Translations under genes and position numbers: made by a program | Part shown: positions 1 to 64,000 of the stretch, piece after piece | Position numbering within the stretch: the first letter of the stretch is position 1 | Layout: each line of letters begins with the position of its first letter | Notes under the pieces: model-generated | The model's input: the letters and a program-made list of their open reading frames with translations, nothing else | What the model was told of the DNA's origin: nothing | Database searches by the model: none | DNA from: Ignavibacteria bacterium | Lineage (GTDB): Bacteria > Bacteroidota > Ignavibacteria > Kapaibacteriales > UBA961 | Length of the DNA: 64,000 nucleotides | Direction of reading: 5' to 3' | Assembly (NCBI GenBank): GCA_016720145.1 | Contig: JADJXV010000007.1 | Coordinates: 103,426-167,425 of the forward strand

Positions 1-485
1 GATACTTCGCCCAAAAGTTTGTCTGAAGAGAAGGTCATCGGCGTTTCAAAGTCTGACTGCATCACCAAATCATTGATCATTCCCTGCAGTCCTAGTGAAC
101 GTCCATCATCGGGAGAGTAAATTCTCGCTATTCCATAAGCATGTAATTCTTCAATCTCTTGCGGGAGTATTGTTCCGCCGCCACCGCCAAATAATTTGAT
201 ATGACCAGCGCCTTTTGCTTTGAGCAAATCATACATATACTTGAAATATTCGACATGCCCACCCTGATAACTCGTAAGGGCAATCGCTTGCGCGTCTTCC
301 TCGATCGCGCAGTCCACAACGTCCTGTGCTGAACGGTTGTGTCCGAGATGAATTACTTCCACGCCGGTCGATTGGATGATCCTACGCATCACATTGATAG
401 CAGCATCGTGTCCGTCAAAAAGTGACGCGGCAGTGACGATGCGGATGGTATTTTGGGGCTTGTACGGTTGTAAAGGAGCTGTCAT
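1..485 (-). CDS. icmF: Fused isobutyryl-CoA mutase (IcmF-like), N-terminal B12-binding domain; 5' partial (C-terminus lies outside the window)
   Basis: Translating the minus strand from the ATG at 485 gives [128 protein letters not shown]. This matches the IcmF / methylmalonyl-CoA-mutase cobalamin-binding domain (DxHxxG with GGGG motif) almost residue for residue. The ORF track missed it because there is no stop codon inside the window. Confidence 0.75.
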
Positions 486-539
486 AATTTGTTGTTGTTA
501 TTGAAGTTGAGAGACTAATGATCACTATCAATTTATCTA

Positions 540-628
540 GTGTGGTCAGATTCTTTTATTGTAGGGCGAATTGCATTCGCCCTAACCCTAGCACGACCGG
601 GGCGAATGCAATTCGCCCCTACGAACCA
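540..628. repeat. Two inverted copies of a 19-bp near-palindrome (GGGCGAATTGCATTCGCCC) forming a composite inverted repeat; REP-like intergenic element
   Basis: The two copies are gtagggcgaattgcattcgccctaa and ggggcgaatgcaattcgcccctac, 35 bp apart. The same palindrome recurs at 1468-1490, with partial copies at 11697-11712 and 12078-12098. Confidence 0.7.
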
Positions 629-688
629 AAATCAATCTTCCACTAAAATTCTCAGAGTACCGGATTAATTTTATAATTATACTACCCA

Positions 689-1250
689 TCACCTCGCCAC
701 ACTGCCTGCACGAATCATCCCAAGCAGAGCATAAAGCACACCCGAAAGTGCTTCGATTGTTTGTGGATCAGTCACGATGCCATTTGTTATTTTTTGATTG
801 ACTGCCGCGATACTCAGCACACCACCAATGGGTACACGCGATCCGAGCTTGCAAGGTAAGCAGCAATGATGCCATTGCTTTATCGCCACCTGATGGAAGT
901 GGAGACGCGCTGATGGCTGCGACCGGCTTTTCATTGTACTGCGCAGAAGAGACCATCCAATCCAAACTATTTTTAAGGACACCCGGCACTCCGAAAGCGT
1001 ATTCGGGTGTACATATCACCACACCATCGGAGCTTGCTAGTAACTTGCGTAGATAGAGTACATGCTCAGCAACAAACTCATCATCACGCTCCGGCGAGAA
1101 ATGCGGCAAATCGCCAAGGTGTTGATATATCGTGAATTCCACTTCTTGAGGCGCAAGGGCTGCTATTGTCTGCAGAATTATAGCATTCGTCGAACCTATC
1201 CGTAAGCTGCCTGAGATTCCTAAAATTTTAATTGGCAAGCCAGGTGACAT
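689..1250 (-). CDS. NADPH-dependent FMN reductase family protein, interrupted by an apparent +1 frameshift near 848
   Basis: ORF 768..1250 carries the flavodoxin-like FMN reductase N-terminus (KILGISGSLRIGSTNAII...VICTPEYAFGVPGVLKNSLDW...AISASPLPSGGDKAMASLLLTLQ) and then becomes nonsense. The frame-shifted ORF 689..982 supplies a plausible C-terminus (RVPIGGVLSIAAVNQKITNGIVTDPQTIEAL). Removing one base near 846-850 joins the two. Confidence 0.6.
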
Positions 1251-1467
1251 ACAACGATATATTTAAAGTAAATGAAATGGTTTATTGACTGCGAAAATAC
1301 GTTTTTTTGGGTTCGGTTGGAACTTACCGGGCGTTCTCTACGGACACATGTCTGTTGTACAATAATGGAAATCCTAAACCTTAGTAGAAAATTGTACACA
1401 ATATGAAACCTTACTCCCTTTTTTCCTGATGTGTTTAATTGAGTTGCCTTCACGCACACACAATTTG

Positions 1468-1490
1468 GGCGAATGCAATTCGCCCCTACA
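1468..1490. repeat. Solo copy of the GGGCGAATGCAATTCGCCC palindromic element
   Basis: tgggcgaatgcaattcgcccctacaa is identical to the copy at 600-622. Confidence 0.7.
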
Positions 1491-1532
1491 ATACAAACAA
1501 TATTTCTATTTAACTATCATATAACTCAAATA

Positions 1533-1567
1533 AAAAGACCTTTTGCTACTACGGCAAAAGGTCTTTT
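1533..1567 (-). terminator. Rho-independent terminator (bidirectional hairpin) downstream of the lmo0937-family gene
   Basis: aaaagaccttttgc-tactacg-gcaaaaggtctttt is a perfect 14-bp stem. It is followed by a T-run on the minus strand and by ttttgga on the plus strand. Confidence 0.7.
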
Positions 1568-1633
1568 GGAGGTGCGGCTGAAGGTAACTATTCGTTTCCA
1601 CGAATCGACAGCCGGTTTGATGAAATGAATTGT

Positions 1634-1804
1634 CTAAAAGTCATCTCTCGGTAGTGCTCTATTCCCTTGAAGAATACGTACAATGAACGAGATAACTGCA
1701 ATGATAAGCAAGATATGGATCATTCCGCCAACACTGTATGCGAAGTAGCCGATCGCCCATAAGAGAATAAATAATACTGCTACTGTATAGAGAAGATTGT
1801 TCAT
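1634..1804 (-). CDS. lmo0937-family small membrane protein (56 aa)
   Basis: Minus-strand ORF below the 60-aa cutoff: MNNLLYTVAVLFILLWAIGYFAYSVGGMIHILLIIAVISFIVRILQGNRALPRDDF. The two-TM pattern WxIGF...GGxIHILLxIAxI-RxxxG is typical of the lmo0937 stress-protein family. A paralogue lies at 29385..29540. Confidence 0.6.
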   Translation of the reverse strand: MNNLLYTVAVLFILLWAIGYFAYSVGGMIHILLIIAVISFIVRILQGNRALPRDDF

Positions 1805-1839
1805 AGAACTAGATAAATTGTACGTGAGAAGATTAAGTA

Positions 1840-4800
1840 TTACTTCACAAGTATCATTTGCTTTGCTGTCACAAGTGTACCTACTTCTAATCGATACATA
1901 TACATTTCACTTCCGAGGTTGGATGCATCATCTCTTGTGAATGTTGCAGTATGATTACCGGCGTCCTGCATTTCACTCACGAGTGTTGCCACTTCTCTAC
2001 CGAGCATTGTAAATACTTTGAGGGTAACGACATCCGGCTTATCAATAGAATACTGAATCGTCGTCGAAGTGCTGAATGGATTCGGATAATTATCCGAAAG
2101 AGAGGATTGATTGCCGGCAATCGGACTCATCACCCCAAGCGGACTAAATCGTAAATCAGTCGAAAGTACAGGAGTCAGCTGATATCCACACACCAAATTA
2201 GCAGTTGCCTGACCGAGAACTCCTTCGAACGTAGCGAGCTTACTGTAAAACGGCATACCACCCATGCGTGTGTTTGTGTTCTTACCAATACGAATGACAA
2301 CCGTATTTGTCTTGTCTGATATGTCAGTATTTTGATAAATTTTTGGAGTTTGGAATACAACATCGCTATCCGAATCAACGGTTAGATTATTGACTCTGAT
2401 CATGCAGCTTTCGTACTGTTCGCCTGTGAGTGCAACTTGTACTAATGAAAGTACTGCAGATGCAGGCAGAGGATTAGCTCTTGACAATCGGAGAAAACCT
2501 ACTAAGTCAGTTGTATTAATTACTTTAAGGAAGTCGTGTTCAGAAATGCGACCTTCGATTCGTACTTTATCACCCATTGCTATTTCAGCATTTTGGACAT
2601 TCGAGTGGAATTGACCTGACACTTGGAAGAGTGTGAGTCCGCCGGTAGCATCTTGAATTCGCGTATAATCACCCATTGTTCGAGTTACAACTCCTTCGAC
2701 AATAACGAGAGTACCAATTGGCAAATCGCGTGCTGCTCGTATGGTATTGACACCTATCGTATCGATGCCTGTTCCGGTTACGGTGATTATGCTATTGCCT
2801 ACATTATGGTCGAAGTCTATATTAGCACTTACTTTACCTTGGACTTGTGGGGCAAAAGTAATAAAAAACTCTTGTGAAGCATTCGGAACAATCGTTCCGA
2901 TGATTGGTGTAATTGAATAGAACGGAGAACTTGAAGCGATATCTGATATAATCAAATCACTCACACCGGTGTTGGTCACATAGACGCTGAGCTGTTTTGT
3001 AGTTTTTACCCGAACATTTCCGAAATCGAGGTTCGATCTATTCACCGTGAACTTCGGAGAAAGGTCACTTCCTGAACTATTACCCGCTAAATAGAGAGTA
3101 TCTCTTGGGTTAGTTGCATTATGATGAAATGCTATATAGCCATTCTGCACGCTCATTGACAGAGGAGAGAAGTTCACATAAAACTTACGAGATGTGCCTG
3201 CCTCGACCACACCTGTACCAAGATCTATCGTATAAAATTTATTACTTGACTTCGCGCTCAAGATGATAAGATTGGCAGTACCTGAATTAGTGACTACGAT
3301 GCTATCTTTCTTGGTCGTGCCACTGACGACACTACCAAATACGAGGCTGAGAGGGTTAACGGAAAATGATGCAAAGACTGGATTACCAATTCCGGTACCG
3401 GTCACGTGTATTGAGTCTTTGGTAGTAGTAGAATTGACATTAAAACGAATCCAACCGTCTTGAATTCCTGATACTAACGGTGTAAAGGTAACATTGAATA
3501 TCCTCGAAGCACCCGGAGCAATCGTTGCATTGAGTGCTGTAAGTGTAAACGTAGTATTCGTGGATACAAAGCTTGAAATAATCAAATCCGCAGTGCCTGA
3601 ATTAGTCACGGTAACTGTTTCTGTTTTGGTTGTTCCATTGACGACATCTCCAAAGTTTACTTCCATCGGAGTGACGGCAAATTTTGATGAAATGCCCGTT
3701 CCACTCACAGTGATAGTATCTTTCGGATTCGCAGCATTATGCGTAAATACAATACTACCTGTTAGCAAGCCATCGGCTAAAGGTGCATACGTGAAGTAAT
3801 ATTTCAGCGTACCGCCGGGAATAATTGTTGCATTCGTTGGGGTTACGGCAAAGACTACATTACTACTCGTCACACTTGTGATCAGTAAATTTGATGTTCC
3901 GGTATTCGAGATTATGACTGAATCCGTCTTTTGTATTCCTTTACGTACATTTCCGAAATTCACAGAACTTACATTCGCTAAAAACTTTGGTGCGAGTCCA
4001 TTTCCACTGACCGATACAGTATCTTTTGGCTTGATTGCATTATGATTGAATATCAACTTACCCGCTTGAGCGCCGTCGGTTAATGGCGAATAGAGGATGT
4101 AAAATTTCATCGACGCGCCCGGTGCAATTGTTCCCGTAGCAGGAGTTACCGCAAAATATGAATTCGAGCTGGTGATGCTTGTCACGACGAGATTCGCAGA
4201 GCCGGAATTTGAAACAGTCACCGAGTCTTTTTTATTCAATCCGCTCACGACACTTCCGAAATTAATAGTAGAAGGTGTGACTGTTGCAATCGGCGAATTC
4301 CCGTTTCCATTGACTGCAATAGTATCCCTTGGCTTGGCAGCATTATGCGAAAATATAATATTGGAGGTTTGATACCCATTGGACAGAGGCGAATAGGTGA
4401 TCATAAATTGTTTTGTGCCGCCGGGTGTAATTGTACCACTAGTAGTATTGACGGAAAACACTGAGTTTGAACTCGTTACATTCGTGATGACCAAGTCTGC
4501 ACCACCTGTATTAGTCACAATAACCGTATCAATTTTACTTGTAAAGTTCGCTACGTTGCCATAGGTAACTTGATAATGATTTGCAGAAAAAATTGGTGAA
4601 GCGGTAGAAGTTGCCCTGACGGTAGTAACGCCTGATGCCATCGTCACCGCAGCCGAAAAAGCAAGTGCACGCCCGTCCATTGAAGCGCCTGTACCAAATG
4701 ATATAGACTGATCAGCCAAAATTGTTCCCTTGAATACTGAATAAGTACCTAAGGTCGCTGATGTACCTACCTGCCAAAAAATATTGGATGCCTGTGCTCC

Positions 4801-5379
4801 ACCTGCGAGTATAATTTTAATACCGCTGCCGAGGTTGAGCGAACTCCCAATCTGAAATATCCAGACGTCCGTTGCATTGCCGGTGAGCGTCACATCTGCT
4901 CCGGTGATATTTGCTGCGCCGGTGAATTTGTAGAGTCCGGGTGCGAGATTTAAGCCACCAATATTGCTACCGCCGGGATTAAGAAATGCACCTGTTGGTA
5001 CGGGAGTTCTATTGGCTGCTTCGGTGTAAGCTGTTGTCAAATCACTCTTTGCTGTTTGTAATAATGTAGAATTTATCACCGAACCTGACGGACCGGAAGC
5101 ATCGACGACATACAAAGTGCCGACTACATTCGAACCGTCAAAACCTGTAATATAGCTCCCTGCAGCCGGGCTGAGACCCACATTTCCGGTGATTGTTACC
5201 GGTGGTACTCCTGTGACGGTCGAGCCGGCAAGGATCACAAAATTACTGAGAGAAAGTAGATTCAAAGGTGCTATTCCTGCCACCATCGTTGTCGTCATCA
5301 TCGCTGCGAGGAGTATCACTCCAAGCATCCGAGCGAATTTGTCATACATAGTGTTTATGTATTTATTAGAAATTTTCAT
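1840..5379 (-). CDS. Giant T9SS-secreted surface protein: signal peptide, ice-binding-like (DUF3494) beta-helix domain, about 7 choice-of-anchor-D/ASH-like Ig repeats, C-terminal T9SS sorting domain
   Basis: The N-terminal block (...LYVVDASGPSGS...TAYTEAANRTP...DVWIFQIGSSLNLGSGIKIILAGGAQASNIFWQVGTSATLG...MDGRALAFSAAVTM) matches DUF3494 ice-binding-like proteins. About 80-aa repeats with NFGNV..G..K.DSV.V.N.G...L.I..... are choice-of-anchor D-like. The C-terminus (...LKVFTMLGREVATLV...YMYRLEVGTLVTAKQMILVK) is a T9SS C-terminal domain. Confidence 0.85.
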   Translation of the reverse strand: MKISNKYINTMYDKFARMLGVILLAAMMTTTMVAGIAPLNLLSLSNFVILAGSTVTGVPPVTITGNVGLSPAAGSYITGFDGSNVVGTLYVVDASGPSGSVINSTLLQTAKSDLTTAYTEAANRTPVPTGAFLNPGGSNIGGLNLAPGLYKFTGAANITGADVTLTGNATDVWIFQIGSSLNLGSGIKIILAGGAQASNIFWQVGTSATLGTYSVFKGTILADQSISFGTGASMDGRALAFSAAVTMASGVTTVRATSTASPIFSANHYQVTYGNVANFTSKIDTVIVTNTGGADLVITNVTSSNSVFSVNTTSGTITPGGTKQFMITYSPLSNGYQTSNIIFSHNAAKPRDTIAVNGNGNSPIATVTPSTINFGSVVSGLNKKDSVTVSNSGSANLVVTSITSSNSYFAVTPATGTIAPGASMKFYILYSPLTDGAQAGKLIFNHNAIKPKDTVSVSGNGLAPKFLANVSSVNFGNVRKGIQKTDSVIISNTGTSNLLITSVTSSNVVFAVTPTNATIIPGGTLKYYFTYAPLADGLLTGSIVFTHNAANPKDTITVSGTGISSKFAVTPMEVNFGDVVNGTTKTETVTVTNSGTADLIISSFVSTNTTFTLTALNATIAPGASRIFNVTFTPLVSGIQDGWIRFNVNSTTTKDSIHVTGTGIGNPVFASFSVNPLSLVFGSVVSGTTKKDSIVVTNSGTANLIILSAKSSNKFYTIDLGTGVVEAGTSRKFYVNFSPLSMSVQNGYIAFHHNATNPRDTLYLAGNSSGSDLSPKFTVNRSNLDFGNVRVKTTKQLSVYVTNTGVSDLIISDIASSSPFYSITPIIGTIVPNASQEFFITFAPQVQGKVSANIDFDHNVGNSIITVTGTGIDTIGVNTIRAARDLPIGTLVIVEGVVTRTMGDYTRIQDATGGLTLFQVSGQFHSNVQNAEIAMGDKVRIEGRISEHDFLKVINTTDLVGFLRLSRANPLPASAVLSLVQVALTGEQYESCMIRVNNLTVDSDSDVVFQTPKIYQNTDISDKTNTVVIRIGKNTNTRMGGMPFYSKLATFEGVLGQATANLVCGYQLTPVLSTDLRFSPLGVMSPIAGNQSSLSDNYPNPFSTSTTIQYSIDKPDVVTLKVFTMLGREVATLVSEMQDAGNHTATFTRDDASNLGSEMYMYRLEVGTLVTAKQMILVK

Positions 5380-5407
5380 TGTATAAACCTTTTATTTGCT
5401 GATGTAG

Positions 5408-5432
5408 TACTGCTTTCTTTCTGAAAGTTCAG
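5408..5432 (-). promoter_or_regulatory. Conserved leader/promoter motif ACTGAACTTTCA-N9-AGCAGT (minus-strand sense), about 30-50 nt upstream of the start codon
   Basis: Read on the minus strand, the motif ACTGAACTTTCA-N-AAGA-N-AGCAGT occurs at the same distance upstream of three minus-strand genes. The copies are at 5408-5432, 11331-11355 and 28175-28199. The geometry GAAC-N16-GT resembles an ECF-sigma -35/-10 pair. Confidence 0.4.
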
Positions 5433-5460
5433 TTTATTCGAAGTCGGTGTAAATGAAGTC

Positions 5461-5540
5461 AGATTATGTTAACCGCAATGTTCGCAGAGATGAGATCTTC
5501 TGAGTACTGTCTTTGCGAACGTTGCGGTTAATGCATTTGT
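5461..5540. repeat. Long inverted repeat (about 22-bp arms, about 30-nt loop) between the tandem giant paralogues
   Basis: ttaaccgcaatgttcgcagag ... ctttgcgaacgttgcggttaa. Confidence 0.6.
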
Positions 5541-5567
5541 TGATTTATTCGAGTAGTAGATTAAAAA

Positions 5568-5655
5568 AGACTTACGGAACGGAATGTAATGTAAAGTGAA
5601 AACGCCGAAATTTTCATAATACTATCCACATCAGCCATTCCGTAAGTTTTTATTT
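5568..5655 (-). terminator. Putative rho-independent terminator of the 1879-aa gene (large-loop hairpin followed by a T-run on the minus strand)
   Basis: cttacggaacggaatg ... cattccgtaag. The stem sits immediately 3' of the stop at 5661, and the minus-strand reading is followed by tctttttt. Confidence 0.45.
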
Positions 5656-5660
5656 TATAA

Positions 5661-8600
5661 TTACTTCACGAGTATCATTTGTTTGGTTGAGGAATAGGAT
5701 CCCACGTCCAAACGGTAGTAATATACTTCGCTGCCGAGGAGAGGAGAGCTGCTGTTGGCTGTGAAAGTCACCGTATGCATTCCTGCATTTTGAAACTCAT
5801 TCACCAAGGTCGCCACTTCTTTGCCGAGCAACGTAAATACTTTGAGATTAACCATATCCGATGTGCCAATGCTATACTGTATCGTCGTCGAAGCATTGAA
5901 TGGATTCGGATAATTGCTAGAGAGCGAATAGTCGTTTCCGGTCTGTTGATTGAATATACCTGTTGGCGCAAAACGTAAGTCGGTCGGAAGGACCGGAGTC
6001 AATTGATAGCCGCATGTAATACAGCTACTTGACTGACTAAGGACACCTTCAAAGGTAACGGGAGTTTCGTATATGTTCATTCCGTCCAAGTACGTATCAG
6101 CAGTCACACCGATTCGAATGACCACAGTATTTGCCTTGTCGGAATTATCAGTCACCTGATATGTCTTTGACTCTTGGAACGTAAGGTCACCATCTGAAGT
6201 CATATTCATATTATCTATTTTGATCAAACAGCTTTCATACTGTTCACCACGGAGGGCGATATCAGCAAGTGTCACTTTGAATGGAGTAGGTAATGGATTC
6301 GTACGTGACAAGATTGAGTGACTTGTTAAATTACTACTCGTTATAATCTTCAGATTATCCATCTCGGTAATTTTACCTGCTACACGTAGTTTATCACCCA
6401 TACTTACTTCAGGAGCAAGAGCTTGCAAACCGAATTCACCTGTTTCATGGAAGAGAGTCAGTCCACCGGTCGCATCTTGAATTCTGGTATAGCTGCCTAA
6501 AGTTCGCGTTACAACTCCTTCTGTTATAAAACTCGTACCGATAGGCAAATCACGTGCTTCTTTAATAGTAATCACACGCATCGAATCGACACCGTTTCCG
6601 GTTACATTGAGGATGCTTGATCCACCGTTATGAACGAAGGTAATCGTTGATGTTACACGACCTACTACTGTCGGCGAGAAGGTCACAAAGTATTCCTGAG
6701 AAGCACCTTGAAGTATTGTTCCTGTAGCAGGAGTCACTGTATAATGACTATCACCCGACACAATACTCGTGATGACCAAGTCACCGGTACCGGTGTTTGA
6801 TATCATCACACTTAATTGCTTTGATGTAGTAATTACCACATTGCCGAAGTCAAGACTTTGTGAGGCAAATGTCAATTTCGGCGACACTCCTACACCTCTA
6901 AGCGATATAATCGCAGGAGAATTAAGTCCATTATGTGTAATGGACATATTACCAGTTTGCAAGCCATCGACTATCGGGGAGAATGTCACATTATACTGTT
7001 GACTCATACCCGATGAGAGGGTTGTTCCTGATGGAGTGAAGGTAAACACACCATTTGAACTCGTTATATTGCTTATAGTTAAATCACCCAAGCCCGTATT
7101 GGTAATAGTCACCGGCAGTACTTTAGTAGTGCCTGTGCGTACATTCCCAAAATCGAGATTTTGTGTACTGATTGAAATCGATGAAAGTACTCCAGTACCT
7201 GTCACTGCAATTACATCCGTTGCATTTGATGCATTGTGATTAAAGGTAATACTGCCGGTATGGAATCCGGTCGAAAGTGGAGCGAATGTGACGGAGAATG
7301 TTTGAGAAGAGCCCGGTGCGATTGTTCCAATTGCAGGGGAAATACTAAACTGTGCATTCGTACTCGACACGCCGTTGATCACGAGGTCTGACGTACCGGC
7401 ATTGGTCACTATGACGGTCATTACTTTGCTCACACCTACGCCAACATTACCAAAATCAAGACGTTGCGTATTAGCTACAAACATTGGCGATACACCTGTG
7501 CCTGTCACAGCAATCATGTCGATTGCGTTCGTTGCGTTATGATTAAAGATAATCATACCCGATTGCGATCCGTTCGCCACGGGAGAGAACGTGACAAAGA
7601 ATTGCTGAGTTGCTCCCGGAGCAATTGTCCCTGAATTCGGTGAAACACTAAATACACCATTATTACTCGACACACCACTGATGATCAGATTATCTGTACC
7701 GGTATTGGTCACTGTAATCGAACGTACACTCGATGTAAAATTTCTCACATTGCCGAAGTCGAGAGATTGTACATTCGAGCTGAACTGAGGGGAAATTCCA
7801 GTACCAATCACTATAATCGTATCTAATGGCTTCGCACCATCGTGCGTAAAGATAATAGTACCTGTTCTCAGGCCATCAGCTTGCGGCGAGAAGGAAAGGT
7901 AGAATTTCTGTGAAGCACCCGGAGCAATGATTCCTAAAGTAGGTGTAGCTGTAAATACTACATTCGAACTCGTTACACCGCTTATAATTAGATTCGTTGT
8001 GCCGGTGTTGGTAATTGTCACAGAGTCCATTTTGCTTGTGCCTGTACGGACATTTCCAAAGTTCACTATAAGAGCGCTTGCAGAGAACATCGGCGATACA
8101 CCAACTCCTGTGAGTGTGACTGTATCTTTTGGCTTCGCTGCGTCATGATTAAACACTAATAAACTATTCTGCATACCATCTGTTAACGGCGAGAAAGTCA
8201 CATAGAATTTCATCGAAGCGCCCGGAGCGATTGTACTTGTAGCAGATGGAGTGACTGTATATCGTGGATTCGTACTCGTGACACTGCTAATAACTAGACT
8301 TGTTGTACCGCTATTGGTCACAGTGACGGAGTCCATTTTGGTTGTGCCATTTCTGACATTTCCAAAATTCAAACTCTGTGGATTCACGGTAAATAATGGA
8401 GATACTCCCGTACCTGACACTGTAATCGTGTCTTTAGTTTTGTCAGCATCTCCTGTAAAGATTATCAATCCTGACTGAGCGCCATCAACCAAAGGCGAGA
8501 ACGAAAGGTAGAATTTCTGTGAGGCACCGGGCGCAAGTGAGCCGGTAGTAGGAGTGACTGCGAAACGACCGTTCGTACTTGTTACATTACTTATAGTTAG

Positions 8601-11300
8601 AGTAGAAGTACCAGTGTTGGTAATTACCACTGAGTCCTGCTTGGTTGTACCATTGCGGACATTTCCGAAGCTCACACTTTGTACACTTTTCGCAAGTACC
8701 GGTGATACACCCGTTCCTGTGACACTAATCGTATCTCGAGGAATAAGCGCGTTGTGATTAAAGATAATTAGTCCTGTTTTCACACCATCGGTAAGTGGAG
8801 CAAATGTCACATAGAATTTTTGTGACATACCTTGGGTAATTGTTCCTGTAGCAGGAGTTACCATAAATAGTCCATTCGTACTTGTGATACTGCTTATTAC
8901 CAGATCCGAGGTTCCGGTATTCGATACCGTGACCGAATCCATTTTCGTCGTTCCATTGCGTACATTCCCGAAATTCAAATTCACGACATTTGCAGTAAAT
9001 TTTGGTGATACACCTGTACCACTGAGAGAAATTGAGTCTTTTGGATTGAGTGCATTATGATTGAAATAGACAAATCCCGACTGCGAGCCATCTGCAATTG
9101 GAGCGAATGTCACATAATACTTCTGTGATCCACCGGGGGTAATTGTTCCCGTAGTCGGTGTCACAGTATAGCGTGCATTCGATGTCGTCACACTGCTGAT
9201 GATGAGGTCAGATGTACCTGTATTGGTAATCGTAACCGAGTCGAGCTTGGTCGTACCATTTCTCACATTGCCGAAATTCAGACCTGCAAGGCCTGCACTG
9301 AAGAGAGGCGACACACCAGAACCTGATACAGAATAGATACTTGAAGGGATTTTTGCATTATGGTTAAATGTAAACGTACCTACTTGAAATCCATCGACCA
9401 ACGGTGCGAACGTGATATAATACTTCTGAGATGATCCCGGAGTAAGTGTTCCCGAAGTCGGTGTAATTGTAAATCGTGTATTCGAACCTGTAACGCTTGT
9501 AATCACCAAATTGGATGTTCCGGTATTGGTCACCGTGATAGAATCCATCTTGGTAGTCAGATTACGAACATTGCCGAAATCAAGTGAGACGGGAGCTGCC
9601 GTGAAGAACGGAGAAACTCCTGAGCCACTTACCATGATTGTATCTTTTGGCTTAGCGGCATTATGATTAAACACCACCGTCGCTGTTTGCGCGCCATCGA
9701 CTAAAGGAGCGAATATAAAGTAATACTTGAGTGTAGCACCCGGAGCAATTGTGCCTGTGGTCGGCGTGACCGTAAAGAGCATATTCGAGCTAACGACACT
9801 TGTAATTCTGAGCGTGTCTGTACCGGTATTCGTCACGGTTACGGAGTCTCTTTTCGTACTATCATTGCGTACATTACCGAAATTCAAAGTAGTTGGCACA
9901 GCAGAGAAGAATGGAGAAACACCTGTTCCCGACACATTAATCGTATCTTTTGGCTTGGCAGCATTGTGACTGAAAATGATTCTTCCTGATTGAGCACCAT
10001 CGGCAAGCGGAGCGTAGGTGATATAAAATTTCCTCGTTCCGTTAGGTGTAAGAGTGTCGGTAGTAGGAGTGACGGTATATCGTGCATTTGTGCTCGTCAC
10101 GCTTGTGATCATAAGATTCGCCGTGCCGGTATTGGTCACGGTAATCGAGTCAAGCTTCGTCTGATTATTCCGTACATTCCCAAAATTGATCGTATAAGTA
10201 TTGGATGAAAATATGGGAGAAACTCCTGTACCGGTAGCAACTACCGTATCCCGAGGTTTGGATGCATTATGGACAAAAATTATATTGGCATTTTGATTGC
10301 CGTTTCCTGTAGGTGTATAAGTAATATAGAATTGTTTAACTGAGTCAGGCATAATAGTCGCCGATGTCGATGACACGGTGAACTGTGTGTTTGAGCTTGT
10401 AACATTGGTAATCACTAGATTAGCACCACCGGTGTTTTTCACACGAATAGTGTCAATTTTGCTCGTAAAGTTAGCGACATTGCCAAAAGTCGCTGTTAAT
10501 GAATCAGCCGAAAACACAGGGAATAGAAATGCACGTGTTGAAACCACAGCAGACCCCATCGTAACAGCTGCTGAAAATGCCAACAATCTACCATCGATTG
10601 CCGCACCGGTACCGAGTGAAATTGACTGGTCTGCAAGGATACTTCCCTTGAAGACAGAATATGTACCAAGTGTAGCAGATGTACCGACTTGCCAGAATAT
10701 ATTTGCTGCCTGAGCGCCACCGGCAAGGATGATTTTGATACCGCTGCCCATGTTGAGCGAACTCCCAATCTGAAATATCCACACATCGGTTGCATTGCCG
10801 GTGAGTGTGAGGTCTGCGCCGGTAATATCTGCCGCGCCGGTGAATTTATAGAGTCCGGCAGCGAGATTCATGCCACCCATGTTGCCTGCGCCCGGATTGA
10901 GAAATGTGCCTGTCGGCACCGGTGTTCGATTCGCTGCATCGTTATAAGCAGTTGTCAAATCACCCTTTGCGGTCGTTAATAGACCCGCGTCAATCGTTGA
11001 GCCGGAAGGTCCTGAAGCATCAACTACATATAAAATTCCATCCACATTTGACCCGTCGAAACCTATCACAAAGCTACCGGCAGCAGGACTGAGTCCGATA
11101 TTACCGGTTATGGATACAGGTGGAATACCTGTAATCGTCGAACCTGCGATGATCATAAAATTGTCAAGAGAAAGGAGATTGAGAGGCGGAATTCCGGCAA
11201 ATGATGGCGTTGCTGCCATCATGATTGCTACAGAAAGCACACTCAATAAGCGAATGTACCGAGAGTACATACTCGCGACGAGTACGTTAAAAATTTTCAT
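5661..11300 (-). CDS. Giant T9SS-secreted surface protein, paralogue of 1840..5379: DUF3494 ice-binding-like domain, about 15 choice-of-anchor-D/ASH-like repeats, T9SS C-terminal domain
   Basis: The N-terminal 250 aa and C-terminal about 330 aa are nearly collinear with the downstream paralogue. The central NFGNVRNGTTK...VT.TNTGTS.L.I repeats are expanded (about 15 versus 7). It ends with the T9SS C-terminal domain (...VYYYRLDVGSYSSTKQMILVK). Confidence 0.85.
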   Translation of the reverse strand: MKIFNVLVASMYSRYIRLLSVLSVAIMMAATPSFAGIPPLNLLSLDNFMIIAGSTITGIPPVSITGNIGLSPAAGSFVIGFDGSNVDGILYVVDASGPSGSTIDAGLLTTAKGDLTTAYNDAANRTPVPTGTFLNPGAGNMGGMNLAAGLYKFTGAADITGADLTLTGNATDVWIFQIGSSLNMGSGIKIILAGGAQAANIFWQVGTSATLGTYSVFKGSILADQSISLGTGAAIDGRLLAFSAAVTMGSAVVSTRAFLFPVFSADSLTATFGNVANFTSKIDTIRVKNTGGANLVITNVTSSNTQFTVSSTSATIMPDSVKQFYITYTPTGNGNQNANIIFVHNASKPRDTVVATGTGVSPIFSSNTYTINFGNVRNNQTKLDSITVTNTGTANLMITSVTSTNARYTVTPTTDTLTPNGTRKFYITYAPLADGAQSGRIIFSHNAAKPKDTINVSGTGVSPFFSAVPTTLNFGNVRNDSTKRDSVTVTNTGTDTLRITSVVSSNMLFTVTPTTGTIAPGATLKYYFIFAPLVDGAQTATVVFNHNAAKPKDTIMVSGSGVSPFFTAAPVSLDFGNVRNLTTKMDSITVTNTGTSNLVITSVTGSNTRFTITPTSGTLTPGSSQKYYITFAPLVDGFQVGTFTFNHNAKIPSSIYSVSGSGVSPLFSAGLAGLNFGNVRNGTTKLDSVTITNTGTSDLIISSVTTSNARYTVTPTTGTITPGGSQKYYVTFAPIADGSQSGFVYFNHNALNPKDSISLSGTGVSPKFTANVVNLNFGNVRNGTTKMDSVTVSNTGTSDLVISSITSTNGLFMVTPATGTITQGMSQKFYVTFAPLTDGVKTGLIIFNHNALIPRDTISVTGTGVSPVLAKSVQSVSFGNVRNGTTKQDSVVITNTGTSTLTISNVTSTNGRFAVTPTTGSLAPGASQKFYLSFSPLVDGAQSGLIIFTGDADKTKDTITVSGTGVSPLFTVNPQSLNFGNVRNGTTKMDSVTVTNSGTTSLVISSVTSTNPRYTVTPSATSTIAPGASMKFYVTFSPLTDGMQNSLLVFNHDAAKPKDTVTLTGVGVSPMFSASALIVNFGNVRTGTSKMDSVTITNTGTTNLIISGVTSSNVVFTATPTLGIIAPGASQKFYLSFSPQADGLRTGTIIFTHDGAKPLDTIIVIGTGISPQFSSNVQSLDFGNVRNFTSSVRSITVTNTGTDNLIISGVSSNNGVFSVSPNSGTIAPGATQQFFVTFSPVANGSQSGMIIFNHNATNAIDMIAVTGTGVSPMFVANTQRLDFGNVGVGVSKVMTVIVTNAGTSDLVINGVSSTNAQFSISPAIGTIAPGSSQTFSVTFAPLSTGFHTGSITFNHNASNATDVIAVTGTGVLSSISISTQNLDFGNVRTGTTKVLPVTITNTGLGDLTISNITSSNGVFTFTPSGTTLSSGMSQQYNVTFSPIVDGLQTGNMSITHNGLNSPAIISLRGVGVSPKLTFASQSLDFGNVVITTSKQLSVMISNTGTGDLVITSIVSGDSHYTVTPATGTILQGASQEYFVTFSPTVVGRVTSTITFVHNGGSSILNVTGNGVDSMRVITIKEARDLPIGTSFITEGVVTRTLGSYTRIQDATGGLTLFHETGEFGLQALAPEVSMGDKLRVAGKITEMDNLKIITSSNLTSHSILSRTNPLPTPFKVTLADIALRGEQYESCLIKIDNMNMTSDGDLTFQESKTYQVTDNSDKANTVVIRIGVTADTYLDGMNIYETPVTFEGVLSQSSSCITCGYQLTPVLPTDLRFAPTGIFNQQTGNDYSLSSNYPNPFNASTTIQYSIGTSDMVNLKVFTLLGKEVATLVNEFQNAGMHTVTFTANSSSPLLGSEVYYYRLDVGSYSSTKQMILVK

Positions 11301-11330
11301 AGTAATTACCTGAAAGGATGATCGAATTCA

Positions 11331-11355
11331 AACTGCTCTCTTGATGAAAGTTCAG
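11331..11355 (-). promoter_or_regulatory. Second copy of the ACTGAACTTTCA...AGCAGT leader motif
   Basis: actgctctcttgatgaaagttcagt lies 31-55 nt upstream of the ATG at 11300. Confidence 0.4.
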
Positions 11356-11516
11356 TTTTTGAGGTCGGATGAGGATATGGAATGAACCATTATTGAGGAT
11401 GTGCGCTATCTTTGAGTTATGCAAAGAGTTACACTTGAGTTTGAAGGGAGTAGCCGTTCGTTTGACAGGGGCTGTTTTACTCTGTATCCCTTTGTTTGTG
11501 CTGTTTTTCTATAGCA

Positions 11517-11591
11517 CAAAATTAAGGCAAGAGTGTCCCGAGTATGTTACGTAACCTTAGGTATTACTTACATGATTCACATGTGAGTTGT
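11517..11591 (-). promoter_or_regulatory. Candidate promoter: TAATTTTG -7 box plus a conserved upstream 50-nt motif (TGTGAATCATGTAAG.AATAC...TTACGTAACATAC), shared with the OmpA gene upstream region
   Basis: The minus-strand TAATTTTG at 11517-11524 matches the Bacteroidetes -7 consensus TAnnTTTG. Exactly 17 nt upstream lies a motif nearly identical to 28408-28447, which shows the same spacing to its own TAATTTTG at 28383-28390. Confidence 0.45.
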
Positions 11592-12125
11592 CTTCGTGGG
11601 GGCACTTGGTGAATGGCACGCTGATGACGCTGATTTTTATGATTGAAGAAAATGGATATAGTGGTGTATCGCTTGTGTGAGGTGTAGAATTTTGAGCCGG
11701 CGAATTGCATTCAATGATGTCAACTCAAGAATTCGGCATTTGCTTGATGCGTAGAGGCAAGCGCAGCATGACAAACTGTTTACCTCACCCTGAGTTATCA
11801 AGTGGCTGCAGCCTGCCCCTATCAAAAAGCAATGACACAGACTATAATACGAACCCTAAGAACCCACACCCTCCCCTCTCCCAAGAGAGGGAACTAGTCA
11901 GAAAATCAATTACTTACAAACCAAAGTCCCCTCTCGGGAGGGGATTTAGGGGTGGGTTAAGCGCTGGATAAGATAAACAACCTTCTTCCAAAAGAAACCT
12001 ATGTAATAATTGTGTCATTAACAGGGAGTCGTAGGGTTCAATTACATACCTATTTTTTCCTTAAGCTGACAGCATTGGAATTGCATTCGCCCTTACAGTA
12101 TGTCTATGATTATAGCCGCAAGTCT

Positions 12126-12557
12126 TTACATCCGTTCCATATACCAATTTAGTTCCTTTTCCATTTTCTTGTAGCGGAAGATGCTGGTAATGATTTTTTG
12201 CAAGCGAACGAATGCTGTCTCACTTTTGACTACATAGTCAAATGCTCGATGATGCATGCAATTTATTGCTACGTCAATTTTATCTTGAGATGACAGCATA
12301 ATCACCGGAATATCAGGATTATATGCTTTAATCTTGTCTAAGGTTTCTATACCGTTCATAGCGAATTTGTCTATACCATCGAGATGGTAATCGAGGATAA
12401 TCACATCCGGAGATCGTGACAAATTCTCCATGCACTTCTCACCGGTCGGATAGGTCTCAATGACAAAATCAGCATGCTCAAGAAATTCGATTTCTAGTAA
12501 TTTTAAGAATACTGCATCATCATCGACAAGGAATATTTTAATCTTTTCTGTGTTCAT
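12126..12557 (-). CDS. Single-domain response regulator (CheY-like receiver)
   Basis: IKIFLVDDDAVFLKLLEIEF...DVIILDYHLDG...IPVIMLSSQDKIDVAINCMHHRAFDYVVK. It overlaps the upstream kinase gene by 4 nt (ATGA). Confidence 0.85.
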   Translation of the reverse strand: MNTEKIKIFLVDDDAVFLKLLEIEFLEHADFVIETYPTGEKCMENLSRSPDVIILDYHLDGIDKFAMNGIETLDKIKAYNPDIPVIMLSSQDKIDVAINCMHHRAFDYVVKSETAFVRLQKIITSIFRYKKMEKELNWYMERM

Positions 12558-15256
12558 CGTTTCGTGTTTTTTATAGTGTTAAATTCCTCTTCCAATTCTC
12601 TACATGCTTGATCGCAAATGAGTTCTAGCTGTAGAACCAATTCATGAATCCCTTCTGTTTGCCGTTGAGTGCTGGCATATTCTTGTATTTTCTTTGCCAT
12701 ATTTTCGAAGTCCTCACTAATCCCCATAATCGCAAAAGACGGTATCATTTTGTGTACAGCCGAGTAAAGTGTATTCCAGTCTTTATCCTGAAAGCTCTGC
12801 TTCATCGAGATAATCAGCGTTGGCGTCTGCTCTAAATACAGCGAAATCATTTCCATCATGAGTGTTGGATTGGACTTGGTACGATTGAGGAGATACGCTA
12901 GGTCAATACACCGCTGTTTTTTCGTTTCGACAAACAACTTTTCTTTTACTTCAATGAGCGACATTGGTTTTTTGACTAACCCAATGATTTTACTATATAA
13001 TATTCGTTCATCGACCGGCTTTGCTATATAATCGTTCATCCCGACTGCCTTACATTTTGCCAGATCGACCGTTGTCACATCTGCAGTGAGTGCAATAATC
13101 GGGATCTTGGAATTCATCGTGTTGCGAATATACTGCGTCGCTTCAAAACCATTCATTTCAGGCATTTGCAAGTCCATGAGAATAATGTCGTAGGTTTTGG
13201 AATGGAGCTTTTCAATCGCAATTTTCCCGTTGGCTGCTATGTCTCGTTCAAATCCAAAATCGTCTAGCAATGTCTTCATCAGTAATTGATTGAGAGCGAT
13301 ATCTTCTACCACAAGTACCTTTATATTCTTGATATCGTCATCAAGACTGAGTACTATTTCTTCAAGCTCTGCCTGCTCTATTGTCTTTTGAAAGGTGAGA
13401 GTAAAGCTAAAAGTAGAACCCTCTCCGAGCTTGCTTTTGACCCGGATACTGCCGCCCTGCGACTCGACTAATTGCTTGACAATTGCGAGTCCGAGACCGG
13501 TTCCGCCATACAACCGAGAAGTGCCGCTCGATGCCTGCTGAAAATTCTCAAAAATCTTGGTAATCTTGTCCTTCGGAATACCGATGCCGGTATCTTTGAC
13601 CGCAAATTCTACGGTGACATTTTCATCAGTTTCACTTATTAATTTAACACTTATGGTGATTTTACCGGTGTTGGAAAATTTCACAGCATTGCTCACAAGG
13701 TTCAGGATAATCTGATGTAATCGCACCGGATCACCTAAAAGGAATTCCGGAATAGTATTGTCGTAAACAATTTCCTGATCTAAGTTTTTTTCCTGAATTT
13801 TTGTTTCGAAAAGATGTACCATCGCCGAAAGCGACGCTTCCATTTTAAAAGGAATTTTCTCAAATGTCATCTTGCCGGCATCTACTTTCGCTAGATCGAG
13901 AATATCATTAATAAGCACTATTAGCGAGTCACCACTCATTTTAATAGCAGTCAAGTATTCTTTTTGTTTGGCACTGAGGTCGGTCTTGAGCAACACCTTG
14001 GTAAATCCTATAATTGCATTCATTGGTGTACGAATTTCGTGGCTCATATTCGAGAGGAATTGCTGCTTTGCTTTTACTGCTTCCTCGGCTTTGATCTTGG
14101 CTTCCTCGGCGAGCATCGTCGCAAGCTCAGCAAATACTTTTGCTTCAATGAGTTCCTTCTCGTTCCTTTTCTGGTCGGTAATATCACGAGCGACAATCAC
14201 CGCACCAAGCACATTCCCGCGGTCATCTTTATAGACCGAACCGTTAAAGAGTACATCGGTGAGCTCTCCATCGATAATCGTAAGAGGGTAATCAGCGACA
14301 AATCCCTTAGCAAAGACTTCTTTATATACTTCTGATGCTCTGTCTGAATCCGTAAAATAATCCTTAAAATCACTATTGCGCAGCTTTTCCCGCGATACAC
14401 CGGTTACTTTGACCATTGCCTCATTCATATCGGTGATTTTCCCATCGGTGCTGATAGTGACAAGAGGATCGCGACTTGCTTCTATCAAGCTTAGAGAGTA
14501 TTGTGAAAGAAGTTTTTTGGCAGTAATGTCCGAACGGATCGACACAAATTGATAGACTTCACCTTGTTCATTCTTGAATGGTACAATCGTAGAGTCCACC
14601 CAATAGTTGGTACCATCTTTTGCTTTGTTTTTAATTTCACCTCGCCAAATTTTTCCGGTGCAAATAGTATCCCATAATTCCCGCATAAACTCTTTAGGAT
14701 GAAATCCAGAATTGACTAACCTATGATCTTGCCCTATTAACTCTTCCCTTTTGTACTTTGAAATTTTACAAAAATTGTCATTTGCGTAGTTAATAATTCC
14801 ATTTTTATCAGTGATAGCTACTATCGACGACTCCTCAAGTGCTAGTTTATACCCGGAAATTTCATTCAAACTCTTCTCGAGATTCGCTTCTACCTTTTTT
14901 TGTTTTGTCACGTCTCGCGCTGCTGCAAATACACCGAGAACTTTGCCGTTGTCATCTTTATAAACTGATGCATTATAAAGCACATCCGTTAATTGACCGT
15001 TGACATGCCTCACCGTCAGCGGATAGTCGGCCACGAAGCCCTTCTCAAATACTTGTCGATATCCTATCTCCGCTTTCTCGGGTTCGGTAAAATACATGCT
15101 GAAGTTCGTCCCGATAAGCTTATCCCGACGAATACCGGTAACTTTAATCGACGCCTCATTGACGTCGGTGATTTTCCCTTCGGCACTGATCGTCACGAGT
15201 GGGTCCAAGCTCGCCTCTATCAGACTACGAGAATATTGTGAAGCTAATTGAACCAA
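12554..15256 (-). CDS. Hybrid sensor histidine kinase: 3 PAS/PAC, HisKA, HATPase_c, receiver and HPt domains
   Basis: Three PAS/PAC units (e.g. ...FVADYPLTVRHVNGQLTDVLYNASVYKDDNGKVLGVFAAARDVT) are followed by SNMSHEIRTPMNAIIGF (H-box). The ATPase region carries DTGIGIP...GGTGLGLAIVKQLV (G-boxes), then a REC domain (VLVVEDIALNQLL...ILMDLQMPEMNGFE) and a C-terminal HPt-like segment. The ORF-track start (TTG at 15256) is probably not the true start. See the next feature. Confidence 0.9.
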   Translation of the reverse strand: MVQLASQYSRSLIEASLDPLVTISAEGKITDVNEASIKVTGIRRDKLIGTNFSMYFTEPEKAEIGYRQVFEKGFVADYPLTVRHVNGQLTDVLYNASVYKDDNGKVLGVFAAARDVTKQKKVEANLEKSLNEISGYKLALEESSIVAITDKNGIINYANDNFCKISKYKREELIGQDHRLVNSGFHPKEFMRELWDTICTGKIWRGEIKNKAKDGTNYWVDSTIVPFKNEQGEVYQFVSIRSDITAKKLLSQYSLSLIEASRDPLVTISTDGKITDMNEAMVKVTGVSREKLRNSDFKDYFTDSDRASEVYKEVFAKGFVADYPLTIIDGELTDVLFNGSVYKDDRGNVLGAVIVARDITDQKRNEKELIEAKVFAELATMLAEEAKIKAEEAVKAKQQFLSNMSHEIRTPMNAIIGFTKVLLKTDLSAKQKEYLTAIKMSGDSLIVLINDILDLAKVDAGKMTFEKIPFKMEASLSAMVHLFETKIQEKNLDQEIVYDNTIPEFLLGDPVRLHQIILNLVSNAVKFSNTGKITISVKLISETDENVTVEFAVKDTGIGIPKDKITKIFENFQQASSGTSRLYGGTGLGLAIVKQLVESQGGSIRVKSKLGEGSTFSFTLTFQKTIEQAELEEIVLSLDDDIKNIKVLVVEDIALNQLLMKTLLDDFGFERDIAANGKIAIEKLHSKTYDIILMDLQMPEMNGFEATQYIRNTMNSKIPIIALTADVTTVDLAKCKAVGMNDYIAKPVDERILYSKIIGLVKKPMSLIEVKEKLFVETKKQRCIDLAYLLNRTKSNPTLMMEMISLYLEQTPTLIISMKQSFQDKDWNTLYSAVHKMIPSFAIMGISEDFENMAKKIQEYASTQRQTEGIHELVLQLELICDQACRELEEEFNTIKNTKR

Positions 15257-16008
15257 ATTATTAGACGCTTCTAATTCCTGCCGGACAGATTCGCGGATCT
15301 CGGTTTGTTTGTTTTGATAGTCAAGTTCGCGGTCGGCGATGACAAGCTCTGCGGCGCGCTTGTCTTTCTCTTCATTTTGGAAGGCAAGTTCTTTATTTGC
15401 AACGAGTAATTTAGCTGTGAGCTTCCCTTTTTCTTCATCCTGATACGCGAGCTCGATATTAGCAAGACCCAGCTCAGCGGCGCGCTTGCCTTTCTCTTCA
15501 TTTTGGAAGGCAAGTTCTTTATTAGCTACGACTAACTCAGCAGCACGCTTGCTTTTTTCTTCGTCTTGATACGCAAGCTCAATATTAGCAAGTCCCAGCT
15601 CAGCAGCGCGTTTGCCTTTTTCCTCGTCTTGATAGGCGAGTTCGATATTCGCAAGACCAAGCTCGGCGGCGCGCTTGCCTTTTTCCTCGTCCTGAAAAGC
15701 CAGCTCAATATTTGCGAGCCCAAGTTCAGCAGCTCGTTTGCCTTTTCCTCATCCTGAAACGCGAGTTCGATATTGGCTATACCAAGCTCCGTGGCTCTTT
15801 TTTCTTTTTCTCCATCCTGAAACTCAAGCTCTTTGTTGGCTATTCCGAGTTCGGCAGCACGCTTCCGCCGCTCAATGTTTTGAGTGTCAATTTCCTTGCG
15901 AACGCTAGCCAATTCTGCAATCAGTGTTTGATTTTCAGCTATTTGAATATCAAGTTCACTTTGAAGGCGGACTATATCATCGACAGATGGGTTAGTTTGG
16001 TATGCCAT
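15257..16008 (-). CDS. N-terminal extension of the hybrid kinase: coiled-coil plus about 10 tandem 21-aa repeats (ELGIANIELAYQDEEKGKRAA), separated from the kinase frame by a 1-nt homopolymer indel near 15745
   Basis: The ATG at 16008 opens MAYQTNPSVDDIVRLQSELDIQIAENQTLIAELASVRKEIDTQNIERRKRAAELGIANKELEFQ... Restoring one base in the T4 run at 15744-15747 (T5 in the other repeat copies) puts the reading in the kinase frame. That frame has no stop from about 15745 to 15256 and reads ...EEKGKRAAELGLANIELAYQDEEK...LVANKELAFQNEEKDKRAAELVIADRELDYQNKQTEIRESVRQELEASNNLVQLASQYS..., which continues into the kinase. It also contains no ATG, GTG or TTG before 15256. The DNA has a 63-bp tandem periodicity. 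Confidence 0.6.
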
Positions 16009-16045
16009 ACGAAATTGCCAACATAAACATAATAAATATAAATAC

Positions 16046-16633
16046 TTAAGAAGCTATCATCTGTTCAGTCGTCTCATCCGATGTACCTTTTCCCCCGACA
16101 TCTTCGAGCGGACTCCGACGTTTGTCTTTGAGCTGCTTGAAGTGGGAGGGAGACAGTCCGGTCACTTTTTTGAATTGATTCGACAGATGTGCCACGCTAC
16201 TATAGTTCATTTTCCAGGCGATTTCCGAAATACTGAGCTCGCCGTACATAATTAATTCCTTGATTCGCTCGACTTTATGAGCGATGACGAAATGTTCGAT
16301 CGTCGTACCTTGTACCTCGGAGAAGAGATTAGCGAGGTAGGTATAGTCGTGATTGAGCTTTTCATGTAATAATTGTGAAAAATTCACTTTGACTAATTCC
16401 TCGGTATGATGCACCATTTCAATGATCACATTCTTGATTTTTTCGATGAGAATGGACTTTTTATCGTCCATAAGTTCTAATCCTGACTCAAGCAGGGCTG
16501 CTTTCAATGTTTCGGATTGACTTGCTGTAAGGGTTTCCATCACCTCGACTTCACCTAATTCCACAACGATAAAATGGAGCCCGAGTTTTCTCAGCTCTTC
16601 TTTCACCAGAATTTTACATCGGTTACTGACCAT
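16046..16633 (-). CDS. AraC-family transcriptional regulator (HTH_18 C-terminal domain)
   Basis: Twin HTH motifs: ...YTYLANLFSEVQGTTIEHFVIAHKVERIKELIMYGELSISEIAWKMNYSSVAHLSNQFKKVTGLSPSHFK. The likely start is the ATG at 16633 (MVSNRCKILVKEELRKLGLHFIVVELGEVEV). The ORF-track ORF extends to 16723. Confidence 0.75.
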   Translation of the reverse strand: MVSNRCKILVKEELRKLGLHFIVVELGEVEVMETLTASQSETLKAALLESGLELMDDKKSILIEKIKNVIIEMVHHTEELVKVNFSQLLHEKLNHDYTYLANLFSEVQGTTIEHFVIAHKVERIKELIMYGELSISEIAWKMNYSSVAHLSNQFKKVTGLSPSHFKQLKDKRRSPLEDVGGKGTSDETTEQMIAS

Positions 16634-16970
16634 GTATTTAATGTGTAATTTCAAGCTGAGTTCCCTTACTGTAGATGTGGGTAGATGTGAAGGTAGGACT
16701 CGTAGTATTAGCCACACGAACAAAAGTAATATACCACATATTATGCATAGTGAGTAAGTTTATTTATTTTCAAATACTTTAATTAGAGTGATCTATTGTT
16801 GTGTTGTTATAAAACAAGCATAATGGTCAGGTAGCTTCTTCTCTTTTTCAAATAAATTGATTGGATATAACTACATTCTAACCACGATAAGTATATGGAC
16901 TCCCGGTCGATTGATTATCACCGTAGAATTCGTTCATCACAGCGAAAAACAACTTTTACCATGACAATAC

Positions 16971-17093
16971 TTACTGAGTACTTTCACGATTAGCTTCTTC
17001 ACGTTTGGCGGCCTTGGCTGCTCGCTTTTCTTTGAGGTTTTTTGTGGCCGGTTTTTTAGTCGATTTCTCTTTTGTATCTTTTGCTTTTGACAT
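16971..17093 (-). CDS. Hypothetical small basic protein (40 aa)
   Basis: MSKAKDTKEKSTKKPATKNLKEKRAAKAAKREEANRESTQ is lysine-rich. The call rests on ORF integrity only. Confidence 0.25.
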   Translation of the reverse strand: MSKAKDTKEKSTKKPATKNLKEKRAAKAAKREEANRESTQ

Positions 17094-17297
17094 GCAATCA
17101 TCTCCCGTAGAATTGTGTATAAAATACAGTATGTCGATTATATAAATACTATTTGTCTTCTTTTGTCACGCCGGTCGAATCGCTTTCATCACCATGTAAT
17201 TCATAGACTTGTTCTATGATGGGAATAGACTCCCTGAGCTCTGTATGACGAATTTGTCCTCCTAAAAACCCCACCCGTCCCATTGCAATACATGATA

Positions 17298-17708
17298 CTA
17301 TCGCGAGGAAGCTACCCATATAAATCCTTTATTAGCAACAATTCCTCTGCGTAACCCTATGATAAATGAACAGAGTGCGGCAGCTGCTGTCAGTTCCATA
17401 ATAATCAATGTAATCATGGAAGCATCCTCGTGGCTTTCGACTATAGATTCAACAAAGTCCGGCAAATGTTCGATTTGTTTTTCAGCCTGCTCACCGGTCA
17501 GATACACGGGAATTGCTATCAATGCCATCGCGACAAGCAGTGCGGCAGCAAGCATTTTCACTGCATGATTCTTTTGGAGAATTCCCCATGCCAGAATCAA
17601 TGTAGCGATCAAGGTGCCTATAATAGGAAAGTGATTGAGGAAGAGATGAATGTGTGAAGTGTCCATGAGTATTCCCAGAAAATAGTCATGGGGTCCGACG
17701 AAAGTCAT
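17298..17708 (-). CDS. Integral membrane protein (4 predicted TM; DUF2231-like HxxxNHFPI motif)
   Basis: The sequence is hydrophobic with an HIHLFLNHFPIIGTLIATLIL motif. Confidence 0.5.
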   Translation of the reverse strand: MTFVGPHDYFLGILMDTSHIHLFLNHFPIIGTLIATLILAWGILQKNHAVKMLAAALLVAMALIAIPVYLTGEQAEKQIEHLPDFVESIVESHEDASMITLIIMELTAAAALCSFIIGLRRGIVANKGFIWVASSR

Positions 17709-17747
17709 ACGTAGATATTACTTGTATATATACTATAAATCAAATAC

Positions 17748-17933
17748 TTACAGACCTTCGATTACTTTATGTATTTCTTCTTTCGTCTTCCCGAGCTTGA
17801 CTTGGAGCTTGCCGATCAATTCATCTTTTTTCCCCTCGGCAAACATCAAATCGTTGTCAGTGAGTGTTGCAAATTTAGTTTTGAGCCTACCCTTAATTTC
17901 ATTCCATGTCCCTTCTAATTCCGTTGCGTTCAT
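17748..17933 (-). CDS. CsbD-family general stress protein
   Basis: MNATELEGTWNEIKGRLKTKFATLTDNDLMFAEGKKDELIGKLQVKLGKTKEEIHKVIEGL shows the canonical CsbD pattern. Confidence 0.8.
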   Translation of the reverse strand: MNATELEGTWNEIKGRLKTKFATLTDNDLMFAEGKKDELIGKLQVKLGKTKEEIHKVIEGL

Positions 17934-18216
17934 TTGTGTTGTTAGTATATTGTTTTACAACTATTTATAGGATTGTTTTTCTGACTTTTGTTTGTCTAAA
18001 TTATCCTGCAAAACTACGCATAGCCCCCACTTGTGCAGTTACATAACTCTTGGAAAGAATTACATCATTCCCACATCTCTGTATCGATAAGTCCAATTTG
18101 TGCATGTTTGGATGGTGGCTTGAGTGTATGTGGATTGGAATTCATTCCAAAACTGACGTTCGTTGATATCACTGAGGAAATTTCTCATTAGTAAGCTGAC
18201 TGATGCGTATGAAAAA

Positions 18217-18423
18217 TCAATATTGCTGTTCATTTTCTATATATACCACTGTAAGTATAATCAATAGATGTGCTTGTATATTCTCGGCGTATAATTTAAC
18301 TTGAAATGCTGAAATATCTGAAATATCCTTGGCAAGCATCTCCCGTAATTTCTTTTTGGTTATCGGCTTATCGCTTGCGATTCCGGTTGGCATTTTTGAG
18401 AGATTCACCTTTTTGTCCGACAA
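18217..18423 (-). CDS. Hypothetical protein
   Basis: ORF only. No recognisable motif. Confidence 0.2.
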   Translation of the reverse strand: MSDKKVNLSKMPTGIASDKPITKKKLREMLAKDISDISAFQVKLYAENIQAHLLIILTVVYIENEQQY

Positions 18424-18589
18424 TACTTTGAAGGATTACCAATCGATAGATTTCGATTTCATAGTGTATTCGGTTAGACAATTTATGATGGTAACAATGT
18501 ATAAACATACAGAGTATAAATTTGGTATTTGTCCAAAGATGTACGAACAGCATATTAATTCAAGTCTTTGTATCTTATAAAGTTGTAAA

Positions 18590-18635
18590 TAAAAAAAATA
18601 CCGTTTTGCGGGTTTCACAAAACGGTATTTTTAAT
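18590..18635 (-). terminator. Rho-independent terminator of the second csbD gene (bidirectional; A-run and T-run on both sides)
   Basis: aaaaaaaataccgttttg-cgggtttca-caaaacggtatttttaat. Confidence 0.75.
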
Positions 18636-18643
18636 AGAGTGCT

Positions 18644-18829
18644 TTACAGTCCTGCGAGAATTTCCTGTAATTCTTCATGTGTTTTGCCGAGCTTTAGCTG
18701 AAGCTTCATCATCATCTCGACTTTTTTCCCTTCTAAATACATCAAATCGCTGTCGGTAAGTGAGGCAAATTTTGTCTTGAGCTTCATTTTCTGCTCAGAC
18801 CACGATCCTTTTATGTGTGGGTATCCCAT
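18644..18829 (-). CDS. CsbD-family general stress protein (paralogue)
   Basis: MGYPHIKGSWSEQKMKLKTKFASLTDSDLMYLEGKKVEMMMKLQLKLGKTHEELQEILAGL. Start chosen at the internal ATG at 18829. The ORF-track ORF extends to 18877. Confidence 0.75.
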   Translation of the reverse strand: MGYPHIKGSWSEQKMKLKTKFASLTDSDLMYLEGKKVEMMMKLQLKLGKTHEELQEILAGL

Positions 18830-18989
18830 GACAGTCTCCTTATTAGTAAGTATATTCGGTGGTGTGTTGTGATGCAAAAATACGGTCGCTTGGGAGAATT
18901 CGTGTTACACATTATGCGAAAAGAATTGTAGTATTCACACGTGAGGTTCCATCAATAATTCAGATCTCTATTTGTTTTATTTCAACAAA

Positions 18990-19553
18990 TTACGATTTAC
19001 CACCAACCTTGGTCAAGCTACCAACTTTCACGTTAATATCCTTGAGAATTTCGTATTGTTTTTCTTGTGTTTCAAAGAGCGTTTTGATTTGTTCCTCGAG
19101 TAATAAATCCATCTTTTGCTGCAAGCTCCGGATCTGCATCTCCGCTTTCAGATTGATGAGATAATCGTTCTCACTGCGCATGCGGTCTTTTTCTTCCTGA
19201 CGATTCTGACTCATCATGATAATAGGTGCTTGAAGTGCAGCAATGGTCGAAAGAATGAGATTCATGAGAATAAAAGGATACGGGTCGAATTTCCAAAAAC
19301 CAAGTGCAAAAACATTGAAAATAATCCACATCGTGAGGACTACTCCAAAGAGAATGATAAACTTCCAGCTACCACCAAAAAATGCGACTTTGTCGGATAT
19401 TGCTTGTCCTTTGGTGAGTGTTTCGAGCGGAGGATGGAGGAGATTATGGATGATAAGCTCTTCTGCCTCAAGCGTTTCCTTGACGATTTGATGAAGTTTG
19501 TTTAAGTATTCATTTTCGTGAGTGAGTAGATTTTGAGGGGTGTGTGTTTTCAT
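18990..19553 (-). CDS. DUF1003 domain-containing membrane protein
   Basis: ...GQAISDKVAFFGGSWKFIILFGVVLTMWIIFN...FDPYPFILMNLILSTIAALQAPIIMMSQNRQEEKDRMRSENDYLINLKAEMQI matches the DUF1003 signature (FDPYPF, QAP.IMMSQNRQ). Confidence 0.7.
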   Translation of the reverse strand: MKTHTPQNLLTHENEYLNKLHQIVKETLEAEELIIHNLLHPPLETLTKGQAISDKVAFFGGSWKFIILFGVVLTMWIIFNVFALGFWKFDPYPFILMNLILSTIAALQAPIIMMSQNRQEEKDRMRSENDYLINLKAEMQIRSLQQKMDLLLEEQIKTLFETQEKQYEILKDINVKVGSLTKVGGKS

Positions 19554-19619
19554 AGTGTATTAGAGGGGATTAGCAGCAAAACAGGGCGCAACAAAAGAAC
19601 GAATGTTCTTGAATTTGGC

Positions 19620-19756
19620 CTACAAACAGGACGCCCTGATGGGGCTACAAACATGATGCCTAGACAATTGCTACAAACAGGACGCCCCGATGGGGCTACA
19701 AATATGATGCCTAGACAATTGCTACAAACAGGACGCCCCGATGGGGCTACAAAAGC
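19620..19756. repeat. 51-bp tandem repeat x2.7, each unit containing a GC hairpin (gccccgatggggc)
   Basis: The unit ctacaaacaggacgccc[ct]gatggggctacaaa[ct]atgatgcctagacaattg repeats at 19620, 19671 and 19722. Confidence 0.85.
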
Positions 19757-19780
19757 TAAGTGCATCTTACGATTTTCAGA

Positions 19781-19889
19781 CTTTCGACTTTCGACTTTCG
19801 ACTTACTACTTACTACTTACTACTTTCGACTTACTACTTACACTTACTACTTACTACTTACTACTTACTACTTAAACACTTACTACTAA
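19781..19889. repeat. Composite heptamer microsatellite (TTTCGAC)n(TTACTAC)n immediately 3' of the porin stop codon
   Basis: ctttcgactttcgactttcgacttactacttactacttactactttcgacttactacttacacttactac(ttactac)4... A second copy of the same composite element lies at 25365-25460. Confidence 0.85.
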
Positions 19890-19893
19890 ATCT

Positions 19894-20571
19894 TCAAAAC
19901 CTATACACCAGCCCTATATATCCCGAATACGTGTCACGGCTTGATTCTCCAAGTAGATAGTAGGAGTTTGGAGGTAGTGGCTTGTCAGAATCTCCCATAC
20001 TTGTCAGTCCTGCTGTTCCTCTAAATCCTATCGACAATCGCAGTATATTTAAAGGGTCAATTCCTACATCTATGCCGACTCCGTAGGCAATTCCGAGATC
20101 GGTATTTCGCATGGCTAATATGCCTTCGTTAGATTTACCATTGCCACCTGTCGTGGACATCGAGCTCCCGACAAGTAACCCGAATTGTGGTCCTGCGGTG
20201 AAGTGAATATTCACAGGGTCGGATGTACCGGTATTGAAGACCATCATAATCGGCACATGAATATATGTAATATCTATTCTACGCTCGACATCCTCTTCTT
20301 TGAATAGATGCGAACTTGATGAATAGATTATTTCGGCTTGCATTCCAATATGTTTGGAGAATTCACAATGTGCGATTCCTGCGAAGCCGTGCCCAAGTGT
20401 AATCGTGCCTTGAGTTGTAGTGTTTGAACTTGACTGTATATCAAACGACGAAAAAGTATGCAATACTCTAAAGGACAAGTCCACGGATTGCGCAGAAGTC
20501 AACATAGTATTTACAGTCAAAGCTGTAAGAATTACAAGTACTTTCGCAGTATGGAAGATTAAGTTTTTCAT
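19894..20571 (-). CDS. Outer-membrane beta-barrel protein (porin-family, OmpA-like barrel only)
   Basis: Signal peptide (MKNLIFHTAKVLVILTALTVNTMLTSAQS), alternating amphipathic beta-strands, and a C-terminal aromatic residue (…GLVYRF). Confidence 0.65.
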   Translation of the reverse strand: MKNLIFHTAKVLVILTALTVNTMLTSAQSVDLSFRVLHTFSSFDIQSSSNTTTQGTITLGHGFAGIAHCEFSKHIGMQAEIIYSSSSHLFKEEDVERRIDITYIHVPIMMVFNTGTSDPVNIHFTAGPQFGLLVGSSMSTTGGNGKSNEGILAMRNTDLGIAYGVGIDVGIDPLNILRLSIGFRGTAGLTSMGDSDKPLPPNSYYLLGESSRDTYSGYIGLVYRF

Positions 20572-20597
20572 ATAATTAAAACGATGATCTCTTCATT

Positions 20598-20816
20598 TTA
20601 GAGTTGAGTTCGTGTTTTTTGGGCAATATATCCACTCACCATTGCTTTGAGGGAGTCATAATATGTCGATAGATTCTTCCGTGTAATTTCGAGATTGTGC
20701 ACATCGGGAATTGTAACCGGCATTTCTTCTATAAATTTCGATAATTCAGGATAATTATCCTTGATACTCATGGTAATCTTCAGGATATCTGCATTGAGCT
20801 CTTGTTCACTTTTCAT
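20598..20816 (-). CDS. Hypothetical protein (72 aa)
   Basis: ORF only. Confidence 0.3.
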   Translation of the reverse strand: MKSEQELNADILKITMSIKDNYPELSKFIEEMPVTIPDVHNLEITRKNLSTYYDSLKAMVSGYIAQKTRTQL

Positions 20817-20845
20817 AAAATACTCCGCATAAACCGGTGAATATA

Positions 20846-21379
20846 TTATTTTTTATTGTTAACGGTGAGGTCATTGAGGTCAATACTGATTTCATTGACT
20901 TCGTGATTCATCTTTACTTTAAATTTACCGAGATTTTCTTTCATTTCTAAGCTGTATTCGTCTAATTTTCTTCGTAAGTCATTGTAGTCTTTCTCTTTAC
21001 TGGAGAGTTCCTCAAGCATTTTAGGGCTGGTACTCGGATTGGATTTTATTACCTTAATTTTACTTTCGTTGATCGCAATTTTCTTTTCGGTGTCTGCCCT
21101 GAATTTGCTCCATTCGTCCTGATTGATGATCTTGATTTCCGGTGATTTGACATCCAAACTCGCCACTTCGGGAATTTTAATTTCCTGAATGATCGGCTGC
21201 TGTATTACCACATCGGCACCGCCACTATCCTGATCAATTTTCTTTTCTACTTTAACACGTTCAAACGCATCGTCGGCTTTTTGTTCATGAGATTCACAAG
21301 AAATAAAGAGTACCGCTACGAAGCAAGCGGCGAAATACGTGAGACATTTGGCTGAAGTGTTTTTCATGATTTTGGTCAA
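20846..21379 (-). CDS. Hypothetical lipoprotein with coiled-coil C-terminus
   Basis: A signal peptide ends in a lipobox-like FISCESHE. The C-terminal half is K/E-rich. Confidence 0.5.
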   Translation of the reverse strand: MTKIMKNTSAKCLTYFAACFVAVLFISCESHEQKADDAFERVKVEKKIDQDSGGADVVIQQPIIQEIKIPEVASLDVKSPEIKIINQDEWSKFRADTEKKIAINESKIKVIKSNPSTSPKMLEELSSKEKDYNDLRRKLDEYSLEMKENLGKFKVKMNHEVNEISIDLNDLTVNNKK

Positions 21380-21388
21380 TTAAATTGT

Positions 21389-22270
21389 TTATTTAGTTAT
21401 AGTTGTATCGGTTTTATTCTGAAGTCCCTGCTCGAGAATTGTATCTGTTTTGACCTGATTACTCAGCTCAAGGTGTTCGTTTGCCCACTGTTCGTACGTG
21501 AATATCTGCATATACGACTTGGGTTTAATACCCATACTTCCCGTAAAAGGATGATCAAGAAGAATAATCGTAAAGAGAATCATACCGATAAAAGCGCCTA
21601 AGAGGGTAGTGAGCGCAATGTGCATACGCTTGTGTTCGATATCGAGCAAGAGAGCGAAAATAATTGTAATCACCGCACCTAAAATTATCGGCAACCAAAT
21701 TGGTGGTGGTATCTCCGTTTCCATCGAAGTGACGCGTAGTCCGCGAAACGTAGATAACTCATTCAAATGGCTGAACATTTCAGCAACCAACTGCACCTGA
21801 AATTGATTCTTGGGATTGAGATGTTCCAACTTATCAAATACTCTGCTGAAGGATTCAAGCGTGAGCCGGCTAAGCTTCATACGCTCCATATTTGGGAATT
21901 CATCATCAATCACATTATACACAAAATCCAAATAGACCTTCATCAGTTGCTTCGACTCAAGCGTGTCGGGGTAGAATTTAATATCTCGATACAAGCCCAA
22001 AGCCGAACTCCCCTCTTTACTCGCATTGGCACGTGTTTCGTTTAATTGATCCCACACGACAAATACGACAAAACTGAGCAGTAGCGCATAAAAACTCGCA
22101 ATAGCTAAAAATAAAAAACCCGTCACTTCATTATGCGAACGGAGAATCTCAACTTTTACAAACTTTCGAAAAAGCATCGTCAGCAGCGCCGCAAGCCCCG
22201 AAACGAACACGACCATCAATATAAATAGTAAGACAGGATGTATTTGAAGCAAATAGTACGAGATAGCCAT
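21389..22270 (-). CDS. Membrane protein, DUF4239-like (two N-terminal and two C-terminal TM helices flanking a soluble domain)
   Basis: N-terminal LLFILMVVFVSGLAALLTMLF / FLFLAIASFYALLLSFVVFVVW and C-terminal IWLPIILGAVITIIFALLL / LLGAFIGMILFTIILL. Confidence 0.45.
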   Translation of the reverse strand: MAISYYLLQIHPVLLFILMVVFVSGLAALLTMLFRKFVKVEILRSHNEVTGFLFLAIASFYALLLSFVVFVVWDQLNETRANASKEGSSALGLYRDIKFYPDTLESKQLMKVYLDFVYNVIDDEFPNMERMKLSRLTLESFSRVFDKLEHLNPKNQFQVQLVAEMFSHLNELSTFRGLRVTSMETEIPPPIWLPIILGAVITIIFALLLDIEHKRMHIALTTLLGAFIGMILFTIILLDHPFTGSMGIKPKSYMQIFTYEQWANEHLELSNQVKTDTILEQGLQNKTDTTITK

Positions 22271-22618
22271 AATTGAAGTACCAATGTTAAGTTAATATTT
22301 GATAACCGTATAATTTATTAGTTAGTTAATTAATGAGATGTCGCACTATAGATTACTCCAATGCCGAACGAGAATTTCTATGTAATCGAGCTATTTGTGG
22401 AGCACAGAGAGAGCAGGTATCACTCCCATCCCGGCACAGTGCGTTACATTGTAATTGTAAGGTATATAATTCAAATGAATATAAGATGTTCTGTATTATT
22501 CGCATTCTTTTGAACTGGCAAATCACTCATCGATTATACTTTGTTTATCTTCCATCTCGATTGATTACTACATCGTATAAACGTAAGGAGTACTACCGAA
22601 CACCGTAAGCAAAGTCTC

Positions 22619-22963
22619 TCAGTCTTTTTTGACCAGATCCATCCCACATTTCGGACACTTTCCCGGCTTGTGCGATTTCACACGATGGTGCATAGGACAT
22701 ACATAGCTATCCATCGCTTCGTGTTTTTCGGTTTTGATCTCCGTCGTTCGTACTGTCTTCTTGTCTAATATTGCCCCACACATTGGACATTTCCCCTTTT
22801 GATTGAGCTTTACTACATGATGTTTTGAACATGTATAATACACAGAATCAGTACGCTTGTCTGTTTTGATGGTCGTTGAAGACTTTTCTGATTTGCCTTG
22901 TGCTACAACTATTGTACTGCTCACAAGTAATGCAAATATTAAGGAGAATAGGAACGTTTTCAT
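22619..22963 (-). CDS. Secreted protein with two heavy-metal-binding domains (YxCxxHH...KCPxCGM)
   Basis: Signal peptide, then two copies of the HMBD motif: YTCSKHHVVKLNQKGKCPMCGAILDKK and YVCPMHHRVKSHKPGKCPKCGMDLVKK. Confidence 0.7.
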   Translation of the reverse strand: MKTFLFSLIFALLVSSTIVVAQGKSEKSSTTIKTDKRTDSVYYTCSKHHVVKLNQKGKCPMCGAILDKKTVRTTEIKTEKHEAMDSYVCPMHHRVKSHKPGKCPKCGMDLVKKD

Positions 22964-23045
22964 AATAGATGGTAGTAATTCTTCAGTATCGCTGTTGCCC
23001 GATTGTAGAAAAATAACATTCTACAGTATTTAATTTGCGTTAATT

Positions 23046-23597
23046 CTATGCTATTGATTCACTTGCGTCATTTGATTCATGCATGTCACCGGCAGATTTT
23101 TCCAAATCTTTATCTAATGTATAGAGAGCATTATTATTCACTTTTTCTCCACCGGCAATTTTCATTTTATCGAGTAAATTCATGGCAAGTGTTTCTTCTT
23201 CAACTTGTTCTTTGACAAACCATTGCATGAAATTCCATGTAGTCCAATCTTCCTCTTCCATGCTCATTTTCACGAGTTTATAGATTTCTTTGGTGATATC
23301 GACTTTGTGTTCGAGTATTTTTTCAAAACAGTGATTCACACTCTCCGGATTGTCATGCGGAGCAGGAATAGCCGAGATATGCACTTTTGCACCGCGTTTG
23401 AGAATATATTCGATGATTTTCATCTTATGACCTTGCTCTTCCTCGGCATGATGAAAGAGAAATTGAGCAATCCCGGCATAACCCTGATGATGCGCCCAAG
23501 CAGCATACGATAAATATAGTTGCGAAGCGTATGCTTCTCGGGTCATTTGAGCGTTGAGCGCTGTAGTGATGGGCTTGGATAGTCGGTTCGTATTCAT
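23046..23597 (-). CDS. Non-haem ferritin (Ftn)
   Basis: LNAQMTREAYASQLYLSYAAWA...AEEEQGHKMKIIEYILKRG...EHKVDITKEIYKLVKMSMEEEDWTTWNFMQWFVKEQVEEE carries the di-iron ferroxidase ligands E..Y, E..H, E, Q/E. Confidence 0.85.
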   Translation of the reverse strand: MNTNRLSKPITTALNAQMTREAYASQLYLSYAAWAHHQGYAGIAQFLFHHAEEEQGHKMKIIEYILKRGAKVHISAIPAPHDNPESVNHCFEKILEHKVDITKEIYKLVKMSMEEEDWTTWNFMQWFVKEQVEEETLAMNLLDKMKIAGGEKVNNNALYTLDKDLEKSAGDMHESNDASESIA

Positions 23598-23726
23598 GGT
23601 AGTAATTTTTTATAATGTAGTGTAATATAACGGAGTATGCGATCCTATTTCTGATACTGACTCTACTAATGTTGAATTATCAGGACTTGCGAATTTGATG
23701 AGCTCAGCATTGAACTTTTCGGTTTC

Positions 23727-24563
23727 TTAGAGGAATAGGGCATGCCCGCTATGCTCGAAGGTAATTACTTCTGAATTATGTATCCCACGGTGAAGCTGTT
23801 CGGCCATTTCATACGAACATATCTTATCTTTCTTACCATGCATAATGAGCGTGGGAATTGAAATTTTAGACATGTCATACCGGAGGTCTGTATTCCGAAG
23901 TGCGCGCAAAGTCTGCCCCATCGAATGTGCCGATGCGCTGAGTCCAATACCGTAGAGCCAATTGTTGATACCGGTGCTGAGCGACGTCTCGGTGGCAGCG
24001 AATATCTTCCCGACGTCAGTCAGTAATTGAGGACGATTGCTATAGTTAAGTTCAATTAATTTATCGACTTCTGATGGCGGTAGGTTGTAGGGATAGTCTT
24101 TGCGTCGTGTCCAGCTCGGAGCTGCTGCCGCAAAAAGGGCGAGTTTGGCAATTCTATTGCCTGTATTCGATGCAGCGTAGCGGATAGCAATAGCTCCACC
24201 CATTGAAAAGCCGCTTAACACAGCATCTTTGATGTCGAGTTTGTCTAGAATTACTTGTATATCATGGACATGCACATCATACTCATAGCTTCCGTAGGGC
24301 TTATCTGATTTGCCAAATCCTCTTAGTGTAATACCGATCACCCGAAATCCACTTTCTATAATATCGGTGTATTGATATTCATACATCTCATCACTGAGCG
24401 GCCAGCCGTGAAGGAGTATGATTGTTCTCCCGGAACCGGCATCCGTTACATGGAGGCGGACATTAGGTTCGACTTCGATATATTCTTCCCGTACGCCCTC
24501 TATCAATGCGGGATTATGAACTGTCTCGCTGTGTATGCCCTTGGTATATTCTGATGTTTTCAT
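23727..24563 (-). CDS. Alpha/beta-fold hydrolase
   Basis: HG-box ILLHGWP, nucleophile elbow GFSMGG, and a C-terminal H (EHSGHALF). Start chosen at the ATG at 24563, 4 nt after the upstream gene stop. The ORF-track ORF extends to 24602. Confidence 0.7.
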   Translation of the reverse strand: MKTSEYTKGIHSETVHNPALIEGVREEYIEVEPNVRLHVTDAGSGRTIILLHGWPLSDEMYEYQYTDIIESGFRVIGITLRGFGKSDKPYGSYEYDVHVHDIQVILDKLDIKDAVLSGFSMGGAIAIRYAASNTGNRIAKLALFAAAAPSWTRRKDYPYNLPPSEVDKLIELNYSNRPQLLTDVGKIFAATETSLSTGINNWLYGIGLSASAHSMGQTLRALRNTDLRYDMSKISIPTLIMHGKKDKICSYEMAEQLHRGIHNSEVITFEHSGHALFL

Positions 24564-24567
24564 AATA

Positions 24568-25266
24568 TTAAAATTTTTCTTTAACAATGTATTTTTCATC
24601 AACTTGCAGATGAAGTAAGTATTTTTCTATAGCATCTATCATTGGTGGTGGACCGCAGAGGTAGAAGTATTGGTGTGGTTGATTGCAGAAATGCTTCAGG
24701 CATGCTTCAGTAATTTGACCGTGTTCATATCCTTTGACAGCTTCGTCAGAGAGTACGTTGATACAATTATTATGGAGTATTTTTTTTAATTCTTCTTCGA
24801 GAATTATATCGTCTTGGGTTTTATTGGCAAAGAGTAATTTATTATTACCAATTGCATGATTAGACTCGAGTTGTCTCAATATCGCAATGAACGGCGTTAC
24901 TCCAGCACCGCCGGCAATAAATACTCCTTCACCCTCGTATTTAATTGCCCCAAATACATCATGGACGATGAGCTCATCACCCACTGTCAGATCTCGAAGT
25001 TCATTGGTGACACCTTCATGCTCGATGTAGGTTTTAATTATAAATTCTAAGTAATCTTCACCGGGTAAACACGTAAACGTGAAAGGGCGTTCCTCACCTA
25101 TCCACCCTATTTTATGAATAGATACCATCGTTGCCTGACCGGGTGCAAACGAATAGTTCGCGGGCTTTTCGGTGACTATTTTCAAGACATCATGCGTGAG
25201 TGCGCGGATCGAGCTTATGGTAACTATATGTTGCATCTGATTATTCAAAAAAATTGAGGGTATCAA
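24568..25266 (-). CDS. FAD/NAD(P)-binding oxidoreductase, ferredoxin-NADP reductase-like
   Basis: RPFTFTC (FAD-binding RxYS-like) ... GGAGVTPFIAILRQL (NAD(P)-binding GxGxxP) ... YLCGPPPMIDAI. The alternative start at 25236 (MQHIVTISS...) is plausible. Confidence 0.7.
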   Translation of the reverse strand: MIPSIFLNNQMQHIVTISSIRALTHDVLKIVTEKPANYSFAPGQATMVSIHKIGWIGEERPFTFTCLPGEDYLEFIIKTYIEHEGVTNELRDLTVGDELIVHDVFGAIKYEGEGVFIAGGAGVTPFIAILRQLESNHAIGNNKLLFANKTQDDIILEEELKKILHNNCINVLSDEAVKGYEHGQITEACLKHFCNQPHQYFYLCGPPPMIDAIEKYLLHLQVDEKYIVKEKF

Positions 25267-25364
25267 GAGTAAATAATGTTCCGATAATTAGATGGGATTC
25301 CGTTGGTATTATGTCCAAAGCGAAGCAATACGATGAGCTACTATCATGTTTTATAATGACGTAT

Positions 25365-25460
25365 GACTTATTTACGACTTACTGCCTGATACTTGTACTT
25401 ACTTCTTAACGACTTACAATCTTTCGACTTACTACTTACTACTTACTACTTATTCCTTAC
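25365..25460. repeat. Second copy of the composite TTTCGAC/(TTACTAC)n microsatellite element, abutting the stop codon of 25457..26050
   Basis: ...ctttcgacttactacttactacttactacttattccttacttcc. Confidence 0.8.
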
Positions 25461-26050
25461 TTCCCCAGTCCGATTTGATTCATATATGCTTGATTGTCCC
25501 AGAAGAGATGTTCCTCTATGATCACACCATTTTTCCACATTGCTACTGTACACATTGGGATGGAGAATAATTTTCCGGTCGATTGGATCATTGTGCCTTT
25601 GCCGGTCGGCATTGGAGAGGAGAAGGTACCGCTCATGATACCTGTGACGCAGGTCATATTGCCCGAGCCGAATCTTACAGGGTGTAGCTGAATATTCGTA
25701 TTGGGCGCATAGACAAACATTTGCTTCAAGTCTGCTATATGTCTGTCAATTCCAACTGTTGAATGTCCGTCCGGCCAATTTACTTTCACATCTTTCGAAT
25801 GACTTTCGTGCAGACGAGCCCAATCTTGATTGCTAAAGACAGTAAAGTCTAATGTATCGAAGGTTGCGAGATTCTTGGCAATCTGTTGGTTGCCGGAAGT
25901 GAGATTGGTGATTTGATTGCGCAGGGAGTCAACTGATGCTTGTGAGTAGGTTTGTACGTCTTTATCATCCGAACAGCTTACAAGTGACATGACGCAACAC
26001 GTAAGAATCACAAGAGATAATAAATTTTTCAGGCGGTCTGTGTTTTTCAT
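25457..26050 (-). CDS. Lipoprotein with SnoaL-like/ester-cyclase fold
   Basis: Signal and lipobox (LVSCSDDK). The C-terminal ...GVIIEEHLFWDNQAYMNQIGL resembles predicted ester cyclases (SnoaL-like). Confidence 0.45.
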   Translation of the reverse strand: MKNTDRLKNLLSLVILTCCVMSLVSCSDDKDVQTYSQASVDSLRNQITNLTSGNQQIAKNLATFDTLDFTVFSNQDWARLHESHSKDVKVNWPDGHSTVGIDRHIADLKQMFVYAPNTNIQLHPVRFGSGNMTCVTGIMSGTFSSPMPTGKGTMIQSTGKLFSIPMCTVAMWKNGVIIEEHLFWDNQAYMNQIGLGK

Positions 26051-26170
26051 AATTACAATTGAAGATTAATTTCACATTGGGAATTGTTATTCAATTCCTT
26101 GTTATTTGCACAATTCCTCTCCCGACGAGTAATCGCAAGGAGAGGATGTGTGTTTTTGTGGTATCGTCGT

Positions 26171-28144
26171 TTATTGAATCACTTCTACAAATACATTACG
26201 GTTGTACATTCTACCTTCAGGATATCGATTGGTAAAGCTGTATTGGTTTTGAGATTGACCTATTGCGATCGAACGCACATCGACTACTTTACCTTCTTTG
26301 GCAAGCTGATCATCTATAATACTTTTAGCTTGATTGGATCTTTCCTGAGAGAGAGCTTGATTACCGGCAGGATTACCAATGACATCGGTATGTCCATGGA
26401 CGATGACCCGATTACCTGCGACCAATCCGGGAGTTATTTCAGATCGGATTTTGTTTTCATATTTTGCAATCGCATCAGACTTATCATAGTCAAAGAGCAT
26501 CAAATACCGTGAAGCATTCTTTAATTCTTTGGATTTATTGAGCTTAAAGGCAATGTTTTCTTCCGACATTTTGCCGCTTTTCTCAGTAATCATGATTTTT
26601 GCATTGTACGAACCTGACTCAAGGAATCTCATAAGTTCAGCCGGGTTGATACGTTCAGAATTATATCCGAAAGGTCCGAAATAGAGTGATCTGCCTTCGC
26701 CGGTGATCGTCATATCCCAGCTATCAAATTTCACGTCTTTGCCAATTGTAAAAATCATATCATTATCGATAGAAGATTCATCGCGGATAGTATAGGTAAG
26801 TGATTTGAGCATATCAGGATTACTGAATTCAAACACGACTCTGCGATTTTCATCATCGATTAAGCCTGCAAATGCGGGATCTGAATAGGCAGTGCCGGAT
26901 GGTTTTTTGGGTGAAGCAGTCACGATTGAGATGCGATCTGCATCAATTCCGAATGTAGTCACAAGATAATTTTTCACTTTCAATGCGTATGATTCGCCGC
27001 TTTTTTCATCGGGATCACTTCCACGCAAGGTGAGTTTCTCGCTTGGATTTTCGCGCATTCTATCGGCATAGATATTCATCACATTATAGTAGGATTTCAT
27101 GAGTTGATTGACATTCGTTTCTTTGACTGTCAAGTCACCTTTCATGAAATTTTCGAGGTCGGATTCTTTGAAATTTTGCGCATCGGCTCTTGAAAGCATG
27201 GTATAGCGTGCAGGAATTTCGGTACTACCTTTTTCAAAGAACACATACGGGTGAATAGGAAAATATCCCTTGATATTCTTGGTGAGAATTGTGTTTTCCG
27301 GAGGTAAGATAATCTCGACTCTTTTGGATGGCTCAGGAGTAGCGGTCGCATCGGCTACCGTAGCAACTGATGAATAATCAAACGATAAGCGAACGCCTAA
27401 GCGGTAGCTGAAGGTGGACCATACATCCGATACAGACCCCTGCTCGGGCTCATTGACGGATTGTTTTTGATTGACAAGCCACGCACAGTCAAAAAACGGT
27501 GAAAGGAGCATAGTTGTGCGGTCGTTGATAGTTGCCGCTTTAATATCATACGCAATACCTGCCTGCCATCCGTACGTAAGTCCATTAAAATCTTTGACAT
27601 CTGCTTCTGGTTCGGTGAAAGCTGATGGATCCTGAGTAGTATTATTATAGTCGCTGTTGTAGATATACGATGCGCCTAAATTTACGCCTATAATCGGACC
27701 AATAGCGAAATTCAAATTAGGAATGGCGTGTTGATCAATACGAAGTAGTGGCTCAATTGTCAAATAAGACACCTTCGTATCAAATGACGGAAGCGGGAAT
27801 CTCGTATCATCGATCACGAGAGTATTTTTGGGGTCATACGATGCGCGCAATTGCACTCCCCACCAGCTTGTGGATAAGTACTCACCAAAAAGTCCGATGT
27901 AGAGACCACCACCGGTACCATCGACATAATCGATATTGTTTTCCGGTGAATGGAAATTAGCATCTGTGCCGTGTAATTGTTGCCATCCAAGTCCAGCTGC
28001 ATTTAATTGACCGGCAAGGTTCATCCCATATCTCCAAGATGAATTACGGAATTTGTTTTCCTGCGCTTGCATTGTGCCAAAGGTCAAGACGAGTAACGTC
28101 CCGAGCATGAATCCTAACGCAAATTTGATAGTAGAGTTTTTCAT
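26171..28144 (-). CDS. OmpA-family outer-membrane protein (N-terminal beta-barrel/periplasmic region plus C-terminal OmpA peptidoglycan-binding domain)
   Basis: Signal peptide. The C-terminal ...NRVIVHGHTDVIGNPAGNQALSQERSNQAKSIIDDQL... fits the OmpA_C motif (TD..G....N..LS..RA). Confidence 0.8.
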   Translation of the reverse strand: MKNSTIKFALGFMLGTLLVLTFGTMQAQENKFRNSSWRYGMNLAGQLNAAGLGWQQLHGTDANFHSPENNIDYVDGTGGGLYIGLFGEYLSTSWWGVQLRASYDPKNTLVIDDTRFPLPSFDTKVSYLTIEPLLRIDQHAIPNLNFAIGPIIGVNLGASYIYNSDYNNTTQDPSAFTEPEADVKDFNGLTYGWQAGIAYDIKAATINDRTTMLLSPFFDCAWLVNQKQSVNEPEQGSVSDVWSTFSYRLGVRLSFDYSSVATVADATATPEPSKRVEIILPPENTILTKNIKGYFPIHPYVFFEKGSTEIPARYTMLSRADAQNFKESDLENFMKGDLTVKETNVNQLMKSYYNVMNIYADRMRENPSEKLTLRGSDPDEKSGESYALKVKNYLVTTFGIDADRISIVTASPKKPSGTAYSDPAFAGLIDDENRRVVFEFSNPDMLKSLTYTIRDESSIDNDMIFTIGKDVKFDSWDMTITGEGRSLYFGPFGYNSERINPAELMRFLESGSYNAKIMITEKSGKMSEENIAFKLNKSKELKNASRYLMLFDYDKSDAIAKYENKIRSEITPGLVAGNRVIVHGHTDVIGNPAGNQALSQERSNQAKSIIDDQLAKEGKVVDVRSIAIGQSQNQYSFTNRYPEGRMYNRNVFVEVIQ

Positions 28145-28174
28145 AGTAATCTTTATATTCTAGAGAGTTCGTAA

Positions 28175-28199
28175 ACTGCTTTCTTGTTGAAAGTTCAGT
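28175..28199 (-). promoter_or_regulatory. Third copy of the ACTGAACTTTCA...AGCAGT leader motif (upstream of ompA-family gene)
   Basis: actgctttcttgttgaaagttcagt lies 31-55 nt upstream of the ATG at 28144. Confidence 0.4.
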
Positions 28200-28382
28200 A
28201 ATTTTGGCGGGTGAGAAGCGAGCAAATTGCATCACTTCTGTCGATGTATTAATGGAGGTTGCAAGCAGTGGTATATTGAACGCATTGAATGCATTTTCTC
28301 AAATGACAGAGCATTCAAGTGTAGTAGTTTTCTTCTCGTTTCACGTGGTATCTTTCTGATTGTGTGTACTTCAATTACGGTG

Positions 28383-28447
28383 CAAAATTACGGAGAAGGG
28401 TGAGCGGGTATGTTACATAACAGCAAGTATTGCTTACATGATTCACA
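28383..28447 (-). promoter_or_regulatory. Candidate promoter (TAATTTTG -7 box plus the conserved 50-nt upstream motif) for the OmpA-family gene
   Basis: ccgTAATTTTGcacc lies on the minus strand. It is followed 17 nt upstream by gtatgttacataacagcaagtattgcttacatgattcaca, which is nearly identical to 11542-11583. Confidence 0.45.
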
Positions 28448-28684
28448 CATTAGAGAGGATCGTTTTTTCACAGGAAGATGAAGATTTGATCTGTGAATAT
28501 TTCGCTCATTTACGATTCGATTCTAACAAAAACTCAACCCCAAAAAACAAAAACCACTGCCAAAAATAAATTGCGCAGTGGTATTTGTGAGGATGATCAG
28601 GTTTTACCAGTAATTACCAAAACCACCAATAAAAAATCCTCGTCTCAATTTTCTTTTCTCACTTTTCATCAAGCGTAGTGTTCG

Positions 28685-29272
28685 TCAAAGTATGGCGTAT
28701 CCTATATATATCTGGAATCCTTGATTACTCCATTTGTCTTGATCGGAAATATCATTAATATTATTAAGACCAATCACATAGCGCAGTCCACCTTTGAATG
28801 GCCCGAGATTGACCTGCCCACCCAATAAAAACGACAAATCACCACCCGTGAATGCATTGCTACCATTCTTGAGAGTGGTTTCATTGGGATTAATCAATAT
28901 CCCAAATTGAGGTCCCGCATGAATCGATATTAATTCCGACGGCGAATACGTGAAGATCACCGGAATACTCAAGTAATCAAGTGAAATGTCGGTAACATTG
29001 TTAAAACTATAGAGTGTGTCTAAACTGGTCGCTGCTTTTGTGTTCACACTACTCCAGAGCAATTCCGGCTGTAAACCCCATTTTTCACCGAGACCAATCA
29101 TCGCAAAAGCTCCAAGGTGATACCCAAATCTAAACTCCTCGTCGAACGCTTTACCACCCACTTTAAAGACATTTGCTCCGAATTTTGCGCCTAATTGAAA
29201 GTCCTGCGCCACCATACCTGCTGTACTTATACCGAAGATTACAGCGACGATTAGAAAGAATTTCTTTTTCAT
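28685..29272 (-). CDS. Outer-membrane beta-barrel protein (porin family)
   Basis: Signal peptide (MKKKFFLIVAVIFGISTAGMVAQ), amphipathic strands, C-terminal ...IYIGYAIL. Confidence 0.6.
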   Translation of the reverse strand: MKKKFFLIVAVIFGISTAGMVAQDFQLGAKFGANVFKVGGKAFDEEFRFGYHLGAFAMIGLGEKWGLQPELLWSSVNTKAATSLDTLYSFNNVTDISLDYLSIPVIFTYSPSELISIHAGPQFGILINPNETTLKNGSNAFTGGDLSFLLGGQVNLGPFKGGLRYVIGLNNINDISDQDKWSNQGFQIYIGYAIL

Positions 29273-29384
29273 TTTGAATAATTTTATGATGAATAATGAT
29301 GTACTATAATTATGTTATTTATTTATTAGTTAATTAAATAATAGTACGATTGTGTGAGAGTACTTCAATTACCGCTTTCCAAAA

Positions 29385-29540
29385 TCACAATACTCTTCTG
29401 CCCTGAATTATCCGCAATAGCACGACAACTGCTGCAATAACGAGCAGTATATGAATGAGTCCTCCTGCGTTAAATGCCGTGAGCCCAAGTATCCATGCTA
29501 TGACTAATACGACTGCGACTACATATAATAAGCTTCCCAT
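29385..29540 (-). CDS. lmo0937-family small membrane protein (51 aa), paralogue of 1634..1804
   Basis: MGSLLYVVAVVLVIAWILGLTAFNAGGLIHILLVIAAVVVLLRIIQGRRVL falls below the ORF-track cutoff. Confidence 0.6.
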   Translation of the reverse strand: MGSLLYVVAVVLVIAWILGLTAFNAGGLIHILLVIAAVVVLLRIIQGRRVL

Positions 29541-30006
29541 GATATTTTTCTTTCTTGTAAATATTTATAAAATTTATGTGTTCTACTAAAACAGATTAAA
29601 AAAAGTATGTCATTCTGAAGCTTAGATTAAAAACTTTTAAAAAAAGCAAGTAATGACACAGCAAGTACTTGCAAAGAGGATTCCCGCTATACGTAGCCGG
29701 AAGAATTCCTCCCACAGGGTTACATAGAGTATGCGCACTGAGTGACACACAGCAGTATTCCTCTGTGAACTCTGTGAAAAACTCTGTGAAACTCTGTGGG
29801 AAACTCTTTCTCTTACAGCAAATGCAAGTCATATAAAAAGAACAGGTTATAAAACTGTCATTGGTAGGGAGTCTTCGACTGAAGAATCGACGTTTGCAGA
29901 TGATGTCACTGCTACATATTCAGTATGTTGCGATTCTTCACCTGAAGACAGGTTCAGAATGACAGCTTATTTTTCTTGTAACTGTTCTATATTTAAGAGA
30001 TCTAAT

Positions 30007-30501
30007 TTAGAATGCAATTCGAACACTGAGTCCTGTATCGAAATACATAATCGCTCCATCAAAGAAATCGATAATCGGCTTCACATCGATACTCATGTTA
30101 ATCGGAGCGCCTTTAAATTTATAGTCAAGCCCAAGTATCAAATCCAAGCCAACGACCGAACGGTTATTATAGACTCGATTGTTGCGAAAGGTATAGTAGC
30201 TGCCGGATTCATTAAAAAATCCAATATGCGCTCCTCCACCATAGAGCCACTTCAAGCCGGGTGCACCTGAGATAGGATTGTGCACTTCGTATAACCCCGT
30301 GATAAGAAAGCTGCGTGAACCGAAACTCACGATACCTTCTAATGCTGCATCGGAGCTTATAAAATGCTTTAACGTGATACCACTCGTAAGTCCGCCGAGA
30401 CGCAAGCCGATTGCTGTGTTGTAACCCTGAGATTGTGCTGAAGCCGATGTGGCAACTAACATAATGATTGAAAACAGGATAATTGTAAGTGTATTTTTCA
30501 T
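30007..30501 (-). CDS. Small outer-membrane beta-barrel protein
   Basis: Signal peptide (…ATSASAQSQG), glycine/aromatic-rich strands, C-terminal ...SVRIAF. Confidence 0.55.
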   Translation of the reverse strand: MKNTLTIILFSIIMLVATSASAQSQGYNTAIGLRLGGLTSGITLKHFISSDAALEGIVSFGSRSFLITGLYEVHNPISGAPGLKWLYGGGAHIGFFNESGSYYTFRNNRVYNNRSVVGLDLILGLDYKFKGAPINMSIDVKPIIDFFDGAIMYFDTGLSVRIAF

Positions 30502-30561
30502 ACGTTCCTTAGTTTGAATATGGATAAATTGAATAGAATAATTCTATAATAGTTATAATTG

Positions 30562-31023
30562 TTATTGATGTTCAAATGCTCTACTGTGCAAATCTTTAAT
30601 ACTGTCGTAATCTATTGTAATTCTAGTTAGTTGTGTTTCGATCAATTCTCTATGACCATCTGTCAGAAATTCCCCGCTCTCCATGAGTATGCCTGTGTAA
30701 ATATCGACCGTGTGGTGTTCGCTATGCTCACAGGAATTAAGCACCGTGTCACGATCATTACAAGTGAGCGCGTACTTTATATCCATCCAAATTCTGAATA
30801 GTTTACTCGTTGTATCTGTTCCGTGCATTGGTGTGCCGCCTAATTTCTCTACTTCATGCACGAGCTCATTCTTGCATTCTTGGCTGGTATTGATGAACTT
30901 CGTAAAGATAATTTTCAAATCATTCTGTAATGTCTCATCACGCGCTGTTTTGTATCCCTCTACGCGATTGTTGTTGATATCAATCAGCGTGTTGAGCCGG
31001 TCTATTGTTGGTTGGTTGTTCAT
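30562..31023 (-). CDS. PA2169-family four-helix-bundle (ferritin-like, DUF2383) protein
   Basis: ...IDRLNTLIDINNNRVEGYKTARDET...DLKIIFTKFINTSQECKNELVHEVEKLGGTP...SKLFRIWMDIKYALTCNDRDTVLNSCEHSEHHTVDIY matches the PA2169/DUF2383 pattern. Confidence 0.65.
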   Translation of the reverse strand: MNNQPTIDRLNTLIDINNNRVEGYKTARDETLQNDLKIIFTKFINTSQECKNELVHEVEKLGGTPMHGTDTTSKLFRIWMDIKYALTCNDRDTVLNSCEHSEHHTVDIYTGILMESGEFLTDGHRELIETQLTRITIDYDSIKDLHSRAFEHQ

Positions 31024-31179
31024 AGTGACTTCTCTATATTTTAATTGTGAAACTTGGTTAGCAGTTGATTATGTAAGTGATTAGTATAATAATTCTTAAT
31101 CAATTCTTCTCCTATCAGATTAGTTAATAAGAATTCTTAGAGAAAGCTACTTAATCAGCAATGCTAGTGACAAGTGATA

Positions 31180-31572
31180 TTATCGATTGGAAAAATAATC
31201 CCGTACGAAGGCATGCTGTTGGTTTTCGGACATTTTATCAGCCTGTTTTGTTTGTATTTCAATCTTGTCGAAGCGGTGATCTGTGCGGAGGATATTGAGC
31301 AATTCTACTTTCGCATCGGTCGGACCGTACAGCAAGACTTCGTCATAATTTCGAATAAATTCGCCCAACTTCTTGTAGTAATCGGCTTGTAAGTGCTGCT
31401 CTTTGTTGTGCATACCTTTTTCGCTTTTTTCATGGGTGCTGTTTTCTTCATCATGAGTGAATCTTGATTGTATCATAGTAGTCCCGTTTGTGTGTGGAAG
31501 TGCAGCAGAATACTCAGATAAATGTGCGTGTGCATGATCCATCCAAATTCCGAGTTGAGTAGCTGTTTTCAT
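31180..31572 (-). CDS. Conserved hypothetical protein
   Basis: ORF MKTATQLGIWMDHAHAHL...LLYGPTDAKVELLNILRTDHRFDKIEIQTKQADKMSENQQHAFVRDYFSNR. No confident family assignment. Confidence 0.4.
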   Translation of the reverse strand: MKTATQLGIWMDHAHAHLSEYSAALPHTNGTTMIQSRFTHDEENSTHEKSEKGMHNKEQHLQADYYKKLGEFIRNYDEVLLYGPTDAKVELLNILRTDHRFDKIEIQTKQADKMSENQQHAFVRDYFSNR

Positions 31573-31619
31573 TGTATTTTTTGTATGATAATGTGAACTT
31601 AATACTATTAACTATATAT

Positions 31620-31808
31620 TTAGTAATTAGTTGTGTTTGATTTATATCTGTCATTATTATGTTGTCTCATCCATGACTTGGTTTGCATTTTACACTTATT
31701 TTTCAATTCTTCATCATCCGGAGTTAGCCATCCTTTTGACATTTGAGGTTCAAACCTTTTCTCTAATTTTCTTTTAAGGAATAGCTGTTTTTTCGAGAAA
31801 ACACTCAT
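31620..31808 (-). CDS. Hypothetical small basic protein
   Basis: ORF only. Confidence 0.2.
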   Translation of the reverse strand: MSVFSKKQLFLKRKLEKRFEPQMSKGWLTPDDEELKNKCKMQTKSWMRQHNNDRYKSNTTNY

Positions 31809-32042
31809 AGTTGTTTAGATAAAATAGTAGTTATTATTACGGCGCAAAACTACGCCTCTTTCATTCTGTGGGAGTTACACAACCTCAGGAAAGAGTTGTA
31901 ACTTTCACACATGGATCATTTCGGATCTGCTCAATAAACGTGAATCGGGATTGCCAGCAATCTGGCTATCGATACATATTGAGGGTACAGAAGGTTAGTG
32001 TGACAATCGTTGTGGTGGTGGTCTGCGCTTGGGACTATTAAG

Positions 32043-32762
32043 ATTGGGTACGCAAGTGTGCCTAAATGCAGTAGTGCAGGTGATTATTTAACACAAAGCC
32101 ACAATGGTAAGCCACAAAGTTCACAATAAGATAGGTGTATTTGTAGTGTTCTTTGTGGAATAACTTTGTGCCTTAGTGTTAAAAACTGATTTTCAATACA
32201 GAGAAGTTGAGGCGTTAAGATATCTTTGCTGATTTTGAGTAAAATGCTAAATAACAAGTAGATACATCAATCTTGCAAACGCTTCATCTGAAAGTATTTA
32301 CAATTAGTTGTACTCTAACATACACCTCAATCTGGGAATTGAGTGCAGCCTAAATGCAGTAGTGCAGGTGATTAATTAACACAAAGGCACAATGGTAAGC
32401 CACAAAGTTCACAATAAGATAGGTGTATTAGTAGTGTGCTTTGTGGAATAACTTTGAGTCTTTGTGTTAAAAACTGATTTTCAATACAGAGAAGTTGAGG
32501 CGTTAAGATATCTTTGCTGATTTTGAGTAAAATGCTAAATAACAAGTAGAGACATCAATCTTGCAAACGCTTCATCTGAAAGTATTTACAATTAGTTGTA
32601 CTCTAACATACACCTCAATCTGGGAATTGAGTGCAGCCTATATGCAGTAGTGCAGGTGATTATTTAACACAAAGCCACAAAGGTAAGCCACAAAGTTCAC
32701 AATAAGATAGGTGTATTAGTAGTGTGCTTTGTGGAATAACTTTGAGTCTTTGTGTTAAAAAA
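32043..32762. repeat. 288-bp tandem repeat x2.5, non-coding; each unit contains an imperfect hairpin of about 100 nt (ttaacacaaag...ctttgtgttaa with inner ccacaaag...ctttgtgg) followed by a T-rich tract
   Basis: Unit starts at 32061, 32349 and 32637, with an exact 288-bp period and a few substitutions between copies. No ORF of 60 aa or more on either strand. Confidence 0.9.
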
Positions 32763-32867
32763 AACGCAAGTATTATATATCATTGTAGGATGTTTACAAA
32801 ACGCCAATCATTGAGGGTAGCTGAAATGCAATTGTGGGCGGTGTGCTTGAGTTGATGACACCTCCTC

Positions 32868-34487
32868 TTACCCTTCCTCGACCATCCCCGCCGGCAAACG
32901 CGGCTTCACCATCACGACCTCTTCACGTTCCATGACCACCGCTCCGGGATGAGCGCCTTTCGGCTTACGAACGTATTTTTTAAGTGTATAGGCGACAGGA
33001 GTATAGCTTGCATTCCGTGCATTGGAGTAATAAGCAGTAATTTCAGCGGCTTGCTCTATAACACGTTTCGGAGGATTTTTCCCGGTCACGCGTATCACCG
33101 CATGCGAACCGCTCACGCCGCGAGCATGAAGCCAGATGTCATTTTGTTTGGCGAATTTCATGGTCAATTCATCATTATTCGCCGCGCTTTTGCCGACATA
33201 AAGCACAAAGCCCTCTTCGAGCGAGAATTCACGGTATTTGGAGGCAATTGTCTGATCTTTCATAGTTTTACCGACGAGAGTTTGAATGGATTGTTCGAGT
33301 AATTCTATTTGATTTATATCAGTTGCACCGGCAAGTCTATCGAGGATTTCCTCCACTTTGGCGAGTCTATTTTTATAAGCCGGCAGGCGCATTGCCCGTA
33401 TTTTGGAGGAGTCAGCCGCAGCACGAGTTTTGGTATAATATTTCTCAGCATTTTCGACAAGTGTGAGACGAGGTTCAAGTGGGATTGTGAGTGTTTCATC
33501 TGTCCAAGATTGGAGCGTAATCGATTCACCGGCAAGCCGTTTACCATTTGGCTGAGCGAGCAGAAGTTCTGCCCAAAGCTTGTAATTCGCAGCACGCTCA
33601 TCTGATGTTGCATCATTTTCCATGAGCGCAATACTCGCCCGAAGCCGCTTAGCAATTCTACCAAGATTTGTAAGATGCTTACTACGCTCTTTCAGGAATT
33701 TTTCACTTCGACGAGTGAGGATTATCCGCCTCCTAACCGCCGCGCATATTGAAGTATGCTGAGACTCTATCTCATAAGTAATCAACGGGATAAGTGATAC
33801 AATCGCCGCTTTGTCATTCGTGAGAATGTAGAATTTCCCGGTAGCTATACATTCATTCTTGAGTTGATTAGATTCATTGAGAAGGGTATGAATTTGCGTG
33901 TCGCTCAGAGATGAAACGAAGTCAGTCGGTGAAAGTGGAACTCGATTACATATTTCCCGGGCGTAAATTTTCCCAAGAAAAACATCAGATTGAACGAGCG
34001 CTGTTAGAATATCTGTATTCGGAGGAACATTATGAATATCAACAGCTTGCACAGCCGAACGTGCTTCAATCGACAACTTGTTGTCTAATCTGGTCTTAAA
34101 AGAATCGAGAATCACTCCCGAAGAATCAGTGAGTAGTACATTCCCTTGAGCGCCACCAAAAAGGGTAAAGTGAATCTGGTGTGAACTACAATCGATTGTC
34201 AAAATTCTATCCGTCGGATGCAGCCGCACTTCGCTCACCAGCACACCGACAGAATTTGGAAAAATCGTCGTGGAATTCCTCCTCGCCCGCCCAAATTCAG
34301 GGCGGAGATAGACGGCGCCAAGCTTACCGTCCAGCGAACATTCCACATAAAAGTCCTCACCACCACGTTCGAATGCCAGAATCAACGTGTTTTTTTCCTG
34401 TGTAAAGCACTCGATGAGCATGGCACCGGCGAGCACAGTATTCATCTCGCGGGCTATATGCTGTAATGTGTAATAATGACGGAGCAT
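32868..34487 (-). CDS. NFACT-family protein (RqcH / fibronectin-binding protein A-like; ribosome quality control homologue) with C-terminal NFACT-R/DUF814
   Basis: N-terminal NFACT-N (MLRHYYTLQHIAREMNTVLAGAMLIECFTQEKNTLIL...), a central coiled coil, and a C-terminal DUF814 (...GFVLYVGKSAANNDELTMKFAKQNDIWLHARGVSGSHAVIR...). Confidence 0.7.
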   Translation of the reverse strand: MLRHYYTLQHIAREMNTVLAGAMLIECFTQEKNTLILAFERGGEDFYVECSLDGKLGAVYLRPEFGRARRNSTTIFPNSVGVLVSEVRLHPTDRILTIDCSSHQIHFTLFGGAQGNVLLTDSSGVILDSFKTRLDNKLSIEARSAVQAVDIHNVPPNTDILTALVQSDVFLGKIYAREICNRVPLSPTDFVSSLSDTQIHTLLNESNQLKNECIATGKFYILTNDKAAIVSLIPLITYEIESQHTSICAAVRRRIILTRRSEKFLKERSKHLTNLGRIAKRLRASIALMENDATSDERAANYKLWAELLLAQPNGKRLAGESITLQSWTDETLTIPLEPRLTLVENAEKYYTKTRAAADSSKIRAMRLPAYKNRLAKVEEILDRLAGATDINQIELLEQSIQTLVGKTMKDQTIASKYREFSLEEGFVLYVGKSAANNDELTMKFAKQNDIWLHARGVSGSHAVIRVTGKNPPKRVIEQAAEITAYYSNARNASYTPVAYTLKKYVRKPKGAHPGAVVMEREEVVMVKPRLPAGMVEEG

Positions 34488-34556
34488 TCGGGAGGGAAAG
34501 AATATGATGAAGTGCGCACCTAACCAATTACAATCAAATGAGTTGGCGGCATGTAT

Positions 34557-34908
34557 GGAATCGACAGCATTCTTCCTGAATAGACTCCAGCTTTAGCTGG
34601 AGGATAGAGGAAGAAGAAAATCGACAGCATTCTTCCTGAATAGACTCCAGCTTTAGCCGGAGGATAAAGGAAGAAGGAATCGACAGCATTCTTCCTGAAT
34701 AGACTCCAGCTTTAGCTGGAGGTTAGAGGAAGAAGAAAATCGACAGCATTCTTCCTGAATAGACTCCAGCTTTAGCTGGAGGATAAAGGAAGAAGAAAAT
34801 CGACAGCATTCTTCCTGAATAATAGGATAGAGGAAGAAGAAAATCGACAGCATTCTTCCTGAATAGACTCCAGCTTTAGCTGGAGGGTAGAGGGAAGATG
34901 AAAATCGA
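34557..34908. repeat. Tandem array of six 61-63-bp repeats, each carrying the hairpin ctccagc-ttta-gctggag; located immediately 3' of the 1321-aa T9SS cargo gene
   Basis: The unit aatcgacagcattcttcctgaatagactccagctttagctggagg[ag]tagaggaagaagaaa starts at 34557, 34619, 34680, 34741, 34802 (hairpin deleted) and 34847. Confidence 0.9.
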
Positions 34909-34912
34909 TGTT

Positions 34913-37900
34913 TTATTTTTCAATAATCACCGGCAGCACACTCACGCTTGTACCAGTACGCATCACCACATAATACGCGCCTCCGGAAATACCGTTAAGT
35001 TCTAATTGTACTGAATGGTTACCGGAGAGTAGTGGTCCGTTGTAGATTTCCCGAGTCAGCATCCCGAGCGAGGAATACACAGCGAGCGAAGTATGGTCTT
35101 CGCTGACCGTTTCGAATTCTAATTCTAAAACTTCACTTGTCGAGGCACGTTGCAAAAGAGTCACATTCCCGCCAATACGGACGCGGCGGCTGTCTAAAGC
35201 GCAATCACCTGAGAGGGTAAACGTGCCGGCTGCGCCAAGAATAATGGTAGGTTTTTTATTCGCTGTCGGCAGCACAGAACGTGAAATATTTGGATTGCTG
35301 ACGGTGAGCGGTGTCGTGAGTTCGTCACCAAGAAGAGCTTCACATTCGAGCTCGGCGAATGCTCCTGGCTGAATAAATTGGGTCGCAGCCACACCATCAG
35401 GATGAGAGACGGTAATCGTTGTTTGTCCGGGAGTTACGTCGGCATAGCTTGCCGTAAAACCTGTCTGCGCTGCGCCTACACGTACTGCGCGAGGCATTAA
35501 AAGTCGTGGATTGTAGGTCACGTCAATTGCAAAACGGAAGATTCTCGAAAGCTGTATATCGGTTGAAGATATCGTGAGCGGTAATGTCACTCGTTCACCC
35601 ACATTCGCAGTACCACTGCCGATTTGGATAGTCGCTGTGGTGGGAATGGTATCAGCCGGAGGTGGAGGAGCATTCACCTTGCCAAGTCCAAGTAGTGTAA
35701 TCACAGAATTTGTATCGCACGGTCGGTCTATGATAAATTTCATGAGTACGGAGTCTCGCGAGGCAGTTAGAGGAGCATACCGAATCGTCACATCCATTGT
35801 TTCATTGGTCTTGAGAATTGCTGGCAAAGTCGCCGTCATCGACACAACAGAGAATGGTGGCGTCACTCCATCTATACGTTTGATTTGCAAATCAGAAGTA
35901 CCCGTATTTCGTATCGTCACGACTTTGTCTGATGTCAAGCCGGAATCAATCGTTGCGAAGTCGGTCGGATTGGTATTTGCCGTAAATAATGTTGAAAGTC
36001 GGCGTCCGCGAACAGGAATTGCACGCTGTTCTCCGCATGGCTCAAATACCACAAAGACGGTATCTCGGAAGTCACCAATGGCAGACGGAGCGAACTGAAG
36101 TTCAATAATATCACCGTCTTTCACCGCATCGCCTTCTTTTAGCGAAGTAAAGGAAAACGGAGGATTTGCAATTATTTTAGATACTTTTTCCGCGCCTGTG
36201 GCACCTGTGATAGTGAGCCGCACCGTTTGCTTGAATTGAATTGCACTACAGTAGCTCATATCGCCAAAGTTCAGATTGCGTTCTTCACTGAATTTGAATG
36301 TCGTACCTTGTTTCGAACCCGATATTTTGAGTATCACCGTTGCGTTACATTTATCGGCAATTATCGGGATCGACAAAGCGGTAACTGCACCAAATGACTG
36401 GGGTTGGAAACGTACACGGAGTTGTGCTGTTTGCTTAGGCGGGATCGTCACAGGCAGTCCGATAAACACAACATTCGGGTCGGTGGGTTGGGTGGTAATC
36501 TTCAGAGTATCCGAACCAGGATTCGTGAGGGTAATCACCGTATCTCGTGGCGGGTCACATGCTTGTATGAGCGGGAAGGTAATATCGGTAATATCGGCGC
36601 TGAAGCTTGGTGTGACGACAATTCCCTGAAGGTTGGCAATTAATGAATCGGTGCAAACTCCGAATTTGTAATCAACAATTAGAATTGAAAAATACGAACC
36701 TGCACTAGGAGGATTGAACGTAATACCAATCATAGCAGAGTCACCCGGCTTGACAATCTTCGGCAAATTAATATTATTGAGTAGATTATATCCCGTTGAA
36801 TTACCGAGTCGTCTTCCCGTAATTTCAAGATCACTATTTCCTCTATTATATACCCAGATATTTGTATCACGACCGGTATTTTCACAAGAGAGTATTCTGC
36901 CAAAGTCAAATGATGTGACTCCAAGAACTACTTTCGTAACATCTTTCGATCCCTTGAGTTGAATTGTTTGTTTTACTCCGCAGGGCGAGGCGACAAACGT
37001 AGCTGTTCCTGAAGATGTACCGGATATTTGTGGCGTGAATTGAAAAGTTAAGGTCTGAGATTGACCCTTTTGGAGTGTAATTGGCAAGCTTGGCGAAACA
37101 TATCCAAATCCGGGAGTAGCTGATATATTATCAATGGTAATTGATTCATTGCTAGTATTGGTGAGGATAATCGGTTGTGTTGCACTTGACTGACAGTCAT
37201 TGAGCTTACCGAAGTCGATGTCAGGTTTATTGAATGAATACGTAACTACTCGTTGTGTAAGTGTGGTAATTTGAGAAGTATCAGCGCATCCGTCAGCATT
37301 TTTAACAATCACGCGATACGCGCCTGCCGATGATGCGCGGTGGATTTGCCCCGTTTGCGCGGTGATTGTCACACCGTCTTTGATCCATTCATAGCTTGTG
37401 GCAGGGTCTGAGGTGAGACTCACCGTGTCGCCTGAGCAGAGAAAGAGCGAACCTGCTGTAATCACAGCAGTTGGCTTAGCGAGAATAATTACTTCTTTTG
37501 GGTCAGACTCGGTCGTGCAATTGACAGCATTGGTGGCGCGGACACGGTATTGTCCTGCCGTGGAAGCGATGATAGAATTCGTTGTAGCACCGGGAATATC
37601 GGCACCATTTCGTGACCATTGGAAAGTAAGTCCGGCAGTTGTGGCCGTTGAGAGTGTCACATTTTTGCCGATGCAGAAGGATAAGGGTCCGGAGGCGGTA
37701 ATGTCGGGCTTGACAGGGGCAATTTTTACTGCAATTGCCGAGGCGTAGTTGGTTTCGTTGTAGGCGCGGCCACGACCATATTTCGTGTCTGTAGAAATCA
37801 CAGCATCTTCGAGATCATCTTTGGTATAACGGAATGCAAATACTCGATATTTATAATTCAGCCCACAAGTCATGGTAGGTATTGCATCATCGTACGTTGT

Positions 37901-38878
37901 AACTGTGGATGATAGATTAGCCAATACTCGCCAGTCGCCGATAGTTTCGCCTGGTGCATAGTTTTTGCCGTCTTGGGGTACTTTATTCGTATCTGATTGT
38001 GTTTCAAGGGCAAAGAGTACTAAATATCCTTGTATATTATCAGATTGGTTGGGGTCGGTCATGGCATTCCATGAGAGCTTTACGGTGTTCCCGCCTACGA
38101 CGGTCGTCGTAAGAGTAGGTGATGTCCATAGTGGCTGCCGAGTAGTACGCCAGAATTGACTGTTGAGAATATCATTGGCGGTAGCACCGAAGTTCGGAAA
38201 ACCTTTAGAAGCATTACTTGGAATCGGTGCACTTGCCAGTGTTTTTGTACCTGATCCCGAATAATCTGCAATTGTAGCACCGGGATAAACCCTGACTAAA
38301 TTTCCCGCTGAGATTGACGAAGGATGCTGGAGCTTGGGCTGCGGTAAATTATTATAATCATTACCGGTGTTTGACCCATGTGAGAGTGCATGAACATGTG
38401 TTCCTGCTTCATTGGTGATTTGAATAATATCTCTCGCTTGAGAAATACTCAACACACCTAATAATTTCCATTCTTGACCAATAATACCTAGAGAATCAAA
38501 CACGGACCAATCATTCGCTTCGACTTCTATATGTCCGTCTACATAAGATTTATTAACTATGTAGAGTGGGTTTTGCTGTAAACGGTGTTGAATGACTATC
38601 ACGGTACCAGCTCGTAAATTTCTCCACATAGGAACATCTTTGAAGCGAACACATCCATTCCAAGTATCAAAATTTGTTACATTATCCCTAAATGTATATC
38701 CAACAATTGTCAAATTATCCTTTACGACTAATATCTCTGTCCATTCACCATCGGGCACTCCGTTGAAATCGGAATATTCACTCACGACAATATCCTGCGC
38801 ACGCACCGAACTCGGCGCTACCATCACAGCCACACACAGACACATTAAAAACGTACAGAATTGTTTCATGGGGATCAC
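34913..38878 (-). CDS. Giant T9SS-secreted multidomain surface protein (N-terminal lamin-tail-like domain, FN3/Ig-like/PKD-like and choice-of-anchor-D-like repeats, C-terminal T9SS sorting domain)
   Basis: Signal peptide. The segment VVSEYSDFNGVPDGEWTEILVVKDNLTIVGYTFRDN is lamin-tail-domain-like. Ig-like repeats carry conserved Cys/Trp (SFCIGKNVTLS...FQWSRNGADIPGATTNS...YRVRATNAVNC). The C-terminus (...AYYVVMRTGTSVSVLPVIIEK) is a T9SS C-terminal domain. Confidence 0.8.
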   Translation of the reverse strand: MIPMKQFCTFLMCLCVAVMVAPSSVRAQDIVVSEYSDFNGVPDGEWTEILVVKDNLTIVGYTFRDNVTNFDTWNGCVRFKDVPMWRNLRAGTVIVIQHRLQQNPLYIVNKSYVDGHIEVEANDWSVFDSLGIIGQEWKLLGVLSISQARDIIQITNEAGTHVHALSHGSNTGNDYNNLPQPKLQHPSSISAGNLVRVYPGATIADYSGSGTKTLASAPIPSNASKGFPNFGATANDILNSQFWRTTRQPLWTSPTLTTTVVGGNTVKLSWNAMTDPNQSDNIQGYLVLFALETQSDTNKVPQDGKNYAPGETIGDWRVLANLSSTVTTYDDAIPTMTCGLNYKYRVFAFRYTKDDLEDAVISTDTKYGRGRAYNETNYASAIAVKIAPVKPDITASGPLSFCIGKNVTLSTATTAGLTFQWSRNGADIPGATTNSIIASTAGQYRVRATNAVNCTTESDPKEVIILAKPTAVITAGSLFLCSGDTVSLTSDPATSYEWIKDGVTITAQTGQIHRASSAGAYRVIVKNADGCADTSQITTLTQRVVTYSFNKPDIDFGKLNDCQSSATQPIILTNTSNESITIDNISATPGFGYVSPSLPITLQKGQSQTLTFQFTPQISGTSSGTATFVASPCGVKQTIQLKGSKDVTKVVLGVTSFDFGRILSCENTGRDTNIWVYNRGNSDLEITGRRLGNSTGYNLLNNINLPKIVKPGDSAMIGITFNPPSAGSYFSILIVDYKFGVCTDSLIANLQGIVVTPSFSADITDITFPLIQACDPPRDTVITLTNPGSDTLKITTQPTDPNVVFIGLPVTIPPKQTAQLRVRFQPQSFGAVTALSIPIIADKCNATVILKISGSKQGTTFKFSEERNLNFGDMSYCSAIQFKQTVRLTITGATGAEKVSKIIANPPFSFTSLKEGDAVKDGDIIELQFAPSAIGDFRDTVFVVFEPCGEQRAIPVRGRRLSTLFTANTNPTDFATIDSGLTSDKVVTIRNTGTSDLQIKRIDGVTPPFSVVSMTATLPAILKTNETMDVTIRYAPLTASRDSVLMKFIIDRPCDTNSVITLLGLGKVNAPPPPADTIPTTATIQIGSGTANVGERVTLPLTISSTDIQLSRIFRFAIDVTYNPRLLMPRAVRVGAAQTGFTASYADVTPGQTTITVSHPDGVAATQFIQPGAFAELECEALLGDELTTPLTVSNPNISRSVLPTANKKPTIILGAAGTFTLSGDCALDSRRVRIGGNVTLLQRASTSEVLELEFETVSEDHTSLAVYSSLGMLTREIYNGPLLSGNHSVQLELNGISGGAYYVVMRTGTSVSVLPVIIEK

Positions 38879-38903
38879 TCGGGTACAAAAAGTATTTCGG
38901 TTA

Positions 38904-38922
38904 ATAGACTGCGAAAATATCT
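38904..38922 (-). promoter_or_regulatory. Candidate -7 promoter element TATTTTCGCAGTC (minus sense), shared with the FMN-reductase gene upstream region (1283-1301)
   Basis: aatagactgcgaaaatatc and tattgactgcgaaaatacg each lie 30-45 nt upstream of a minus-strand start codon. The minus-strand sense TATTTTCG approximates TAnnTTTG. Confidence 0.3.
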
Positions 38923-38992
38923 GAACTTGGCGTATTATCCAACTTTGTTGTGCAGGTTTAATATTTTAGCATGTAGCAAGCTGTGATTAAGT

Positions 38993-39031
38993 AAAAAAAA
39001 CCTGCATTGTTTTTCCACAATGCAGGTTTAT
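38993..39031 (-). terminator. Rho-independent terminator of the M42 peptidase gene
   Basis: aaaaaaaa-cctgcattg-tttttcca-caatgcaggtt has an 11-bp stem and is followed by a T8 run on the minus strand. Confidence 0.75.
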
Positions 39032-39062
39032 CAATAGTTATTCTCCTGTTATGAGAATTCCC

Positions 39063-40130
39063 TTAAAATTGAAATTCATGGGAATGTTCGATAAATGCGC
39101 GGAGCAAGTCAATGGTCGCCTGCACGTCGTCTTTGTGAACAGACTCGACTACCGAATGCGTGTATCTGCAGGGAATTGACAGTGTACAAACGGGAGTACC
39201 GCCGCGGCTGAGTTGTATTCCACCGGCATCGGTACCACCGGCAGGGAGCACTTCCATTTGATATTTAATTCCTTTACGTTCAGCGAGTTCACGAAAAAAG
39301 CGTACTAGTCCCGGATGACAAATTGAGGACGAATCGAGTATTTTAATTCCTACACCGCCGCCCATTTTCACGCAATGATCTTTTTCATCGATGCCCGGCG
39401 TGTCGGCTGCGATGGTAATGTCAAGGGCAATTCCAATATCCGGCTGTAAACTGAACGACGCCGTTTTCGCGCCGCGAAGTCCGATTTCTTCCTGTACTGT
39501 CGCGACAGCATAGATATTATCTTGACTTTCGGTGAATGCTCGAAAGACTTCGAGCATTACATATACGCCGACGCGGTCGTCAAGTGTTTTGCCGGTATAG
39601 AAATTCCCCATTTTGATGAGTTCACGTTCCATCGTGATACAATCTCCTATACTCACTAATTCCTTCGCTTCATCGCCCGAGAGTCCAAGATCAATAAATA
39701 AGTCATTGAGTGGAATTACCTTAGCACGTTCTTCCGGTGTGGTAAAATGTGCTGCTTTGATGGCAATGACGCCGTCGATGGTGCGCGAGCCATACACTTT
39801 CACGCGTTGAGCGATGAGTGTACGAGGGTCAAATCCGCCGAGAGGATGGAAATACACAAACCCTTCTTTGGTGATATGCTTGACGACAAAGGAGATTTCG
39901 TCCATGTGGCCTGCGATCATGATTGTACGTGGAGTGGTTGACTTACCTTTGCGAAGTGCAAATAGATTTCCCATTGCATCGGTTGTAATCGATTCGGCAG
40001 AGGATGCAATTTCGGCACGAACGACTTCGCGGAATTGTTCTTCACGACCGGGAACGCCGGGTGTGGCACAGAGTGTTTTTAGGAGTTCAAATGACATTAA
40101 TTTCTCTTTTTGAATAGTGGAGGATTTCAT
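39063..40130 (-). CDS. M42-family metallopeptidase (glutamyl aminopeptidase/FrvX-like)
   Basis: ...LCATPGVPGREEQFREVV...IMIAGHMDEISFVV...HPLGGFDPR... carries metal ligands in the HxD...D...EE...D/H pattern. The alternative start at 40097 (MSFELLKTL...) is equally plausible. Confidence 0.8.
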   Translation of the reverse strand: MKSSTIQKEKLMSFELLKTLCATPGVPGREEQFREVVRAEIASSAESITTDAMGNLFALRKGKSTTPRTIMIAGHMDEISFVVKHITKEGFVYFHPLGGFDPRTLIAQRVKVYGSRTIDGVIAIKAAHFTTPEERAKVIPLNDLFIDLGLSGDEAKELVSIGDCITMERELIKMGNFYTGKTLDDRVGVYVMLEVFRAFTESQDNIYAVATVQEEIGLRGAKTASFSLQPDIGIALDITIAADTPGIDEKDHCVKMGGGVGIKILDSSSICHPGLVRFFRELAERKGIKYQMEVLPAGGTDAGGIQLSRGGTPVCTLSIPCRYTHSVVESVHKDDVQATIDLLRAFIEHSHEFQF

Positions 40131-40594
40131 TAATTGAGGCGCGAAAATACGGATTATCTAGGAGAATATTCATGATATTGAAGAAGAAAATCGAGGTATA
40201 AAAAATTCTCTTTGTTGGTAGGAAAAAGATATGTTATTTTGCCGAAAGTTATGACAGTTAGTACAATAGTCGTCCATAAAACATACTTGCTTTACGTGTG
40301 ATTTTGTCGTCATAAATTCAGAGGACTCATCAAAAGCGTTGAAAAATTCAAGGAATTTCAAAATATTTCAAAAACAATTCTACAAGTGTGGTAAGGTTGT
40401 GTTGTCCTATTTTGTCCTACGGATTCGACGTGTGATTTGTTCACATACAAATTAAGAGTTTATTCTGTAACATTCAATTATTAGAAGAGTTAGTGAGTCG
40501 CCTCCTTCAAGCTTTCGGGTTAGAGTATAATCAAGAATTTAGATAGCAAAATATTAATTTTTATTCAAGCTTCATTATTATTAAAGGTAGTTTT

Positions 40595-43500
40595 ATGTTT
40601 CGTCAATGTACAATTTTAATTGCGTTTGTATTGTTCGCATCTACTGTATCTACTTGGGCACAGTCGAGCGCGGCACTTACAACGAAGCCGAATATGCCGG
40701 TTACTTTTGTTGAGAACAAAGGTCAATGGCCTTCGCAAGTTCGTTTTTTAGGTCAAACCCGTGGAATGAATGTCTGGCTGACAGAAAAAGGTCTTACATA
40801 TGATGTTTTTTCCAAGCGTGCAGCGACCTCCGCAGAAATCAAATCAGAAAAATCCCGCCTCCGCAAAATCAGCTCCACTCTTGCTACTACTTTCAAAAGC
40901 GAAAAATCTGCACATATTACCGGTCAGGTAATTACGATGGAGCTCGTCGGTGCTAATCACTCCCAAACTATTGGAGATGGAGAGCAAAATGGATACCGTA
41001 ACTACTTTATAGGTAGCGATCCTACGGCGTGGAGATCGAATGTACCTGCTTATACCCGACTTATCTCAAAAGAGGTCTATCCTGGTGTAGATGCTATTTA
41101 TACATTCCAAGATGGAAAGCCACGCTATGATTTCATCGTCAAGCCGGGTGCGAATCCTGCTTCAATTGCTATTAGATTTAATGGTGCAAATGCAGTAAGT
41201 GTTACTGAAGATAAAGGTGTAAAGCTCTCGACCGTACTTGGTGCAGTCTATAATGGACATATTTATGCATATCAAAATCTCAATGGACGTGAAGTAAAAG
41301 TCAATTGTTCTTTTGTGAAAAATGGTGAAAATGTACAGTTTAACGTTGGAAATTATGACCGCAATCAGCCACTTGTTATCGACCCGATTGTCTATGCGTC
41401 CTATTTTGGCGGCTCGGGTAATGATGATATTACCGGTATGGCATTCGATAAAGTGGGTAATGTCGTCATTACCGGCGTCACAGACTCACCGAATTATCCG
41501 ATTAAAATTGGTTCGTACGATACATTAGCACACGGTGGCACCGATGCTTTCGCTGCAAAATTTGACCCTACGCTCACAAGATTGTTATTTTCAAGCTTCA
41601 TCGGTGGCGGTTCTGATGATAAATCGAACGGTGTTGCGGTAAATATATTTGATGACAAAATTACCATAGCCGGTGAAACTTCCTCGAGCAACATGCCGAA
41701 ACCAGGTGGATACAAACTTGACTATTCTCAAGGAATTGATGGCTTTGTTACTCGCTTCTCTGCTGATGGGAAAACATTGGACTTTTTCAGTTACCTCGGA
41801 GGAACTGGTGATGACTATGGTCTTGCAGTTGCCGTCGATAATTTAGGTAGTGCTGTTGTTGGAGGTAAAACCAAATCTTCAAACTTTTCTGGAGCAAGTG
41901 CTCAATCCTATCAGAAACTTAACGGTGGGCAATTTGATGGTTTTATTTTCAAACTTTCTACTACTGGTGGAAGTCTTGAATTCTCAACATATCTTGGTGG
42001 TGGCGGTAATGATGAAATTAACGCAGTAGCAGCTTATGGAGAGGAAACGTTTGTAGCAGGTACAACCGGCTCAGGACTACAAAAGACATTCCCTGTGCCA
42101 CCTCCGGGTAGCTGGGGAGGTCCAAGTCCCGACCCCGATCGTATAGCTTACAAGAGTGTATTTAATTCGGGTGCTTTCAGTGATGGATTTGTCGGTAGAT
42201 TTAATAAAGCAGGTGGTCTTTCTCAATGGGAAGTTGAATATCTAACTTATATCGGTGCTAACAAGAACGAAACTGTCCGTGCGATTACTGTCTTGGATGA
42301 CGGTAGCGCTGTCATAGCAGGAGAGACAAACAGTACGGATTATGTCAAAGGATTCCCATCCAGTAATACAAGCATTCAATTCAAGGGTGGTGCTACTGAT
42401 ATTTATGTATCAAAGTTATCACCAAACGGAAGATTATTAAAATCATCGATTATGTTTGGTGGCTCAGGTGCAGATTCAGTCTCTGCAATTTCATTTTCAA
42501 CCGGTACAAATGAAATCTATGTCGTTGGTAAAACCACCTCAATAGATTTCCAAATGTCTCAATTATCACCTCCACTTGCTGCAGAATTTCCAGACTTCAA
42601 AGGTCCCACAGATGCTTACGTCGCCAAGCTTCCGAGTGGCTTGGGTAATATTAATTATGCAACGTATTATGGTGGTACAGGTCAAGATGGAGCTACTGCA
42701 GTTGCTGTTTCCAAGCGCGGTGATGCCTATTTTGCCGGTACGACGTCGACCACTGATTTGATGGCTTATACCGATGAATTTCAACCTTCACTCTCCGGTG
42801 GACGTGATGGATTCATCGCTAAAGTTGCGTTCGGTTTTATATCGATTACAAGTCCTAATGGTGGTAATCTTTTCTGTCCTGATGGCAATATGAATATTCA
42901 ATGGGACAAAAGAGATGGTCTGCAATACAATGTTCCTGCGGATGTAGTAGATATCGAGCTTTCCTCCGACAATGGTCTCACTTGGTCCAAGAAAATCACA
43001 ACAAACGTTACAACTCCTTCGTATGTATGGCATATACCGAAAGATCAAGCTCCAGGAACGACATATAAAGTCCGCGTTTATCACATTGCATCCGGTATCC
43101 GTGATGAAAGCGATCAATCCTTTACGATTGGTGTTCCCGTACAAATTACCGAAAGCCCGGTAAGTGATTCAGTCTGCCCAGGCACGCGAGTTCGCTTTAA
43201 AGTAAAAGGCACAGGTGCGAATCTTACCTACCAATGGAACTTTAACGGCAACAAAATTCCAAATGCTAATAGCGACTCACTTGTTATTACTTCTGCTCAA
43301 AATGCTAACGGTGGAAATTACACCTGCGACGTAAGCGCTGGCTGCCAGCCGGCTACGAGCCAAGCAGCGACGCTTGTTGTGAAACCAAAGCCACAGGTTC
43401 AGGTTCAGCCAACAGGTGGAAAAGTAACGGAAGGCAGCGCGATCACCTTAAAAGTAGTGGCGCTCGGTAGAAATTTAACATACGAATGGAGACAAGACGG

Positions 43501-43933
43501 TTTCAAAATTGGTGGTGCTGAAGGACCTGAGTATGTAATCTCCGGTGCAAACGGCGGAAATAACGGTATGTACAAAGTAATCATTCGTGGTGAGTGCGGG
43601 ATAGATTCAAGTATTGCAGTTAAAGTAGAAGTCGTTCCAGCTTCTGTAGATGAGCCAAATCTACCGGGTGGTGTACATTTCGTACTTCGCTCGCCAATCC
43701 CGGCAAATGATAATGTACAGGCGACGATTACATCTCCTGCACTATGTCCACTTTCAGTGACCCTCAATGACAACCTCGGTCAGCCGGTAGCAAATGTCTT
43801 CAACGGCACACTTGATGCAAATGTCGCTCAGCCACTTTCAGTAAATGTCAATAATCTCTCAAGTGGAATCTACTGGCTCTCTGCTAAATGTGGTACCCAA
43901 TGGTTCGTACAAAAAGTGGAAATTATTCATTAA
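40595..43933 (+). CDS. T9SS-secreted surface protein with N-terminal FVENKGQ module, SBBP/beta-propeller-type repeats, Ig-like domains and C-terminal T9SS sorting domain
   Basis: Signal peptide. Repeated ...YFGGSGNDDITGMAFDKVGNVVITGVTDS / YLGGTGDDYGLAVAVD / YYGGTGQDGATAVAV blocks are SBBP-like. Ig-like repeats follow (...ANLTYQWNFNGNKIPNANSDSLVITSAQNANGGNYTCDVS...). The C-terminus (...IYWLSAKCGTQWFVQKVEIIH) is a T9SS C-terminal domain. Confidence 0.8.
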   Translation: MFRQCTILIAFVLFASTVSTWAQSSAALTTKPNMPVTFVENKGQWPSQVRFLGQTRGMNVWLTEKGLTYDVFSKRAATSAEIKSEKSRLRKISSTLATTFKSEKSAHITGQVITMELVGANHSQTIGDGEQNGYRNYFIGSDPTAWRSNVPAYTRLISKEVYPGVDAIYTFQDGKPRYDFIVKPGANPASIAIRFNGANAVSVTEDKGVKLSTVLGAVYNGHIYAYQNLNGREVKVNCSFVKNGENVQFNVGNYDRNQPLVIDPIVYASYFGGSGNDDITGMAFDKVGNVVITGVTDSPNYPIKIGSYDTLAHGGTDAFAAKFDPTLTRLLFSSFIGGGSDDKSNGVAVNIFDDKITIAGETSSSNMPKPGGYKLDYSQGIDGFVTRFSADGKTLDFFSYLGGTGDDYGLAVAVDNLGSAVVGGKTKSSNFSGASAQSYQKLNGGQFDGFIFKLSTTGGSLEFSTYLGGGGNDEINAVAAYGEETFVAGTTGSGLQKTFPVPPPGSWGGPSPDPDRIAYKSVFNSGAFSDGFVGRFNKAGGLSQWEVEYLTYIGANKNETVRAITVLDDGSAVIAGETNSTDYVKGFPSSNTSIQFKGGATDIYVSKLSPNGRLLKSSIMFGGSGADSVSAISFSTGTNEIYVVGKTTSIDFQMSQLSPPLAAEFPDFKGPTDAYVAKLPSGLGNINYATYYGGTGQDGATAVAVSKRGDAYFAGTTSTTDLMAYTDEFQPSLSGGRDGFIAKVAFGFISITSPNGGNLFCPDGNMNIQWDKRDGLQYNVPADVVDIELSSDNGLTWSKKITTNVTTPSYVWHIPKDQAPGTTYKVRVYHIASGIRDESDQSFTIGVPVQITESPVSDSVCPGTRVRFKVKGTGANLTYQWNFNGNKIPNANSDSLVITSAQNANGGNYTCDVSAGCQPATSQAATLVVKPKPQVQVQPTGGKVTEGSAITLKVVALGRNLTYEWRQDGFKIGGAEGPEYVISGANGGNNGMYKVIIRGECGIDSSIAVKVEVVPASVDEPNLPGGVHFVLRSPIPANDNVQATITSPALCPLSVTLNDNLGQPVANVFNGTLDANVAQPLSVNVNNLSSGIYWLSAKCGTQWFVQKVEIIH

Positions 43934-43955
43934 TTTCACGAGTTGATTCAAATAG

Positions 43956-43993
43956 AAAGCCCTGCCTGATACTCAGGCAGGGCTTTTTGTTTG
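43956..43993 (+). terminator. Rho-independent terminator
   Basis: aaagccctgcctg-atactc-aggcagggctttttgtttgg. Confidence 0.8.
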
Positions 43994-44065
43994 GGTTGAA
44001 TTTTATGCTTAGTTTTGTTCGGTAATGAATATCGTAACCTCGAAGCTCATCTCTTTTACTTCTCC

Positions 44066-46030
44066 ATGCAAATCCCCGATCATATCATCGACCAAGTTCG
44101 TCAACGTACCGATATTGTTGAAATTATCGGCGAATCGGTCGCACTGAAAAAGTCAGGTCGCAGTTTCGTCGGACTTTGCCCGTTTCACTCTGACCGTAAG
44201 CCGTCGATGAATGTGAGCCCCGATTTGCAGATATTCAAATGTTTCTCGTGCGGCAAGGGTGGGAATGTGTTCACGTTCATGACCGACTTCCACCGCCTCA
44301 CCTTCCTCGAAGCCCTCAAAGCACTCGCAGCAAAAGCCGGTATTGCTCTCCCGGACGAAGACAAGCCCCATGATGAAAGCTACAATCGGGTAGATTCTGC
44401 CTATAAAGCGCTAGCAGCGGCTTCTCAATTTTACCACGATACTCTCTCCAAATCTTCGGGGAAAATAGCTCTTCAATACTTTACCAAACGAGGCTTTACC
44501 CGAAAATTAATTGATGATTTTGCACTTGGATTCTCGCCTGAGTCGTTCACTGCGACTCTAGCCGAACTCACCAAACGTGGCTTTTCTGAATCAGTCATGA
44601 ACGACGCAGGGCTGATTCTCAAAAAAGAAGAACCAGGCAGCAAACCCTACGACCGTTTTCGCGGACGTGCAATGTTTGCGATTCACGATGTGTCCGGACG
44701 TGTCGTCGGCTTCGGCGCACGGCAAATGAAGGACGACGGTCAGGCAAAGTATATCAATTCACCTCAATCCCTTGTCTATGACAAAAGCAAGATACTGTAT
44801 GCTCTTTTTCAGGCGAAGCAGGAAATACGTTCACTGCAAGTAGCTATATTAGTTGAAGGTTATGCAGACGCACTTACTTTGCATCAGGCAGGTTTCCGTA
44901 ATACAGTCGCCTCGAGCGGTACATCCTTAACGAAAGATCAACTTCAATTACTTGCGCGATATGCCAAGAAAATGTACATTGTCTATGATGCCGATACCGC
45001 CGGAATAAATGCCGCCTCTCGTGGACTTGAGCTCGCCGTCGAGGAAGGATTTGATGTGCATATTGTGCAATTACCGGCAGGCGATGACCCCGACAGCTTT
45101 GTCAAAAAAAATGGCGCTGATTCGTTTCGTATTTATCTCCGCGATGCAAAGCCATTTTTAGACTTTAAAATTGACATCATGAAAGCCAATAATCTGCTCG
45201 AATCTCCAGTAGGTAAGGCAGAAGCAATTCGTAGCTTGGTGCAAATAATCGCCAAAGTACCTGATACTCTTCAACATGATTTTTTAATGGGTCGTGTATC
45301 CGATCGCTTAGACTTGAGCGCCTCACAACTCCGGAGAATCTACGAAGAACTCACCAACGTCCGCCGAGCAAATACTGCCAAATCATCACCAAAAATGGGA
45401 TATACTCAGCAAAACGTACAGCAGAATGTACTGCAAGCTGAATCGCAAAGTACACATCAGACTGAAAACCAGAATGTATTACCGGCTACTTCCTCACCTG
45501 TTTCGAGTGATACAGCACTAGTCACGCTTGCTGAACTTGCAATGAGCGAGAATCTCTTACCCGAGGAAAAATCTGTCCTTCGGATAGCGCTCACCGTGTC
45601 AAATGCTTTGCGATACATGGTCGAGCAGCTCAAAATTGAAGAAACACTATTTTACACCGAACCTGCTCGCCGTATCTATTCACTTGCTATAGATGCACTT
45701 AACCGAGGTTCACAGAATATATTTTCCTCCCTTGTCGCCAATGCTTCCATCAGTGAAGAGATGATGCATATCATCACGGACATAGCCATGCAACGTGAAA
45801 TGCCAAGCGAAAAGTGGTTAGATTTTAAGATTGCTGTTCCAGAGGAAAATGCCCGCCGCGTCCTTACCGACTCGCTGATGAAGATGCAAATCAAGTCAAT
45901 TGACCGCGAAAAGCAAGTAATACAATCGCAAATGAAGTCGGTATCTCAAGAGGAATCACTGCCACTCCTTCAACGATTGATACAAATTACTTCGCAGCGA
46001 AAAGAAATTTTAGAGAAAATGGGTGGTTAA
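44066..46030 (+). CDS. dnaG: DNA primase DnaG
   Basis: CHC2 zinc finger (GLCPFHSDRKPSMNVSPDLQIFKCFSCGKGGNVFTFM), RNA polymerase domain, and TOPRIM (LVEGYADALTLHQAGFRNTVASSGTSLT...MYIVYDADTAGINAA). Start at the ATG at 44066. The ORF-track TTG start at 44015 is less likely. Confidence 0.9.
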   Translation: MQIPDHIIDQVRQRTDIVEIIGESVALKKSGRSFVGLCPFHSDRKPSMNVSPDLQIFKCFSCGKGGNVFTFMTDFHRLTFLEALKALAAKAGIALPDEDKPHDESYNRVDSAYKALAAASQFYHDTLSKSSGKIALQYFTKRGFTRKLIDDFALGFSPESFTATLAELTKRGFSESVMNDAGLILKKEEPGSKPYDRFRGRAMFAIHDVSGRVVGFGARQMKDDGQAKYINSPQSLVYDKSKILYALFQAKQEIRSLQVAILVEGYADALTLHQAGFRNTVASSGTSLTKDQLQLLARYAKKMYIVYDADTAGINAASRGLELAVEEGFDVHIVQLPAGDDPDSFVKKNGADSFRIYLRDAKPFLDFKIDIMKANNLLESPVGKAEAIRSLVQIIAKVPDTLQHDFLMGRVSDRLDLSASQLRRIYEELTNVRRANTAKSSPKMGYTQQNVQQNVLQAESQSTHQTENQNVLPATSSPVSSDTALVTLAELAMSENLLPEEKSVLRIALTVSNALRYMVEQLKIEETLFYTEPARRIYSLAIDALNRGSQNIFSSLVANASISEEMMHIITDIAMQREMPSEKWLDFKIAVPEENARRVLTDSLMKMQIKSIDREKQVIQSQMKSVSQEESLPLLQRLIQITSQRKEILEKMGG

Positions 46031-46265
46031 ATGATTGGTGGTTCTGTTGCTTGCATTCCAAGCAATCGCTTGCGGGCACCCTTGCCGTCCAAGCAATCTG
46101 AAAAATGGCACGATGATACCGCTGATTTATTATGAGGAAAGATACTCTAAATCGTTAACTAGTAGCATTGACATGGTGTTCGCATCAAACTATAAGTGGA
46201 TTACTAGCTCTATAGGAGTGACCGGTTTGTAACAACGAAGTTCAATAGTATGCCCTTCGTGCCGT

Positions 46266-46332
46266 AGGTGTGACCTGTTTTTTTCCTACTATATTGCGCA
46301 ATAAACAGGTCGCACCTACGGCGCTACAATGG
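46266..46332. repeat. Hairpin with 20-bp arms (gccgtaggtgtgacctgttt / aaacaggtcgcacctacggc). One arm recurs as the last 5'-exon nucleotides abutting the group II intron at 48335-48365
   Basis: The hairpin is an inverted repeat. Its right arm matches 48344-48365 (aaacaggtcgcccctacagggc) as a direct repeat. Confidence 0.7.
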
Positions 46333-46399
46333 TTCTTGTGGGTATATTTGGTCGAGTAGAGAGCTAACCCACAGTCTTTAGATTCCACCGTAGTTCCGT

Positions 46400-48334
46400 G
46401 TCCGCATTTCTGCTTTTGTGCCTTAGGATGTGTATTTCTTGGATGTGCATTGCTCCCCCTCACAGAACCGTGCATGAGGATTTCCCTCACACGGCTCCTC
46501 AATTGTATTCCGCACTCAGTGCTTGTAAAAGCTTACGTATATCTTTGGTTCCGGAAGTGGATACTTCGATACATACTGCTTAAAACTCTCCCAAGTGTAG
46601 CTCTTCTTCTGACTACGACGGTTGAGCCACTTGTAGAGAAGTTTCTTTACTCGGTCTTTGTAATTCCATAATGATTTGCTGTTTTCACTTACACCATAAT
46701 AGTGATAGTGACCACGTACCATTTGGGATATACTTTCCCAAAGTTCTTGCAGCGTATAGGTATTCTTGTGTTCCTTCAGGAAGATGCTCACCTTACGGAT
46801 GCCAAGGCGGAAGCGGGACTTACTTGTCCGCCTACATACCTTGAATTTGCCTGCTCGGGTTTTACCGCAGTAATGGGTAAACCCAAGAAAGTCAAACGTG
46901 CCCGGATGTTTGTTCTCGTCGCTTGTGTCCGTATTACGACCAAATTTTACTACCGATGTCTTGGTTTCCGATAATTCAAGCTTGAACTTCGCAAGCCGTA
47001 ATCGCAAAGCTTCCAATATCAATGTGCAGTCCGATTCTCGTTCTACAAGTATGATAAAGTCGTTCTGCATACCGTACTATCGATGCATAGCCTTGAAGCT
47101 CTTTCTTCAATCCTTTCTCGAACCAAATGTCAAGCACATAATGAAGGTATATGTTTGCTAAGATTGGGCTAATGATGCCGCCTTGGGGCGTTCCCTTGTC
47201 GCTCGCTCTAAAGCTACCTTCATCCATGATTCCTGCTTTCAGAAATCTGATAATCAGTCGAATAAATTTCTTGTCTTTTATCCGATGTTCCAGAAACTGT
47301 ACTAACCAATCATGGTTAACATTGTCGAAAAACGATTTAATATCTGCATCGATAATATAGTTTACGCGCTTGAGGGTTATCTCTTGAAGTACCTGCTTCA
47401 ACGCATCGTGACAACCCATCTTTTCTCTAAAGCCATAGGATGAATCAATAAAACTTGGGTCGAATACTGCCGTTAGTATCGAGGATATTCCTTTCCTGGA
47501 CTATCTTGTCCTCTGTCGAGGGAATGCCCAATGCGCGTTCCTCCTCGTTCTTTCGGTATTTCCTTCTTACGCACGGCTTGCGGACGATACGACATGCTTT
47601 TCATCCGTTCTACCAATCCACTAAGATTCGCTTCAAGCGATTCTCCGTATTCTTCTACACTCACTCCGTCTATGCCAAGTGCCTTCTTACGGGGAAGTTC
47701 GGCATAGCACGTTCTAAAGTACTCCTCGTTCAGCAAGCTTGCCAATGAGCCAAACTTGTATTTGGGAGAGTCCTTCGAGACCTTGCTTAGTTGTATAAGT
47801 TTCGTTGCCGTATCTGATTGTGTTCTATGAGCCATATACGTTTCCTTTATACAATACATACAATTGTCAGCCCCTTCGCGCTACACCAGAATTGAATGCT
47901 TCTGCATGCATACCTCTGCTTTCGCAGAGCTTGACGCTACTATGGGCTAATCCGACTTCCATTATACCGTTACGCATTCTACCCTTTTCGGATTTGGTTG
48001 CGCTTATGCCAAATGGCAAGTATAGTGGATATCCCAAGTTCCTGATATATCCGTTTGATATCATACTGCGGACTTAGACCCCGATGATGACTACATGCTC
48101 AAGCCATACGAACATGTTGTTATTGCATTCCTGTTTGTAGAGACAGTCTGCCATCATAACCTGACCTATTTCGGGGCTCAATACCTTCACTTGCGTTGCG
48201 GTCTGATATCTCCCTCGTCGTAGCTTCACTGGGCTTGTTACCTCACACAGCGTACGATTGCGGTAGCGGGTGGGTGGCTCCCTTCCCGCGAAGGATTTGC
48301 ACCTTCTGAATATACCAAGCTTCGCTTGGCGCAC
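46400..48334 (-). mobile_element. Bacterial group II intron (about 1.9 kb) with a frameshifted intron-encoded reverse transcriptase/maturase; 3' boundary approximate
   Basis: The minus strand begins GTGCGCC at 48334. The reverse-transcriptase/maturase ORF is split into three pieces on the minus strand: 47859..47473 (RT0/1: ...LNEEYFRTCYAELPRKKALGIDGVSVEEYGESLEANLSGLVERMKSMSYRPQAVRKKEIPKERGGTR), 47419..46976 (RT2-5: GCHDALKQV...IDADIKSFFDNVNH...GTPQGGIISPILANIYL...YA) and 47070..46516 (DDFIILVE...maturase X: FLGFTHY...RGHYHYYGV). Domain V (GAGCCGTGTGAGGGAAATCCTCATGCACGGTTC) lies on the minus strand at about 46461-46493. Confidence 0.8.
46516..47859 (-). pseudogene. Group II intron reverse transcriptase/maturase (intron-encoded protein) disrupted by at least two frameshifts (near 47529 and near 47060)
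   Basis: Three consecutive ORFs in different frames together cover RT domains 0-7 and the X domain. The YADD motif is split between ORFs (…SIVRYA | DDFIILVE…). Confidence 0.7.
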
Positions 48335-48403
48335 CTACAAACAGGTCGCCCCTACAGGGCTATGGATGCTGAATCTCGTTGTGGAATTTTGTTGCGGTAA
48401 CCC

Positions 48404-48440
48404 ACAAAAAAAGCGGGAAATTCAATTGAGAATTTCCCGC
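48404..48440 (-). terminator. Rho-independent terminator of mdh
   Basis: gcgggaaatt-caattgag-aatttcccgc is followed on the minus strand by a T7 run. Confidence 0.75.
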
Positions 48441-48463
48441 TTATCATTTTATCTACTAATGAC

Positions 48464-49438
<975 letters not shown>

Positions 49439-49506
49439 CTATGTAATGTCTTTTGTGGGCAGTCAGTTACCGCGATTCATCCAAAAGTTGAATAGAATGA
49501 AACCAA

Positions 49507-49926
49507 CTAACGCCAACCAGCTATATTCAGATACTCTTTCGCAGTCATAACGGGAAGAGACGAATTTTTAAAATCTTTTTTATTCCTTGTAATAATTCCT
49601 TCTAAGCCAATTTCAAGTGCAGTATTATATTGAATTGCATCTTCAAAATCTTTGAAATCCGAGACTAAAGCAAGCTCTATTATTTTATTATCCAATGAAG
49701 CAACTTCTACCAACACTTTGAATTTTATAAGAATTTTTCTTGCTTCATCTAGCTTATGTTGTTTTGCTAGTAAATAATGAGCGTTCGCTAATGTAAGGGA
49801 CGAAACAAAAAGCTCGACTTGTTTGGCATCCGCAAGCGAGAACAATTCTTGAGCTTCCTCAAAAAAATCTTCACGGCGGGCAAGCAAATCAACTACAATA
49901 TTCGTATCAACTAAGAGCTTTTTCAT
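49507..49926 (-). CDS. vapC: PIN-domain protein (VapC-like type II toxin)
   Basis: MKKLLVDTNIVVDLL... carries an N-terminal acidic D, a conserved E and later D residues. It sits immediately downstream of a small gene with 1-nt overlap. Confidence 0.65.
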   Translation of the reverse strand: MKKLLVDTNIVVDLLARREDFFEEAQELFSLADAKQVELFVSSLTLANAHYLLAKQHKLDEARKILIKFKVLVEVASLDNKIIELALVSDFKDFEDAIQYNTALEIGLEGIITRNKKDFKNSSLPVMTAKEYLNIAGWR

Positions 49927-50168
49927 TACGAGTATTTCTCAGTAAGATAATCGTGGTATTCGTTTTTATCATCCAACTGTTCACTAGCAATTACACCTGT
50001 TAAACTCTGTACCAAAGGGCTGATTTTAATTTTTTTCTTCGGATTTGACGTGAGGGAAATGAGATAGCTTTCGATAAGTTTTGAAAGACTTACACGATTA
50101 TCTTTGGCAAAGTCTTTTGCTTGAACAAGGATATCTTTGTCAAGTTGCAATGTAAGATTTGTTTTCAT
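49926..50168 (-). CDS. Putative antitoxin (small DNA-binding protein) partner of the PIN-domain gene
   Basis: 80-aa protein MKTNLTLQLDKDILVQAKDFAKDNRVSLSKLIESYL... Its gene context matches a VapB-type antitoxin. Confidence 0.5.
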   Translation of the reverse strand: MKTNLTLQLDKDILVQAKDFAKDNRVSLSKLIESYLISLTSNPKKKIKISPLVQSLTGVIASEQLDDKNEYHDYLTEKYS

Positions 50169-50205
50169 GATTTTCGCAAATCAAAATTTAAAAATTTCCT
50201 TAGAA

Positions 50206-51501
50206 TTAACTATTCAATGCCTGCAAGAATTCACGATTGCTTCTCGTGGCTTGGAGGCGTTCCTGCATAAGCTCCATTGCATCCATCGGCGTGAGCTCGC
50301 TGAGTACTTTGCGGAGAATCCAGATACGGTTGAGTTCTTCCGGTGTGAGCAGCAATTCCTCGTGCCGTGTACCCGATTTATTGACATCAATTGCCGGGAA
50401 AATGCGACGCTCGGATAATTTCCGGTCGAGCACAAGTTCCATATTTCCCGTTCCCTTAAACTCCTCAAAAATCACCTCATCCATTCTGCTTCCGGTATCG
50501 ATCAAAGCAGTCGCGATGATCGTGAGCGAACCTCCTTCTTCGATATTCCGAGCTGCACCGAAGAAGCGCTTTGGCTTATGGAGGGCGTATGCATCGACAC
50601 CACCGGAGAGTATCTTGCCGGAGTGTGGAGTGACGGTATTATGCGCGCGGGCTAAGCGGGTAATCGAGTCTAAGAGGATGATTACATCTTGCTTAGCTTC
50701 GACGAGACGTTTGGCTTTTTCGAGTACCATATCCGCTACTTGTACGTGGCGCTCTGGTGGCTCATCAAAGGTAGAGGCAAGGACTTCGGCGCGAACGGAA
50801 CGCTGCATATCGGTCACTTCTTCCGGGCGTTCGTCGATGAGGAGCACGATGAGCTTTGCTTCAGGGTGATTACGAGCAATTGCATTAGCCATTTTTTGCA
50901 GGAGCACTGTTTTACCGGACTTTGGAGGCGAGACAATCAATCCGCGCTGACCTTTACCGATCGGCGAAAGAATATCAATAATACGGGTCGATGCTTCTGT
51001 GGGTAATGTTTCGAGCTTGAGGCGTTTGTCAGGGTAGAGCGGGGTGAGGTTGTCGAAGATCGTTCTGTCTCGCATGATGTCCGGCGATACGAAATTCACC
51101 GATTCGACTTTGAGAAGTGCAAAGAAACGTTCGCCTTCTTTTGGTGGGCGCACATGTCCTCTAATGGTATCTCCTGTACGCAGTCCGAACTTTTTAATTT
51201 GAGATGGAGACACGTAAATATCATCCGGAGAAGGAAGATAGTTGTAGTCAGCGGCTCTCAGGAATCCATATCCGTCGCCTAATGTTTCCAAGACGCCTTC
51301 ACCTACTGTTCCCTCTGACTGTAAATCTTTGCTTTGCTTCAGCGATTGTGCCTCAATAATACGGAATATCAGGTCTTGCTTTCGTAAGTCTGAATAATCA
51401 TCAATATTAAGTAACTTGGCAATTTGGGTGAGTTCGACAATTTTTTTGGCTTTTAGGTCGGCGATATTAATAACATGGGAGGCGGGAGTATCATTTGCCA
51501 T
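50206..51501 (-). CDS. rho: Transcription termination factor Rho
   Basis: N-terminal domain and CSD-like RNA-binding region (...[15 protein letters not shown]...[14 protein letters not shown]...[18 protein letters not shown]), Walker [16 protein letters not shown], and Q/R loops. Start at the ATG at 51501. The ORF-track ORF begins 63 nt upstream. Confidence 0.9.
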
Positions 51502-51871
51502 AGATTCCTCTGGGGATGTGGATAGGGGGTAATACAAAAAAGTTCGCGTTGCAAGAACGCACACTACATGTCTGTTGAAGTTTAAAAAGCATTTGTTGAA
51601 TCGGAATAGTCTAACTGCGAAGGAGAACCTTGGCGGAGCATTTTTGGCTAAAACGAGGGTGTTAATTCGTTTTGCGGTTAGTTTTCATGCAAAGTTAGGA
51701 CGTTTTTCCCGATAAGCAAAGAAAAAAAATATAATACTGTATTTAAAACTCTGACACGGGTAGTTTTACGTTGAACTTCTTGGATAATTGAGCAAGTCCG
51801 GGCATAACATTTCTTGCTATTAATCACAGATGCTATGTAGTCCGAGGGTTCGAACCAAAAAAAACCTTTGG

Positions 51872-51960
51872 CAAAAACTGAAATTACCGTAAGTTATCAT
51901 TGCAAGATATCATTGTAAGTTATCATTGCAAGTTAGCGTTGTAAGTTATCATTGGATAAA
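51872..51960 (+). promoter_or_regulatory. Conserved upstream element AAACTGAAATTACCGTAAGTTATCATTG followed by five tandem 13-14-bp repeats (GTTATCATTG[CT]AA)
   Basis: ggcaaaaactgaaattaccgtaagttatcattgcaa-gatatcattgtaa-gttatcattgcaa-gttagcgttgtaa-gttatcattgg. A single-copy homologue (gggcagaaactgaaattactgtaagttaccattg) lies at 63775-63808, upstream of the next paralogue. Confidence 0.4.
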
Positions 51961-54900
51961 TTGTTAAGTCATATAACTATTTCAGCTCTTTTTTTCGAGA
52001 GGAGTTTCATGCGCTTTCTACTTCTTGTATTTTTTTTATCAGCAATTCAATGGGTCTCAGCCTCCGAAACCCCTCCACAACTGCGCAATTCAACGCCAAC
52101 ATTTACCGCCAATCGCGGGCAAATCATCAGCACCGATAATCTGCCTGTACCTGATATTCAATTTACCGCAGGGCAGTCCGGTAGCGTTCAGGCATTTATT
52201 ACTCCAACATGCGTGAGCTATGTATTTCCAAAAATTGAACTTAAACCCAAGTCAAATCTTCAAAATCTCACCAAAGAATTCCCCAAACGTCTTGATACGA
52301 TGCAAGCAATTATCACCGAACTCTACAGAATGGATATGGAGTTTATTGGTGCTAATCCTAATGCGCATATTTCGGGCACCGAACAAGCAAGCGACTATAC
52401 AAATTATTACTTAGCACATTGTCCTCAAGGAATTACCCATGTACCTTCCTTTGCTAAGCTCATTGTAAAGGACATCTATCCACAGATCGATGCAGTCTGG
52501 AAAACAACCGAACGAGGACTAAAATATGAGTTTATTGTACGCCCCGGCGGTGATTACCGACAGATTAAAATGCGCTATACCGGCGCTGATATTACGCAGA
52601 ATTCAGGACTTATCACCGCTACCACACCACTTGGAAGTATTCGGGATGAATCGCCGGTGTCATTTCAGAATGAAAATAAAATACCTACTCAATTTCATAA
52701 AAACAAAGATAGTTATGGCTTTACTGTCGCAGAATATGACCATAGTCAGTCAATTGTCATCGACCCGATGGTCGTCTGGGCGACGTATCAAAAAATTGGA
52801 CCGGATAACGATCCTTTAGTTTTGTTTACCGGACAAGGTCTTCAGGGAATGCGGCTTGATGCCAATGGTAATATTGTTATTGTTGGTGGTGTGAGTTCCA
52901 ATAATTTTCCTGCATCAACTGGAGCTTACAAAACCACATACACCCCCAGCGAAGCCCAAGGTGCGGGTCGTGATTGCTACCTTGCAAAATTCGATAATAA
53001 CGGTACTCGGCTCTGGGGTACGTATTATGGCGGAACCGGATATGAGTCGTCGAAGTCATTATATCTTCCAACCAATATTCTAACTATTGATGGAAACAAC
53101 GATATAGTATTTGTATCTTCCCAATATGTAGGACCATCCCAAGTTGTTAAATTTTCAGGCAATGGAGCGATCATTTGGACCTCGAATTATGGTACAGGCG
53201 AAGCATGGTCGGTCACCACCGATCCATCGAATAATGTGATTGTTGTTGGCTGGACACATTCGACTAATTTTCCTACATCTGGTTCTGTTTTTCAACCAAC
53301 CAATTCAAACTCTCAGGGTGTCGCTATTGTCACCAAATTTAATTCTTCCGGGAGTCGCCTTTGGGCTACGTACTTTGGTAATAATGTAGCAAGCGCTGAA
53401 TATACGTTTAATTATTTCAGTGGTGTAACAACTGATAATTCAGGTAATATATATACAGTCGGCGAAGCTTGGGGGAATGGCTTTCCGACGACAACCGGCA
53501 CATTTCAACCGGTTAATGATACCAATTTTTATAAAATTACCGTAGCCAGCTTGGACCCCATCGGACAGCGTAGATGGGCTACTTTTCATGGATGTGGAAT
53601 TGCCAATGATATAATTTGTGATAATAATAATCTCTATGTAGTAGGCACTACTCAAAGTAATACGCTCTTCGATGTGACCGTTGGCACCTATATTATAAAT
53701 GGTACAAGTGATGTCTGTATTTTTTCACTTGATAATACTACCGGCAACCGTAATAGCAGCTCATGGTCTCGTCTTTTCGGAGGAACAGATTTTCCAAGCG
53801 ATGTTTGGAAGTACGGTGTCGTTGATCACGGTCAAAGCATCGCTTTTGGTCCTGATAATGATATATGGGTTGGCGGTATAGCGGGGAATTCGAGTAATTT
53901 TCCTATAATCAATGTAGCGACCAATCCACCGTGGACGTATTCTATCCAACAAGGATTTAAAGGCGGTACGTCCGACGGATTCTTTGCTCAATTCAATAAA
54001 GCAACCGGTGAAGCTAAATATTCGACGCTTTTTGGATCGACCGCCAGTGATTATGGTGGCTTTGTCGTACCCTACGGCAGCTCTAGTTTGTTCTTCGGGA
54101 TTTGTTCAGGTGATGAAGGTTCGGGTACTTCTTTCCCTGTACCAACCAATCGGCGAATCGGTAATCCTGCCAGTGTCACCATCGCCAAAATCTGCACCTC
54201 CTACGGCACACTCACCGACGCAGGTTCGGATGCTGTGCTTTGTTCCGGTGATACTGTTCAAATAGGCGGTGTGCCTCTCACCGGAAGTTCGTATGTCTGG
54301 ACTTCTGCCGCTCCTGCTGACCTCTCCAGCTTGACTATTGCTAATCCTAAAGCATTCCCTACCAATACCACTGCTACTCAATACAAAGTAAAATACTTCC
54401 TCGAGCAAACGGACGCAAGCGGGTGCTATGGCAGAGATACCGTCGAACTAACTGTTCGCCCAAGTCCTGCCGTCACTCCTCTACCTCAAAACCCTCAATG
54501 CATCGGAAGCGTCGGTACCTACGCTTTAACCGGTATGTACACGCCACTCATTACCGACCGATTTACCTGGGAAGCAGGTGGCGGCACCATCGTCGGCAAT
54601 AATACCGAGCAAACAGCCAATATCCGATGGACTCGCATCGGGATAGACACCGTCTATCTGACCGTCACCAATAATCTGGGATGTGCCGCAAGGGTGAAAC
54701 TCCTCGTCGAAGTGACAGCGCTCCCCGTCGTCAACGCCGGCACTGATGCCGAAGTATGCGAAGGCAAAGGTATTCAACTTGCCGGTACTGCTTCCGGTGG
54801 TACCGGCACGCTCACCTACTCATGGGTGCCAACCGTCGGTATCTCCTCCAACACGATTCTCAATCCTATCGCTACGCCTAATCAACCTATTACCGATTAT

Positions 54901-56976
54901 ATTCTTACCGTTATCGATGCGCGAGGATGTGTGAATTATGATACTGTTCGTATCATCATGAACCCAAAACCAGTCGCCTTCGCCGGTGAAGACAAACAAA
55001 TCTGTATCGGCGAAAGCGCGCAACTATCTGCGTCAGTGACCAGCGGTATCGAACCGTATATGGCTACCTGGACTCCTACCACAGGACTCAGTAATCCGAA
55101 TATCTCCGATCCCGTCGCCAAGCCAACCGTCACTACTGACTACGCCTACTCCGTTACGGACGCCAAAGGATGCAAAAGCACCGATACCATACGCGTCGTC
55201 GTCTATCCTAAGCCGATTCTTTCCGCTATTCCACCTACTTTAGACTTCGGTAAATTAGACGGCTGTACGTCGTCCATCGAAAAAATAGACTCTATTGCCA
55301 ATACCGGTTCTGTTGAAGTGACCCTCACCGCTGCTACTCCCGATGATCCGTCCTTCAGTGTTAGTTCGGGATTCCCAATTAAGATTCCTGCAGGACAAAA
55401 AGCAGCGATTCGTATTCAGTATGCGCCTGTCTCTATCGGACAAAAAACAGGGAAAATCACCTTCGAAGGCACTCCGTGCGGGATTGTACTCCCCGTCAAT
55501 GTGATTGGCGAAAAACTCAATCTTGCTGTTAAAAATGTTCCGTCAGCCGTGGACTTCGGTCAAAGTATATCCTGCACCAATCGCTCCGCTGATACGCTGA
55601 TTACGATTACCAATACCGGCACCGATATTCTCACTCTCGTGCAACCTCTTATTCTACCGCCTTATACGACTTCTGCTACGTTCCCTATCACCATCAACGT
55701 CGGTGCTGATACCAAGATTCCGATTCGCTATGCGCCGATTGCTGATGGTAATTACGCGCAAACACTCCGCTTTCCCTTCTCGGCAGGCGCGTGTAAGGAT
55801 ACCATCAAAGTCGCTATGAATGGCGTGAGTGTTTCACACTCTGTAACGGCCAACCCTACACCGCTCCAATTCCCGGCTTTATCCGGTTGCGAATCGTTCC
55901 GCGATACGACGATAGTTCTTGAAAATACTAGTGTTGTGGATGTGAGAATTGACTCGGCTAGTGGCGGTGGGATGTTCAAAGTAACGGCGCCTGCCCTGCC
56001 GTTTACCCTCAAAGCAGGTGAAAAACGGGATGTGACGATACGGTTCGAACCGACCATCACCGGCGCAATTCAAAATGATCTGCAGTTCGTCTATAGCCCA
56101 TGCAGCAAACGTGTCACCATGCAATTCTCCGGCAATAAACAAGGTGCGAGCTTTGCTGTAGCTGACACACTCGATGCCGGTGAAATTATCGCTTGTGCCA
56201 AGCAATCGGCTACCGTCCAACTCACCATCGAAAATACGAGCAGTGGTGGGGCAAGTGGCGGAGTGACCGTCGTTACGCCCGGCGCGTCCATTACGACAAC
56301 TCTCAAAAATGGTGAAACCCTTCCGAATGGAACACCACAGAAATACGACGTGACCATCACACCACTTACCGACGGTACCTTCCTCGACTCCATGATGATT
56401 GTCTTTAATCCATGCGGTATTACCAAGATGGTCTATGTCAAGGGAAAACGTACCAATGTTGCGTTCAAAGCAGATATTGCAACGATCGATTTTGGGAAAA
56501 TTCCATCCGGAATGAATAAACCGCTTCCCGCGACTTTTACCAATACCGGTACGACGGCATTGACCGTGTCGAGTGTGCCGAATCTGACACTTCCATTCTC
56601 CATTCTCTCCATCACTCCACCACTACCTGCAATTCTCCAACCTAACGATAAATTGACCGTTACGATTCAATACACCGGTGTGACAGGTATTCAAGCAAGT
56701 AAACTATTTGCTGTGGCTACTTTGCCATGTATTGCTTCCGACAGCATCGCGCTTTCGGGTGAAGGCGAAGTAAGTGCATTGCCATCGTTTGCTTCTACTA
56801 AATTCCTGCAAACAGACAGTATTTGTATTGGTAAAGACACGCTCCTCTCTGTTCGTTTGGCGAATAATGGCGGTGTGAATTTACAGGTACAGCAAGCGCT
56901 TGCGACGGGTTCGGCGGACTTTACCGTGCTTGGTTTTGCGCCGCGATCGCTCGCTTCGGGGACAATATGGATGTGA
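51952..56976 (+). CDS. Giant T9SS-secreted surface protein (N-terminal FTANRGQ module, SBBP-like repeats, many Ig-like/choice-of-anchor-D-like domains). The C-terminal part continues in 56967..57782 after a frameshift
   Basis: The probable true start is the ATG at 52009 (MRFLLLVFFLSAIQWVSA). This gene ends ...LGFAPRSLASGTIWM*, where the paralogue reads ...LGFVPQTLASGNSMDVQVRYTPTSIG. That places a 1-nt indel near 56958-56970. Confidence 0.8.
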   Translation: MDKLLSHITISALFFERSFMRFLLLVFFLSAIQWVSASETPPQLRNSTPTFTANRGQIISTDNLPVPDIQFTAGQSGSVQAFITPTCVSYVFPKIELKPKSNLQNLTKEFPKRLDTMQAIITELYRMDMEFIGANPNAHISGTEQASDYTNYYLAHCPQGITHVPSFAKLIVKDIYPQIDAVWKTTERGLKYEFIVRPGGDYRQIKMRYTGADITQNSGLITATTPLGSIRDESPVSFQNENKIPTQFHKNKDSYGFTVAEYDHSQSIVIDPMVVWATYQKIGPDNDPLVLFTGQGLQGMRLDANGNIVIVGGVSSNNFPASTGAYKTTYTPSEAQGAGRDCYLAKFDNNGTRLWGTYYGGTGYESSKSLYLPTNILTIDGNNDIVFVSSQYVGPSQVVKFSGNGAIIWTSNYGTGEAWSVTTDPSNNVIVVGWTHSTNFPTSGSVFQPTNSNSQGVAIVTKFNSSGSRLWATYFGNNVASAEYTFNYFSGVTTDNSGNIYTVGEAWGNGFPTTTGTFQPVNDTNFYKITVASLDPIGQRRWATFHGCGIANDIICDNNNLYVVGTTQSNTLFDVTVGTYIINGTSDVCIFSLDNTTGNRNSSSWSRLFGGTDFPSDVWKYGVVDHGQSIAFGPDNDIWVGGIAGNSSNFPIINVATNPPWTYSIQQGFKGGTSDGFFAQFNKATGEAKYSTLFGSTASDYGGFVVPYGSSSLFFGICSGDEGSGTSFPVPTNRRIGNPASVTIAKICTSYGTLTDAGSDAVLCSGDTVQIGGVPLTGSSYVWTSAAPADLSSLTIANPKAFPTNTTATQYKVKYFLEQTDASGCYGRDTVELTVRPSPAVTPLPQNPQCIGSVGTYALTGMYTPLITDRFTWEAGGGTIVGNNTEQTANIRWTRIGIDTVYLTVTNNLGCAARVKLLVEVTALPVVNAGTDAEVCEGKGIQLAGTASGGTGTLTYSWVPTVGISSNTILNPIATPNQPITDYILTVIDARGCVNYDTVRIIMNPKPVAFAGEDKQICIGESAQLSASVTSGIEPYMATWTPTTGLSNPNISDPVAKPTVTTDYAYSVTDAKGCKSTDTIRVVVYPKPILSAIPPTLDFGKLDGCTSSIEKIDSIANTGSVEVTLTAATPDDPSFSVSSGFPIKIPAGQKAAIRIQYAPVSIGQKTGKITFEGTPCGIVLPVNVIGEKLNLAVKNVPSAVDFGQSISCTNRSADTLITITNTGTDILTLVQPLILPPYTTSATFPITINVGADTKIPIRYAPIADGNYAQTLRFPFSAGACKDTIKVAMNGVSVSHSVTANPTPLQFPALSGCESFRDTTIVLENTSVVDVRIDSASGGGMFKVTAPALPFTLKAGEKRDVTIRFEPTITGAIQNDLQFVYSPCSKRVTMQFSGNKQGASFAVADTLDAGEIIACAKQSATVQLTIENTSSGGASGGVTVVTPGASITTTLKNGETLPNGTPQKYDVTITPLTDGTFLDSMMIVFNPCGITKMVYVKGKRTNVAFKADIATIDFGKIPSGMNKPLPATFTNTGTTALTVSSVPNLTLPFSILSITPPLPAILQPNDKLTVTIQYTGVTGIQASKLFAVATLPCIASDSIALSGEGEVSALPSFASTKFLQTDSICIGKDTLLSVRLANNGGVNLQVQQALATGSADFTVLGFAPRSLASGTIWM

Positions 56977-57782
56977 AAGTGCGTTATTCGCCCTCAGTTA
57001 TTGGTCTAGCAACCGGTAAAATTGTCTGGGTGACCGATCTTCTCCGTGACTCCACTGACCTCTCAGGACTCGGTAAAAGCTGTGGATTTGTACCAATTGA
57101 CACAGCTAAAACAACCATCAGCATACAAAATATCGAAGCGAATACCGGCGATAAGGTGCAAGTAACACTCAAGCTTACAAGTGAGAATGGACTTGTAAAA
57201 TCAGGCGCAACAAACTTCAAGGCAAAAGTCGGCTTCAACCGAACCATTCTCCATATCACCGACCCGGCGATTATTTGCAACAGTGGTACTAATGCAGACC
57301 GATGTGAAGTTGAAATTACCGGCACACACCAAAGCAGCAGTGATATTCTCGCTGTCACACCGGCCGAAGCCACACTTGGCAATGCAGAACGTACTAACTT
57401 AGAACTCCTCTCATTTGAATGGCTTAACGGAACGGGTGCCGTGAACGTATCACGCGTAAACGGCGAACTCATCCTCACCGATATTTGCCGTGAAGGCGGA
57501 GTACGACTCTATCAACCAACACAAATCGTGAGCTTGAGTATGGTGCCCAATCCTGCAAGCGGAAATGCTGAAATCGAATATACCCTTCGCGAGGAATCTG
57601 CGGTAAAGGTCTCGCTCGTTGATGTGTTAGGTCGTGAAGTGATGATTATTGACGAGGCGGTCAGAGGTGCGGGGACGTATAGAAAGTATGTCGAACTCTC
57701 GCTTGCCGGTGATGGGGTGTATTATCTCAGATTGCAAGCACCGAATGTGACGAAGACGGTGAGGGTGAGTCTGGTAAAGTGA
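56967..57782 (+). CDS. C-terminal portion (Ig-like domain plus T9SS sorting domain) of the preceding giant gene, in a different frame
   Basis: MDVKVRYSPSVIGLATGKIVWVTDLL...SLVDVLGREVMIIDEAVRGAGTYRKYVELSLAGDGVYYLRLQAPNVTKTVRVSLVK is about 95% identical to the C-terminus of 58808..63745. The second half is a T9SS C-terminal domain. Confidence 0.75.
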   Translation: MDVKVRYSPSVIGLATGKIVWVTDLLRDSTDLSGLGKSCGFVPIDTAKTTISIQNIEANTGDKVQVTLKLTSENGLVKSGATNFKAKVGFNRTILHITDPAIICNSGTNADRCEVEITGTHQSSSDILAVTPAEATLGNAERTNLELLSFEWLNGTGAVNVSRVNGELILTDICREGGVRLYQPTQIVSLSMVPNPASGNAEIEYTLREESAVKVSLVDVLGREVMIIDEAVRGAGTYRKYVELSLAGDGVYYLRLQAPNVTKTVRVSLVK

Positions 57783-58073
57783 TGCTTATCAAGATGTTAC
57801 ATTTTATAGCCGGTATTTGATTTGTTTGCCAATACCATCGTATGTGCATTTCTTGGCAAGGTGTGGACGGCAACGGGTGACCGCAGGCGAACATTTGGAA
57901 TATAATGAACAGAAACCAATCCACTAGTGTCCACTAAAAATTTAGAGAAAATTGATTTAAGCAAAGTTCTTTGACATCATTACAATCTGATTTATAAAAT
58001 AGCTTATTAATTGGCGTTTTATCCAGCAACGAAATACTTAAAACCTGCAAAACTTCGTATGTTGATCTATTAA

Positions 58074-58775
58074 TCATAAGTTCTTTTCAATAATAGCAAC
58101 TAAGCAATATGATATTATGGCACAATAAATTTGAATTTTAACAGCATTCTCACTATTGCCCCAAAAGGATTTAATTTTTAGATGCTGTTTAATCCATTTA
58201 AAAAATAGTTCAACTTGCCAACGATTTTTATAAAGTAGTGTAATTTGCTCAGCCGTAAGTTCCATATTATTAGACAAATATGAAAACGTTTTGTCACTTT
58301 CTTTATCATAATAAATAACTTGGCGAATTTCATTAGGATAATCTTTAGACGCATAAAACCCTGTTAGTGTTCCTACTTGATCGCTTATTACTCCTGTGTT
58401 TTCATTGATTTTATTGAGCCGATTACATTTGAATTTAAGGTTTTTTTTTGCTCGAACAACAAAATATGCTGAGTGGTTACAAATCTTATTAAGTCTTTTA
58501 AAATCAATATATCCACGATCAAAAACATAATAAGCACCATACTCATAAGGAATAACATCCATTGCATTCATATCATTGACAGAGGCTTCAGTTATATGAA
58601 TGAAAGCTGGTATTTGAGTACAAATGTCATAGAGTGTATGAATCTTGATCCCGGCTTTAAATTTGCGAAATTTTGCCCACCATGTCAGATGTAGTGCTAT
58701 CACTTTGGCTTCTTTGCAAGCATTGTTTTTGTGCCCTTCGACTTCTTTTTTCTTTAGTGGCACTAGTGAAACCAA
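58074..58775 (-). mobile_element. N-terminally truncated IS4/IS5-superfamily (DDE_Tnp_1) transposase remnant
   Basis: ...WAKFRKFKAGIKIHTLYD...YYVFDRGYIDFKRL...YKNRWQVELFFKWIKQHLKIK carries the second D and the E of the DDE triad and the YxxRWxxE signature. The first-D region is missing. The reading frame is closed by a TAG that overlaps the start of the adjacent giant gene. Confidence 0.7.
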
Positions 58776-58807
58776 TCTATCTTTTTTACTATTACAGAGT
58801 GTGTGCT

Positions 58808-61800
58808 ATGCGCTTACTTTTTTACTATTTCGTTGCAATAGTTGTCGCCGTCACCAGTGCGGGAGCAGCTATACCGGCTAGTACGTATTCGTTGCAAAAA
58901 CAGCCCGGATACGTTGAAAATAAAGGACAGATTCTAGACCAGTTTAACAAGCCGAACACCTCGGTTCGATACCTGCTCAGCCGCCCCGGACTGAATATTC
59001 AACTCAAGGCAAATAGCTTTAGTTATGATAGTTATATCGAGAAAACCTTGCCGGTAAAAGACAAATCTACAGCCATCCATCAGCCGAAAGAGCAGCAGCA
59101 CGAGTCGTTCGAACAGCACTTTCATCGTGTGGATGTGGAACTCGTCGGCGCGAACCCTGCGCCACTCCTGCACGCAATCGGCGCATCGGATGATTATCAG
59201 AATTATTATACAACCGGACTTGGCGAGGAGGGTGTGACGAATGTTCGCAACTATGCGCGAATCGTATATGTTGATATTTATCCGCATATAGATTTGGAGT
59301 TTTTTCTGGGCTCGCAGGGTGAAGCCGAGTATCAGTTTATCATCCACCCGGGTGGTGATGCATCTGTTATCCGATTGCATTATAAAGGTGCTTCAAGTAC
59401 TTCGCTTACCGGTAATTTAATCGAACTCACACTCAGACATGGTAGTATTTCCGAACATATTCCCAAAAGCTATCTGGCTGAGAGCGGACGTGAACTCCGA
59501 GTGAAGTTTCAAAAAATTGAAATGGATATGTATGGCTATTCTGTGCCTAACTATGCGTTGGATCAGACACTTGTCATCGACCCTACACCTTCTTTGAAAT
59601 GGGGAACATATTTTGGTGGAAGTAAAAATGATGGTGGAAACTGTATTGCAACAGACCAAAATAATGGCATTTATATAGGCGGCTCCACTTTTAGCACTGC
59701 CTCAATAGCTACAGTCGGTGCACATCAAGTGGTATATGTTGGCGCATGTGATGTTTTTATCGCTGCTTTTACAAAAGATGGCTTACGTCGATGGAGCACA
59801 TATTATGGTGGATCTCAGCCTGATGCCATTGGCGGAATTGATGTAGATCCAAGTGGGAATATATTCATTGTCGGAACCACGGAAAGTGATAACGGAATTT
59901 CCACATCAGGCGCCTACCAAGTAGCCAAGCTAGGAAGCGATAATGCCTTTGTGGCTTCTTTTACGAATACAGGCGTACGGAGCTGGAGTACCTATTATGG
60001 CGGTAAAATTGGCGAAAGAGGTTCTTATGGTATTGACCTAACCATCGGTAAAAGTGGTAATGTACTCATTACGGGCTTGTCAACGAGTTCGGATGCGATA
60101 GCAACTGCCGGCACTCATCAGCAAACTAATGCCGGTAATAGCGACGCCTTCATCGCTTCTTTCTCCAATGTAGGGGTTAGGCAGTGGGGTACATTTTATG
60201 GTGGAGGGCTCAACGAACATTCCACCGGAATCACGACAGATAAGAATGGTAATGTCTATATTGCCGGTATAACAGCAAGTACCGGCGGAATTGTACTAAC
60301 AGGTAGTTCCCCCCATCAATCTTCTCTCAAGGGAAGCGAAGACGCCTTCATTGCAAAATTTACAAGCTCCGGCAATCTTCTCTGGAGCACATATTATGGT
60401 GGTGATGATGTTGATTATGGAGATGATATTAAAGTCGATACAACAGGCGCTGTATTTATAGTAGGAGGTACGAATAGCACAAATTTTATCTCAACAAACA
60501 ATGGATATCAGCCAACCTTTGGTGGAGCCAATGGATGTGACCAAAGTTGTACATCAATAGGATGGAGTATTGAGATGGGTCTAGTAAACAGTAGTACGGG
60601 TGCTGGAGATATTTTCTTGGCAAAATTTTCCGAAGTCGGTGCACTCATTTGGGGAACTTATTATGGTGGAAATGACTGTGAGAACGGGAGTTCTTTGGCA
60701 TTAGACAGACTTGGGAATGCGTATCTTATCGGTACTACTAATAGTTCATCATCAGTGTTCGCTTCGAGCACTGCATATCAGCAAAATAATAACGGTGAAT
60801 GTGAGACATTTATAGCGAAATTTTTATCGAATGGAATGCGTGATTGGTCAACCTATTATGGCGGAGAAGCTGGAGAATATGGCTTTGATATAGCAGTGGA
60901 TAATGATCTGAATGTATTTGCAACTGGATGGACGTCAAGTAAAAATAATATCGCTACTCCGGGAGCTCATCAAGTAGTGCTTAGTGAGAATTCGCTTATT
61001 GCTTATATCGATGCATTCATCACCCGGTGGGAACAGTGCAATGAACTCTCCATTTCAATTTCATCGAATAAGTCCTCCGCTTTTTGCTTAGATGACGGTA
61101 TGGGGGTCGAATATAGTCTGCCCTTCGCTCCTAATTCAACTTACGAATGGCAGAGCATACGTTTGGGGACAATCACCTCATTGCGCACAACTGATTCGAG
61201 TATTATGGTCAATTGGACAAAAACCGGTACTGACACTGTTCGCGTACGACAAACTTCAACGATTTCAGGATGTTACAAAGACACAATGTTCATTGTCACT
61301 ATCACACCTATTTTATCAATAAACCTCGGCGCTGATATTGTGACCTGTCTTGGCGATATTCCGACCATCGGCAAAATTGTTAGCGGTGGCACTGCTCCGT
61401 ATTCTTATTCATGGTCGCCCAAGACAGGAATTATTGGTTCGGACTCCACAGCACAAATCAATGTTTCTCCTACAATCACAACAACCTACACCGTATCGGT
61501 CACCGATAAAAATGGTTGTCAATCTCAGAATGGCATTCAAGTCACCGTACACCCAAAGCCATCTGTCTATGCCGGTGCAGACACGGTCATCTGTCCGGGT
61601 GAATCGATTATAATCGGAAATGTAGCCACAGGCACCACCGGAAGCTATCAATATCAATGGACTCCGTCAATAGGATTATCGTCCGATTATATAGCCCGTC
61701 CGACTGCAAAGCCACCGACGGATACCACTTATCGAGTCATCGTGACTGATAAAAACGGTTGCAAAGACACATCAGAAATTAAGATTCGACTCTCGAAATC

Positions 61801-63745
61801 TAGCATAAAAATTACACCCGTTTCACTGGTATTTCCCGAATTACTCGGTTGTGACCCTGCGAAAGATACCGTCATTACGCTCGAAAATCCAACTGCTCTT
61901 GATGTAGAAATCAGCGCAATTATCTCGACAGACCCTCAATTTAAAGTGTTGACTGCAATGCCATTACTCATTTCGGCAAATAACGGGAAACAGGTTAAAA
62001 TTCGTTATGAACCAAGCGCAAGCGGAACATCCAAAGCAATCTTAAAAGTAATAACCGAACCATGTAAAAGCGAGGTTCTATTTCCAATCAGCGGAAGTAA
62101 ACAAGGTGTAAGTTTCGCAGTTGCAGATACCCTCGATGCCGGCGAAATTATCACCTGCGCGAAGTCATCAGCCACCGTCCAACTCACCATCGAAAATACG
62201 AGTAGTGGCGGCGCAAGTGGCGGAGTGACCGTCGTTACTCCAGGCGCATCCATTACAACCACTCTCAAAAACGGTGAAACACTGCCGAATGGAACACCGC
62301 AGAAATACGACGTGACCATCACACCACTTACCGACGGTAATTTCCTCGACTCCATGATGATTGTCTTCAATCCATGCGGTATTACCAAGATGGTCTATGT
62401 CAAGGGAAAACGTACGAATGTTGCACTCAAAGCAGATATCACGAACCTCGATTTTGGCAAAATTCCATCCGGAACGAATAAACCGCTCCCCGCGACTTTT
62501 ACCAATACCGGTACAGCTGCTTTGACCGTGACAAGTGTGCCAAACCTGAACTCGCCATTCTCAATTCTCTCGGTTACTCCACCACTACCGGCAATTCTCC
62601 AACCTAACGATAAATTGACCGTTACGATTCAATACACCGGTACAACCGGTGTACTGACGGGTAAGGTCTTTGCCTTTGCGACACTTCCATGCGCCATTAG
62701 TGACAGCATCGCGCTTTCGGGTGAAGGCGAAGTCAGCGCGTTGCCATCGTTTTCCTCCACAAAATTCCTCATTACCGATAGTATTTGTATCGGTAAAGAC
62801 ACGCTGCTTACAGCACGTTTGGCGAATAATGGCGGTGTGAATTTACAGGTACAGCAAGCGCTTGCGACGGGTTCGGTGGATTTTACCGTGCTTGGTTTTG
62901 TTCCGCAAACACTTGCTTCCGGGAATTCTATGGATGTGCAGGTACGCTATACTCCGACATCTATCGGGCAAGCAAACGGAAAAGTCGTGTGGGTGACGGA
63001 TCTTCTGCGGGACTCCACCGACCTGTCGGGACTCGGCAAAAGCTGTGGAATTCTTCCCATTGACACCGCCAAAACAACCATCAGCATACAAAATATCGAA
63101 GCGAATACCGGCGATAAGGTGCAAGTAACCATTAAGCTTACAAGCGAGCAAGGACTCGCACAGTCGGGTGCGACGAATTTCAAAGCCAAGCTTGGTTTCA
63201 ACCGAACAATTCTCCATATCACCGAACCGGCGATTATCTGCAACAATGGTACTAATGCAGACCGATGTGAAGTGGAAATATCCGGCACGCGGCAAAGCGG
63301 AAGTGATATTCTCGCTGTCATTCCGGCTGAAGCTACGCTCGGCAATGCCGAACGTACTAACTTAGAACTCCTCTCATTTGAATGGCTTAACGGCACCGGT
63401 GTTGTGAATGTCTCGCGGATAAACGGCGAACTCATTCTCACCGATCTCTGCCGTGAGGGTGGAGTGCGGCTATATCTGCCAACGCAGACCGTCTCGCTGA
63501 GTGTGGTGCCCAATCCGGCAAGCGGAAACGCTGAAATTGAATATACACTTCGTGAGGAATCTGCGGTAAAGGTCTCGCTTGTTGATGTGTTAGGCAAAGA
63601 AGTGATGATAATTGACGAGGCGGTCAGACCTGCAGGGACGTATAGAAAATCTGTCGAACTCTCGCTTGCAGGTGATGGGGTGTATTATCTCAGGTTGCAA
63701 GCGCCGAATGTGACGAAGACGGTGAGGATGAATGTCGTAAAGTAA
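58808..63745 (+). CDS. Giant T9SS-secreted surface protein, paralogue of 51952..57782 (SBBP-like repeats, Ig-like/choice-of-anchor-D-like domains, T9SS C-terminal domain)
   Basis: Start at the ATG at 58808 (MRLLFYYFVAIVVAVTSAGA signal peptide). The ORF-track ORF begins at 58673 inside the IS remnant. YYGG..-type repeats, and a C-terminus nearly identical to paralogue 1 (...VYYLRLQAPNVTKTVRMNVVK). Confidence 0.85.
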   Translation: MRLLFYYFVAIVVAVTSAGAAIPASTYSLQKQPGYVENKGQILDQFNKPNTSVRYLLSRPGLNIQLKANSFSYDSYIEKTLPVKDKSTAIHQPKEQQHESFEQHFHRVDVELVGANPAPLLHAIGASDDYQNYYTTGLGEEGVTNVRNYARIVYVDIYPHIDLEFFLGSQGEAEYQFIIHPGGDASVIRLHYKGASSTSLTGNLIELTLRHGSISEHIPKSYLAESGRELRVKFQKIEMDMYGYSVPNYALDQTLVIDPTPSLKWGTYFGGSKNDGGNCIATDQNNGIYIGGSTFSTASIATVGAHQVVYVGACDVFIAAFTKDGLRRWSTYYGGSQPDAIGGIDVDPSGNIFIVGTTESDNGISTSGAYQVAKLGSDNAFVASFTNTGVRSWSTYYGGKIGERGSYGIDLTIGKSGNVLITGLSTSSDAIATAGTHQQTNAGNSDAFIASFSNVGVRQWGTFYGGGLNEHSTGITTDKNGNVYIAGITASTGGIVLTGSSPHQSSLKGSEDAFIAKFTSSGNLLWSTYYGGDDVDYGDDIKVDTTGAVFIVGGTNSTNFISTNNGYQPTFGGANGCDQSCTSIGWSIEMGLVNSSTGAGDIFLAKFSEVGALIWGTYYGGNDCENGSSLALDRLGNAYLIGTTNSSSSVFASSTAYQQNNNGECETFIAKFLSNGMRDWSTYYGGEAGEYGFDIAVDNDLNVFATGWTSSKNNIATPGAHQVVLSENSLIAYIDAFITRWEQCNELSISISSNKSSAFCLDDGMGVEYSLPFAPNSTYEWQSIRLGTITSLRTTDSSIMVNWTKTGTDTVRVRQTSTISGCYKDTMFIVTITPILSINLGADIVTCLGDIPTIGKIVSGGTAPYSYSWSPKTGIIGSDSTAQINVSPTITTTYTVSVTDKNGCQSQNGIQVTVHPKPSVYAGADTVICPGESIIIGNVATGTTGSYQYQWTPSIGLSSDYIARPTAKPPTDTTYRVIVTDKNGCKDTSEIKIRLSKSSIKITPVSLVFPELLGCDPAKDTVITLENPTALDVEISAIISTDPQFKVLTAMPLLISANNGKQVKIRYEPSASGTSKAILKVITEPCKSEVLFPISGSKQGVSFAVADTLDAGEIITCAKSSATVQLTIENTSSGGASGGVTVVTPGASITTTLKNGETLPNGTPQKYDVTITPLTDGNFLDSMMIVFNPCGITKMVYVKGKRTNVALKADITNLDFGKIPSGTNKPLPATFTNTGTAALTVTSVPNLNSPFSILSVTPPLPAILQPNDKLTVTIQYTGTTGVLTGKVFAFATLPCAISDSIALSGEGEVSALPSFSSTKFLITDSICIGKDTLLTARLANNGGVNLQVQQALATGSVDFTVLGFVPQTLASGNSMDVQVRYTPTSIGQANGKVVWVTDLLRDSTDLSGLGKSCGILPIDTAKTTISIQNIEANTGDKVQVTIKLTSEQGLAQSGATNFKAKLGFNRTILHITEPAIICNNGTNADRCEVEISGTRQSGSDILAVIPAEATLGNAERTNLELLSFEWLNGTGVVNVSRINGELILTDLCREGGVRLYLPTQTVSLSVVPNPASGNAEIEYTLREESAVKVSLVDVLGKEVMIIDEAVRPAGTYRKSVELSLAGDGVYYLRLQAPNVTKTVRMNVVK

Positions 63746-63862
63746 AAAATTCTCTAAAAATTAAAAATTCTTTGGGCAGAAACTGAAATTACTGTAAGTT
63801 ACCATTGATTAAAATGTTAAGTCAAAAACACATTACTATTTACATAACTTAAGGCAAGATTC

Positions 63863-64000
63863 ATGCGTTCTGTACTTCTACTTTTGTTTATTGCGTTTCA
63901 AAGTATATCTGCCCAAGAAAAACCGCCTCAGTATAGTACCCCATCTCCGACGTTCACTGCAAACCAAGGACAAATCATTAACACCAATAATGTATTAGTA
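63863..64000 (+). CDS. Start of a further paralogous T9SS surface-protein gene (3' partial)
   Basis: MRSVLLLLFIAFQSISAQEKPPQYSTPSPTFTANQGQIINTNNVLV. The signal peptide and FTANQGQ module match paralogue 1. Confidence 0.7.
   Translation, partial: MRSVLLLLFIAFQSISAQEKPPQYSTPSPTFTANQGQIINTNNVLV

Follow-up and report, generated by a model that had tools for sequence, protein, structure and literature searches.

Ice-binding and Ig-tethered DUF3494 proteins

DUF3494 is the commonest microbial ice-binding fold, yet the majority of its members stem from environments that never freeze. In SfIBP_1 of Shewanella frigidimarina, the DUF3494 domain lies at the C-terminal end of a polypeptide with an N-terminal anchor and a few BIg-type domains. 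As far as the account in PMC9957290 goes (citing Vance, Graham & Davies 2018; PDB 6BG8), SfIBP_1 has a signal peptide and tandem Ig-like β-sandwich domains, regarded as a tether between its DUF3494 domain and the cell, and the protein is a proposed adhesin. A stalk that attaches the cell to ice or holds ice away from the outer membrane is likewise proposed for SfIBP_1 in that account, and has been shown for MpIBP, the 1.5-MDa RTX ice adhesin of Marinomonas primoryensis (PMC5550230). In MpIBP, an extender of ~100-residue Ig-like domains projects the ligand-binding domains, and its length sets the reach (PMC5550230).

The locus described here encodes two old paralogous proteins, predicted cargo of the type IX secretion system (T9SS), which probably form cell-surface fibres of two lengths, a reading given a probability of roughly 0.6. 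They share with Ig-tethered ice adhesins the architectural logic of a (here putative) signal peptide, a tether and a distal binding domain.

Architecture of the gene pair

The window (the whole stretch of DNA that was analysed, 64,000 nucleotides) comes from a Kapabacteria/Ignavibacteria-like bacterium. Its minus strand carries two neighbouring open reading frames, gene A at 1840-5379 (1179 aa) and gene B at 5661-11300 (1879 aa), exactly where the original prediction had placed them. Entries identical in sequence exist at NCBI (A, MBK9248287.1; B, MBK9248288.1), both named 'choice-of-anchor D domain-containing protein'; their accession block is probably one of long-read MAGs from Danish activated sludge. 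The two proteins are paralogues, as had been proposed, and share one domain composition and order: a putative signal peptide, a DUF3494 head, a stalk of choice-of-anchor-D repeats (13 in B, 6 in A), a tandem OB-fold module and a T9SS tail. All features below lie on the minus strand.

Both N-termini show, by eye from the translations, a basic n-region, a hydrophobic core and an AG-I junction. The signal-peptide-like segments read in this way span about aa 1-36 in each protein, at 11193..11300 in B (K/R-rich start, hydrophobic core, 'SFAG-IP') and at 5272..5379 in A ('MVAG-IA'); the AG-IP junction of B is conserved among homologues. The DUF3494 (Ice_binding) β-solenoid head occupies aa 37-260 in both, at 10521..11192 in B (PF11999, E 1.1e-53, 182.4 bits) and at 4600..5271 in A (E 9.5e-56, 189.2 bits; cut-off 28.7), and covers model positions 1-207 and 1-204 of 208, respectively.

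The stalk of B (aa 262-1572; 6585..10517) consists of 13 tandem 101-aa choice-of-anchor-D domains of the HYDIN/VesB/ASH-type Ig-like class, and that of A (aa 263-873; 2761..4593) of six. The NCBIfam model NF012200 (choice_anch_D; cut-off 45 bits) matches 13 stretches of B (E 9e-175, 569.9 bits) and 6 of A (E 2e-69, 231 bits). The C-terminal type-A sorting domains, at aa 1797-1879 in B (5664..5912) and aa 1098-1179 in A (1843..2088), pass the TIGR04183 cut-off of 23 bits: the C-terminal part of B scores 27.6, and A scores 28.2 as a full protein and 30.9 with its C-terminal part alone. Both tails stay under the gathering score of Pfam PF18962 (24.7 and 20.5 versus 27). The three domain assignments of the original prediction thus hold at model cut-offs. 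At least three further open reading frames in the window have T9SS tails or related Ig repeats, indicating that T9SS cargo is abundant in this genome; no T9SS machinery gene was identified within the 64-kb window.

The internal details differ from those first described. The repeat period is 101 aa rather than 80, with two 105-aa units in A and one 102-aa unit in B as exceptions, and the counts are 6 and 13 instead of about 7 and about 15. Nor are the terminal domains nearly identical: A and B agree at 75% of residues over signal plus head, about 80-81% over the head core and 67% over the tail; in DNA, the N-terminal ends are 72% identical and the C-terminal ends 65%. Their OB modules share about 55-56% of residues.

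An old and conserved pair

Pairs with 13 and 6 repeats and the same flanking genes occur in three species, represented by four assemblies including that of the window. In Candidatus Kapaibacterium sp. STL-BAC57 (L002; two independent assemblies), proteins of 1879 and 1179/1180 aa stand among the same neighbours. In the third species (L003), the short gene encodes a head-less protein of 969 aa, from which the head has been cleanly deleted while A's signal segment and all else are kept. DNA identity to the orthologous pairs of the two other species is 76%, B orthologues are collinear with zero indels across 1879 aa, and with dS > 1 the synonymous sites have reached saturation. Because the same pair and neighbours recur, B is free of indels and dS is saturated, the pair is old and stable, and the proposal of a recent duplication followed by a change in repeat number does not stand.

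The possibility that the difference in repeat number is an assembly artefact, or reflects a very recent and unstable expansion or contraction, draws on the fact that repetitive adhesin genes, MpIBP for example, are often mis-assembled (PMC5550230). Here, however, repeats are diverged: they share 33-66% of residues and at most 70% of DNA positions, with a longest common exact run of 20 nt, and Tandem Repeats Finder reported no 303-bp array. Together with the recurrence of both counts in independent assemblies of other species, this divergence excludes an assembly collapse and renders the wider explanation highly improbable. The notion that stalk length is evolving survives in part, in that the wider family ranges from 2 to 13 repeats; the counts of this pair are stable across three species.

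Purifying selection acts on every module, and the pair and its repeat numbers are conserved. The head is by far the most constrained part. For B against its two orthologues, dN/dS is ~0.025 in the head, 0.10 in the stalk, 0.07-0.09 in the OB module and 0.16-0.20 in the tail; the head is 92% identical and the stalk 79-80%. The modules of A follow the same order of constraint, with a head 91% identical to that of its orthologue. The head thus changes at about a quarter of the rate of the stalk, a difference that speaks for a specific binding task. Since the short paralogue of L003 keeps everything except the head, the stalk, OB module and tail may serve some function by themselves; alternatively, this copy may be in decay.

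Relationship of the head to ice-binding proteins

The two proteins could be genuine ice adhesins or ice-binding proteins, with heads that bind ice crystals and stalks that tether the cell to ice or hold ice off the outer membrane. Their heads share about 45-50% of residues with the hyperactive ice-binding protein FfIBP (closest solved structures for the head of A, 7EHK/4NU2, E ~5e-45) and match PF11999 at E ~1e-54. Small hydroxyl residues also occur, by eye, at the positions of the FfIBP ice-binding motif T-A/G-X-T/N (PMC5334608), where the heads have STVT, QSIS and AAVT against TGIT, TGIN and TAVT. Furthermore, in Arctic metagenomes DUF3494 is combined most often with Ig-like domains (PMC9957290).

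Other features count against ice as the ligand and make this reading unlikely. The heads contain no cysteine and hence lack the capping-head disulfide of FfIBP (PMC10853241), and DUF3494 is widespread outside icy habitats (PMC12337378). Both proteins fall short of the NCBIfam equivalog NF045625, built for characterised ice-binding proteins of the CFB group (186.5 and 190.4 bits against 400), a result that argues neither for nor against adhesion. A literature search for non-ice functions of DUF3494 or for T9SS-linked ice-binding proteins returned nothing specific, and one for 'Kapaibacterium' returned taxonomy papers only.

The distribution of relatives also bears on this question. The combination of head, n repeats, OB module and tail recurs in at least 30 protein clusters (at 90% identity), with n = 2-11 or 13. 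The family is widespread, and it resembles known ice adhesins. Among same-architecture relatives, the only named source is an activated-sludge metagenome, and others belong to two genome bins named 'HGW' and 'GWB2', which we take to be groundwater series; an ice adhesin of the SfIBP_1 or MpIBP type would be expected in an ice-associated habitat. A distant activated-sludge contig (L008) encodes a pair with 11 and 9 repeats behind an AraC, PAS kinase and response-regulator block resembling that of the window. Given these sludge and presumed groundwater sources, ice is a less likely ligand than some other material, for example a polysaccharide, a matrix or a mineral surface.

A tandem OB-fold module before the sorting domain

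Between the last repeat and the tail, each protein contains a 208-aa module (A, aa 874-1081, 2137..2760; B, aa 1573-1780, 5961..6584) that was absent from the original prediction. The module briefly passed for an orphan domain, as a word-indexed homologue search was empty; full HMMER searching dispelled this by retrieving 1036 cluster representatives at E <= 1e-3. In 74 of 178 full-length copies, the module ends 80-130 aa from the protein C-terminus, and every relative scanned with the module in that position has a T9SS tail.

AlphaFold2 modelling of A's copy reaches a pLDDT of 94.6 with a 40-sequence alignment (35.5 with a two-sequence alignment). Fold searches with this model match nucleic-acid-binding OB folds, and by this structure comparison the predicted fold of A's module is an OB fold; B's copy is 56% identical to the one modelled. 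In a profile search of PDB sequences, the module found only a marginal RPA32 match (E 0.27). PF18942 (DUF5689) does not match the window copies at E <= 0.01, and is matched by 22 of 40 homologues of the module (best E 2.5e-9), so the link to DUF5689 is transitive only and the modules are best termed distantly DUF5689-like.

These features invite a different view of the proteins, as matrix or biofilm scaffolds that are secreted and released, in which the OB module would bind polysaccharide or extracellular DNA and matrix components would be cross-linked by the Ig repeats and head. Release into the medium is known for some type-A T9SS cargo. The OB fold and the distant DUF5689 relationship are consistent with such a role, as are faint matches of the module to ExeM/NucH extracellular nucleases, in the N-terminal part of these enzymes, and the co-occurrence of module relatives with lamin-tail domains. 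Small proteins consisting only of a signal peptide, tandem OB folds and a tail also exist (P0128, and X3 in L008), and activated sludge offers a habitat of flocs and biofilms. However, the two copies of the module carry net charges of -1 and -7, acidic to neutral values that do not suggest DNA binding, and their place directly before the sorting domain equally fits a membrane-proximal base. Neither protein has a nuclease domain or any other matrix-binding domain. On balance, a released scaffold seems about as doubtful as an ice adhesin.

Genomic neighbourhood

The spacer between B and A (5380..5660, minus strand) contains two inverted repeats kept in three species. One is a terminator-like hairpin directly after B (arms 5563-5582 and 5635-5654), followed by a T run; the other is a palindrome with 22-nt arms (5469-5490 and 5510-5531). 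It follows that A is probably transcribed from a start of its own. A scan for terminators and for promoters of the sigma-70, as opposed to the Bacteroidota, type found such sites about as often as chance would give, and an Rfam scan of positions 1-16000 found nothing.

Upstream of the pair, on the same minus strand, lie genes for a single-domain response regulator (12126-12557) and a PAS-rich hybrid histidine kinase (12554-15256). Synteny of both genes with the pair extends to STL-BAC57 and to L008, the distant relative from activated sludge, and the two may be regarded as candidate regulators of the pair. Downstream, a 56-aa DUF5670 membrane protein (1634..1804, minus strand) adjoins the pair, as it does in L002 and L003.

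Proposed surface fibres of two lengths

In the favoured reading, which extrapolates from type-A T9SS cargo, both proteins would leave the cytoplasm by Sec export through their N-terminal signal peptides. The C-terminal type-A sorting domain would then be recognised and the protein transported across the outer membrane, where the tail would be cut off and the newly exposed C-terminus attached to the cell surface, as happens with other T9SS cargo. The tandem OB module would then lie beside the membrane, with 6 or 13 Ig-like domains forming a stalk above it and the DUF3494 β-solenoid at the far tip. By analogy with MpIBP, at about 5 nm per ~100-residue Ig-like domain, the stalks may reach roughly 30 and 65 nm. 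The head would be the working end, most likely binding an extended, ordered surface through a flat β-solenoid face.

This topology accommodates a surface fibre or an adhesin whose head is distal, as the original prediction envisaged. An SprB-type gliding adhesin was also considered and set aside because the tail is type A (TIGR04183).

A more specific and tentative proposal goes further. The pair may constitute a conserved 'two-reach' adhesion system of non-icy habitats, in which the head is adapted to a non-ice ordered surface (floc polysaccharide or mineral), 6- and 13-domain stalks are retained side by side, the PAS kinase and response regulator exert control, and the OB module acts as a surface-proximal socket. 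The 11 and 9 pair of L008 would then have arisen independently or by gene conversion. Should this proposal be true, it would provide a first non-ice function for the large DUF3494 family and show selection for stalk-length dimorphism.

Comparison with known systems

The original prediction called the architecture uncharacterised, which goes too far: the Ig-tethered DUF3494 protein is itself a described theme, represented by SfIBP_1 and the Arctic metagenome survey (PMC9957290). The DUF3494 domain of SfIBP_1 (6BG8) is homologous to the head of the present proteins (E 3.7e-14). Unlike SfIBP_1, A and B have the reverse order, with an N-terminal head and a C-terminal T9SS anchor. Their stalks consist of 6 or 13 choice-of-anchor-D domains, they include a tandem OB module, and their habitat is probably not icy. 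MpIBP differs in its type I secretion, in about 120 identical repeats in place of diverged ones, in a Ca-dependent RTX β-roll unrelated to DUF3494, and in additional sugar- and peptide-binding domains (PMC5550230).

Closer in sequence are proteins of about 350 aa from Bacteroidota, Ignavibacteria and Fibrobacterota that combine a single DUF3494 domain with a T9SS tail. Among the closest database matches, their heads are 57-82% identical to those of A and B, and their tails are type A. In contrast to A and B, these proteins and FfIBP have neither stalk nor OB module. FfIBP, with its disulfide, also has proven antifreeze activity, which for the disulfide-free heads of A and B is putative at most. 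The DUF5689 domains (PF18942) of T9SS cargo, and OB-fold (BOF/YgiW-like) domains, have the tandem OB fold and the place before a T9SS tail in common with the module, whereas the copies in A and B miss the E 0.01 threshold against that model. To our knowledge, DUF5689 has no known function.

An Ig-tethered DUF3494 adhesin is a known kind, and A and B introduce no new principle. They carry the idea of an Ig-tethered ice adhesin over to a different secretion system and, probably, a different ligand. A DUF3494 head at the tip of a T9SS-delivered stalk bears on what this fold does in places that never freeze. The natural head-less variant and the stalk-less proteins with OB module and tail are ready-made controls, and the long and short versions kept together across species offer a simple case for selection on adhesin reach, the property that stalk length sets in MpIBP.

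Domain architecture of the paired proteins

The short gene A (1840-5379, minus strand, 1179 aa) and the adjoining long gene B (5661-11300, minus strand, 1879 aa) are open reading frames at exactly the predicted coordinates, and the DUF3494, choice-of-anchor D and T9SS tail calls made for them were all matched in both proteins. Each contains one Pfam PF11999 (Ice_binding/DUF3494) domain, or head, near its N-terminus, covering the whole model with E-values of 9.5e-56 (A) and 1.1e-53 (B). The many Pfam matches to overlapping Ig-like families of the HYDIN/VesB/ASH/DUF1573 type correspond to choice-of-anchor D repeats (NCBIfam NF012200), which form the stalk in six stretches in A and 13 in B. Scanned alone, the C-terminal parts score 30.9 bits (A) and 27.6 bits (B) against TIGR04183, the T9SS type-A sorting domain, both above the cut-off of 23 bits. 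The N-termini, read from the translations and homologues, look like Sec signal peptides: they begin with basic residues, have a hydrophobic core and keep an AG|I junction that is conserved. The original prediction is real, though imprecise, and proteins of this kind are already deposited publicly under a generic name: A and B are MBK9248287.1 and MBK9248288.1 at NCBI, recorded as [quoted passage not shown] and encoded on a contig of 279,923 bp.

Both proteins also possess a module of ~208 residues that separates the sorting domain from the last repeat (A residues 874-1081, B residues 1573-1780), absent from the original prediction. Pfam and NCBIfam return only faint matches for it, to OB-fold and ExeM/NucH N-terminal models, and a word-indexed protein search found no relatives; HMMER, run in full against 1.84 billion cluster representatives, recovered 1036 proteins at E ≤ 1e-3, 135 of them at E ≤ 1e-30. 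Of 178 full-length copies, 74 end 80-130 residues short of the protein C-terminus, and all relatives scanned with the module at that position have a T9SS tail there. Two to six copies occur in some proteins, and DUF5689, lamin-tail domains and T9SS tails are found among the relatives. Pfam DUF5689 is matched by 22 of 40 aligned homologues and not by the copies in A and B. AlphaFold2 modeling of A's copy from a 40-sequence alignment yields a pLDDT of 94.6 and a pTM of 0.90. Given the DUF5689 matches of its homologues and this confident model, the module has a tandem OB fold and is distantly related to DUF5689.

Repeat organization and age of the pair

FGNV landmarks in the stalks are spaced 101 residues apart, except that A has two 105-residue units and B a single unit of 102, replacing the 80-aa period first proposed; the copies number 6 in A and 13 in B, rather than about 7 and 15. 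The ends, described as nearly identical, have diverged to 75% protein identity over signal and head, 81% over the head core and 67% over the tail (72% and 65% DNA identity at the two ends), and the stalk-to-tail region to 55%. Repeat units share 33-66% protein identity and at most 70% DNA identity, the longest exact run common to them is 20 nt, and Tandem Repeats Finder reports no 303-bp array in either gene. Terminal repeats match best across the paralogues (A1-B1 64%, A6-B13 50%), while internal repeats B2-B9 are most alike one another (52-66%), a pattern suggesting either that B's array underwent an old internal expansion or that A's contracted.

A scan with one genome per species identified a single related locus, in Candidatus Kapaibacterium sp. 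STL-BAC57, where adjoining proteins of 1879 and 1180 aa show 82% and 80% identity to B and A, with 0 and 3 gap columns. The 9.9-kb region is collinear with the window at 76% DNA identity. An independent ENA assembly of this species (99.9% DNA identity) encodes the same protein lengths. The genes around the pair also match those of the window, with a hybrid PAS histidine kinase and response regulator on the upstream side and genes for a DUF5670 mini-protein and FMN reductase on the downstream side. In a third species (Logan SRR31089938), the B orthologue is again 1879 aa, 80% identical and without gaps. Synonymous sites across the three species are saturated (dS > 1). The 13 + 6 arrangement is thus older than the split of the three species, which excludes both the recent duplication originally proposed and assembly collapse as the cause of the repeat-number difference.

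Stalk length across the family

The full architecture of head, n repeats, tandem OB module and tail occurs with n = 2, 3, 4, 5, 6, 7, 8, 9, 10, 11 and 13. The idea of an evolving stalk length therefore holds for the family as a whole, over longer evolutionary times, and fails for the A/B pair, in which 13 and 6 are stable. A 420-kb contig from an activated-sludge metagenome (DRR046818) contains three tandem genes (9001-20191 of the locus) after a window-like AraC/PAS kinase/multi-response-regulator block: a head with 11 repeats, a head with nine, and a 347-aa protein that consists solely of a signal peptide, the tandem OB module and a tail. The heads and tails of the two long proteins are 88% and 79% identical to one another, against 82-86% and 57-63% in comparisons with A or B, suggesting that this 11 + 9 pair arose independently or was homogenized by gene conversion. 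Other relatives are single genes in unrelated contexts. One protein, P0295 (978 aa, four repeats), has an identical sequence under Desulfobulbaceae bacterium and Candidatus Kapabacteria bacterium, and one of these genome bins is probably contaminated.

Selection on the modules and loss of a head

Purifying selection acts on all modules and most strongly on the head. In comparisons of B with its two orthologues, dN/dS is lowest in the head (~0.025), followed by the OB module (0.07-0.09), the stalk (0.10) and the tail (0.16-0.20); with dS saturated these ratios are rough, though their ranking is clear. Identities are 92% for the head and 79-80% for the stalk; A and its orthologue rank likewise (91% and 76%). 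Running counter to this constraint, a clean in-frame deletion has removed the head from the A orthologue of the third species (6511-9420 of its locus); the resulting 969-aa protein retains the signal peptide, six repeats, OB module and T9SS tail. The loss is present in two protein clusters, P0284 and P0283 (7 + 2 member sequences), and so is not a one-off assembly error.

Proposed surface display and genomic surroundings

Type-A T9SS cargo is exported by Sec and recognized via its C-terminal domain, which is commonly removed, the new C-terminus being attached to the cell surface. As such cargo, A and B would stand on the OB module, with the Ig-like repeats forming a stalk tipped by the DUF3494 β-solenoid. 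MpIBP measures 0.6 µm for about 120 repeats, or ~5 nm per ~100-residue Ig-like repeat (PMC5550230); by analogy, the stalks would reach ~30 nm (A) and ~65 nm (B). We read the pair as putative surface fibres showing one kind of head at two distances, for which a surface adhesin role is a reasonable guess.

Two structures in the B-A spacer (5380-5660) are conserved in three species: immediately after B, a terminator-like hairpin (arms 5563-5582 and 5635-5654) with a T run, and further on an imperfect palindrome with 22-nt arms, TTAACCGCAAC...GTTGCGGTTAA (5469-5490 and 5510-5531). The palindrome might serve as an operator or form an RNA hairpin, and these two structures suggest that A probably has its own promoter. 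The motif ACTGAACTTTCA lies ~35-60 nt upstream of both start codons. Synteny leads us to guess that the conserved kinase and regulator control A and B.

Upstream of B lies an unusually long (825-bp) non-coding stretch (11301-12125) with no Rfam match; CCCCTCCCGAGAGGGGA and related G+C-rich inverted repeats (11885-11950) occur just downstream of the response-regulator gene. Directly downstream of A, a 56-aa DUF5670 membrane protein (1634-1804), in the same place in STL-BAC57 and the third species, is followed by a strong terminator-like hairpin (1533-1567).

The window is rich in putative T9SS cargo, with three more giant surface-protein genes. One DUF7948 gene (58673-63745) encodes SBBP repeats, choice-of-anchor-D-like Ig repeats and a T9SS tail; its paralogue (40595-43933) has an SBBP repeat and Ig-type domains, and the third (34913-38878) combines choice-of-anchor-D-like repeats with a cohesin-like domain. 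At 51952-57782, a tail-less 1674-aa frame (DUF7948, PKD and choice-of-anchor-D-like repeats) ending at 56976 overlaps a 271-aa frame (56967-57782) with a T9SS tail as its sole domain; a frameshift or sequencing error has probably divided a single gene into these two frames.

Head ligand and comparison with known ice-binding proteins

Ecology speaks against ice as the head's ligand, since relatives come from activated sludge and apparent groundwater bins: one same-architecture relative derives from an activated-sludge metagenome, and others from bins named "HGW-Ignavibacteriae-1" and "GWB2_35_12", which we take to be groundwater series. The accession block of the window's own genome presumably comprises activated-sludge MAGs. 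The head shares ~45-50% identity with FfIBP, a hyperactive ice-binding protein with a capping-head disulfide (PMC10853241). It scores below the cut-off of the NCBIfam equivalog model for characterized ice-binding proteins (186-190 bits against 400), and it contains no cysteine, so the capping-head disulfide is absent. At the positions of the FfIBP motifs T-A/G-X-T/N (PMC5334608), an alignment read by eye gives STVT, QSIS and AAVT. DUF3494 is described as a putative ice- and substrate-binding family of many environments (PMC12337378).

Bacteroidota, Ignavibacteria and Fibrobacterota have very many short DUF3494 proteins with a T9SS tail (~350 aa), and the present family is the stalked version of these. 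Its main interest lies in a possible non-ice role for a strongly constrained DUF3494 head and in a long/short pair maintained over the long term. A and B resemble SfIBP_1, a proposed ice adhesin of Shewanella frigidimarina with a signal peptide, an Ig-like tether and a distal DUF3494 domain detectably homologous to the head (6BG8, E 3.7e-14), and they share the extender and binding domain design of MpIBP (PMC5550230, PMC9957290). They differ in having the reverse order, with the head N-terminal and the anchor C-terminal, a predicted T9SS secretion route, choice-of-anchor D repeats on a tandem OB base and, probably, a different habitat.

Follow-up and report, generated by a model that had tools for sequence, protein, structure and literature searches.

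A conserved 25-nt motif ahead of envelope protein genes in Ignavibacteria and Kapabacteria is a candidate cis-acting RNA stem-loop

Three minus-strand genes for envelope proteins in the 64-kb stretch of Ignavibacteria DNA analysed here (the window) are each preceded by a 25-nt motif that, on balance, probably encodes a small RNA stem-loop with a bulge, a previously undescribed cis-acting element for post-transcriptional control of major envelope proteins. A regulatory RNA element is the most likely reading of the sequences that we compared, rather than an ECF-sigma promoter; both readings had been put forward in the original prediction, made from the DNA of the window. That prediction placed the motif upstream of three outer-surface protein genes, which the Pfam assignments uphold, two of the genes encoding DUF3494 proteins and one an OMP beta-barrel/OmpA protein. 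The 657-aa OmpA-like protein is 100% identical to an NCBI protein (P0121) of an Ignavibacteria bacterium MAG. The genes and the motif copies are as follows.

1840-5379, minus strand: gene behind copy 1, 1179 aa, with Ice_binding/DUF3494 domain, Ig-like repeats and a weak match to the T9SS C-terminal sorting domain (Pfam)
5661-11300, minus strand: gene behind copy 2, 1879 aa, with Ice_binding/DUF3494 domain and 13 Ig-like repeats (Pfam)
26171-28144, minus strand: gene behind copy 3, 657 aa, with N-terminal OMP beta-barrel and C-terminal OmpA domain (Pfam)
5409-5433, minus strand: hairpin motif copy 1, ACTGAACTTTCAGAAAGAAAGCAGT, exact match, RNAfold -5.2 kcal/mol, 48.0 bits with covariance model R1
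11332-11356, minus strand: hairpin motif copy 2, ACTGAACTTTCATCAAGAGAGCAGT, exact match, folded with RNAfold, R1 52.7 bits
28175-28199, minus strand: hairpin motif copy 3, ACTGAACTTTCAACAAGAAAGCAGT, exact match, folded with RNAfold, R1 43.7 bits

The pattern ACTGAACTTTCA-N7-AGCAGT has exactly three perfect matches in the 64 kb, all on the minus strand; about 0.1 matches would be expected with three or fewer mismatches, and none of 100 shuffled sequences reached three. The original prediction had the 25-nt span right but the spacing wrong, as ACTGAACTTTCA-N9-AGCAGT has no match in the window even when three mismatches are allowed, and of its coordinates 28175-28199 stands, whereas 5408-5432 and 11331-11355 are off by one base. 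Twenty-two of the 25 positions are identical among the three copies (consensus ACTGAACTTTCA NN AAGA R AGCAGT) and the flanks are unrelated. Of the three that vary, two are in the loop and the third is an A or G that faces a U, where a G-U wobble would be tolerated. In copies 1, 2 and 3, respectively, 29, 31 and 30 nt separate the end of the motif from the ATG, and the centre of the motif lies ~43 nt upstream of the ATG, close to the earlier figure of about 45 nt. Searching the 64 kb with R1, which was built from 25 sites, found nothing beyond the three copies, the next match scoring 13.6 bits compared with 43.7-52.7 bits. Four further genes for giant T9SS cargo proteins and two for small OMP beta-barrels, all in the window, are without the element.

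The motif is an imperfect palindrome, ACTG-AA-CTTTC-(A N N A N)-GARAG-CAGT, and RNAfold predicts the same bulged hairpin, ((((..(((((.....))))))))), in all three copies. From the outside in, the predicted structure has an outer stem of 4 bp (ACUG/CAGU), a bulge of two A's, an inner stem of 5-6 bp, CUUUC(A)/(U)GARAG, and a loop of 3-5 nt that is rich in A. The window stems are AU-rich, with energies of -5.2 to -5.3 kcal/mol and z-scores against shuffles that are modest (-1.5 to -2.1). Overall, the predicted hairpin is weak, at -5 to -8 kcal/mol. When eight complete DUF3494 leaders of ~215 nt were folded together with RNAalifold, the motif hairpin was the only common structure, with no further consensus structure outside it. 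The predicted hairpin leaves the Shine-Dalgarno element and the AUG uncovered, and an RNA thermometer or cold switch for 'ice-binding' proteins was rejected because the hairpin spares both. A second, companion hairpin of non-conserved sequence is predicted just upstream of copy 3 and, at the corresponding position, in most relatives, where it is often followed by a short (U)CGAAA-like linker. Compared with shuffled sequences, the 45 nt upstream of the motif fold more stably, with a mean z of -1.41 that falls below -1 in 13 of 25 sites, and a distal control has -0.62. Among the window copies, the companion hairpin is convincing at copy 3 only.

11305-11311, minus strand: AGGTAAT, Shine-Dalgarno-like, 4 nt before the ATG, invariant in DUF3494 leaders elsewhere
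28214-28239, minus strand: companion hairpin just upstream of copy 3, AGAAGUGAUGCAAUUUGCUCGCUUCU (RNAfold; z = -2.8 versus shuffles)

Is the motif peculiar to this genome? An exact-pattern scan over one genome per species (185,579 species), with a pattern that fixed the stem bases, returned 15 loci, a total that is unremarkable given that about 17 would be expected by chance for 18 fixed bases. What stands out is their distribution. Ten of these loci, with 11 sites, are from Ignavibacteria, Kapabacteria or FCB-group MAGs, and the other five are in unrelated taxa or inside ORFs. Some of these MAGs carry a Hyphomicrobiales label yet have matching genes. Of the 11 lineage sites, ten are in sense orientation with 25-39 nt to the ATG of the downstream gene, which is a DUF3494 gene in L003, L006, L007 (two sites), L013 and L015 and the orthologue of the OmpA-like gene in L001, L004, L005 and L008. 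Locus L012 has a DUF3494-type leader and then a TSP3-repeat/OmpA-domain gene that starts 63 nt downstream. OmpA-like genes were also retrieved by protein similarity only, from 18 metagenome loci and 8 contig look-ups, which gave 23 distinct loci with a usable upstream region. A clear element is found in 14 of these 23 and a degenerate one in two (L021 and L044); it is absent from seven (L019, L027, L039, L040, L042, L043 and L045), which are more divergent or GC-richer, and because such relatives are without it, the element is, on the genomes compared, lineage-restricted.

Altogether there are ~28 sites in ~25 loci, all in sense orientation and 24-39 nt before an ATG, except for the one at 63 nt, and the families concerned are DUF3494 surface proteins, the 650-aa OmpA-like protein and one TSP3-OmpA protein. 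Applied to 367 kb and 137 kb of fetched loci, R1 found sites only ahead of the same gene families. The co-regulated set of surface and outer-membrane genes that was originally proposed is supported, as the element stands before the same families across many genomes. The closest OmpA-like orthologues, with 83-84% identity at the protein level, retain 23-24 of the 25 motif bases; the sequence on either side, the putative -10 region included, is no longer alike. A scan of viral contigs gave 12 partial matches of 17-22 bits, no more than chance would give, and carriage of the element by phage was rejected on that account. Rfam 15 at the gathering threshold found only a group II intron in the whole window, and in E-value mode it gave no match at the motif in L007, L013, L015 or window positions 11250-11560. 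Full-text literature searches on Ignavibacteria RNA motifs and promoters yielded no description of such an element. To judge from these searches, the element would lie outside any described family and would be a lineage-specific, cis-regulatory leader hairpin.

The occurrence, position and conservation of the motif are matters of observation, and so are the substitutions that preserve its pairing. Across 21 distinct aligned sequences, the nine proposed pairs form in 96.3% of cells, a figure to be read with the fact that many of the aligned sequences had been collected with the stem bases fixed in the search pattern. In 500 column shuffles, neither this pairing nor the observed covariation score was ever reached, and in slid-register controls pairing occurs in only 35-64% of cells. 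The G-U wobbles are confined to the sense strand. Three pairs vary as follows among the 21 distinct sequences.

Pair 4-22: G-C in 16, A-U in 2, G-U in 2, U-A in 1
Pair 2-24: C-G in 19, A-U in 2
Pair 9-19: U-G in 10, U-A in 8, C-G in 1

Double-sided changes affect two pairs, in five cells, with eight further pair types, and come from few lineages, to which L034 and L041 are to be added. The base pairs thus appear to be backed by compensatory and wobble substitutions, with a modest number of independent events. The individual cases are instructive. In L023, L025 and L030, positions C2, G4, C22 and G24 have become A, A, U and U, such that both pairs are kept. The closest DUF3494 relative by protein similarity, L034, has an outer stem CUAC/GUAG that is different but complementary, with the inner stem unchanged (z = -3.0). 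In L041, a self-complementary insertion of 11 nt in the loop extends the helix, and the flanking CUCUCA/UGAGAG is kept. The best-conserved positions are A5, A6, C7, T8, T10, C11, A12, A15, G17, A18, A20, G21 and A23.

How do these substitutions bear on the reading of the motif as a promoter? ECF sigma factors have consensus sequences such as GGAACTT-N16-TCAAA for sigmaE and GGAA(C/T)-N16-18-GTT for sigmaH/sigmaR. The motif could accordingly be taken as a proximal ECF-type promoter with (T)G-AAC-TTT as -35 element, a 16-nt spacer and GT(T) as -10 element, driving an envelope regulon with a 5' UTR of ~20 nt, possibly besides a distal TAnnTTTG promoter. On their face, the window copies fit this reading. 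Group IV sigma factors use -35 elements built from a G region, AAC and a T-tract (PMC1540707), and TGAACTTT, present in all three copies, fits this architecture; A5, A6, C7, T8 and T10 show little or no variation in the 21 sequences, a GT follows after 16 nt in all window copies and most relatives, the ATG comes at a constant distance and the genes concerned encode envelope proteins. Of the GAAC-16 nt-GTT arrangement noted originally, GAAC-16 nt-GT is present in every window copy, and the final T is found in copies 2 and 3 and is replaced by A in copy 1.

The relatives fit poorly. Among the 14 elements retrieved through the protein, at least eight of the nine pairs form in all 14, but both GAAC and GT are retained in only six. 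The substitutions in L023, L025 and L030 remove both G's that an ECF factor would read, G4 and G24, together with their pairing partners, so that the G's of the boxes co-vary with bases 18-22 nt away, which a promoter leaves unexplained, as it does the other substitutions that preserve complementarity. The G of GAAC is A or T in these three loci and L031, the AAC is altered in L028, L034, L041 and L021, and the GT is lost in L017 (GA), L024 (GG) and L023, L025 and L030 (TT). The insertion in L041 puts 11 extra bases between the boxes and would leave 27 nt between 'GAAC' and 'GT'. The putative spacer is at least as conserved as the boxes, with T10, C11, A12, A15, G17, A18, A20, G21 and A23 at least 90% conserved over three gene families and more than 20 genomes, and sigma promoters do not require that. 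Two features that define ECF promoters are missing across the loci compared: a -10 element, CGT or GTT, that is always 16-17 nt away, and a spacer whose sequence varies from one regulon member to another. An ECF sigma/anti-sigma pair is usually autoregulated through its own motif; no cognate sigma/anti-sigma gene lies nearby, and neither a Sigma70_r2 or r4 match nor an ECF sigma gene was found among the window ORFs scanned. We therefore regard an ECF promoter at the motif as unlikely, notwithstanding the fit of the window copies at face value. A promoter of the sigma-70 type at the motif was rejected, as a scan for TTGACA-16-18 nt-TATAAT with at least 9 of 12 bases found 0 sites in 5300-5700, 11250-12150 and 28100-28700.

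The symmetry of the motif could also be that of DNA, an inverted repeat CTTTCA-N3-TGARAG bound by a dimeric factor, perhaps the neighbouring AraC-type or two-component regulator, that serves as roadblock or proximal activator. In many copies, the inner repeat comes close to a perfect 6-3-6 palindrome with free central positions. An AraC/HTH_18 gene, a PAS hybrid histidine kinase gene and a gene for a 143-aa receiver protein adjoin the window DUF3494 genes, as they do in L046, and AraC-type genes adjoin the OmpA-like gene in L040, L044 and L045. An operator would nevertheless be hard to reconcile with the AA bulge, which shifts the outer ACTG/CAGT 2 bp off the symmetry axis, where a homodimer would not read it, or with the A/G at position 19 and the G4-T22 combination, both of which break the symmetry of the DNA and keep the pairing of the RNA. 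Nor would it account for the unrelated but complementary outer arms of L034, the self-pairing insert of L041 or an orientation relative to the gene that is always the same. We consider the operator improbable and return to the RNA stem-loop.

Where, then, would the stem-loop lie in its transcript? The original prediction claimed TAATTTTG boxes upstream of two copies, and these were seen on the gene strand ahead of copies 2 and 3; there is no such box upstream of copy 1. TAnnTTTG is the -7 box of Bacteroidota promoters (e.g., PMC7366714 and PMC9723704). The sequence is not enriched in the window as a whole (59 observed, 53 expected), and we give it weight only because its position is conserved in alignments: in 13 sites it precedes the motif by 163-195 nt, an alignment of nine DUF3494 leaders shows no variation at its T, A and TTTG, and the box of copy 3 is also present in the orthologous loci L017, L026 and L018. 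Farther upstream is a block that reads TGTGAATCATGTAAG...GTTAYGTAACA before the window genes of copies 2 and 3 and at 13 other places in 12 loci, and that is likely, from this conservation, to be a transcription-factor site.

11517-11524, minus strand: TAATTTTG box, Bacteroidota-type -7, 168 nt from box start to copy 2 start, predicting a leader of ~210 nt
28383-28390, minus strand: TAATTTTG box, 191 nt from box start to copy 3 start, predicting a leader of ~235 nt
11545-11581, minus strand: upstream block TGTGAATCATGTAAG...GTTACGTAACA, candidate transcription-factor site, containing a 15-mer found exactly twice in the window
28411-28447, minus strand: second copy of the upstream block, ahead of the OmpA-like gene (15-mer match; conservation)
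5469-5531, no strand assigned: inverted repeat, arms of 22 nt, in the intergenic region of the DUF3494 pair, with its end 35 nt upstream of copy 1
5563-5654, no strand assigned: inverted repeat with 20-nt arms and A/T-run flanks right after the stop codon of the gene at 5661-11300, terminator-like

In two other genomes, the promoter block and the hairpin are far apart. The block lies 0.8-1.6 kb upstream of the hairpin in L023 and L032, with same-strand ORFs between them: a small ORF and a 112-aa Cupin_2 gene, plus a 153-aa ORF in L032. Because the block precedes these ORFs, the hairpin would be intercistronic in both loci. L038 has the same gene order, without a detected promoter block, and in all three loci the hairpin sits between the cupin gene and the OmpA-like gene. 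As far as these alignments go, the spacing of the element to the start codon is maintained and that to the promoter is not, and this is the behaviour of a post-transcriptional signal. The post-transcriptional leader element that was one of the two original readings is supported through its conservation with the gene families, its position downstream of the conserved box and the compensatory changes that keep the hairpin.

Copy 1 poses a particular problem, as it lies behind the two large inverted repeats and has no promoter box; L008 similarly has a canonical terminator ~70 nt upstream of the motif. In neither is there a recognisable promoter between the upstream terminator-like hairpin and the motif, a point in favour of the ECF reading, and it follows that the gene needs either read-through or processing, or a promoter at or near the motif. 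Could the hairpin itself be an attenuator or terminator that leaks, or a site of processing by an endonuclease, and so separate the leader or the upstream cistrons from the envelope mRNA without any specific factor? U-rich tails after the stem, e.g., CAGUUUUAAUUUUUUUU in L006 and GAAGUUUUAAUUUUUUU in L031, would suit such a role, as would the place of the hairpin between cistrons in L023, L032 and L038 and the second hairpin that often precedes it. These tails are found only in some low-GC relatives, and the window copies, with their weak, AU-rich stems, have no U-run; an intrinsic terminator, with a G+C-rich stem and a U-run, was rejected for all three, and an intrinsic-terminator scan of the three upstream regions found none at the motif copies. 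A passive structure of this kind would, moreover, need no strict sequence conservation of bulge, loop and stem, and we give it little credence.

Three further candidates were tried and rejected. A uORF ending at the TGA inside ACTGAAC is found upstream of copy 2 only, and its frame is not conserved in L007. An ANTAR dual hairpin would have hexaloops, which the element lacks, and the 143-aa receiver protein encoded next to it is too short to accommodate an ANTAR domain. A relic of the duplication of the DUF3494 gene is contradicted by flanks that differ and by the presence of the element at the OmpA-like gene and in other genomes.

We infer transcription of the motif solely from the promoter-like boxes, and its action as RNA and the kind of molecule that binds it from sequence comparison. 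The stem-loop would be transcribed within the mRNA, 24-39 nt upstream of the start codons of envelope genes; in some loci it would stand at the end of a leader of ~200-235 nt that begins at the conserved TAnnTTTG promoter, and in other genomes between the cupin and OmpA-like genes of an operon. Because structure and sequence are both conserved (the AA of the bulge, A12 and A15 of the loop, and the stem bases), a specific docking factor can be postulated, and the stem-loop would be the docking site of this trans-acting factor, an RNA-binding protein or a ribonuclease. The factor would set the stability and/or the translation of envelope mRNAs and so couple the output of envelope proteins. A more far-reaching proposal, which we advance tentatively and hold to be doubtful, is that Ignavibacteria and Kapabacteria have a dedicated regulon at the RNA level, with the hairpin as its address tag, in which one RNA-binding factor would read the AA bulge and the A-rich loop and co-ordinate the peptidoglycan-anchored major OMP with the T9SS-secreted DUF3494 giants, layered on a shared stress-type promoter module.

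The Ignavibacteria branch beside the Bacteroidia and Chlorobia and have T9SS-secreted surface proteins, and to our knowledge almost nothing is known of gene regulation in them and their relatives. An element common to a probable major outer membrane anchor and to probable surface-layer or adhesin giants offers a handle on how the envelope is balanced. It is short enough to suit compensatory mutagenesis and use as bait for the binding factor, and together with the promoter block (TGTGAAT..GTAACA and TAnnTTTG) it defines a small regulon, for which any genome of the group can be scanned. It also carries a caution: the presence of GAAC-N16-GT upstream of envelope genes is insufficient for calling an ECF promoter. 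What likens the motif to ECF promoters is the TGAACTT-N..-GTT of the window copies, with 16 nt from GAAC to GT, and the envelope targets, and what sets it apart is the conserved spacer, the co-varying G's and the broken spacing of L041.

The RNA stem-loop can be compared with several known systems. The E. coli ompA 5' UTR has stabilising stem-loops, and S-layer genes have long, structured leaders. As in these, the stem-loop would belong to the leader of a very abundant outer membrane or surface protein mRNA, upstream of an AU-rich stretch and the ribosome binding site, with the Shine-Dalgarno element and AUG free. However, the ompA stabiliser acts as a 5'-terminal structure with little sequence requirement, whereas the motif hairpin is predicted to follow the start of the transcript by 160-190 nt, or to separate two cistrons, and is conserved in both sequence and pairing, common to unrelated genes and without sequence similarity to the stabiliser. 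The targets of LoaP-type NusG paralogues, of ANTAR proteins and of CsrA/RsmA are likewise short, sequence-specific leader hairpins, often with a second hairpin, in a small set of transcripts; the motif differs from them in having no ANTAR hexaloops, no GGA loop, no adjacent NusG paralogue and no Rfam match. Intercistronic hairpins of the puf, pap and malEFG type resemble the element in L023, L032 and L038, where it is directly upstream of a highly expressed distal cistron, but the motif is also found in monocistronic leaders and its sequence is conserved across genera and gene families. In Proteobacteria, sigmaE and small RNAs control omp mRNAs, and the RNA regulon proposed here would be a protein-based functional analogue of that control.

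The first DUF3494 gene of the tandem pair (5661-11300) and the OmpA-like gene (26171-28144) share a promoter module in the window, laid out as TGTGAATCATGTAAG...GTTAYGTAACA followed about 20 nt on by a TAnnTTTG box of the Bacteroidota -7 type.

Elements of the promoter module
11545-11581, minus strand: upstream block, ahead of the first DUF3494 gene
28411-28447, minus strand: upstream block, ahead of the OmpA-like gene
11517-11524 and 28383-28390, minus strand: TAATTTTG box

The module is also conserved at 13 other places in 12 loci outside the window, and in two related loci from other genomes (L023 and L032) it stands at the head of an operon in which a small ORF and a Cupin_2 gene precede the ompA-like gene. 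It is likely that the module is a site bound by a dedicated transcription factor. In another related locus, L012, a DUF3494-type leader with promoter module, hairpin and AGGTAATT is found at 758-860 with ACG where ATG would be expected, and continues into a TSP3-repeat/OmpA-domain gene 63 nt past the hairpin. The DUF3494-type leader appears to have been recombined there onto a different envelope gene. The nearest DUF3494 relative among those found through protein similarity, L034 (10001-15052), is called as two ORFs of 224 and 1450 aa with 24 nt between them; a genuine split is one explanation, a frameshift or assembly error the other.

The tandem DUF3494 genes are separated by a 280-nt gap that holds two large inverted repeats.

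Inverted repeats of the DUF3494 gap
5563-5654: 20-nt arms, A and T runs on the flanks, directly 3' of the stop codon
5469-5531: 22-nt arms, ending 35 nt before hairpin copy 1

The first is terminator-like, resembling a bidirectional terminator. The gap has two occurrences of CGAATAAA: one directly precedes the motif, and the other, near 5544-5551, is about 110 nt upstream of copy 1.

Four further giant secreted proteins are encoded in the window, and two of the three with DUF7948 and SBBP carry a T9SS C-terminal domain.

Other giant secreted protein genes
34913-38878, minus strand: Ig-like repeats and a cohesin domain
40595-43933, 51952-56976 and 58673-63745, plus strand: DUF7948, SBBP and Ig-like repeats

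Neither the hairpin nor the promoter module accompanies any of these four genes, and the hairpin element is therefore not a general signal for T9SS cargo. Elsewhere in the window, an intergenic tandem repeat (32060-32761; 2.4 copies of a 288-bp unit, 97% identity) lies between 31180-31572 and an NFACT-family gene (32868-34487). A group II intron occupies 46351-48299 on the minus strand (Rfam RF02005, 114.7 bits; RF00029, 56 bits); its reverse-transcriptase/maturase frame is in pieces (GIIM, 46516-47070; RVT_1, 46976-47419), so that the encoded protein looks degraded.

The OmpA-like gene is surrounded (21389-31023) by stress-type genes encoding bestrophin-like, HMBD, ferritin/Dps, alpha/beta hydrolase, SnoaL and DUF2383 proteins. 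A comparable set (ferritin, SnoaL, YceI, DUF2383 and bestrophin-like) follows its orthologue in the related locus L038, which suggests that the neighbourhood is a conserved one, of stress or stationary-phase type.

What might regulate these genes? Three candidate regulator genes lie upstream of the DUF3494 genes.

Candidate regulator genes
16046-16723, minus strand: AraC/HTH_18 regulator
12554-15256, minus strand: PAS hybrid histidine kinase
12126-12557, minus strand: stand-alone receiver protein, 143 aa

All three are candidate regulators of the DUF3494/OmpA-like gene set. AraC-type genes adjoin the OmpA-like gene in three related loci (L040, L044 and L045), and the order of AraC/HTH_18, hybrid kinase and receiver genes at 12126-16723 is conserved in L046 (2605-5605), from the RIFOXYC2_FULL_35_21 MAG.

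Follow-up and report, generated by a model that had tools for sequence, protein, structure and literature searches.

Genes and shared upstream blocks in the window

On its minus strand, the window (the whole stretch of DNA that was analyzed, 64,000 nucleotides in length) carries the gene of a giant adhesin of 1879 aa (5661-11300), which combines an Ice_binding domain with 13 HYDIN/ASH/DUF1573 Ig-like repeats, and the gene of a 657-aa protein with an OMP beta-barrel and an OmpA domain (26171-28144). A second adhesin gene on the same strand (1840-5379) encodes a paralogous ice-binding-like/Ig protein of 1179 aa with a weak Pfam match to a T9SS sorting tail (Por_Secre_tail, 22.2 bits, below the cut-off of 27). 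Located between the giant adhesin and the OmpA gene, and again on the minus strand, are the genes of an AraC-family (HTH_18) protein of 195 aa (16046-16633), whose true start may lie about seven codons upstream, a hybrid PAS histidine kinase with N-terminal 21-aa ELAFQxEEKxKRAAEL repeats (12554-16008), and a REC-only response regulator of 143 aa (12126-12557).

Upstream of both the adhesin and the OmpA gene we found a common promoter-like block, TGTGAATCATGTAAGyAATAC...GTTAyGTAACATAC-N17-TAATTTTG, at 11581-11517 and 28447-28383 of the minus strand, respectively. This block is hereafter called module A, and a hairpin motif in the leaders of the same genes module B, or hairpin B. The 21-mer TGTGAATCATGTAAGyAATAC (11581-11561 and 28427-28447, read on the minus strand) had no match in 100 shuffles of the window, and the part GTAACATAC-N17-TAATTTTG occupies 11550-11517 and 28416-28383, with a spacing of 17 nt in both. 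The 40-nt upstream blocks of the two sites differ at six of 40 positions. In the adhesin copy the distal box is TGTGAATCATGTAAGT (11581-11566), the proximal box GGTTACGTAACA (11556-11545) and the -7 box TAATTTTG (11524-11517); the corresponding boxes of the OmpA copy are situated at 28447-28432, 28422-28411 and 28390-28383.

A looser scan added three sites on the minus strand, giving exactly five in the window. One of these (31909-31845) precedes a pair of small ORFs, 31808-31620 (62 aa) and 31572-31180 (130 aa), the latter belonging to a family beginning MKTxxQLGIWMDH that is also found downstream of module A in other loci; the site itself has an orthologue at L001 4862. Another (18939-18875) lies about 45 nt ahead of a CsbD-like gene (ATG near 18829, stop at 18644), and the last (18073-18009) about 75 nt ahead of a CsbD gene (17933-17748), which is followed by the gene of a 136-aa membrane protein and then, farther on and on the same strand, by the trio of AraC-like, kinase and REC-only genes. 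Just upstream of the site starting at 31909, three tandem 288-nt copies, 94-97% identical and each with a 57-aa ORF, fill 32060-32761.

When scored with a weight matrix trained solely on instances from other genomes, the five window sites reached 44-53 bits (adhesin 48.3, OmpA 53.3, small ORFs 47.9, CsbD-like gene 44.2, CsbD gene 53.4), as compared to 2.6 for the next best position in the window and 1.8 bits for the top score over 30 shuffled windows. The tandem-repeat half of the matrix, used alone, recovered the same five sites. The sequence-only reading had described a shared upstream block with a -7 box at the adhesin and OmpA loci, at an identical spacing of 17 nt; both copies are indeed present with that spacing, and what had been missed was their orientation on the minus strand together with the three further sites.

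In L001, module A is almost unchanged upstream of an 84%-identical OmpA orthologue, and the sequence 5' of it has diverged. The OmpA orthologues of L005 and L006 (61-63% identity) have neither module A nor module B upstream, which indicates that the regulon membership of individual genes turns over.

Distribution and consensus of module A

By employing a tripartite pattern with 20 specified bases, fixed from the window's own sites, at least 119 exact matches were found in species-representative genomes, with about one expected by chance. Bacteroidales, Chitinophagales, Flavobacteriales, Sphingobacteriia, Saprospirales, Ignavibacteria and Kapaibacteria are represented among the matches listed, and both this taxonomic spread and the gene-family counts given below are to be read as samples. 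Judged from sequence, module A is thus conserved across Bacteroidota and Ignavibacteria.

The consensus of 124 instances is AAnGTGTGAATnATGTAACT-N9-AaTTaTGTAACA-N20-TAnnTTTG, and the sites in the window and in the loci L001 and L003 follow the rigid geometry TGkGAAT-N23-TGTAAC-N21-TAnTTTTG. Several positions left unspecified in the search pattern turned out to be conserved as well, namely A-2 (115/124), T10 (121/124), A13 (122/124), A14 (121/124) and T28 (108/124); the spacers and flanks are unconserved across instances, i.e. the motif positions alone are kept. Furthermore, the module contains a direct repeat with a period of 21 bp, as seen from a self-match of 0.55 at offset 21 against a background of about 0.27. 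AATnATGTAAC at positions 5-15 recurs at positions 26-36, so that a distal unit, TGTGAATnATGTAAC, and a proximal unit, AaTTaTGTAAC, are offset by 21 bp or two helical turns, and each repeat unit contains two TGTrAa sub-boxes situated 9 bp apart.

Promoter architecture and predicted start sites

The Bacteroidetes sigma-A promoter consists of a -33 TTTG and a -7 TAnnTTTG element (Bayley 2000, Vingadassalom 2005, Chen 2007; genome-wide PMC7366714, PMC9723704). The -7 boxes of all five window sites read TA(A/G/T)TTTTG and thereby agree with TAnnTTTG, and in the relatives the box is either TAnnTTTG or CAyCTTTG, with TTTG kept in all. In L142-L147, from Bacteroidia-type genomes, it is mostly CAyCTTTG rather than TAnnTTTG, which would represent a weaker -7 box of the kind expected for activator-dependent promoters. 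An ATG-initiated ORF in the right orientation was found downstream of module A in 116 of the 124 instances (median distance 59 nt, 5th percentile 22 nt), and these distances place module A upstream of transcripts and not within them. Module A thus shares with the Bacteroidetes sigma-A promoter both the sequence of the -7 box and the range of distances to start codons. It differs in the lack of a -33 TTTG: 17-23 nt upstream of the -7 box the positions read ACAy, and the region is filled by TGTAACA, part of a repeat that reaches to about -70. Canonical TTTG-N19-TAnnTTTG promoters are also found in the window, e.g. upstream of 50206-51501, and a scan of 11200-12200 with the E. coli sigma-70 consensus gave no promoter of the E. 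coli type.

In Flavobacterium psychrophilum, genome-wide mapping of transcription start sites placed the -7 box at -12 to -5 (PMC9723704). With the boxes of module A positioned in the same way, transcription is predicted to start near 11512 and 28378, and the leaders would be about 212 nt (adhesin) and about 234 nt (OmpA). The proximal TGTAAC, 21 nt upstream of the -7 box, would then fall at about -39 to -34, i.e. the proximal half-site overlaps the -35/-33 region. Together with the tandem direct-repeat half-sites and their 21-bp period, this is the arrangement of an AraC-type class II site.

These results sustain three claims that had been made from the letters alone. The assignment of the terminal box to the Bacteroidetes -7 consensus fits an element that ends in TAnnTTTG and is followed by a correctly oriented gene, and the proposal of a regulator site upstream of it agrees with the near-invariance, across the phylum, of bases that the search had not specified and with a 21-bp direct repeat lying over the -33 position. 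Leaders of 210-250 nt had also been put forward, and the lengths predicted from the geometry of the -7 box lie within this range for both genes, the two leaders each containing the ACTGAACTTTC hairpin. Altogether, it is very likely that module A exists as a conserved promoter with a regulon.

A leader hairpin downstream of some module A sites

The leader motif ACTGAACTTTCAnCAAGAnAGCAGTTT is found ahead of each of the two start codons, at 11356-11330 and 28199-28173 of the minus strand. The hairpin B that it would form (11332-11356) has, in the adhesin leader, the stem ACUG/AA bulge/CUUUC and GAGAG/CAGU with the loop AUCAA, and ends 31 nt before the ATG; in the OmpA leader (28175-28199) it has the loop AACAA and ends 30 nt before the ATG. 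A looser third copy with the loop AGAAA is found at 5409-5433, likewise on the minus strand, upstream of the second adhesin gene, which has hairpin B only. The sequence-only reading had suggested that the promoter block and the leader motif occur together. This is so for the adhesin and OmpA genes and in the related contigs L001, L128, L132 and L134, where the module A core lies 190-215 nt upstream of hairpin B, but not for the copy at 5433-5409, which has no module A before it and marks the hairpin as an independent element. Between the two adhesin genes, upstream of this third copy, two inverted repeats were noted at 5469-5531 and 5563-5654, with 22-nt arms (91% complementary) and 20-nt arms (85%), respectively, which may be terminator or attenuator structures.

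All copies of module B have the same predicted fold, i.e. ACUG, AA bulge, CUUUC, 5-nt loop, GAAAG and CAGU, the stability of which is unremarkable. A metagenome scan returned 16 stretches, three of them evident chance matches inside coding sequence. Wherever enough downstream sequence was available, the match was situated 26-39 nt upstream of the ATG of a gene of the ice-binding-like or OmpA family. Among 15 members the loops vary and the stems are invariant save for an A/G exchange (U-A to U-G) that keeps the pairing. The OmpA leaders of three relatives share further blocks, with no usable covariation. No divergent members of hairpin B were found in a covariance-model search of about 0.8 Mb from other lineages, and a known RNA family was rejected for both modules, given that Rfam yielded no match to module A or B in 5300-32100 at the gathering score or at E<=1. 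An upstream ORF ending at the TGA in ACTGAAC was also considered and rejected; it is plausible in L136, but in that frame an ATG-initiated ORF is lacking from most leaders.

Judged by its distribution, hairpin B is a leader element of its own, restricted to one clade. Its asymmetric AA bulge speaks somewhat more for a hairpin acting as RNA than for a DNA site, and its role could lie in mRNA stability, protein binding or a DNA operator. The E. coli ompA mRNA also carries 5'-UTR stem-loops, and the two cases share a small conserved hairpin in a long leader of an abundant outer-membrane protein mRNA, although hairpin B is found about 30 nt before the ATG and not at the 5' end.

Genes downstream of module A

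The ORFs of the fetched loci were clustered and their families assigned with Pfam, and the resulting numbers are raw counts set against no formal background. On this basis, OmpA lipoproteins with a glycine zipper were found downstream of module A in 22 loci, an MlaE-MlaF-MlaD operon in about 21 and CsbD in 13. Other recurrent targets are YtxH, YceI, ferritin, ice-binding-like and YXWGXW-repeat proteins, and further target families include Usp, BON, S30AE and Band_7. Single instances precede ORFs that we take, by eye and from their N-terminal sequences, to be catalase-like and Old Yellow Enzyme-type (OYE) flavin reductase-like. By family assignment, these are the genes of a general stress and envelope response. 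The window neighborhood, for which synteny with L001 suggests ferritin, DUF2383, SnoaL, bestrophin and DUF1003 genes, fits this content.

Ice-binding-like (DUF3494-type) surface proteins recur as module A targets in eight loci (L054, L060, L078, L120, L127, L128, L132 and L136), some of them from the Ignavibacteria clade and others from distant Bacteroidales, which suggests that this family has a conserved tie to the stress regulon. In the stress-gene island of the window, heptamer-like arrays (CTTACTA/CTTTCGA) were also seen in two intergenic gaps, at 19755-19876 and 25409-25461.

A candidate regulator linked to module A

AraC-family, hybrid PAS kinase and REC-only families recur near module A sites, and in the window they form the trio at 16633-12126. 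This trio is conserved in L088, L122 and all six of the loci L142-L147. The end of the AraC-like gene coincides with the 5' edge of a module A, or lies a few bases from it at most, in L067, L092, L108 and L136.

The linkage was also examined in reverse, with the six loci L142-L147 (116 kb) picked via the AraC-like protein alone; as these come from related genomes, they are non-independent trials. They contained 30 module A sites scoring 16-59 bits, as compared to -2 for the best of 60 shuffled loci, and each of the 30 had a correctly oriented ORF downstream, the median distance being 45 nt. The trio itself was present in six of six, amid Usp, BON, ferritin, CsbD, YtxH, Band_7, PPK2 and S30AE genes. 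Five of the sites end 23-47 nt before the start codon of the AraC-like gene, a position that implies autoregulation, if the sequence is read as a promoter. Such a site precedes the AraC-like gene in five of the six loci, in contrast to the window's own AraC-like gene, which has no module A upstream. In L143 and L145, REC-only genes (137-164 aa) are themselves module A targets.

The AraC-like protein is at least 76% identical among the best 120 homologues listed, proteins from Bacteroidia MAGs included. It is also 74-88% identical to 23 aligned homologues, with Bacteroidia and Bacteroidota MAGs among them, and its C-terminal KxRSP motif is invariant; transcription factors are not usually conserved to this degree. 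Its structure, predicted by AlphaFold with a modest pLDDT of 64, consists of a small alpha/beta N-terminal domain, a long helix and an AraC domain with two HTH units. The protein fits the boxes of module A, in that two HTH units match two TGTrAa sub-boxes 9 bp apart. No sigma-factor gene (Sigma70_r2/r4) was found among the annotated window genes or in the six loci of the reverse test. Considering the sequence evidence as a whole, it is moderately likely that the AraC-like protein is the regulator of module A, and the linkage could also be compatible with a conserved factor encoded elsewhere. The kinase gene of the window has a single frameshift at 15343-15828, inside a 63-nt (21-aa) tandem-repeat array; it may reflect a misassembly of the repeats, but also a true disruption or a phase switch.

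Proposed mechanism and alternatives

We consider it probable that module A is a sigma-A-type, activator-dependent promoter of a stress and envelope regulon, with the AraC-like protein as the most likely activator. The usual -33 TTTG would here be replaced by the promoter-proximal copy of the tandem direct repeat, and a dimeric or tandemly bound activator, occupying about -70 to -34, would recruit RNA polymerase by class II activation. The candidate for this role is the 195-aa AraC-family protein encoded at 16633-16046, the activity of which would presumably be controlled by the products of the two adjoining genes, the hybrid PAS histidine kinase and the REC-only protein, these being the putative entry point of the signal. 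In the source genome, the regulon would comprise the two CsbD genes, the small-ORF pair, the OmpA-like protein and the giant ice-binding-like adhesin.

Similar arrangements are known from AraC at araI1-I2 (E. coli pBAD) and from the class II promoters of MarA, SoxS and Rob, in which the proximal half-site overlaps the -35 element. Module A shares with these the direct-repeat half-sites of about 17 bp with a 21-bp period, the proximal one being placed over the -35 region, the division of each half-site into two sub-boxes one helical turn apart that match two HTH units, and a regulator gene adjoining a target promoter. It differs in the sequence of the boxes, in its Bacteroidetes-type promoter geometry and in the small, unrelated N-terminal domain of the regulator, and, as opposed to AraC, the candidate regulator seems to take its input from a hybrid kinase and a REC-only protein and not from a sugar ligand.

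The main rival explanation is that module A is recognized by an alternative sigma factor, of the ECF type or a sigma-A paralogue, with TGTAAC as the -35 and (CG)TAnTTTTG as the -10 element, and with the distal TGTGAAT/ATGTAAC as an auxiliary or second site. GTAAC does resemble the AAC-containing -35 element of ECF promoters, and the five window sites together with those of L001 and L003 mostly have CGTA at the -10 position, where CGTAnTTTTG has an ECF-type appearance. However, the CG before the TA is weak across the phylum (C in 52 and G in 48 of 124 instances), being conserved in Ignavibacteria sites only, what is conserved in the box is TTTG, as in sigma-A promoters, and the spacing from AAC to CGT is 19 nt as compared to 16-17 nt for ECF promoters. 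General stress regulons elsewhere are driven by sigma factors (sigma-B, sigma-S and EcfG), and B. thetaiotaomicron has stress promoters attributed to ECF sigmas (PMC7366714, PMC12596196). Against this, neither the annotated window genes nor the six AraC-centered islands contain a gene for a sigma or anti-sigma factor, the apparently autoregulated gene is AraC-like and not part of a sigma/anti-sigma pair, and a second full repeat unit, 21 bp upstream, would be left unexplained. The non-canonical promoter PM2 of B. thetaiotaomicron, as described in print, is linked to stress and stationary-phase genes and has near-palindromic -30/-10 elements with TGTT at -10 (PMC7366714), and it has been attributed to the ECF sigmas SigW-1/SigH-1 (PMC12596196). 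Judged by that description, a tie to stress and stationary-phase genes within the Bacteroidota is common to PM2 and module A, but module A is a direct repeat with a canonical -7 box, and an identity of the two was rejected on account of the TGTT and the near-palindrome. Taken together, this makes an alternative sigma factor unlikely.

That the tandem boxes bind some other regulator, e.g. of the CRP/FNR type, or form the operator of a repressor, is in our estimation quite improbable. AAnGTGTGAA resembles the CRP half-site AAATGTGA and the distal box contains TGTGA, but module A is a direct repeat and not a palindrome; the CRP-type palindrome TGTGA-N6-TCACA was rejected, as nearly all instances have TAAC(T/A) where TCACA would be expected and the proximal unit is without a TGTGA half, and the six islands contain no cNMP-binding or Crp-type gene. 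The linkage to the AraC gene is correlative, and the islands also contain clusters of several REC-only proteins. Within the conserved trio, only the AraC-like protein binds DNA by type. The absence of a -33 element is typical of activator-dependent and not of repressed promoters, so that we infer activation from it. As for a local duplication, a dispersed repeat or a mobile element with no regulatory role, the two copies noticed first are closer to each other in positions 16-27 than to the consensus, and the adhesin and OmpA leaders both carry hairpin B. The sequence-only reading had itself named a duplication confined to these two loci as the outcome that would speak against it, and had asked for a scan with the motif; the scan gave five sites in the window and at least 119 elsewhere, and a local duplication was rejected on these grounds. 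Moreover, the motif positions alone are conserved, strand and distance to the downstream genes are strict, and there are no terminal repeats and no association with transposases, which leaves this explanation with hardly any probability at all.

Comparison with known general stress responses

Returning to the activator-dependent promoter that we favor, the gene content of its regulon overlaps strongly with those of sigma-B in Firmicutes, sigma-S in Gammaproteobacteria and EcfG-NepR-PhyR in Alphaproteobacteria, as indicated by CsbD, Dps/ferritin, Usp, BON/OsmY-like, YtxH, hibernation factor and catalase. Similar to the PhyR system, the input seems to run through histidine kinases and a receiver domain. 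The three established systems use a dedicated sigma factor, whereas the evidence on module A points to an activator working with the housekeeping sigma. Tentatively, and with somewhat more doubt than confidence, we suggest that module A, the AraC-like protein, the PAS kinase and the REC-only protein might constitute the master switch of a general stress response of Bacteroidota/Ignavibacteria. If so, a two-component-controlled AraC-type activator acting with the housekeeping sigma would add another paradigm to those of sigma-B, sigma-S and EcfG/PhyR, with conserved outputs that include a Mla-type lipid transporter and large ice-binding-like surface proteins. The literature searchable without subscription held no account of the motif, of the kinase repeat or of a general stress regulator in Bacteroidota.

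Bacteroidota dominate gut, soil and aquatic communities, and the 65-bp promoter signature can be scanned for in any genome as a read-out of the regulon. It comes with a single highly conserved candidate regulator and a sensor kinase to test, as well as with defined targets, i.e. CsbD, ferritin, Usp, BON, YtxH, hibernation factor, MlaEFD, OmpA lipoproteins and ice-binding-like surface proteins. Module A also offers an example of a Bacteroidetes-type promoter with no -33 element, it would place the giant adhesin and the OmpA-like protein of the source MAG in a stress regulon, and it could serve as an inducible promoter part in Bacteroidota genetics.

Other features of the window

A group II intron is found on the minus strand at 46351-48299, as indicated by Rfam matches to group-II-D1D4-6 and Intron_gpII, with ORFs at 46516-47859 between the matches. 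Tandem repeats of 119 and 60 nt occupy 34557-34958, at the 3' end of a 1321-aa ORF (34913-38878). Lastly, two paralogous giant ORFs of 1674 and 1690 aa (51952-56976 and 58673-63745), segments of which are 81-88% identical, flank a DDE_Tnp_1 transposase gene at 58074-58775.

Follow-up and report, generated by a model that had tools for sequence, protein, structure and literature searches.

A hybrid histidine kinase with an N-terminal array of 21-residue repeats, encoded by a gene split by a one-base deletion in an Ignavibacteria metagenome-assembled genome

Two ORFs on the minus strand of the window, by which we mean the whole 64-kb stretch of DNA analyzed here, were confirmed by sequence comparison to be the parts of a single gene broken by a 1-nt deletion. 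The upstream ORF (16008..15532) starts with ATG and encodes 158 aa, and the kinase ORF (15256..12554) starts with TTG and encodes 900 aa with a PAS-HisKA-HATPase-REC-HPt arrangement. When one base is inserted at 15741..15746, a single ORF of 1151 aa is obtained, which starts with a helical head (48 aa), continues with nine repeats of 21 aa and three PAS domains, and ends in the hybrid kinase core (Table 1). Taken as a whole, the explanation that we consider probable is that the product is a cytoplasmic hybrid histidine kinase of ~1151 aa and that the deletion arose in the assembly. The original prediction that a repeat array belonging to the kinase is hidden by a 1-nt indel was thus borne out, as the gene is uninterrupted in orthologues and the repeat is continuous with HisKA or with a PAS domain of the same type in more than 100 other proteins.

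Table 1. Features of the kinase locus (positions in the window).
Feature	Position	Strand	Details
Whole hybrid sensor kinase gene, reconstructed	12554..16008	-	1151 aa after one-base repair; ATG 16008..16006, stop 12556..12554
N-terminal 48-aa head, MAYQTNPSVDDIVRLQSELDIQIAENQTLIAELASVRKEIDTQNIERR	15865..16008	-	kept in orthologues as MAHSTTIPAEKIALLQKELDIQKGENQTLIEELAIVRREIDAQNIERW
Nine 63-nt/21-aa units, KRAAELGLANIELAYQDEEKG type	15299..15864	-	residues 49-237; TRF period 63
Indel site	15741..15746	-	coding strand GAGGAAAAGGC, AAAAGG (A4G2); expected A5G2 or A4G3
Helical linker IRESVRQELEASNNLVQLASQ into PAS 1	15230..15298	-	homologues have equivalent KREIANKELEAFSYSVKLASQYS linker
PAS 1, SLIEASLDPLVTIS type	14879..15229	-	residues ~261-377; TIGR00229, PAS_9, Diguanyl_cycl_sensor matches
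PAS 2	14519..14824	-	residues 396-497; PAS_9, PAS, PAS_3 matches
PAS 3	14165..14491	-	residues 507-615; PAS_4, PAS_8 matches
HisKA dimerization/phospho-acceptor domain	13874..14071	-	residues 647-712; PF00512 E = 2e-20; H-box SHEIRTP
HATPase_c catalytic domain	13391..13735	-	residues 759-873; PF02518 E = 1.5e-31
Receiver domain	12986..13318	-	residues 898-1008; PF00072 E = 1e-25; DIILMDLQMPEMNG motif present
Probable HPt domain	12608..12853	-	residues 1053-1134; PF01627 17 bits, cut-off 24.6 bits
Stand-alone receiver protein, 143 aa, MBK9248289.1	12126..12557	-	ATG overlaps kinase stop (ATGA)
AraC-family regulator, 195 aa, MBK9248292.1	16046..16633	-	directly upstream of kinase gene

A single reading frame across the indel

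As pointed out originally, the kinase frame continues upstream of TTG 15256 with neither a stop nor a start codon; this extension comprises 164 codons and reaches back to 15748. The last stop in this frame (TGA, 15751..15749 on the minus strand) is located immediately upstream of the indel site, and no comparable stop-free, start-free upstream extension was found in any other real gene of the 64-kb window. The coding strand at 15750..15730 reads GAGGAAAAGGCAAACGAGCTG, and the plus strand carries T4 at 15743..15746 and CC at 15741..15742. The 158-aa ORF drops out of the repeat frame past unit 2, its remaining 70 residues being read from repeat DNA in the wrong frame. Among the nine 63-nt units, which share only ~73-82% DNA identity, the differences counted in the corrected frame were 12.3 at the third position versus 3.8 and 3.3 at positions 1 and 2, respectively. 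Likewise, the codon differences between the units comprised 295 synonymous and 218 non-synonymous changes in the corrected frame, whereas the two wrong frames gave 25/367 and 33/375. The third-position bias and the synonymous excess imply that the whole array evolves as one frame across the indel.

The orthologous loci were anchored on the AraC gene MBK9248292.1. In seven independent assemblies representing two related species, the same kinase gene was found uninterrupted behind the same AraC neighbor, and its ORF runs from an equivalent ATG through the repeats into the PAS kinase, so that the contiguity of repeat and kinase anticipated by the original prediction is found in related genomes. 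The kinase ATG lies 37 nt past the AraC stop in the window and 38 nt in L170, and the receiver gene is found 3' of the kinase in L166 and L167 as well. Aligned with L170 over 2831 nt of this gene, the window is 83.5% identical and shows one gap only, at the indel site. At this site, the seven orthologous assemblies read A5G2 or A4G3 and are always in frame. The orthologues of L081, L170, and L171 bear 8 repeats, while those of L166-L169 bear 3 repeats in a 1074-aa product. The repeat copy number (3, 8, and 9 in three sister lineages) shifts fast between relatives.

The missing base had been regarded as one T of a T5 run that is intact in the other copies. One base is indeed missing, but A5, in the form of GA(G/A)GAAAAAGG(C/G), occurs in only 4 of the 8 other repeat units, the remaining units having A6 or A3. 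The positional orthologue, L170/L081, has GAGGAAAAGGGC (A4G3), its sequence at the indel site being GATGAGGAAAAGGGCAAG. Because the positional orthologue has A4G3, the missing base is not assignable to the T/A run, and the loss of an A (A5 to A4) and that of a G (G3 to G2; C3 to C2 on the plus strand) are equally parsimonious readings of the alignment.

Domain organization and proposed working of the kinase

No transmembrane segment or signal peptide was evident in the 48-aa head. The array contains nine units rather than the "about 10" counted before; they conform to KRAAEL-G/I-L/I-AN-I/K-EL-A-Y/F-Q-D/N-EEK-G/E, and the ninth is degenerate (KRAAELVIADRELDYQNKQTE). TTG 15256, where the 900-aa ORF seems to begin, sits in the linker and corresponds to Leu252 of the full protein. 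In the AF2 monomer model, the better-modeled part is helical throughout and the helix is continuous through the linker up to the PAS core, while pLDDT is ~30-35 over most of the array. At PAS 1, the model gives PAS-like strands and helices with pLDDT of 80-89. TIGR00229 aligns to three stretches of the protein (E = 3.5e-45), and PAS_9, PAS, and PAS_4 exceed their cut-offs. The phospho-acceptor His box of HisKA reads FLSNMSHEIRTPMN. At the C-terminal end, the alignments of the NCBIfam ArcB and TorS profiles extend to residues 1137-1142.

The repeat array is probably a helical dimerization or spacer stalk; the sensing role once suggested for it was left without support. Such a long alpha-helical stalk would hold the kinase dimer together and determine the spacing or the geometry in front of the PAS sensors. 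By the standard logic of these domains, the signal would pass from the PAS inputs to autophosphorylation of the His, then to the internal REC, the HPt, and finally the downstream receiver protein, whose single-domain gene 3' of the kinase is putatively translationally coupled to it.

Origin of the missing base

We regard the indel as most likely a residual homopolymer under-call of a Nanopore R9.4.1 metagenome assembly and not a property of the organism. This judgment was made because of the Nanopore accession block, a second broken gene, and the fragmentary group II intron reverse transcriptases. The window was derived from an NCBI metagenome-assembled genome (MAG) of Ignavibacteria/Kapabacteria (locus tag IPM69; proteins MBK9248288-330). 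These accessions are bracketed by MBK8426796 (JADJSY01, Hade_18-Q3..MAXAC.228) and MBK9982683 (JADKGY01, Ribe_18-Q3..MAXAC.273), and this bracket and the scheme of the isolate names suggest, indirectly, that the MAG belongs to a Nanopore R9.4.1 project. The MAG project with matching isolate naming assembled Nanopore reads with CANU and polished the result with Racon, medaka (twice), and Racon on Illumina reads (once) (PMC8012365). The documented residual error of R9.4.1 is the homopolymer indel that fragments gene calls (PMC9262707). As in those cases, a conserved gene is interrupted here by the loss of 1 nt from a short homopolymer, although homopolymers of 4-5 nt lie toward the lower limit of the lengths that usually fail; the window probably came from R9.4.1 reads processed with CANU, medaka, and Illumina Racon, and a second case was found within the same 64 kb. 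In this second case, a gene for a T9SS protein 41 kb from the kinase indel, a change of G4 to G5 at 56957..56960 joins ORFs 51952..56976 and 56967..57782. The repaired junction is spanned by a choice-of-anchor-D Ig domain, and the related genome L161 has G5 where the window has G4. Furthermore, at least five copies of one group II intron reverse transcriptase were found in the same MAG, all of them fragments (70-219 aa), and the fragmentation of every copy of this multicopy gene points to the assembly and not to biology.

Alternatively, the deletion may be real, a mutation that recently inactivated or split the gene in this population. The cell would then make a 158-aa fragment of the N-terminus that ends in out-of-frame residues and, at best, also an N-terminally truncated kinase that starts internally (e.g., at TTG 15256) and is uncoupled from the repeat stalk. 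We consider a real deletion unlikely, albeit by no means negligible. The deletion is present in the deposited sequence. NCBI places two protein annotations in the interval from MBK9248289 (response regulator) to MBK9248292 (AraC), each of which differs from both the 158-aa and the 900-aa ORF of the present reading. The assembly went through one round of Illumina polishing, and as the units are only ~73-82% identical, short reads should map to them and could have corrected an error. The majority of the genes in the window are intact, and the intact ORFs of 1179-1879 aa imply a low residual error rate. In addition, bacteria carry many sensor kinases, any one of which can be spared, and tandem repeats are prone to mutation, both of which fit a genuine loss. 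Nevertheless, no decay was found on either side of the indel, and the synonymous-dominated pattern is unbroken across it. The indel is the sole gap in 2.8 kb against an orthologue, and all the orthologues are intact. The second homopolymer minus-1 error and the reverse transcriptases, fragmented in every copy, also argue against a real mutation, and a scan limited to sigma-70-like promoters, as distinct from those of the Bacteroidota type, found none on the minus strand between 15256 and 15800. The one independent contig of the same population (Logan SRR11674015) is 100% identical to the window but ends at 15799, ~50 nt short of the indel.

The original prediction had left the choice between an assembly error and a slipped-strand phase-variable switch; the former is the better supported by the Nanopore accession block and the second homopolymer deletion, while a regulated switch seems very unlikely to us. 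Such a switch might act through slippage of the homopolymer, toggling the full-length kinase on and off, or through programmed -1 ribosomal frameshifting at GAA-AAG-G. The indel does fall within a mononucleotide run close to where a regulatory gene begins, and if tRNA-Lys slipped by -1 from AAG to AAA, exactly the consensus EEKGKR reading would result. However, phase-variable mononucleotide tracts in known contingency loci are ~7 nt or longer, and the run here is only 4-5 nt (A4 beside G2, the intact form being A5 or G3), well below the tracts that slip at useful rates. A similar A-run is present in every unit of the array, and thus nothing singles out the one at the indel site. All seven orthologous assemblies are in frame, with no frameshift or long tract conserved, and G-GAA-AAG is not a slippery heptamer of the X-XXY-YYZ type. 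Even less credit can be given to two separate genes by design, namely a small repeat protein and an independent PAS kinase initiated at TTG 15256. Each ORF has a possible start codon, and signaling domains are sometimes found in split arrangements; but the small protein would have 70 out-of-frame residues after unit 2, the open, start-free 164 codons upstream of the kinase encode seven perfect units, and none of the orthologues is split. The single repaired ORF, the codon-position pattern, and the intact orthologues effectively refute this arrangement.

With an assembly error as the preferred reading, the annotation should join the two ORFs as one hybrid kinase and treat the frameshift as a probable consensus error, and the split T9SS protein at 56957 deserves the same repair. 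Pseudogene or phase-variation mining of this MAG set should expect such artefacts, also in or near repeats.

The 21-residue repeat as a family

The repeat was found in 1407 clusters at 50% identity, with 2-22 copies of the unit per protein, and is confined almost wholly to signaling proteins. In 70 sampled repeat proteins, we detected HisKA/HATPase (45-47 proteins), PAS (36), REC (10), GAF (6), HD-GYP-type (5), CHASE3 (5), GGDEF (3), and SpoIIE (1) domains. The architectures include PAS-repeat-PAS-HK, REC-repeat-HK, and repeat-HisKA, and arrays in other proteins lead directly into the H-box helix (..IANKELEAFSYSVSHDLRGPL). The consensus of 1112 units is KRAAEL[IVG]IANKEL[AV]FQN[ED]EK[EG]. The polar K1, R2, E5, N10, E12, Q16, E19, and K20 are nearly invariant in these units, although the pattern with which the units were collected itself constrained several of the positions. 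The 21 residues correspond to three heptads with invariant Leu6 and Leu13, whereas Ile8 (85%) and Phe15 (90%) are on the opposite face and residues 16-23 are all polar. The earlier description of the array as amphipathic with a perfect period is thus roughly right, but the conserved Ile8 and Phe15 make it a poor fit to a plain two-stranded coiled coil. No match to the repeat was found in Pfam, NCBIfam, or PDB, nor one to its sequence in the literature.

Three known helical systems can be compared with the array. Poly-HAMP arrays, such as that of Aer2, are concatenated helical signaling modules, each HAMP unit being built of two helices (~50 aa) and covered by a Pfam model of its own. The present array resembles them as tandem helical modules, variable in number, inserted in the signal path of bacterial receptors, but a domain profile search gave no HAMP match in this kinase. 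The S-helix spans ~40 residues as one segment of 5 heptads, the central one of which carries an ERT signature (PMC1592074; Anantharaman, Balaji and Aravind 2006). The S-helix and the present repeat are both helical, restricted to signaling proteins, placed between PAS/REC/GAF inputs and HisKA/GGDEF/HD-GYP/PP2C outputs or between two PAS domains, and able to merge with the first DHp helix. Unlike the S-helix, the present unit has 21 residues, is repeated 2-22 times, and bears near-invariant polar residues and large hydrophobics on two faces; ERT is absent from the consensus of the 1112 units, and the array in the window is N-terminal with no sensor or input domain before it. ArcB, whose NCBIfam profile is among the best full-length matches of the kinase, has a dimerizing leucine zipper (PMC3364231), likewise a helical self-association element ahead of PAS in a HisKA-REC-HPt hybrid kinase, and other hybrid kinases also have dimerizing zippers beside their PAS domains. 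In ArcB, a single short zipper follows a membrane anchor, in contrast to the 189-aa, nine-unit array in a soluble protein.

A sharply conserved 21-aa unit that occurs in ~1400 clusters with neither a Pfam/NCBIfam model nor a solved structure is a small but real gap in the understanding of how cytoplasmic PAS kinases are assembled. We tentatively raise the possibility, itself rather doubtful, that the unit KRAAEL-I-IANKELAFQNEEKE is a distinct, still undescribed signaling module and not a generic coiled coil. If so, the array could determine how the attached kinase oligomerizes or how strong its output is, acting either as an assembly or "ruler" element of tunable length or as a docking scaffold, and the sensor could be retuned rapidly in evolution by gaining or losing repeats.

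The gene structure and its reading frame

Upstream of the TTG at which the kinase ORF starts, its frame is without stops and without ATG, GTG or TTG for 164 codons (to position 15748), and no start-less extension of comparable size was found among the other real genes in the window. The coding strand at 15750..15730 reads GAGGAAAAGGCAAACGAGCTG, while GA(G/A)GAAAAAGG(C/G) occupies the equivalent place in four of the eight other repeat units. Addition of a single base fuses the upstream ATG-initiated ORF and the kinase ORF into one product of 1151 aa. In the repaired product, the head segment is followed by the array, in which the units are ordered as KRAAELGIANKELEFQDGEKE, KRATELGIANIELAFQDEEKG, several of the KRAAELGLANIELAYQDEEKG type, and a degenerate last unit, KRAAELVIADRELDYQNKQTE, and then by a short linker and the kinase. 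Pfam and NCBIfam located three PAS domains along with HisKA, HATPase_c, and REC, the match to HPt was sub-threshold, and no model in the two databases covered the repeats. The kinase ORF ends in a stop codon that shares bases with the start codon of the gene for a single-domain receiver of 143 aa (ATGA at 12554..12557), which suggests that the two genes are translationally coupled, and the kinase-receiver pair is kept in the orthologous loci.

Features of the interrupted genes and the intron (window coordinates)
Feature	Position	Strand	Size	Basis
ORF, ATG start	16008..15532	-	158 aa	ORF call
ORF, TTG start, kinase	15256..12554	-	900 aa	ORF call
Tandem repeat	about 15343..15830	-	period 63 nt	Tandem Repeats Finder
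Head segment	N-terminal end of repaired product		48 aa	
Nine repeat units	15299..15864; residues 49-237 of repaired product	-	21 aa each	
Choice-of-anchor-D / Ig-repeat ORF	51952..56976	+	1674 aa	
ORF with T9SS sorting domain, C-terminal piece	56967..57782	+	271 aa	
Group II intron, between mdh and dnaG	46351..48299	-		Rfam D1-D4 and D5-6 matches

The nine 63-nt units were compared with one another in the repaired frame, and the summed mean pairwise differences were 3.8, 3.3, and 12.3 at codon positions 1, 2, and 3, respectively. The codon differences among the units amounted to 295 synonymous and 218 non-synonymous in this frame, against 25/367 and 33/375 in the two other frames. The third-position bias and the synonymous excess thus indicate that the units on both sides of the indel share one frame under protein-level constraint. 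Two separate genes by design are effectively excluded, because 70 residues of the 158-aa ORF come from repeat DNA read out of frame, and seven perfect units, with no start codon, are encoded in the kinase frame. A scan for sigma-70 promoters, the model of which does not include Bacteroidota-type promoters, detected none on the minus strand at 15256..15800.

True orthologues were found in two related species via the AraC-family gene located 37 nt upstream of the kinase ATG. In the first species (loci L081, L170, and L171), the AraC protein shares 92-94% identity with its counterpart in the window, the identity of the kinase DNA is about 80-83%, and the kinase is one unbroken ORF with eight units and an N-terminal start of MAHSTTIPAEKIALLQKELDIQ. 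In the second species, represented by four independent assemblies (L166, L167, L168, and L169), the kinase is unbroken wherever covered; L168 and L169 hold only the first 141 codons, whereas in L166 and L167 the called product has 1074 aa and three units, and the gene for the same 143-aa receiver comes next. The head and the linker flanking the array are kept although the number of units varies between these closely related lineages, namely three in L166/L167, eight in L081/L170, and nine in the window. The window and L170 were aligned over 2831 nt at 83.5% identity, and the single gap in this alignment is the indel. As L170 reads GATGAGGAAAAGGGCAAG at the equivalent position, the window may equally have lost G from G3 or A from A5. 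Altogether, the original prediction that the repeat array and the kinase constitute one gene read the structure correctly, and the contiguity of the two was found in the related genomes as well. The loss of a base at the predicted site also stands, but its assignment to a T run (on the forward strand) is one of two equal options.

Origin of the missing base

The AraC, receiver, DnaG, Mdh, and other proteins of the window are identical to the entries MBK9248288-MBK9248330, which belong to an NCBI MAG named 'Ignavibacteria bacterium' (locus tag IPM69; contig of 279,923 bp), and the best named relatives of the Mdh are Kapabacteria. These accessions lie within the block spanned by the proteins of three MAGs, JADJSY01 (isolate Hade_18-Q3-R52-61_MAXAC.228; MBK8426796), JADKGY01 (Ribe_18-Q3-R11-54_MAXAC.273; MBK9982683-90), and JADKJX01 (Vibo_18-Q3-R45-57_BATAC.460; MBL0183398). 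The isolate names of the three MAGs fit the naming scheme of an activated-sludge MAG study (PMC8012365), part of whose MAG table holds many Kapabacteria. From the accession block and the isolate naming, we infer that the window MAG came from this project, in which Nanopore reads were assembled with CANU and polished with Racon, twice with medaka (R9.4.1 model), and once with Racon using Illumina reads (PMC8012365). If so, the BioProject of the source sample would be PRJNA629478. The residual error documented for R9.4.1 assemblies consists of homopolymer indels that break up gene calls (PMC9262707). Two further features of the window point the same way, namely the gene interrupted at a G4 run and the fragmented reverse transcriptase of the group II intron (both described below).

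We thus consider it likely that the indel arose as a consensus error when the metagenome was assembled from long reads. Several points speak against an artefact: the assembly was polished with short reads, the 63-nt units differ enough from one another to allow read mapping, and very long ORFs in the window are unbroken. Moreover, the sole independent contig of the same population that we found, L165 (Logan, SRR11674015), matches the window at 100% identity but stops at 15799, which leaves about 50 nt between its end and the indel. Neither the receiver gene nor the 900-aa or the 158-aa ORF had an exact-protein match in the contig index, and no metagenome contig matched the exact DNA pattern across the site, one extra base being allowed. 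A real recent frameshift, with the base truly absent from the genome, appears rather unlikely to us. Phase variation and programmed frameshifting, even taken jointly, are highly improbable because the run is only 4-5 nt long, a similar run exists in every unit, G-GAA-AAG is no slippery heptamer, and the orthologues are all in frame. As a consensus error is the most probable cause of the indel, the idea of a hidden switch that uncouples the kinase from its N-terminal domain should be dropped.

The 21-residue repeat and its distribution

With the N-terminal 395 aa of the repaired protein as the query, many proteins bearing the repeated 21-aa unit were recovered, in which the degenerate final unit and the linker (..KRAAELVIADIELDFQNKEKEKREIANKELEAF..ASQYS.SLIEAS.DPLVTIS) are also the same and connect the array to the same type of PAS domain. 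Scans of genome and metagenome contigs detected at least 160 loci, and the arrays comprised 2 to 22 units across 126 distinct ORFs; the best segment identity to the window was 77% among the matches listed in the genome contig scan. The arrangements in these ORFs included PAS-array-PAS-kinase, REC-array-kinase, and array-kinase, and the last unit was continuous with the H-box helix of HisKA in some of them (..IANKELEAFSYSVSHDLRGPL and ..ANKELLAFTYISSHDLQEPL). When 150 aa of the array was subjected to phmmer against 1.84 billion cluster representatives, 1407 proteins matched at E up to 0.001, of which 855 and 313 also passed cut-offs of 1e-10 and 1e-30, respectively. Among 70 sampled array proteins, HATPase_c was found in 47, HisKA in 45, PAS in 36, REC in 10, GAF in 6, HD-type domains in 5, CHASE3 in 5, GGDEF in 3, and SpoIIE in 1. 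This domain company indicates that the array is a module of signalling proteins, sited where helical linkers sit. Full-text literature searches with the sequence strings of the repeat and for a 21-residue repeat in histidine kinases returned nothing relevant. The kinase is thus nothing unusual within a sizeable, undescribed group of signalling proteins that carry an array of probably helical 21-aa repeats, and this family offers a modest lead independent of the indel.

The consensus of 1112 units from the fetched loci is KRAAEL[IVG]IANKEL[AV]FQN[ED]EK[EG], with polar and apolar positions nearly invariant, although the pattern used for collecting the units itself restricts several positions. 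In the same units, positions 7 and 11 co-vary (I7 with K11 and G7 with I11), which fits a helix as the two are one helical turn apart, and Gly7 tends to accompany Asp17. These pairings define two subtypes of the unit, ELIIANKELAFQNEEKE and ELGIANIELAFQDEEKG, which are interleaved inside single arrays. Leu6 and Leu13 are spaced by seven residues, but Ile8 and Phe15 occupy another face, and only charged or polar residues are found at 16-23, so that the pattern is unlike a plain two-stranded zipper. It also differs from the S-helix, which is defined by an ERT signature absent from the 21-aa unit. An AF2 monomer model of 395 aa of the kinase frame, built with 11 aligned sequences, had a mean pLDDT of 57.8, with a helix adjoining the first PAS domain and a pLDDT of 30-35 over most of the array. 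We propose that the array may form a long helical stalk for self-association, which would pre-form or space the kinase dimer and could be retuned by gain and loss of units.

Pfam PH_SLA1 (PF24081) gave weak to moderate matches to the 21-aa arrays, including residues 150-217 of the window protein and 14 of the 70 sampled proteins (E down to 1e-8). We judged these matches to be compositional false positives, which could mislead automatic annotation of the arrays. The PDB sequence search with the array returned nothing beyond one match, to a designed TIM barrel, that can be put down to chance (E = 0.28).

A second interrupted gene and the surrounding genes

The choice-of-anchor-D / Ig-repeat ORF and the ORF with the T9SS sorting domain share a 10-nt overlap at a G4 run (56957..56960). 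An added G in this run yields a protein of 1943 aa with a choice-of-anchor-D Ig-like domain across the junction, related genome L161 has G5 at the equivalent place, and the 271-aa piece shares a 90% cluster with a 1922-aa paralogue of the same MAG. This G4 run probably represents another consensus error at a homopolymer. The orthologue in L161 (JGI 3300056850, Ga0558718_00140, 1900..8000) itself contains three frame changes, at all of which the window is continuous, and was therefore called as four genes. We dropped long-read noise as the explanation for these breaks; none of them is at a homopolymer, and we thus make no claim on their cause.

The reverse transcriptase/maturase of the group II intron is spread over at least three frames, and two of the shifts resemble an extra A in GAACG, one of them within the YADD motif. 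At least four further copies of this reverse transcriptase exist in the same MAG, all annotated as fragments of 70-219 aa, and L161 lacks the intron at the same intergenic spot.

Two very large proteins are encoded on the minus strand at 1840..5379 (1179 aa) and 5661..11300 (1879 aa), both with an N-terminal ice-binding-like domain and up to 13 HYDIN/ASH-type Ig domains. Further Ig-repeat proteins of a similar kind are found at 34913..38878, 51952..57782, and 58673..63745, so that giant surface proteins are abundant in this region.
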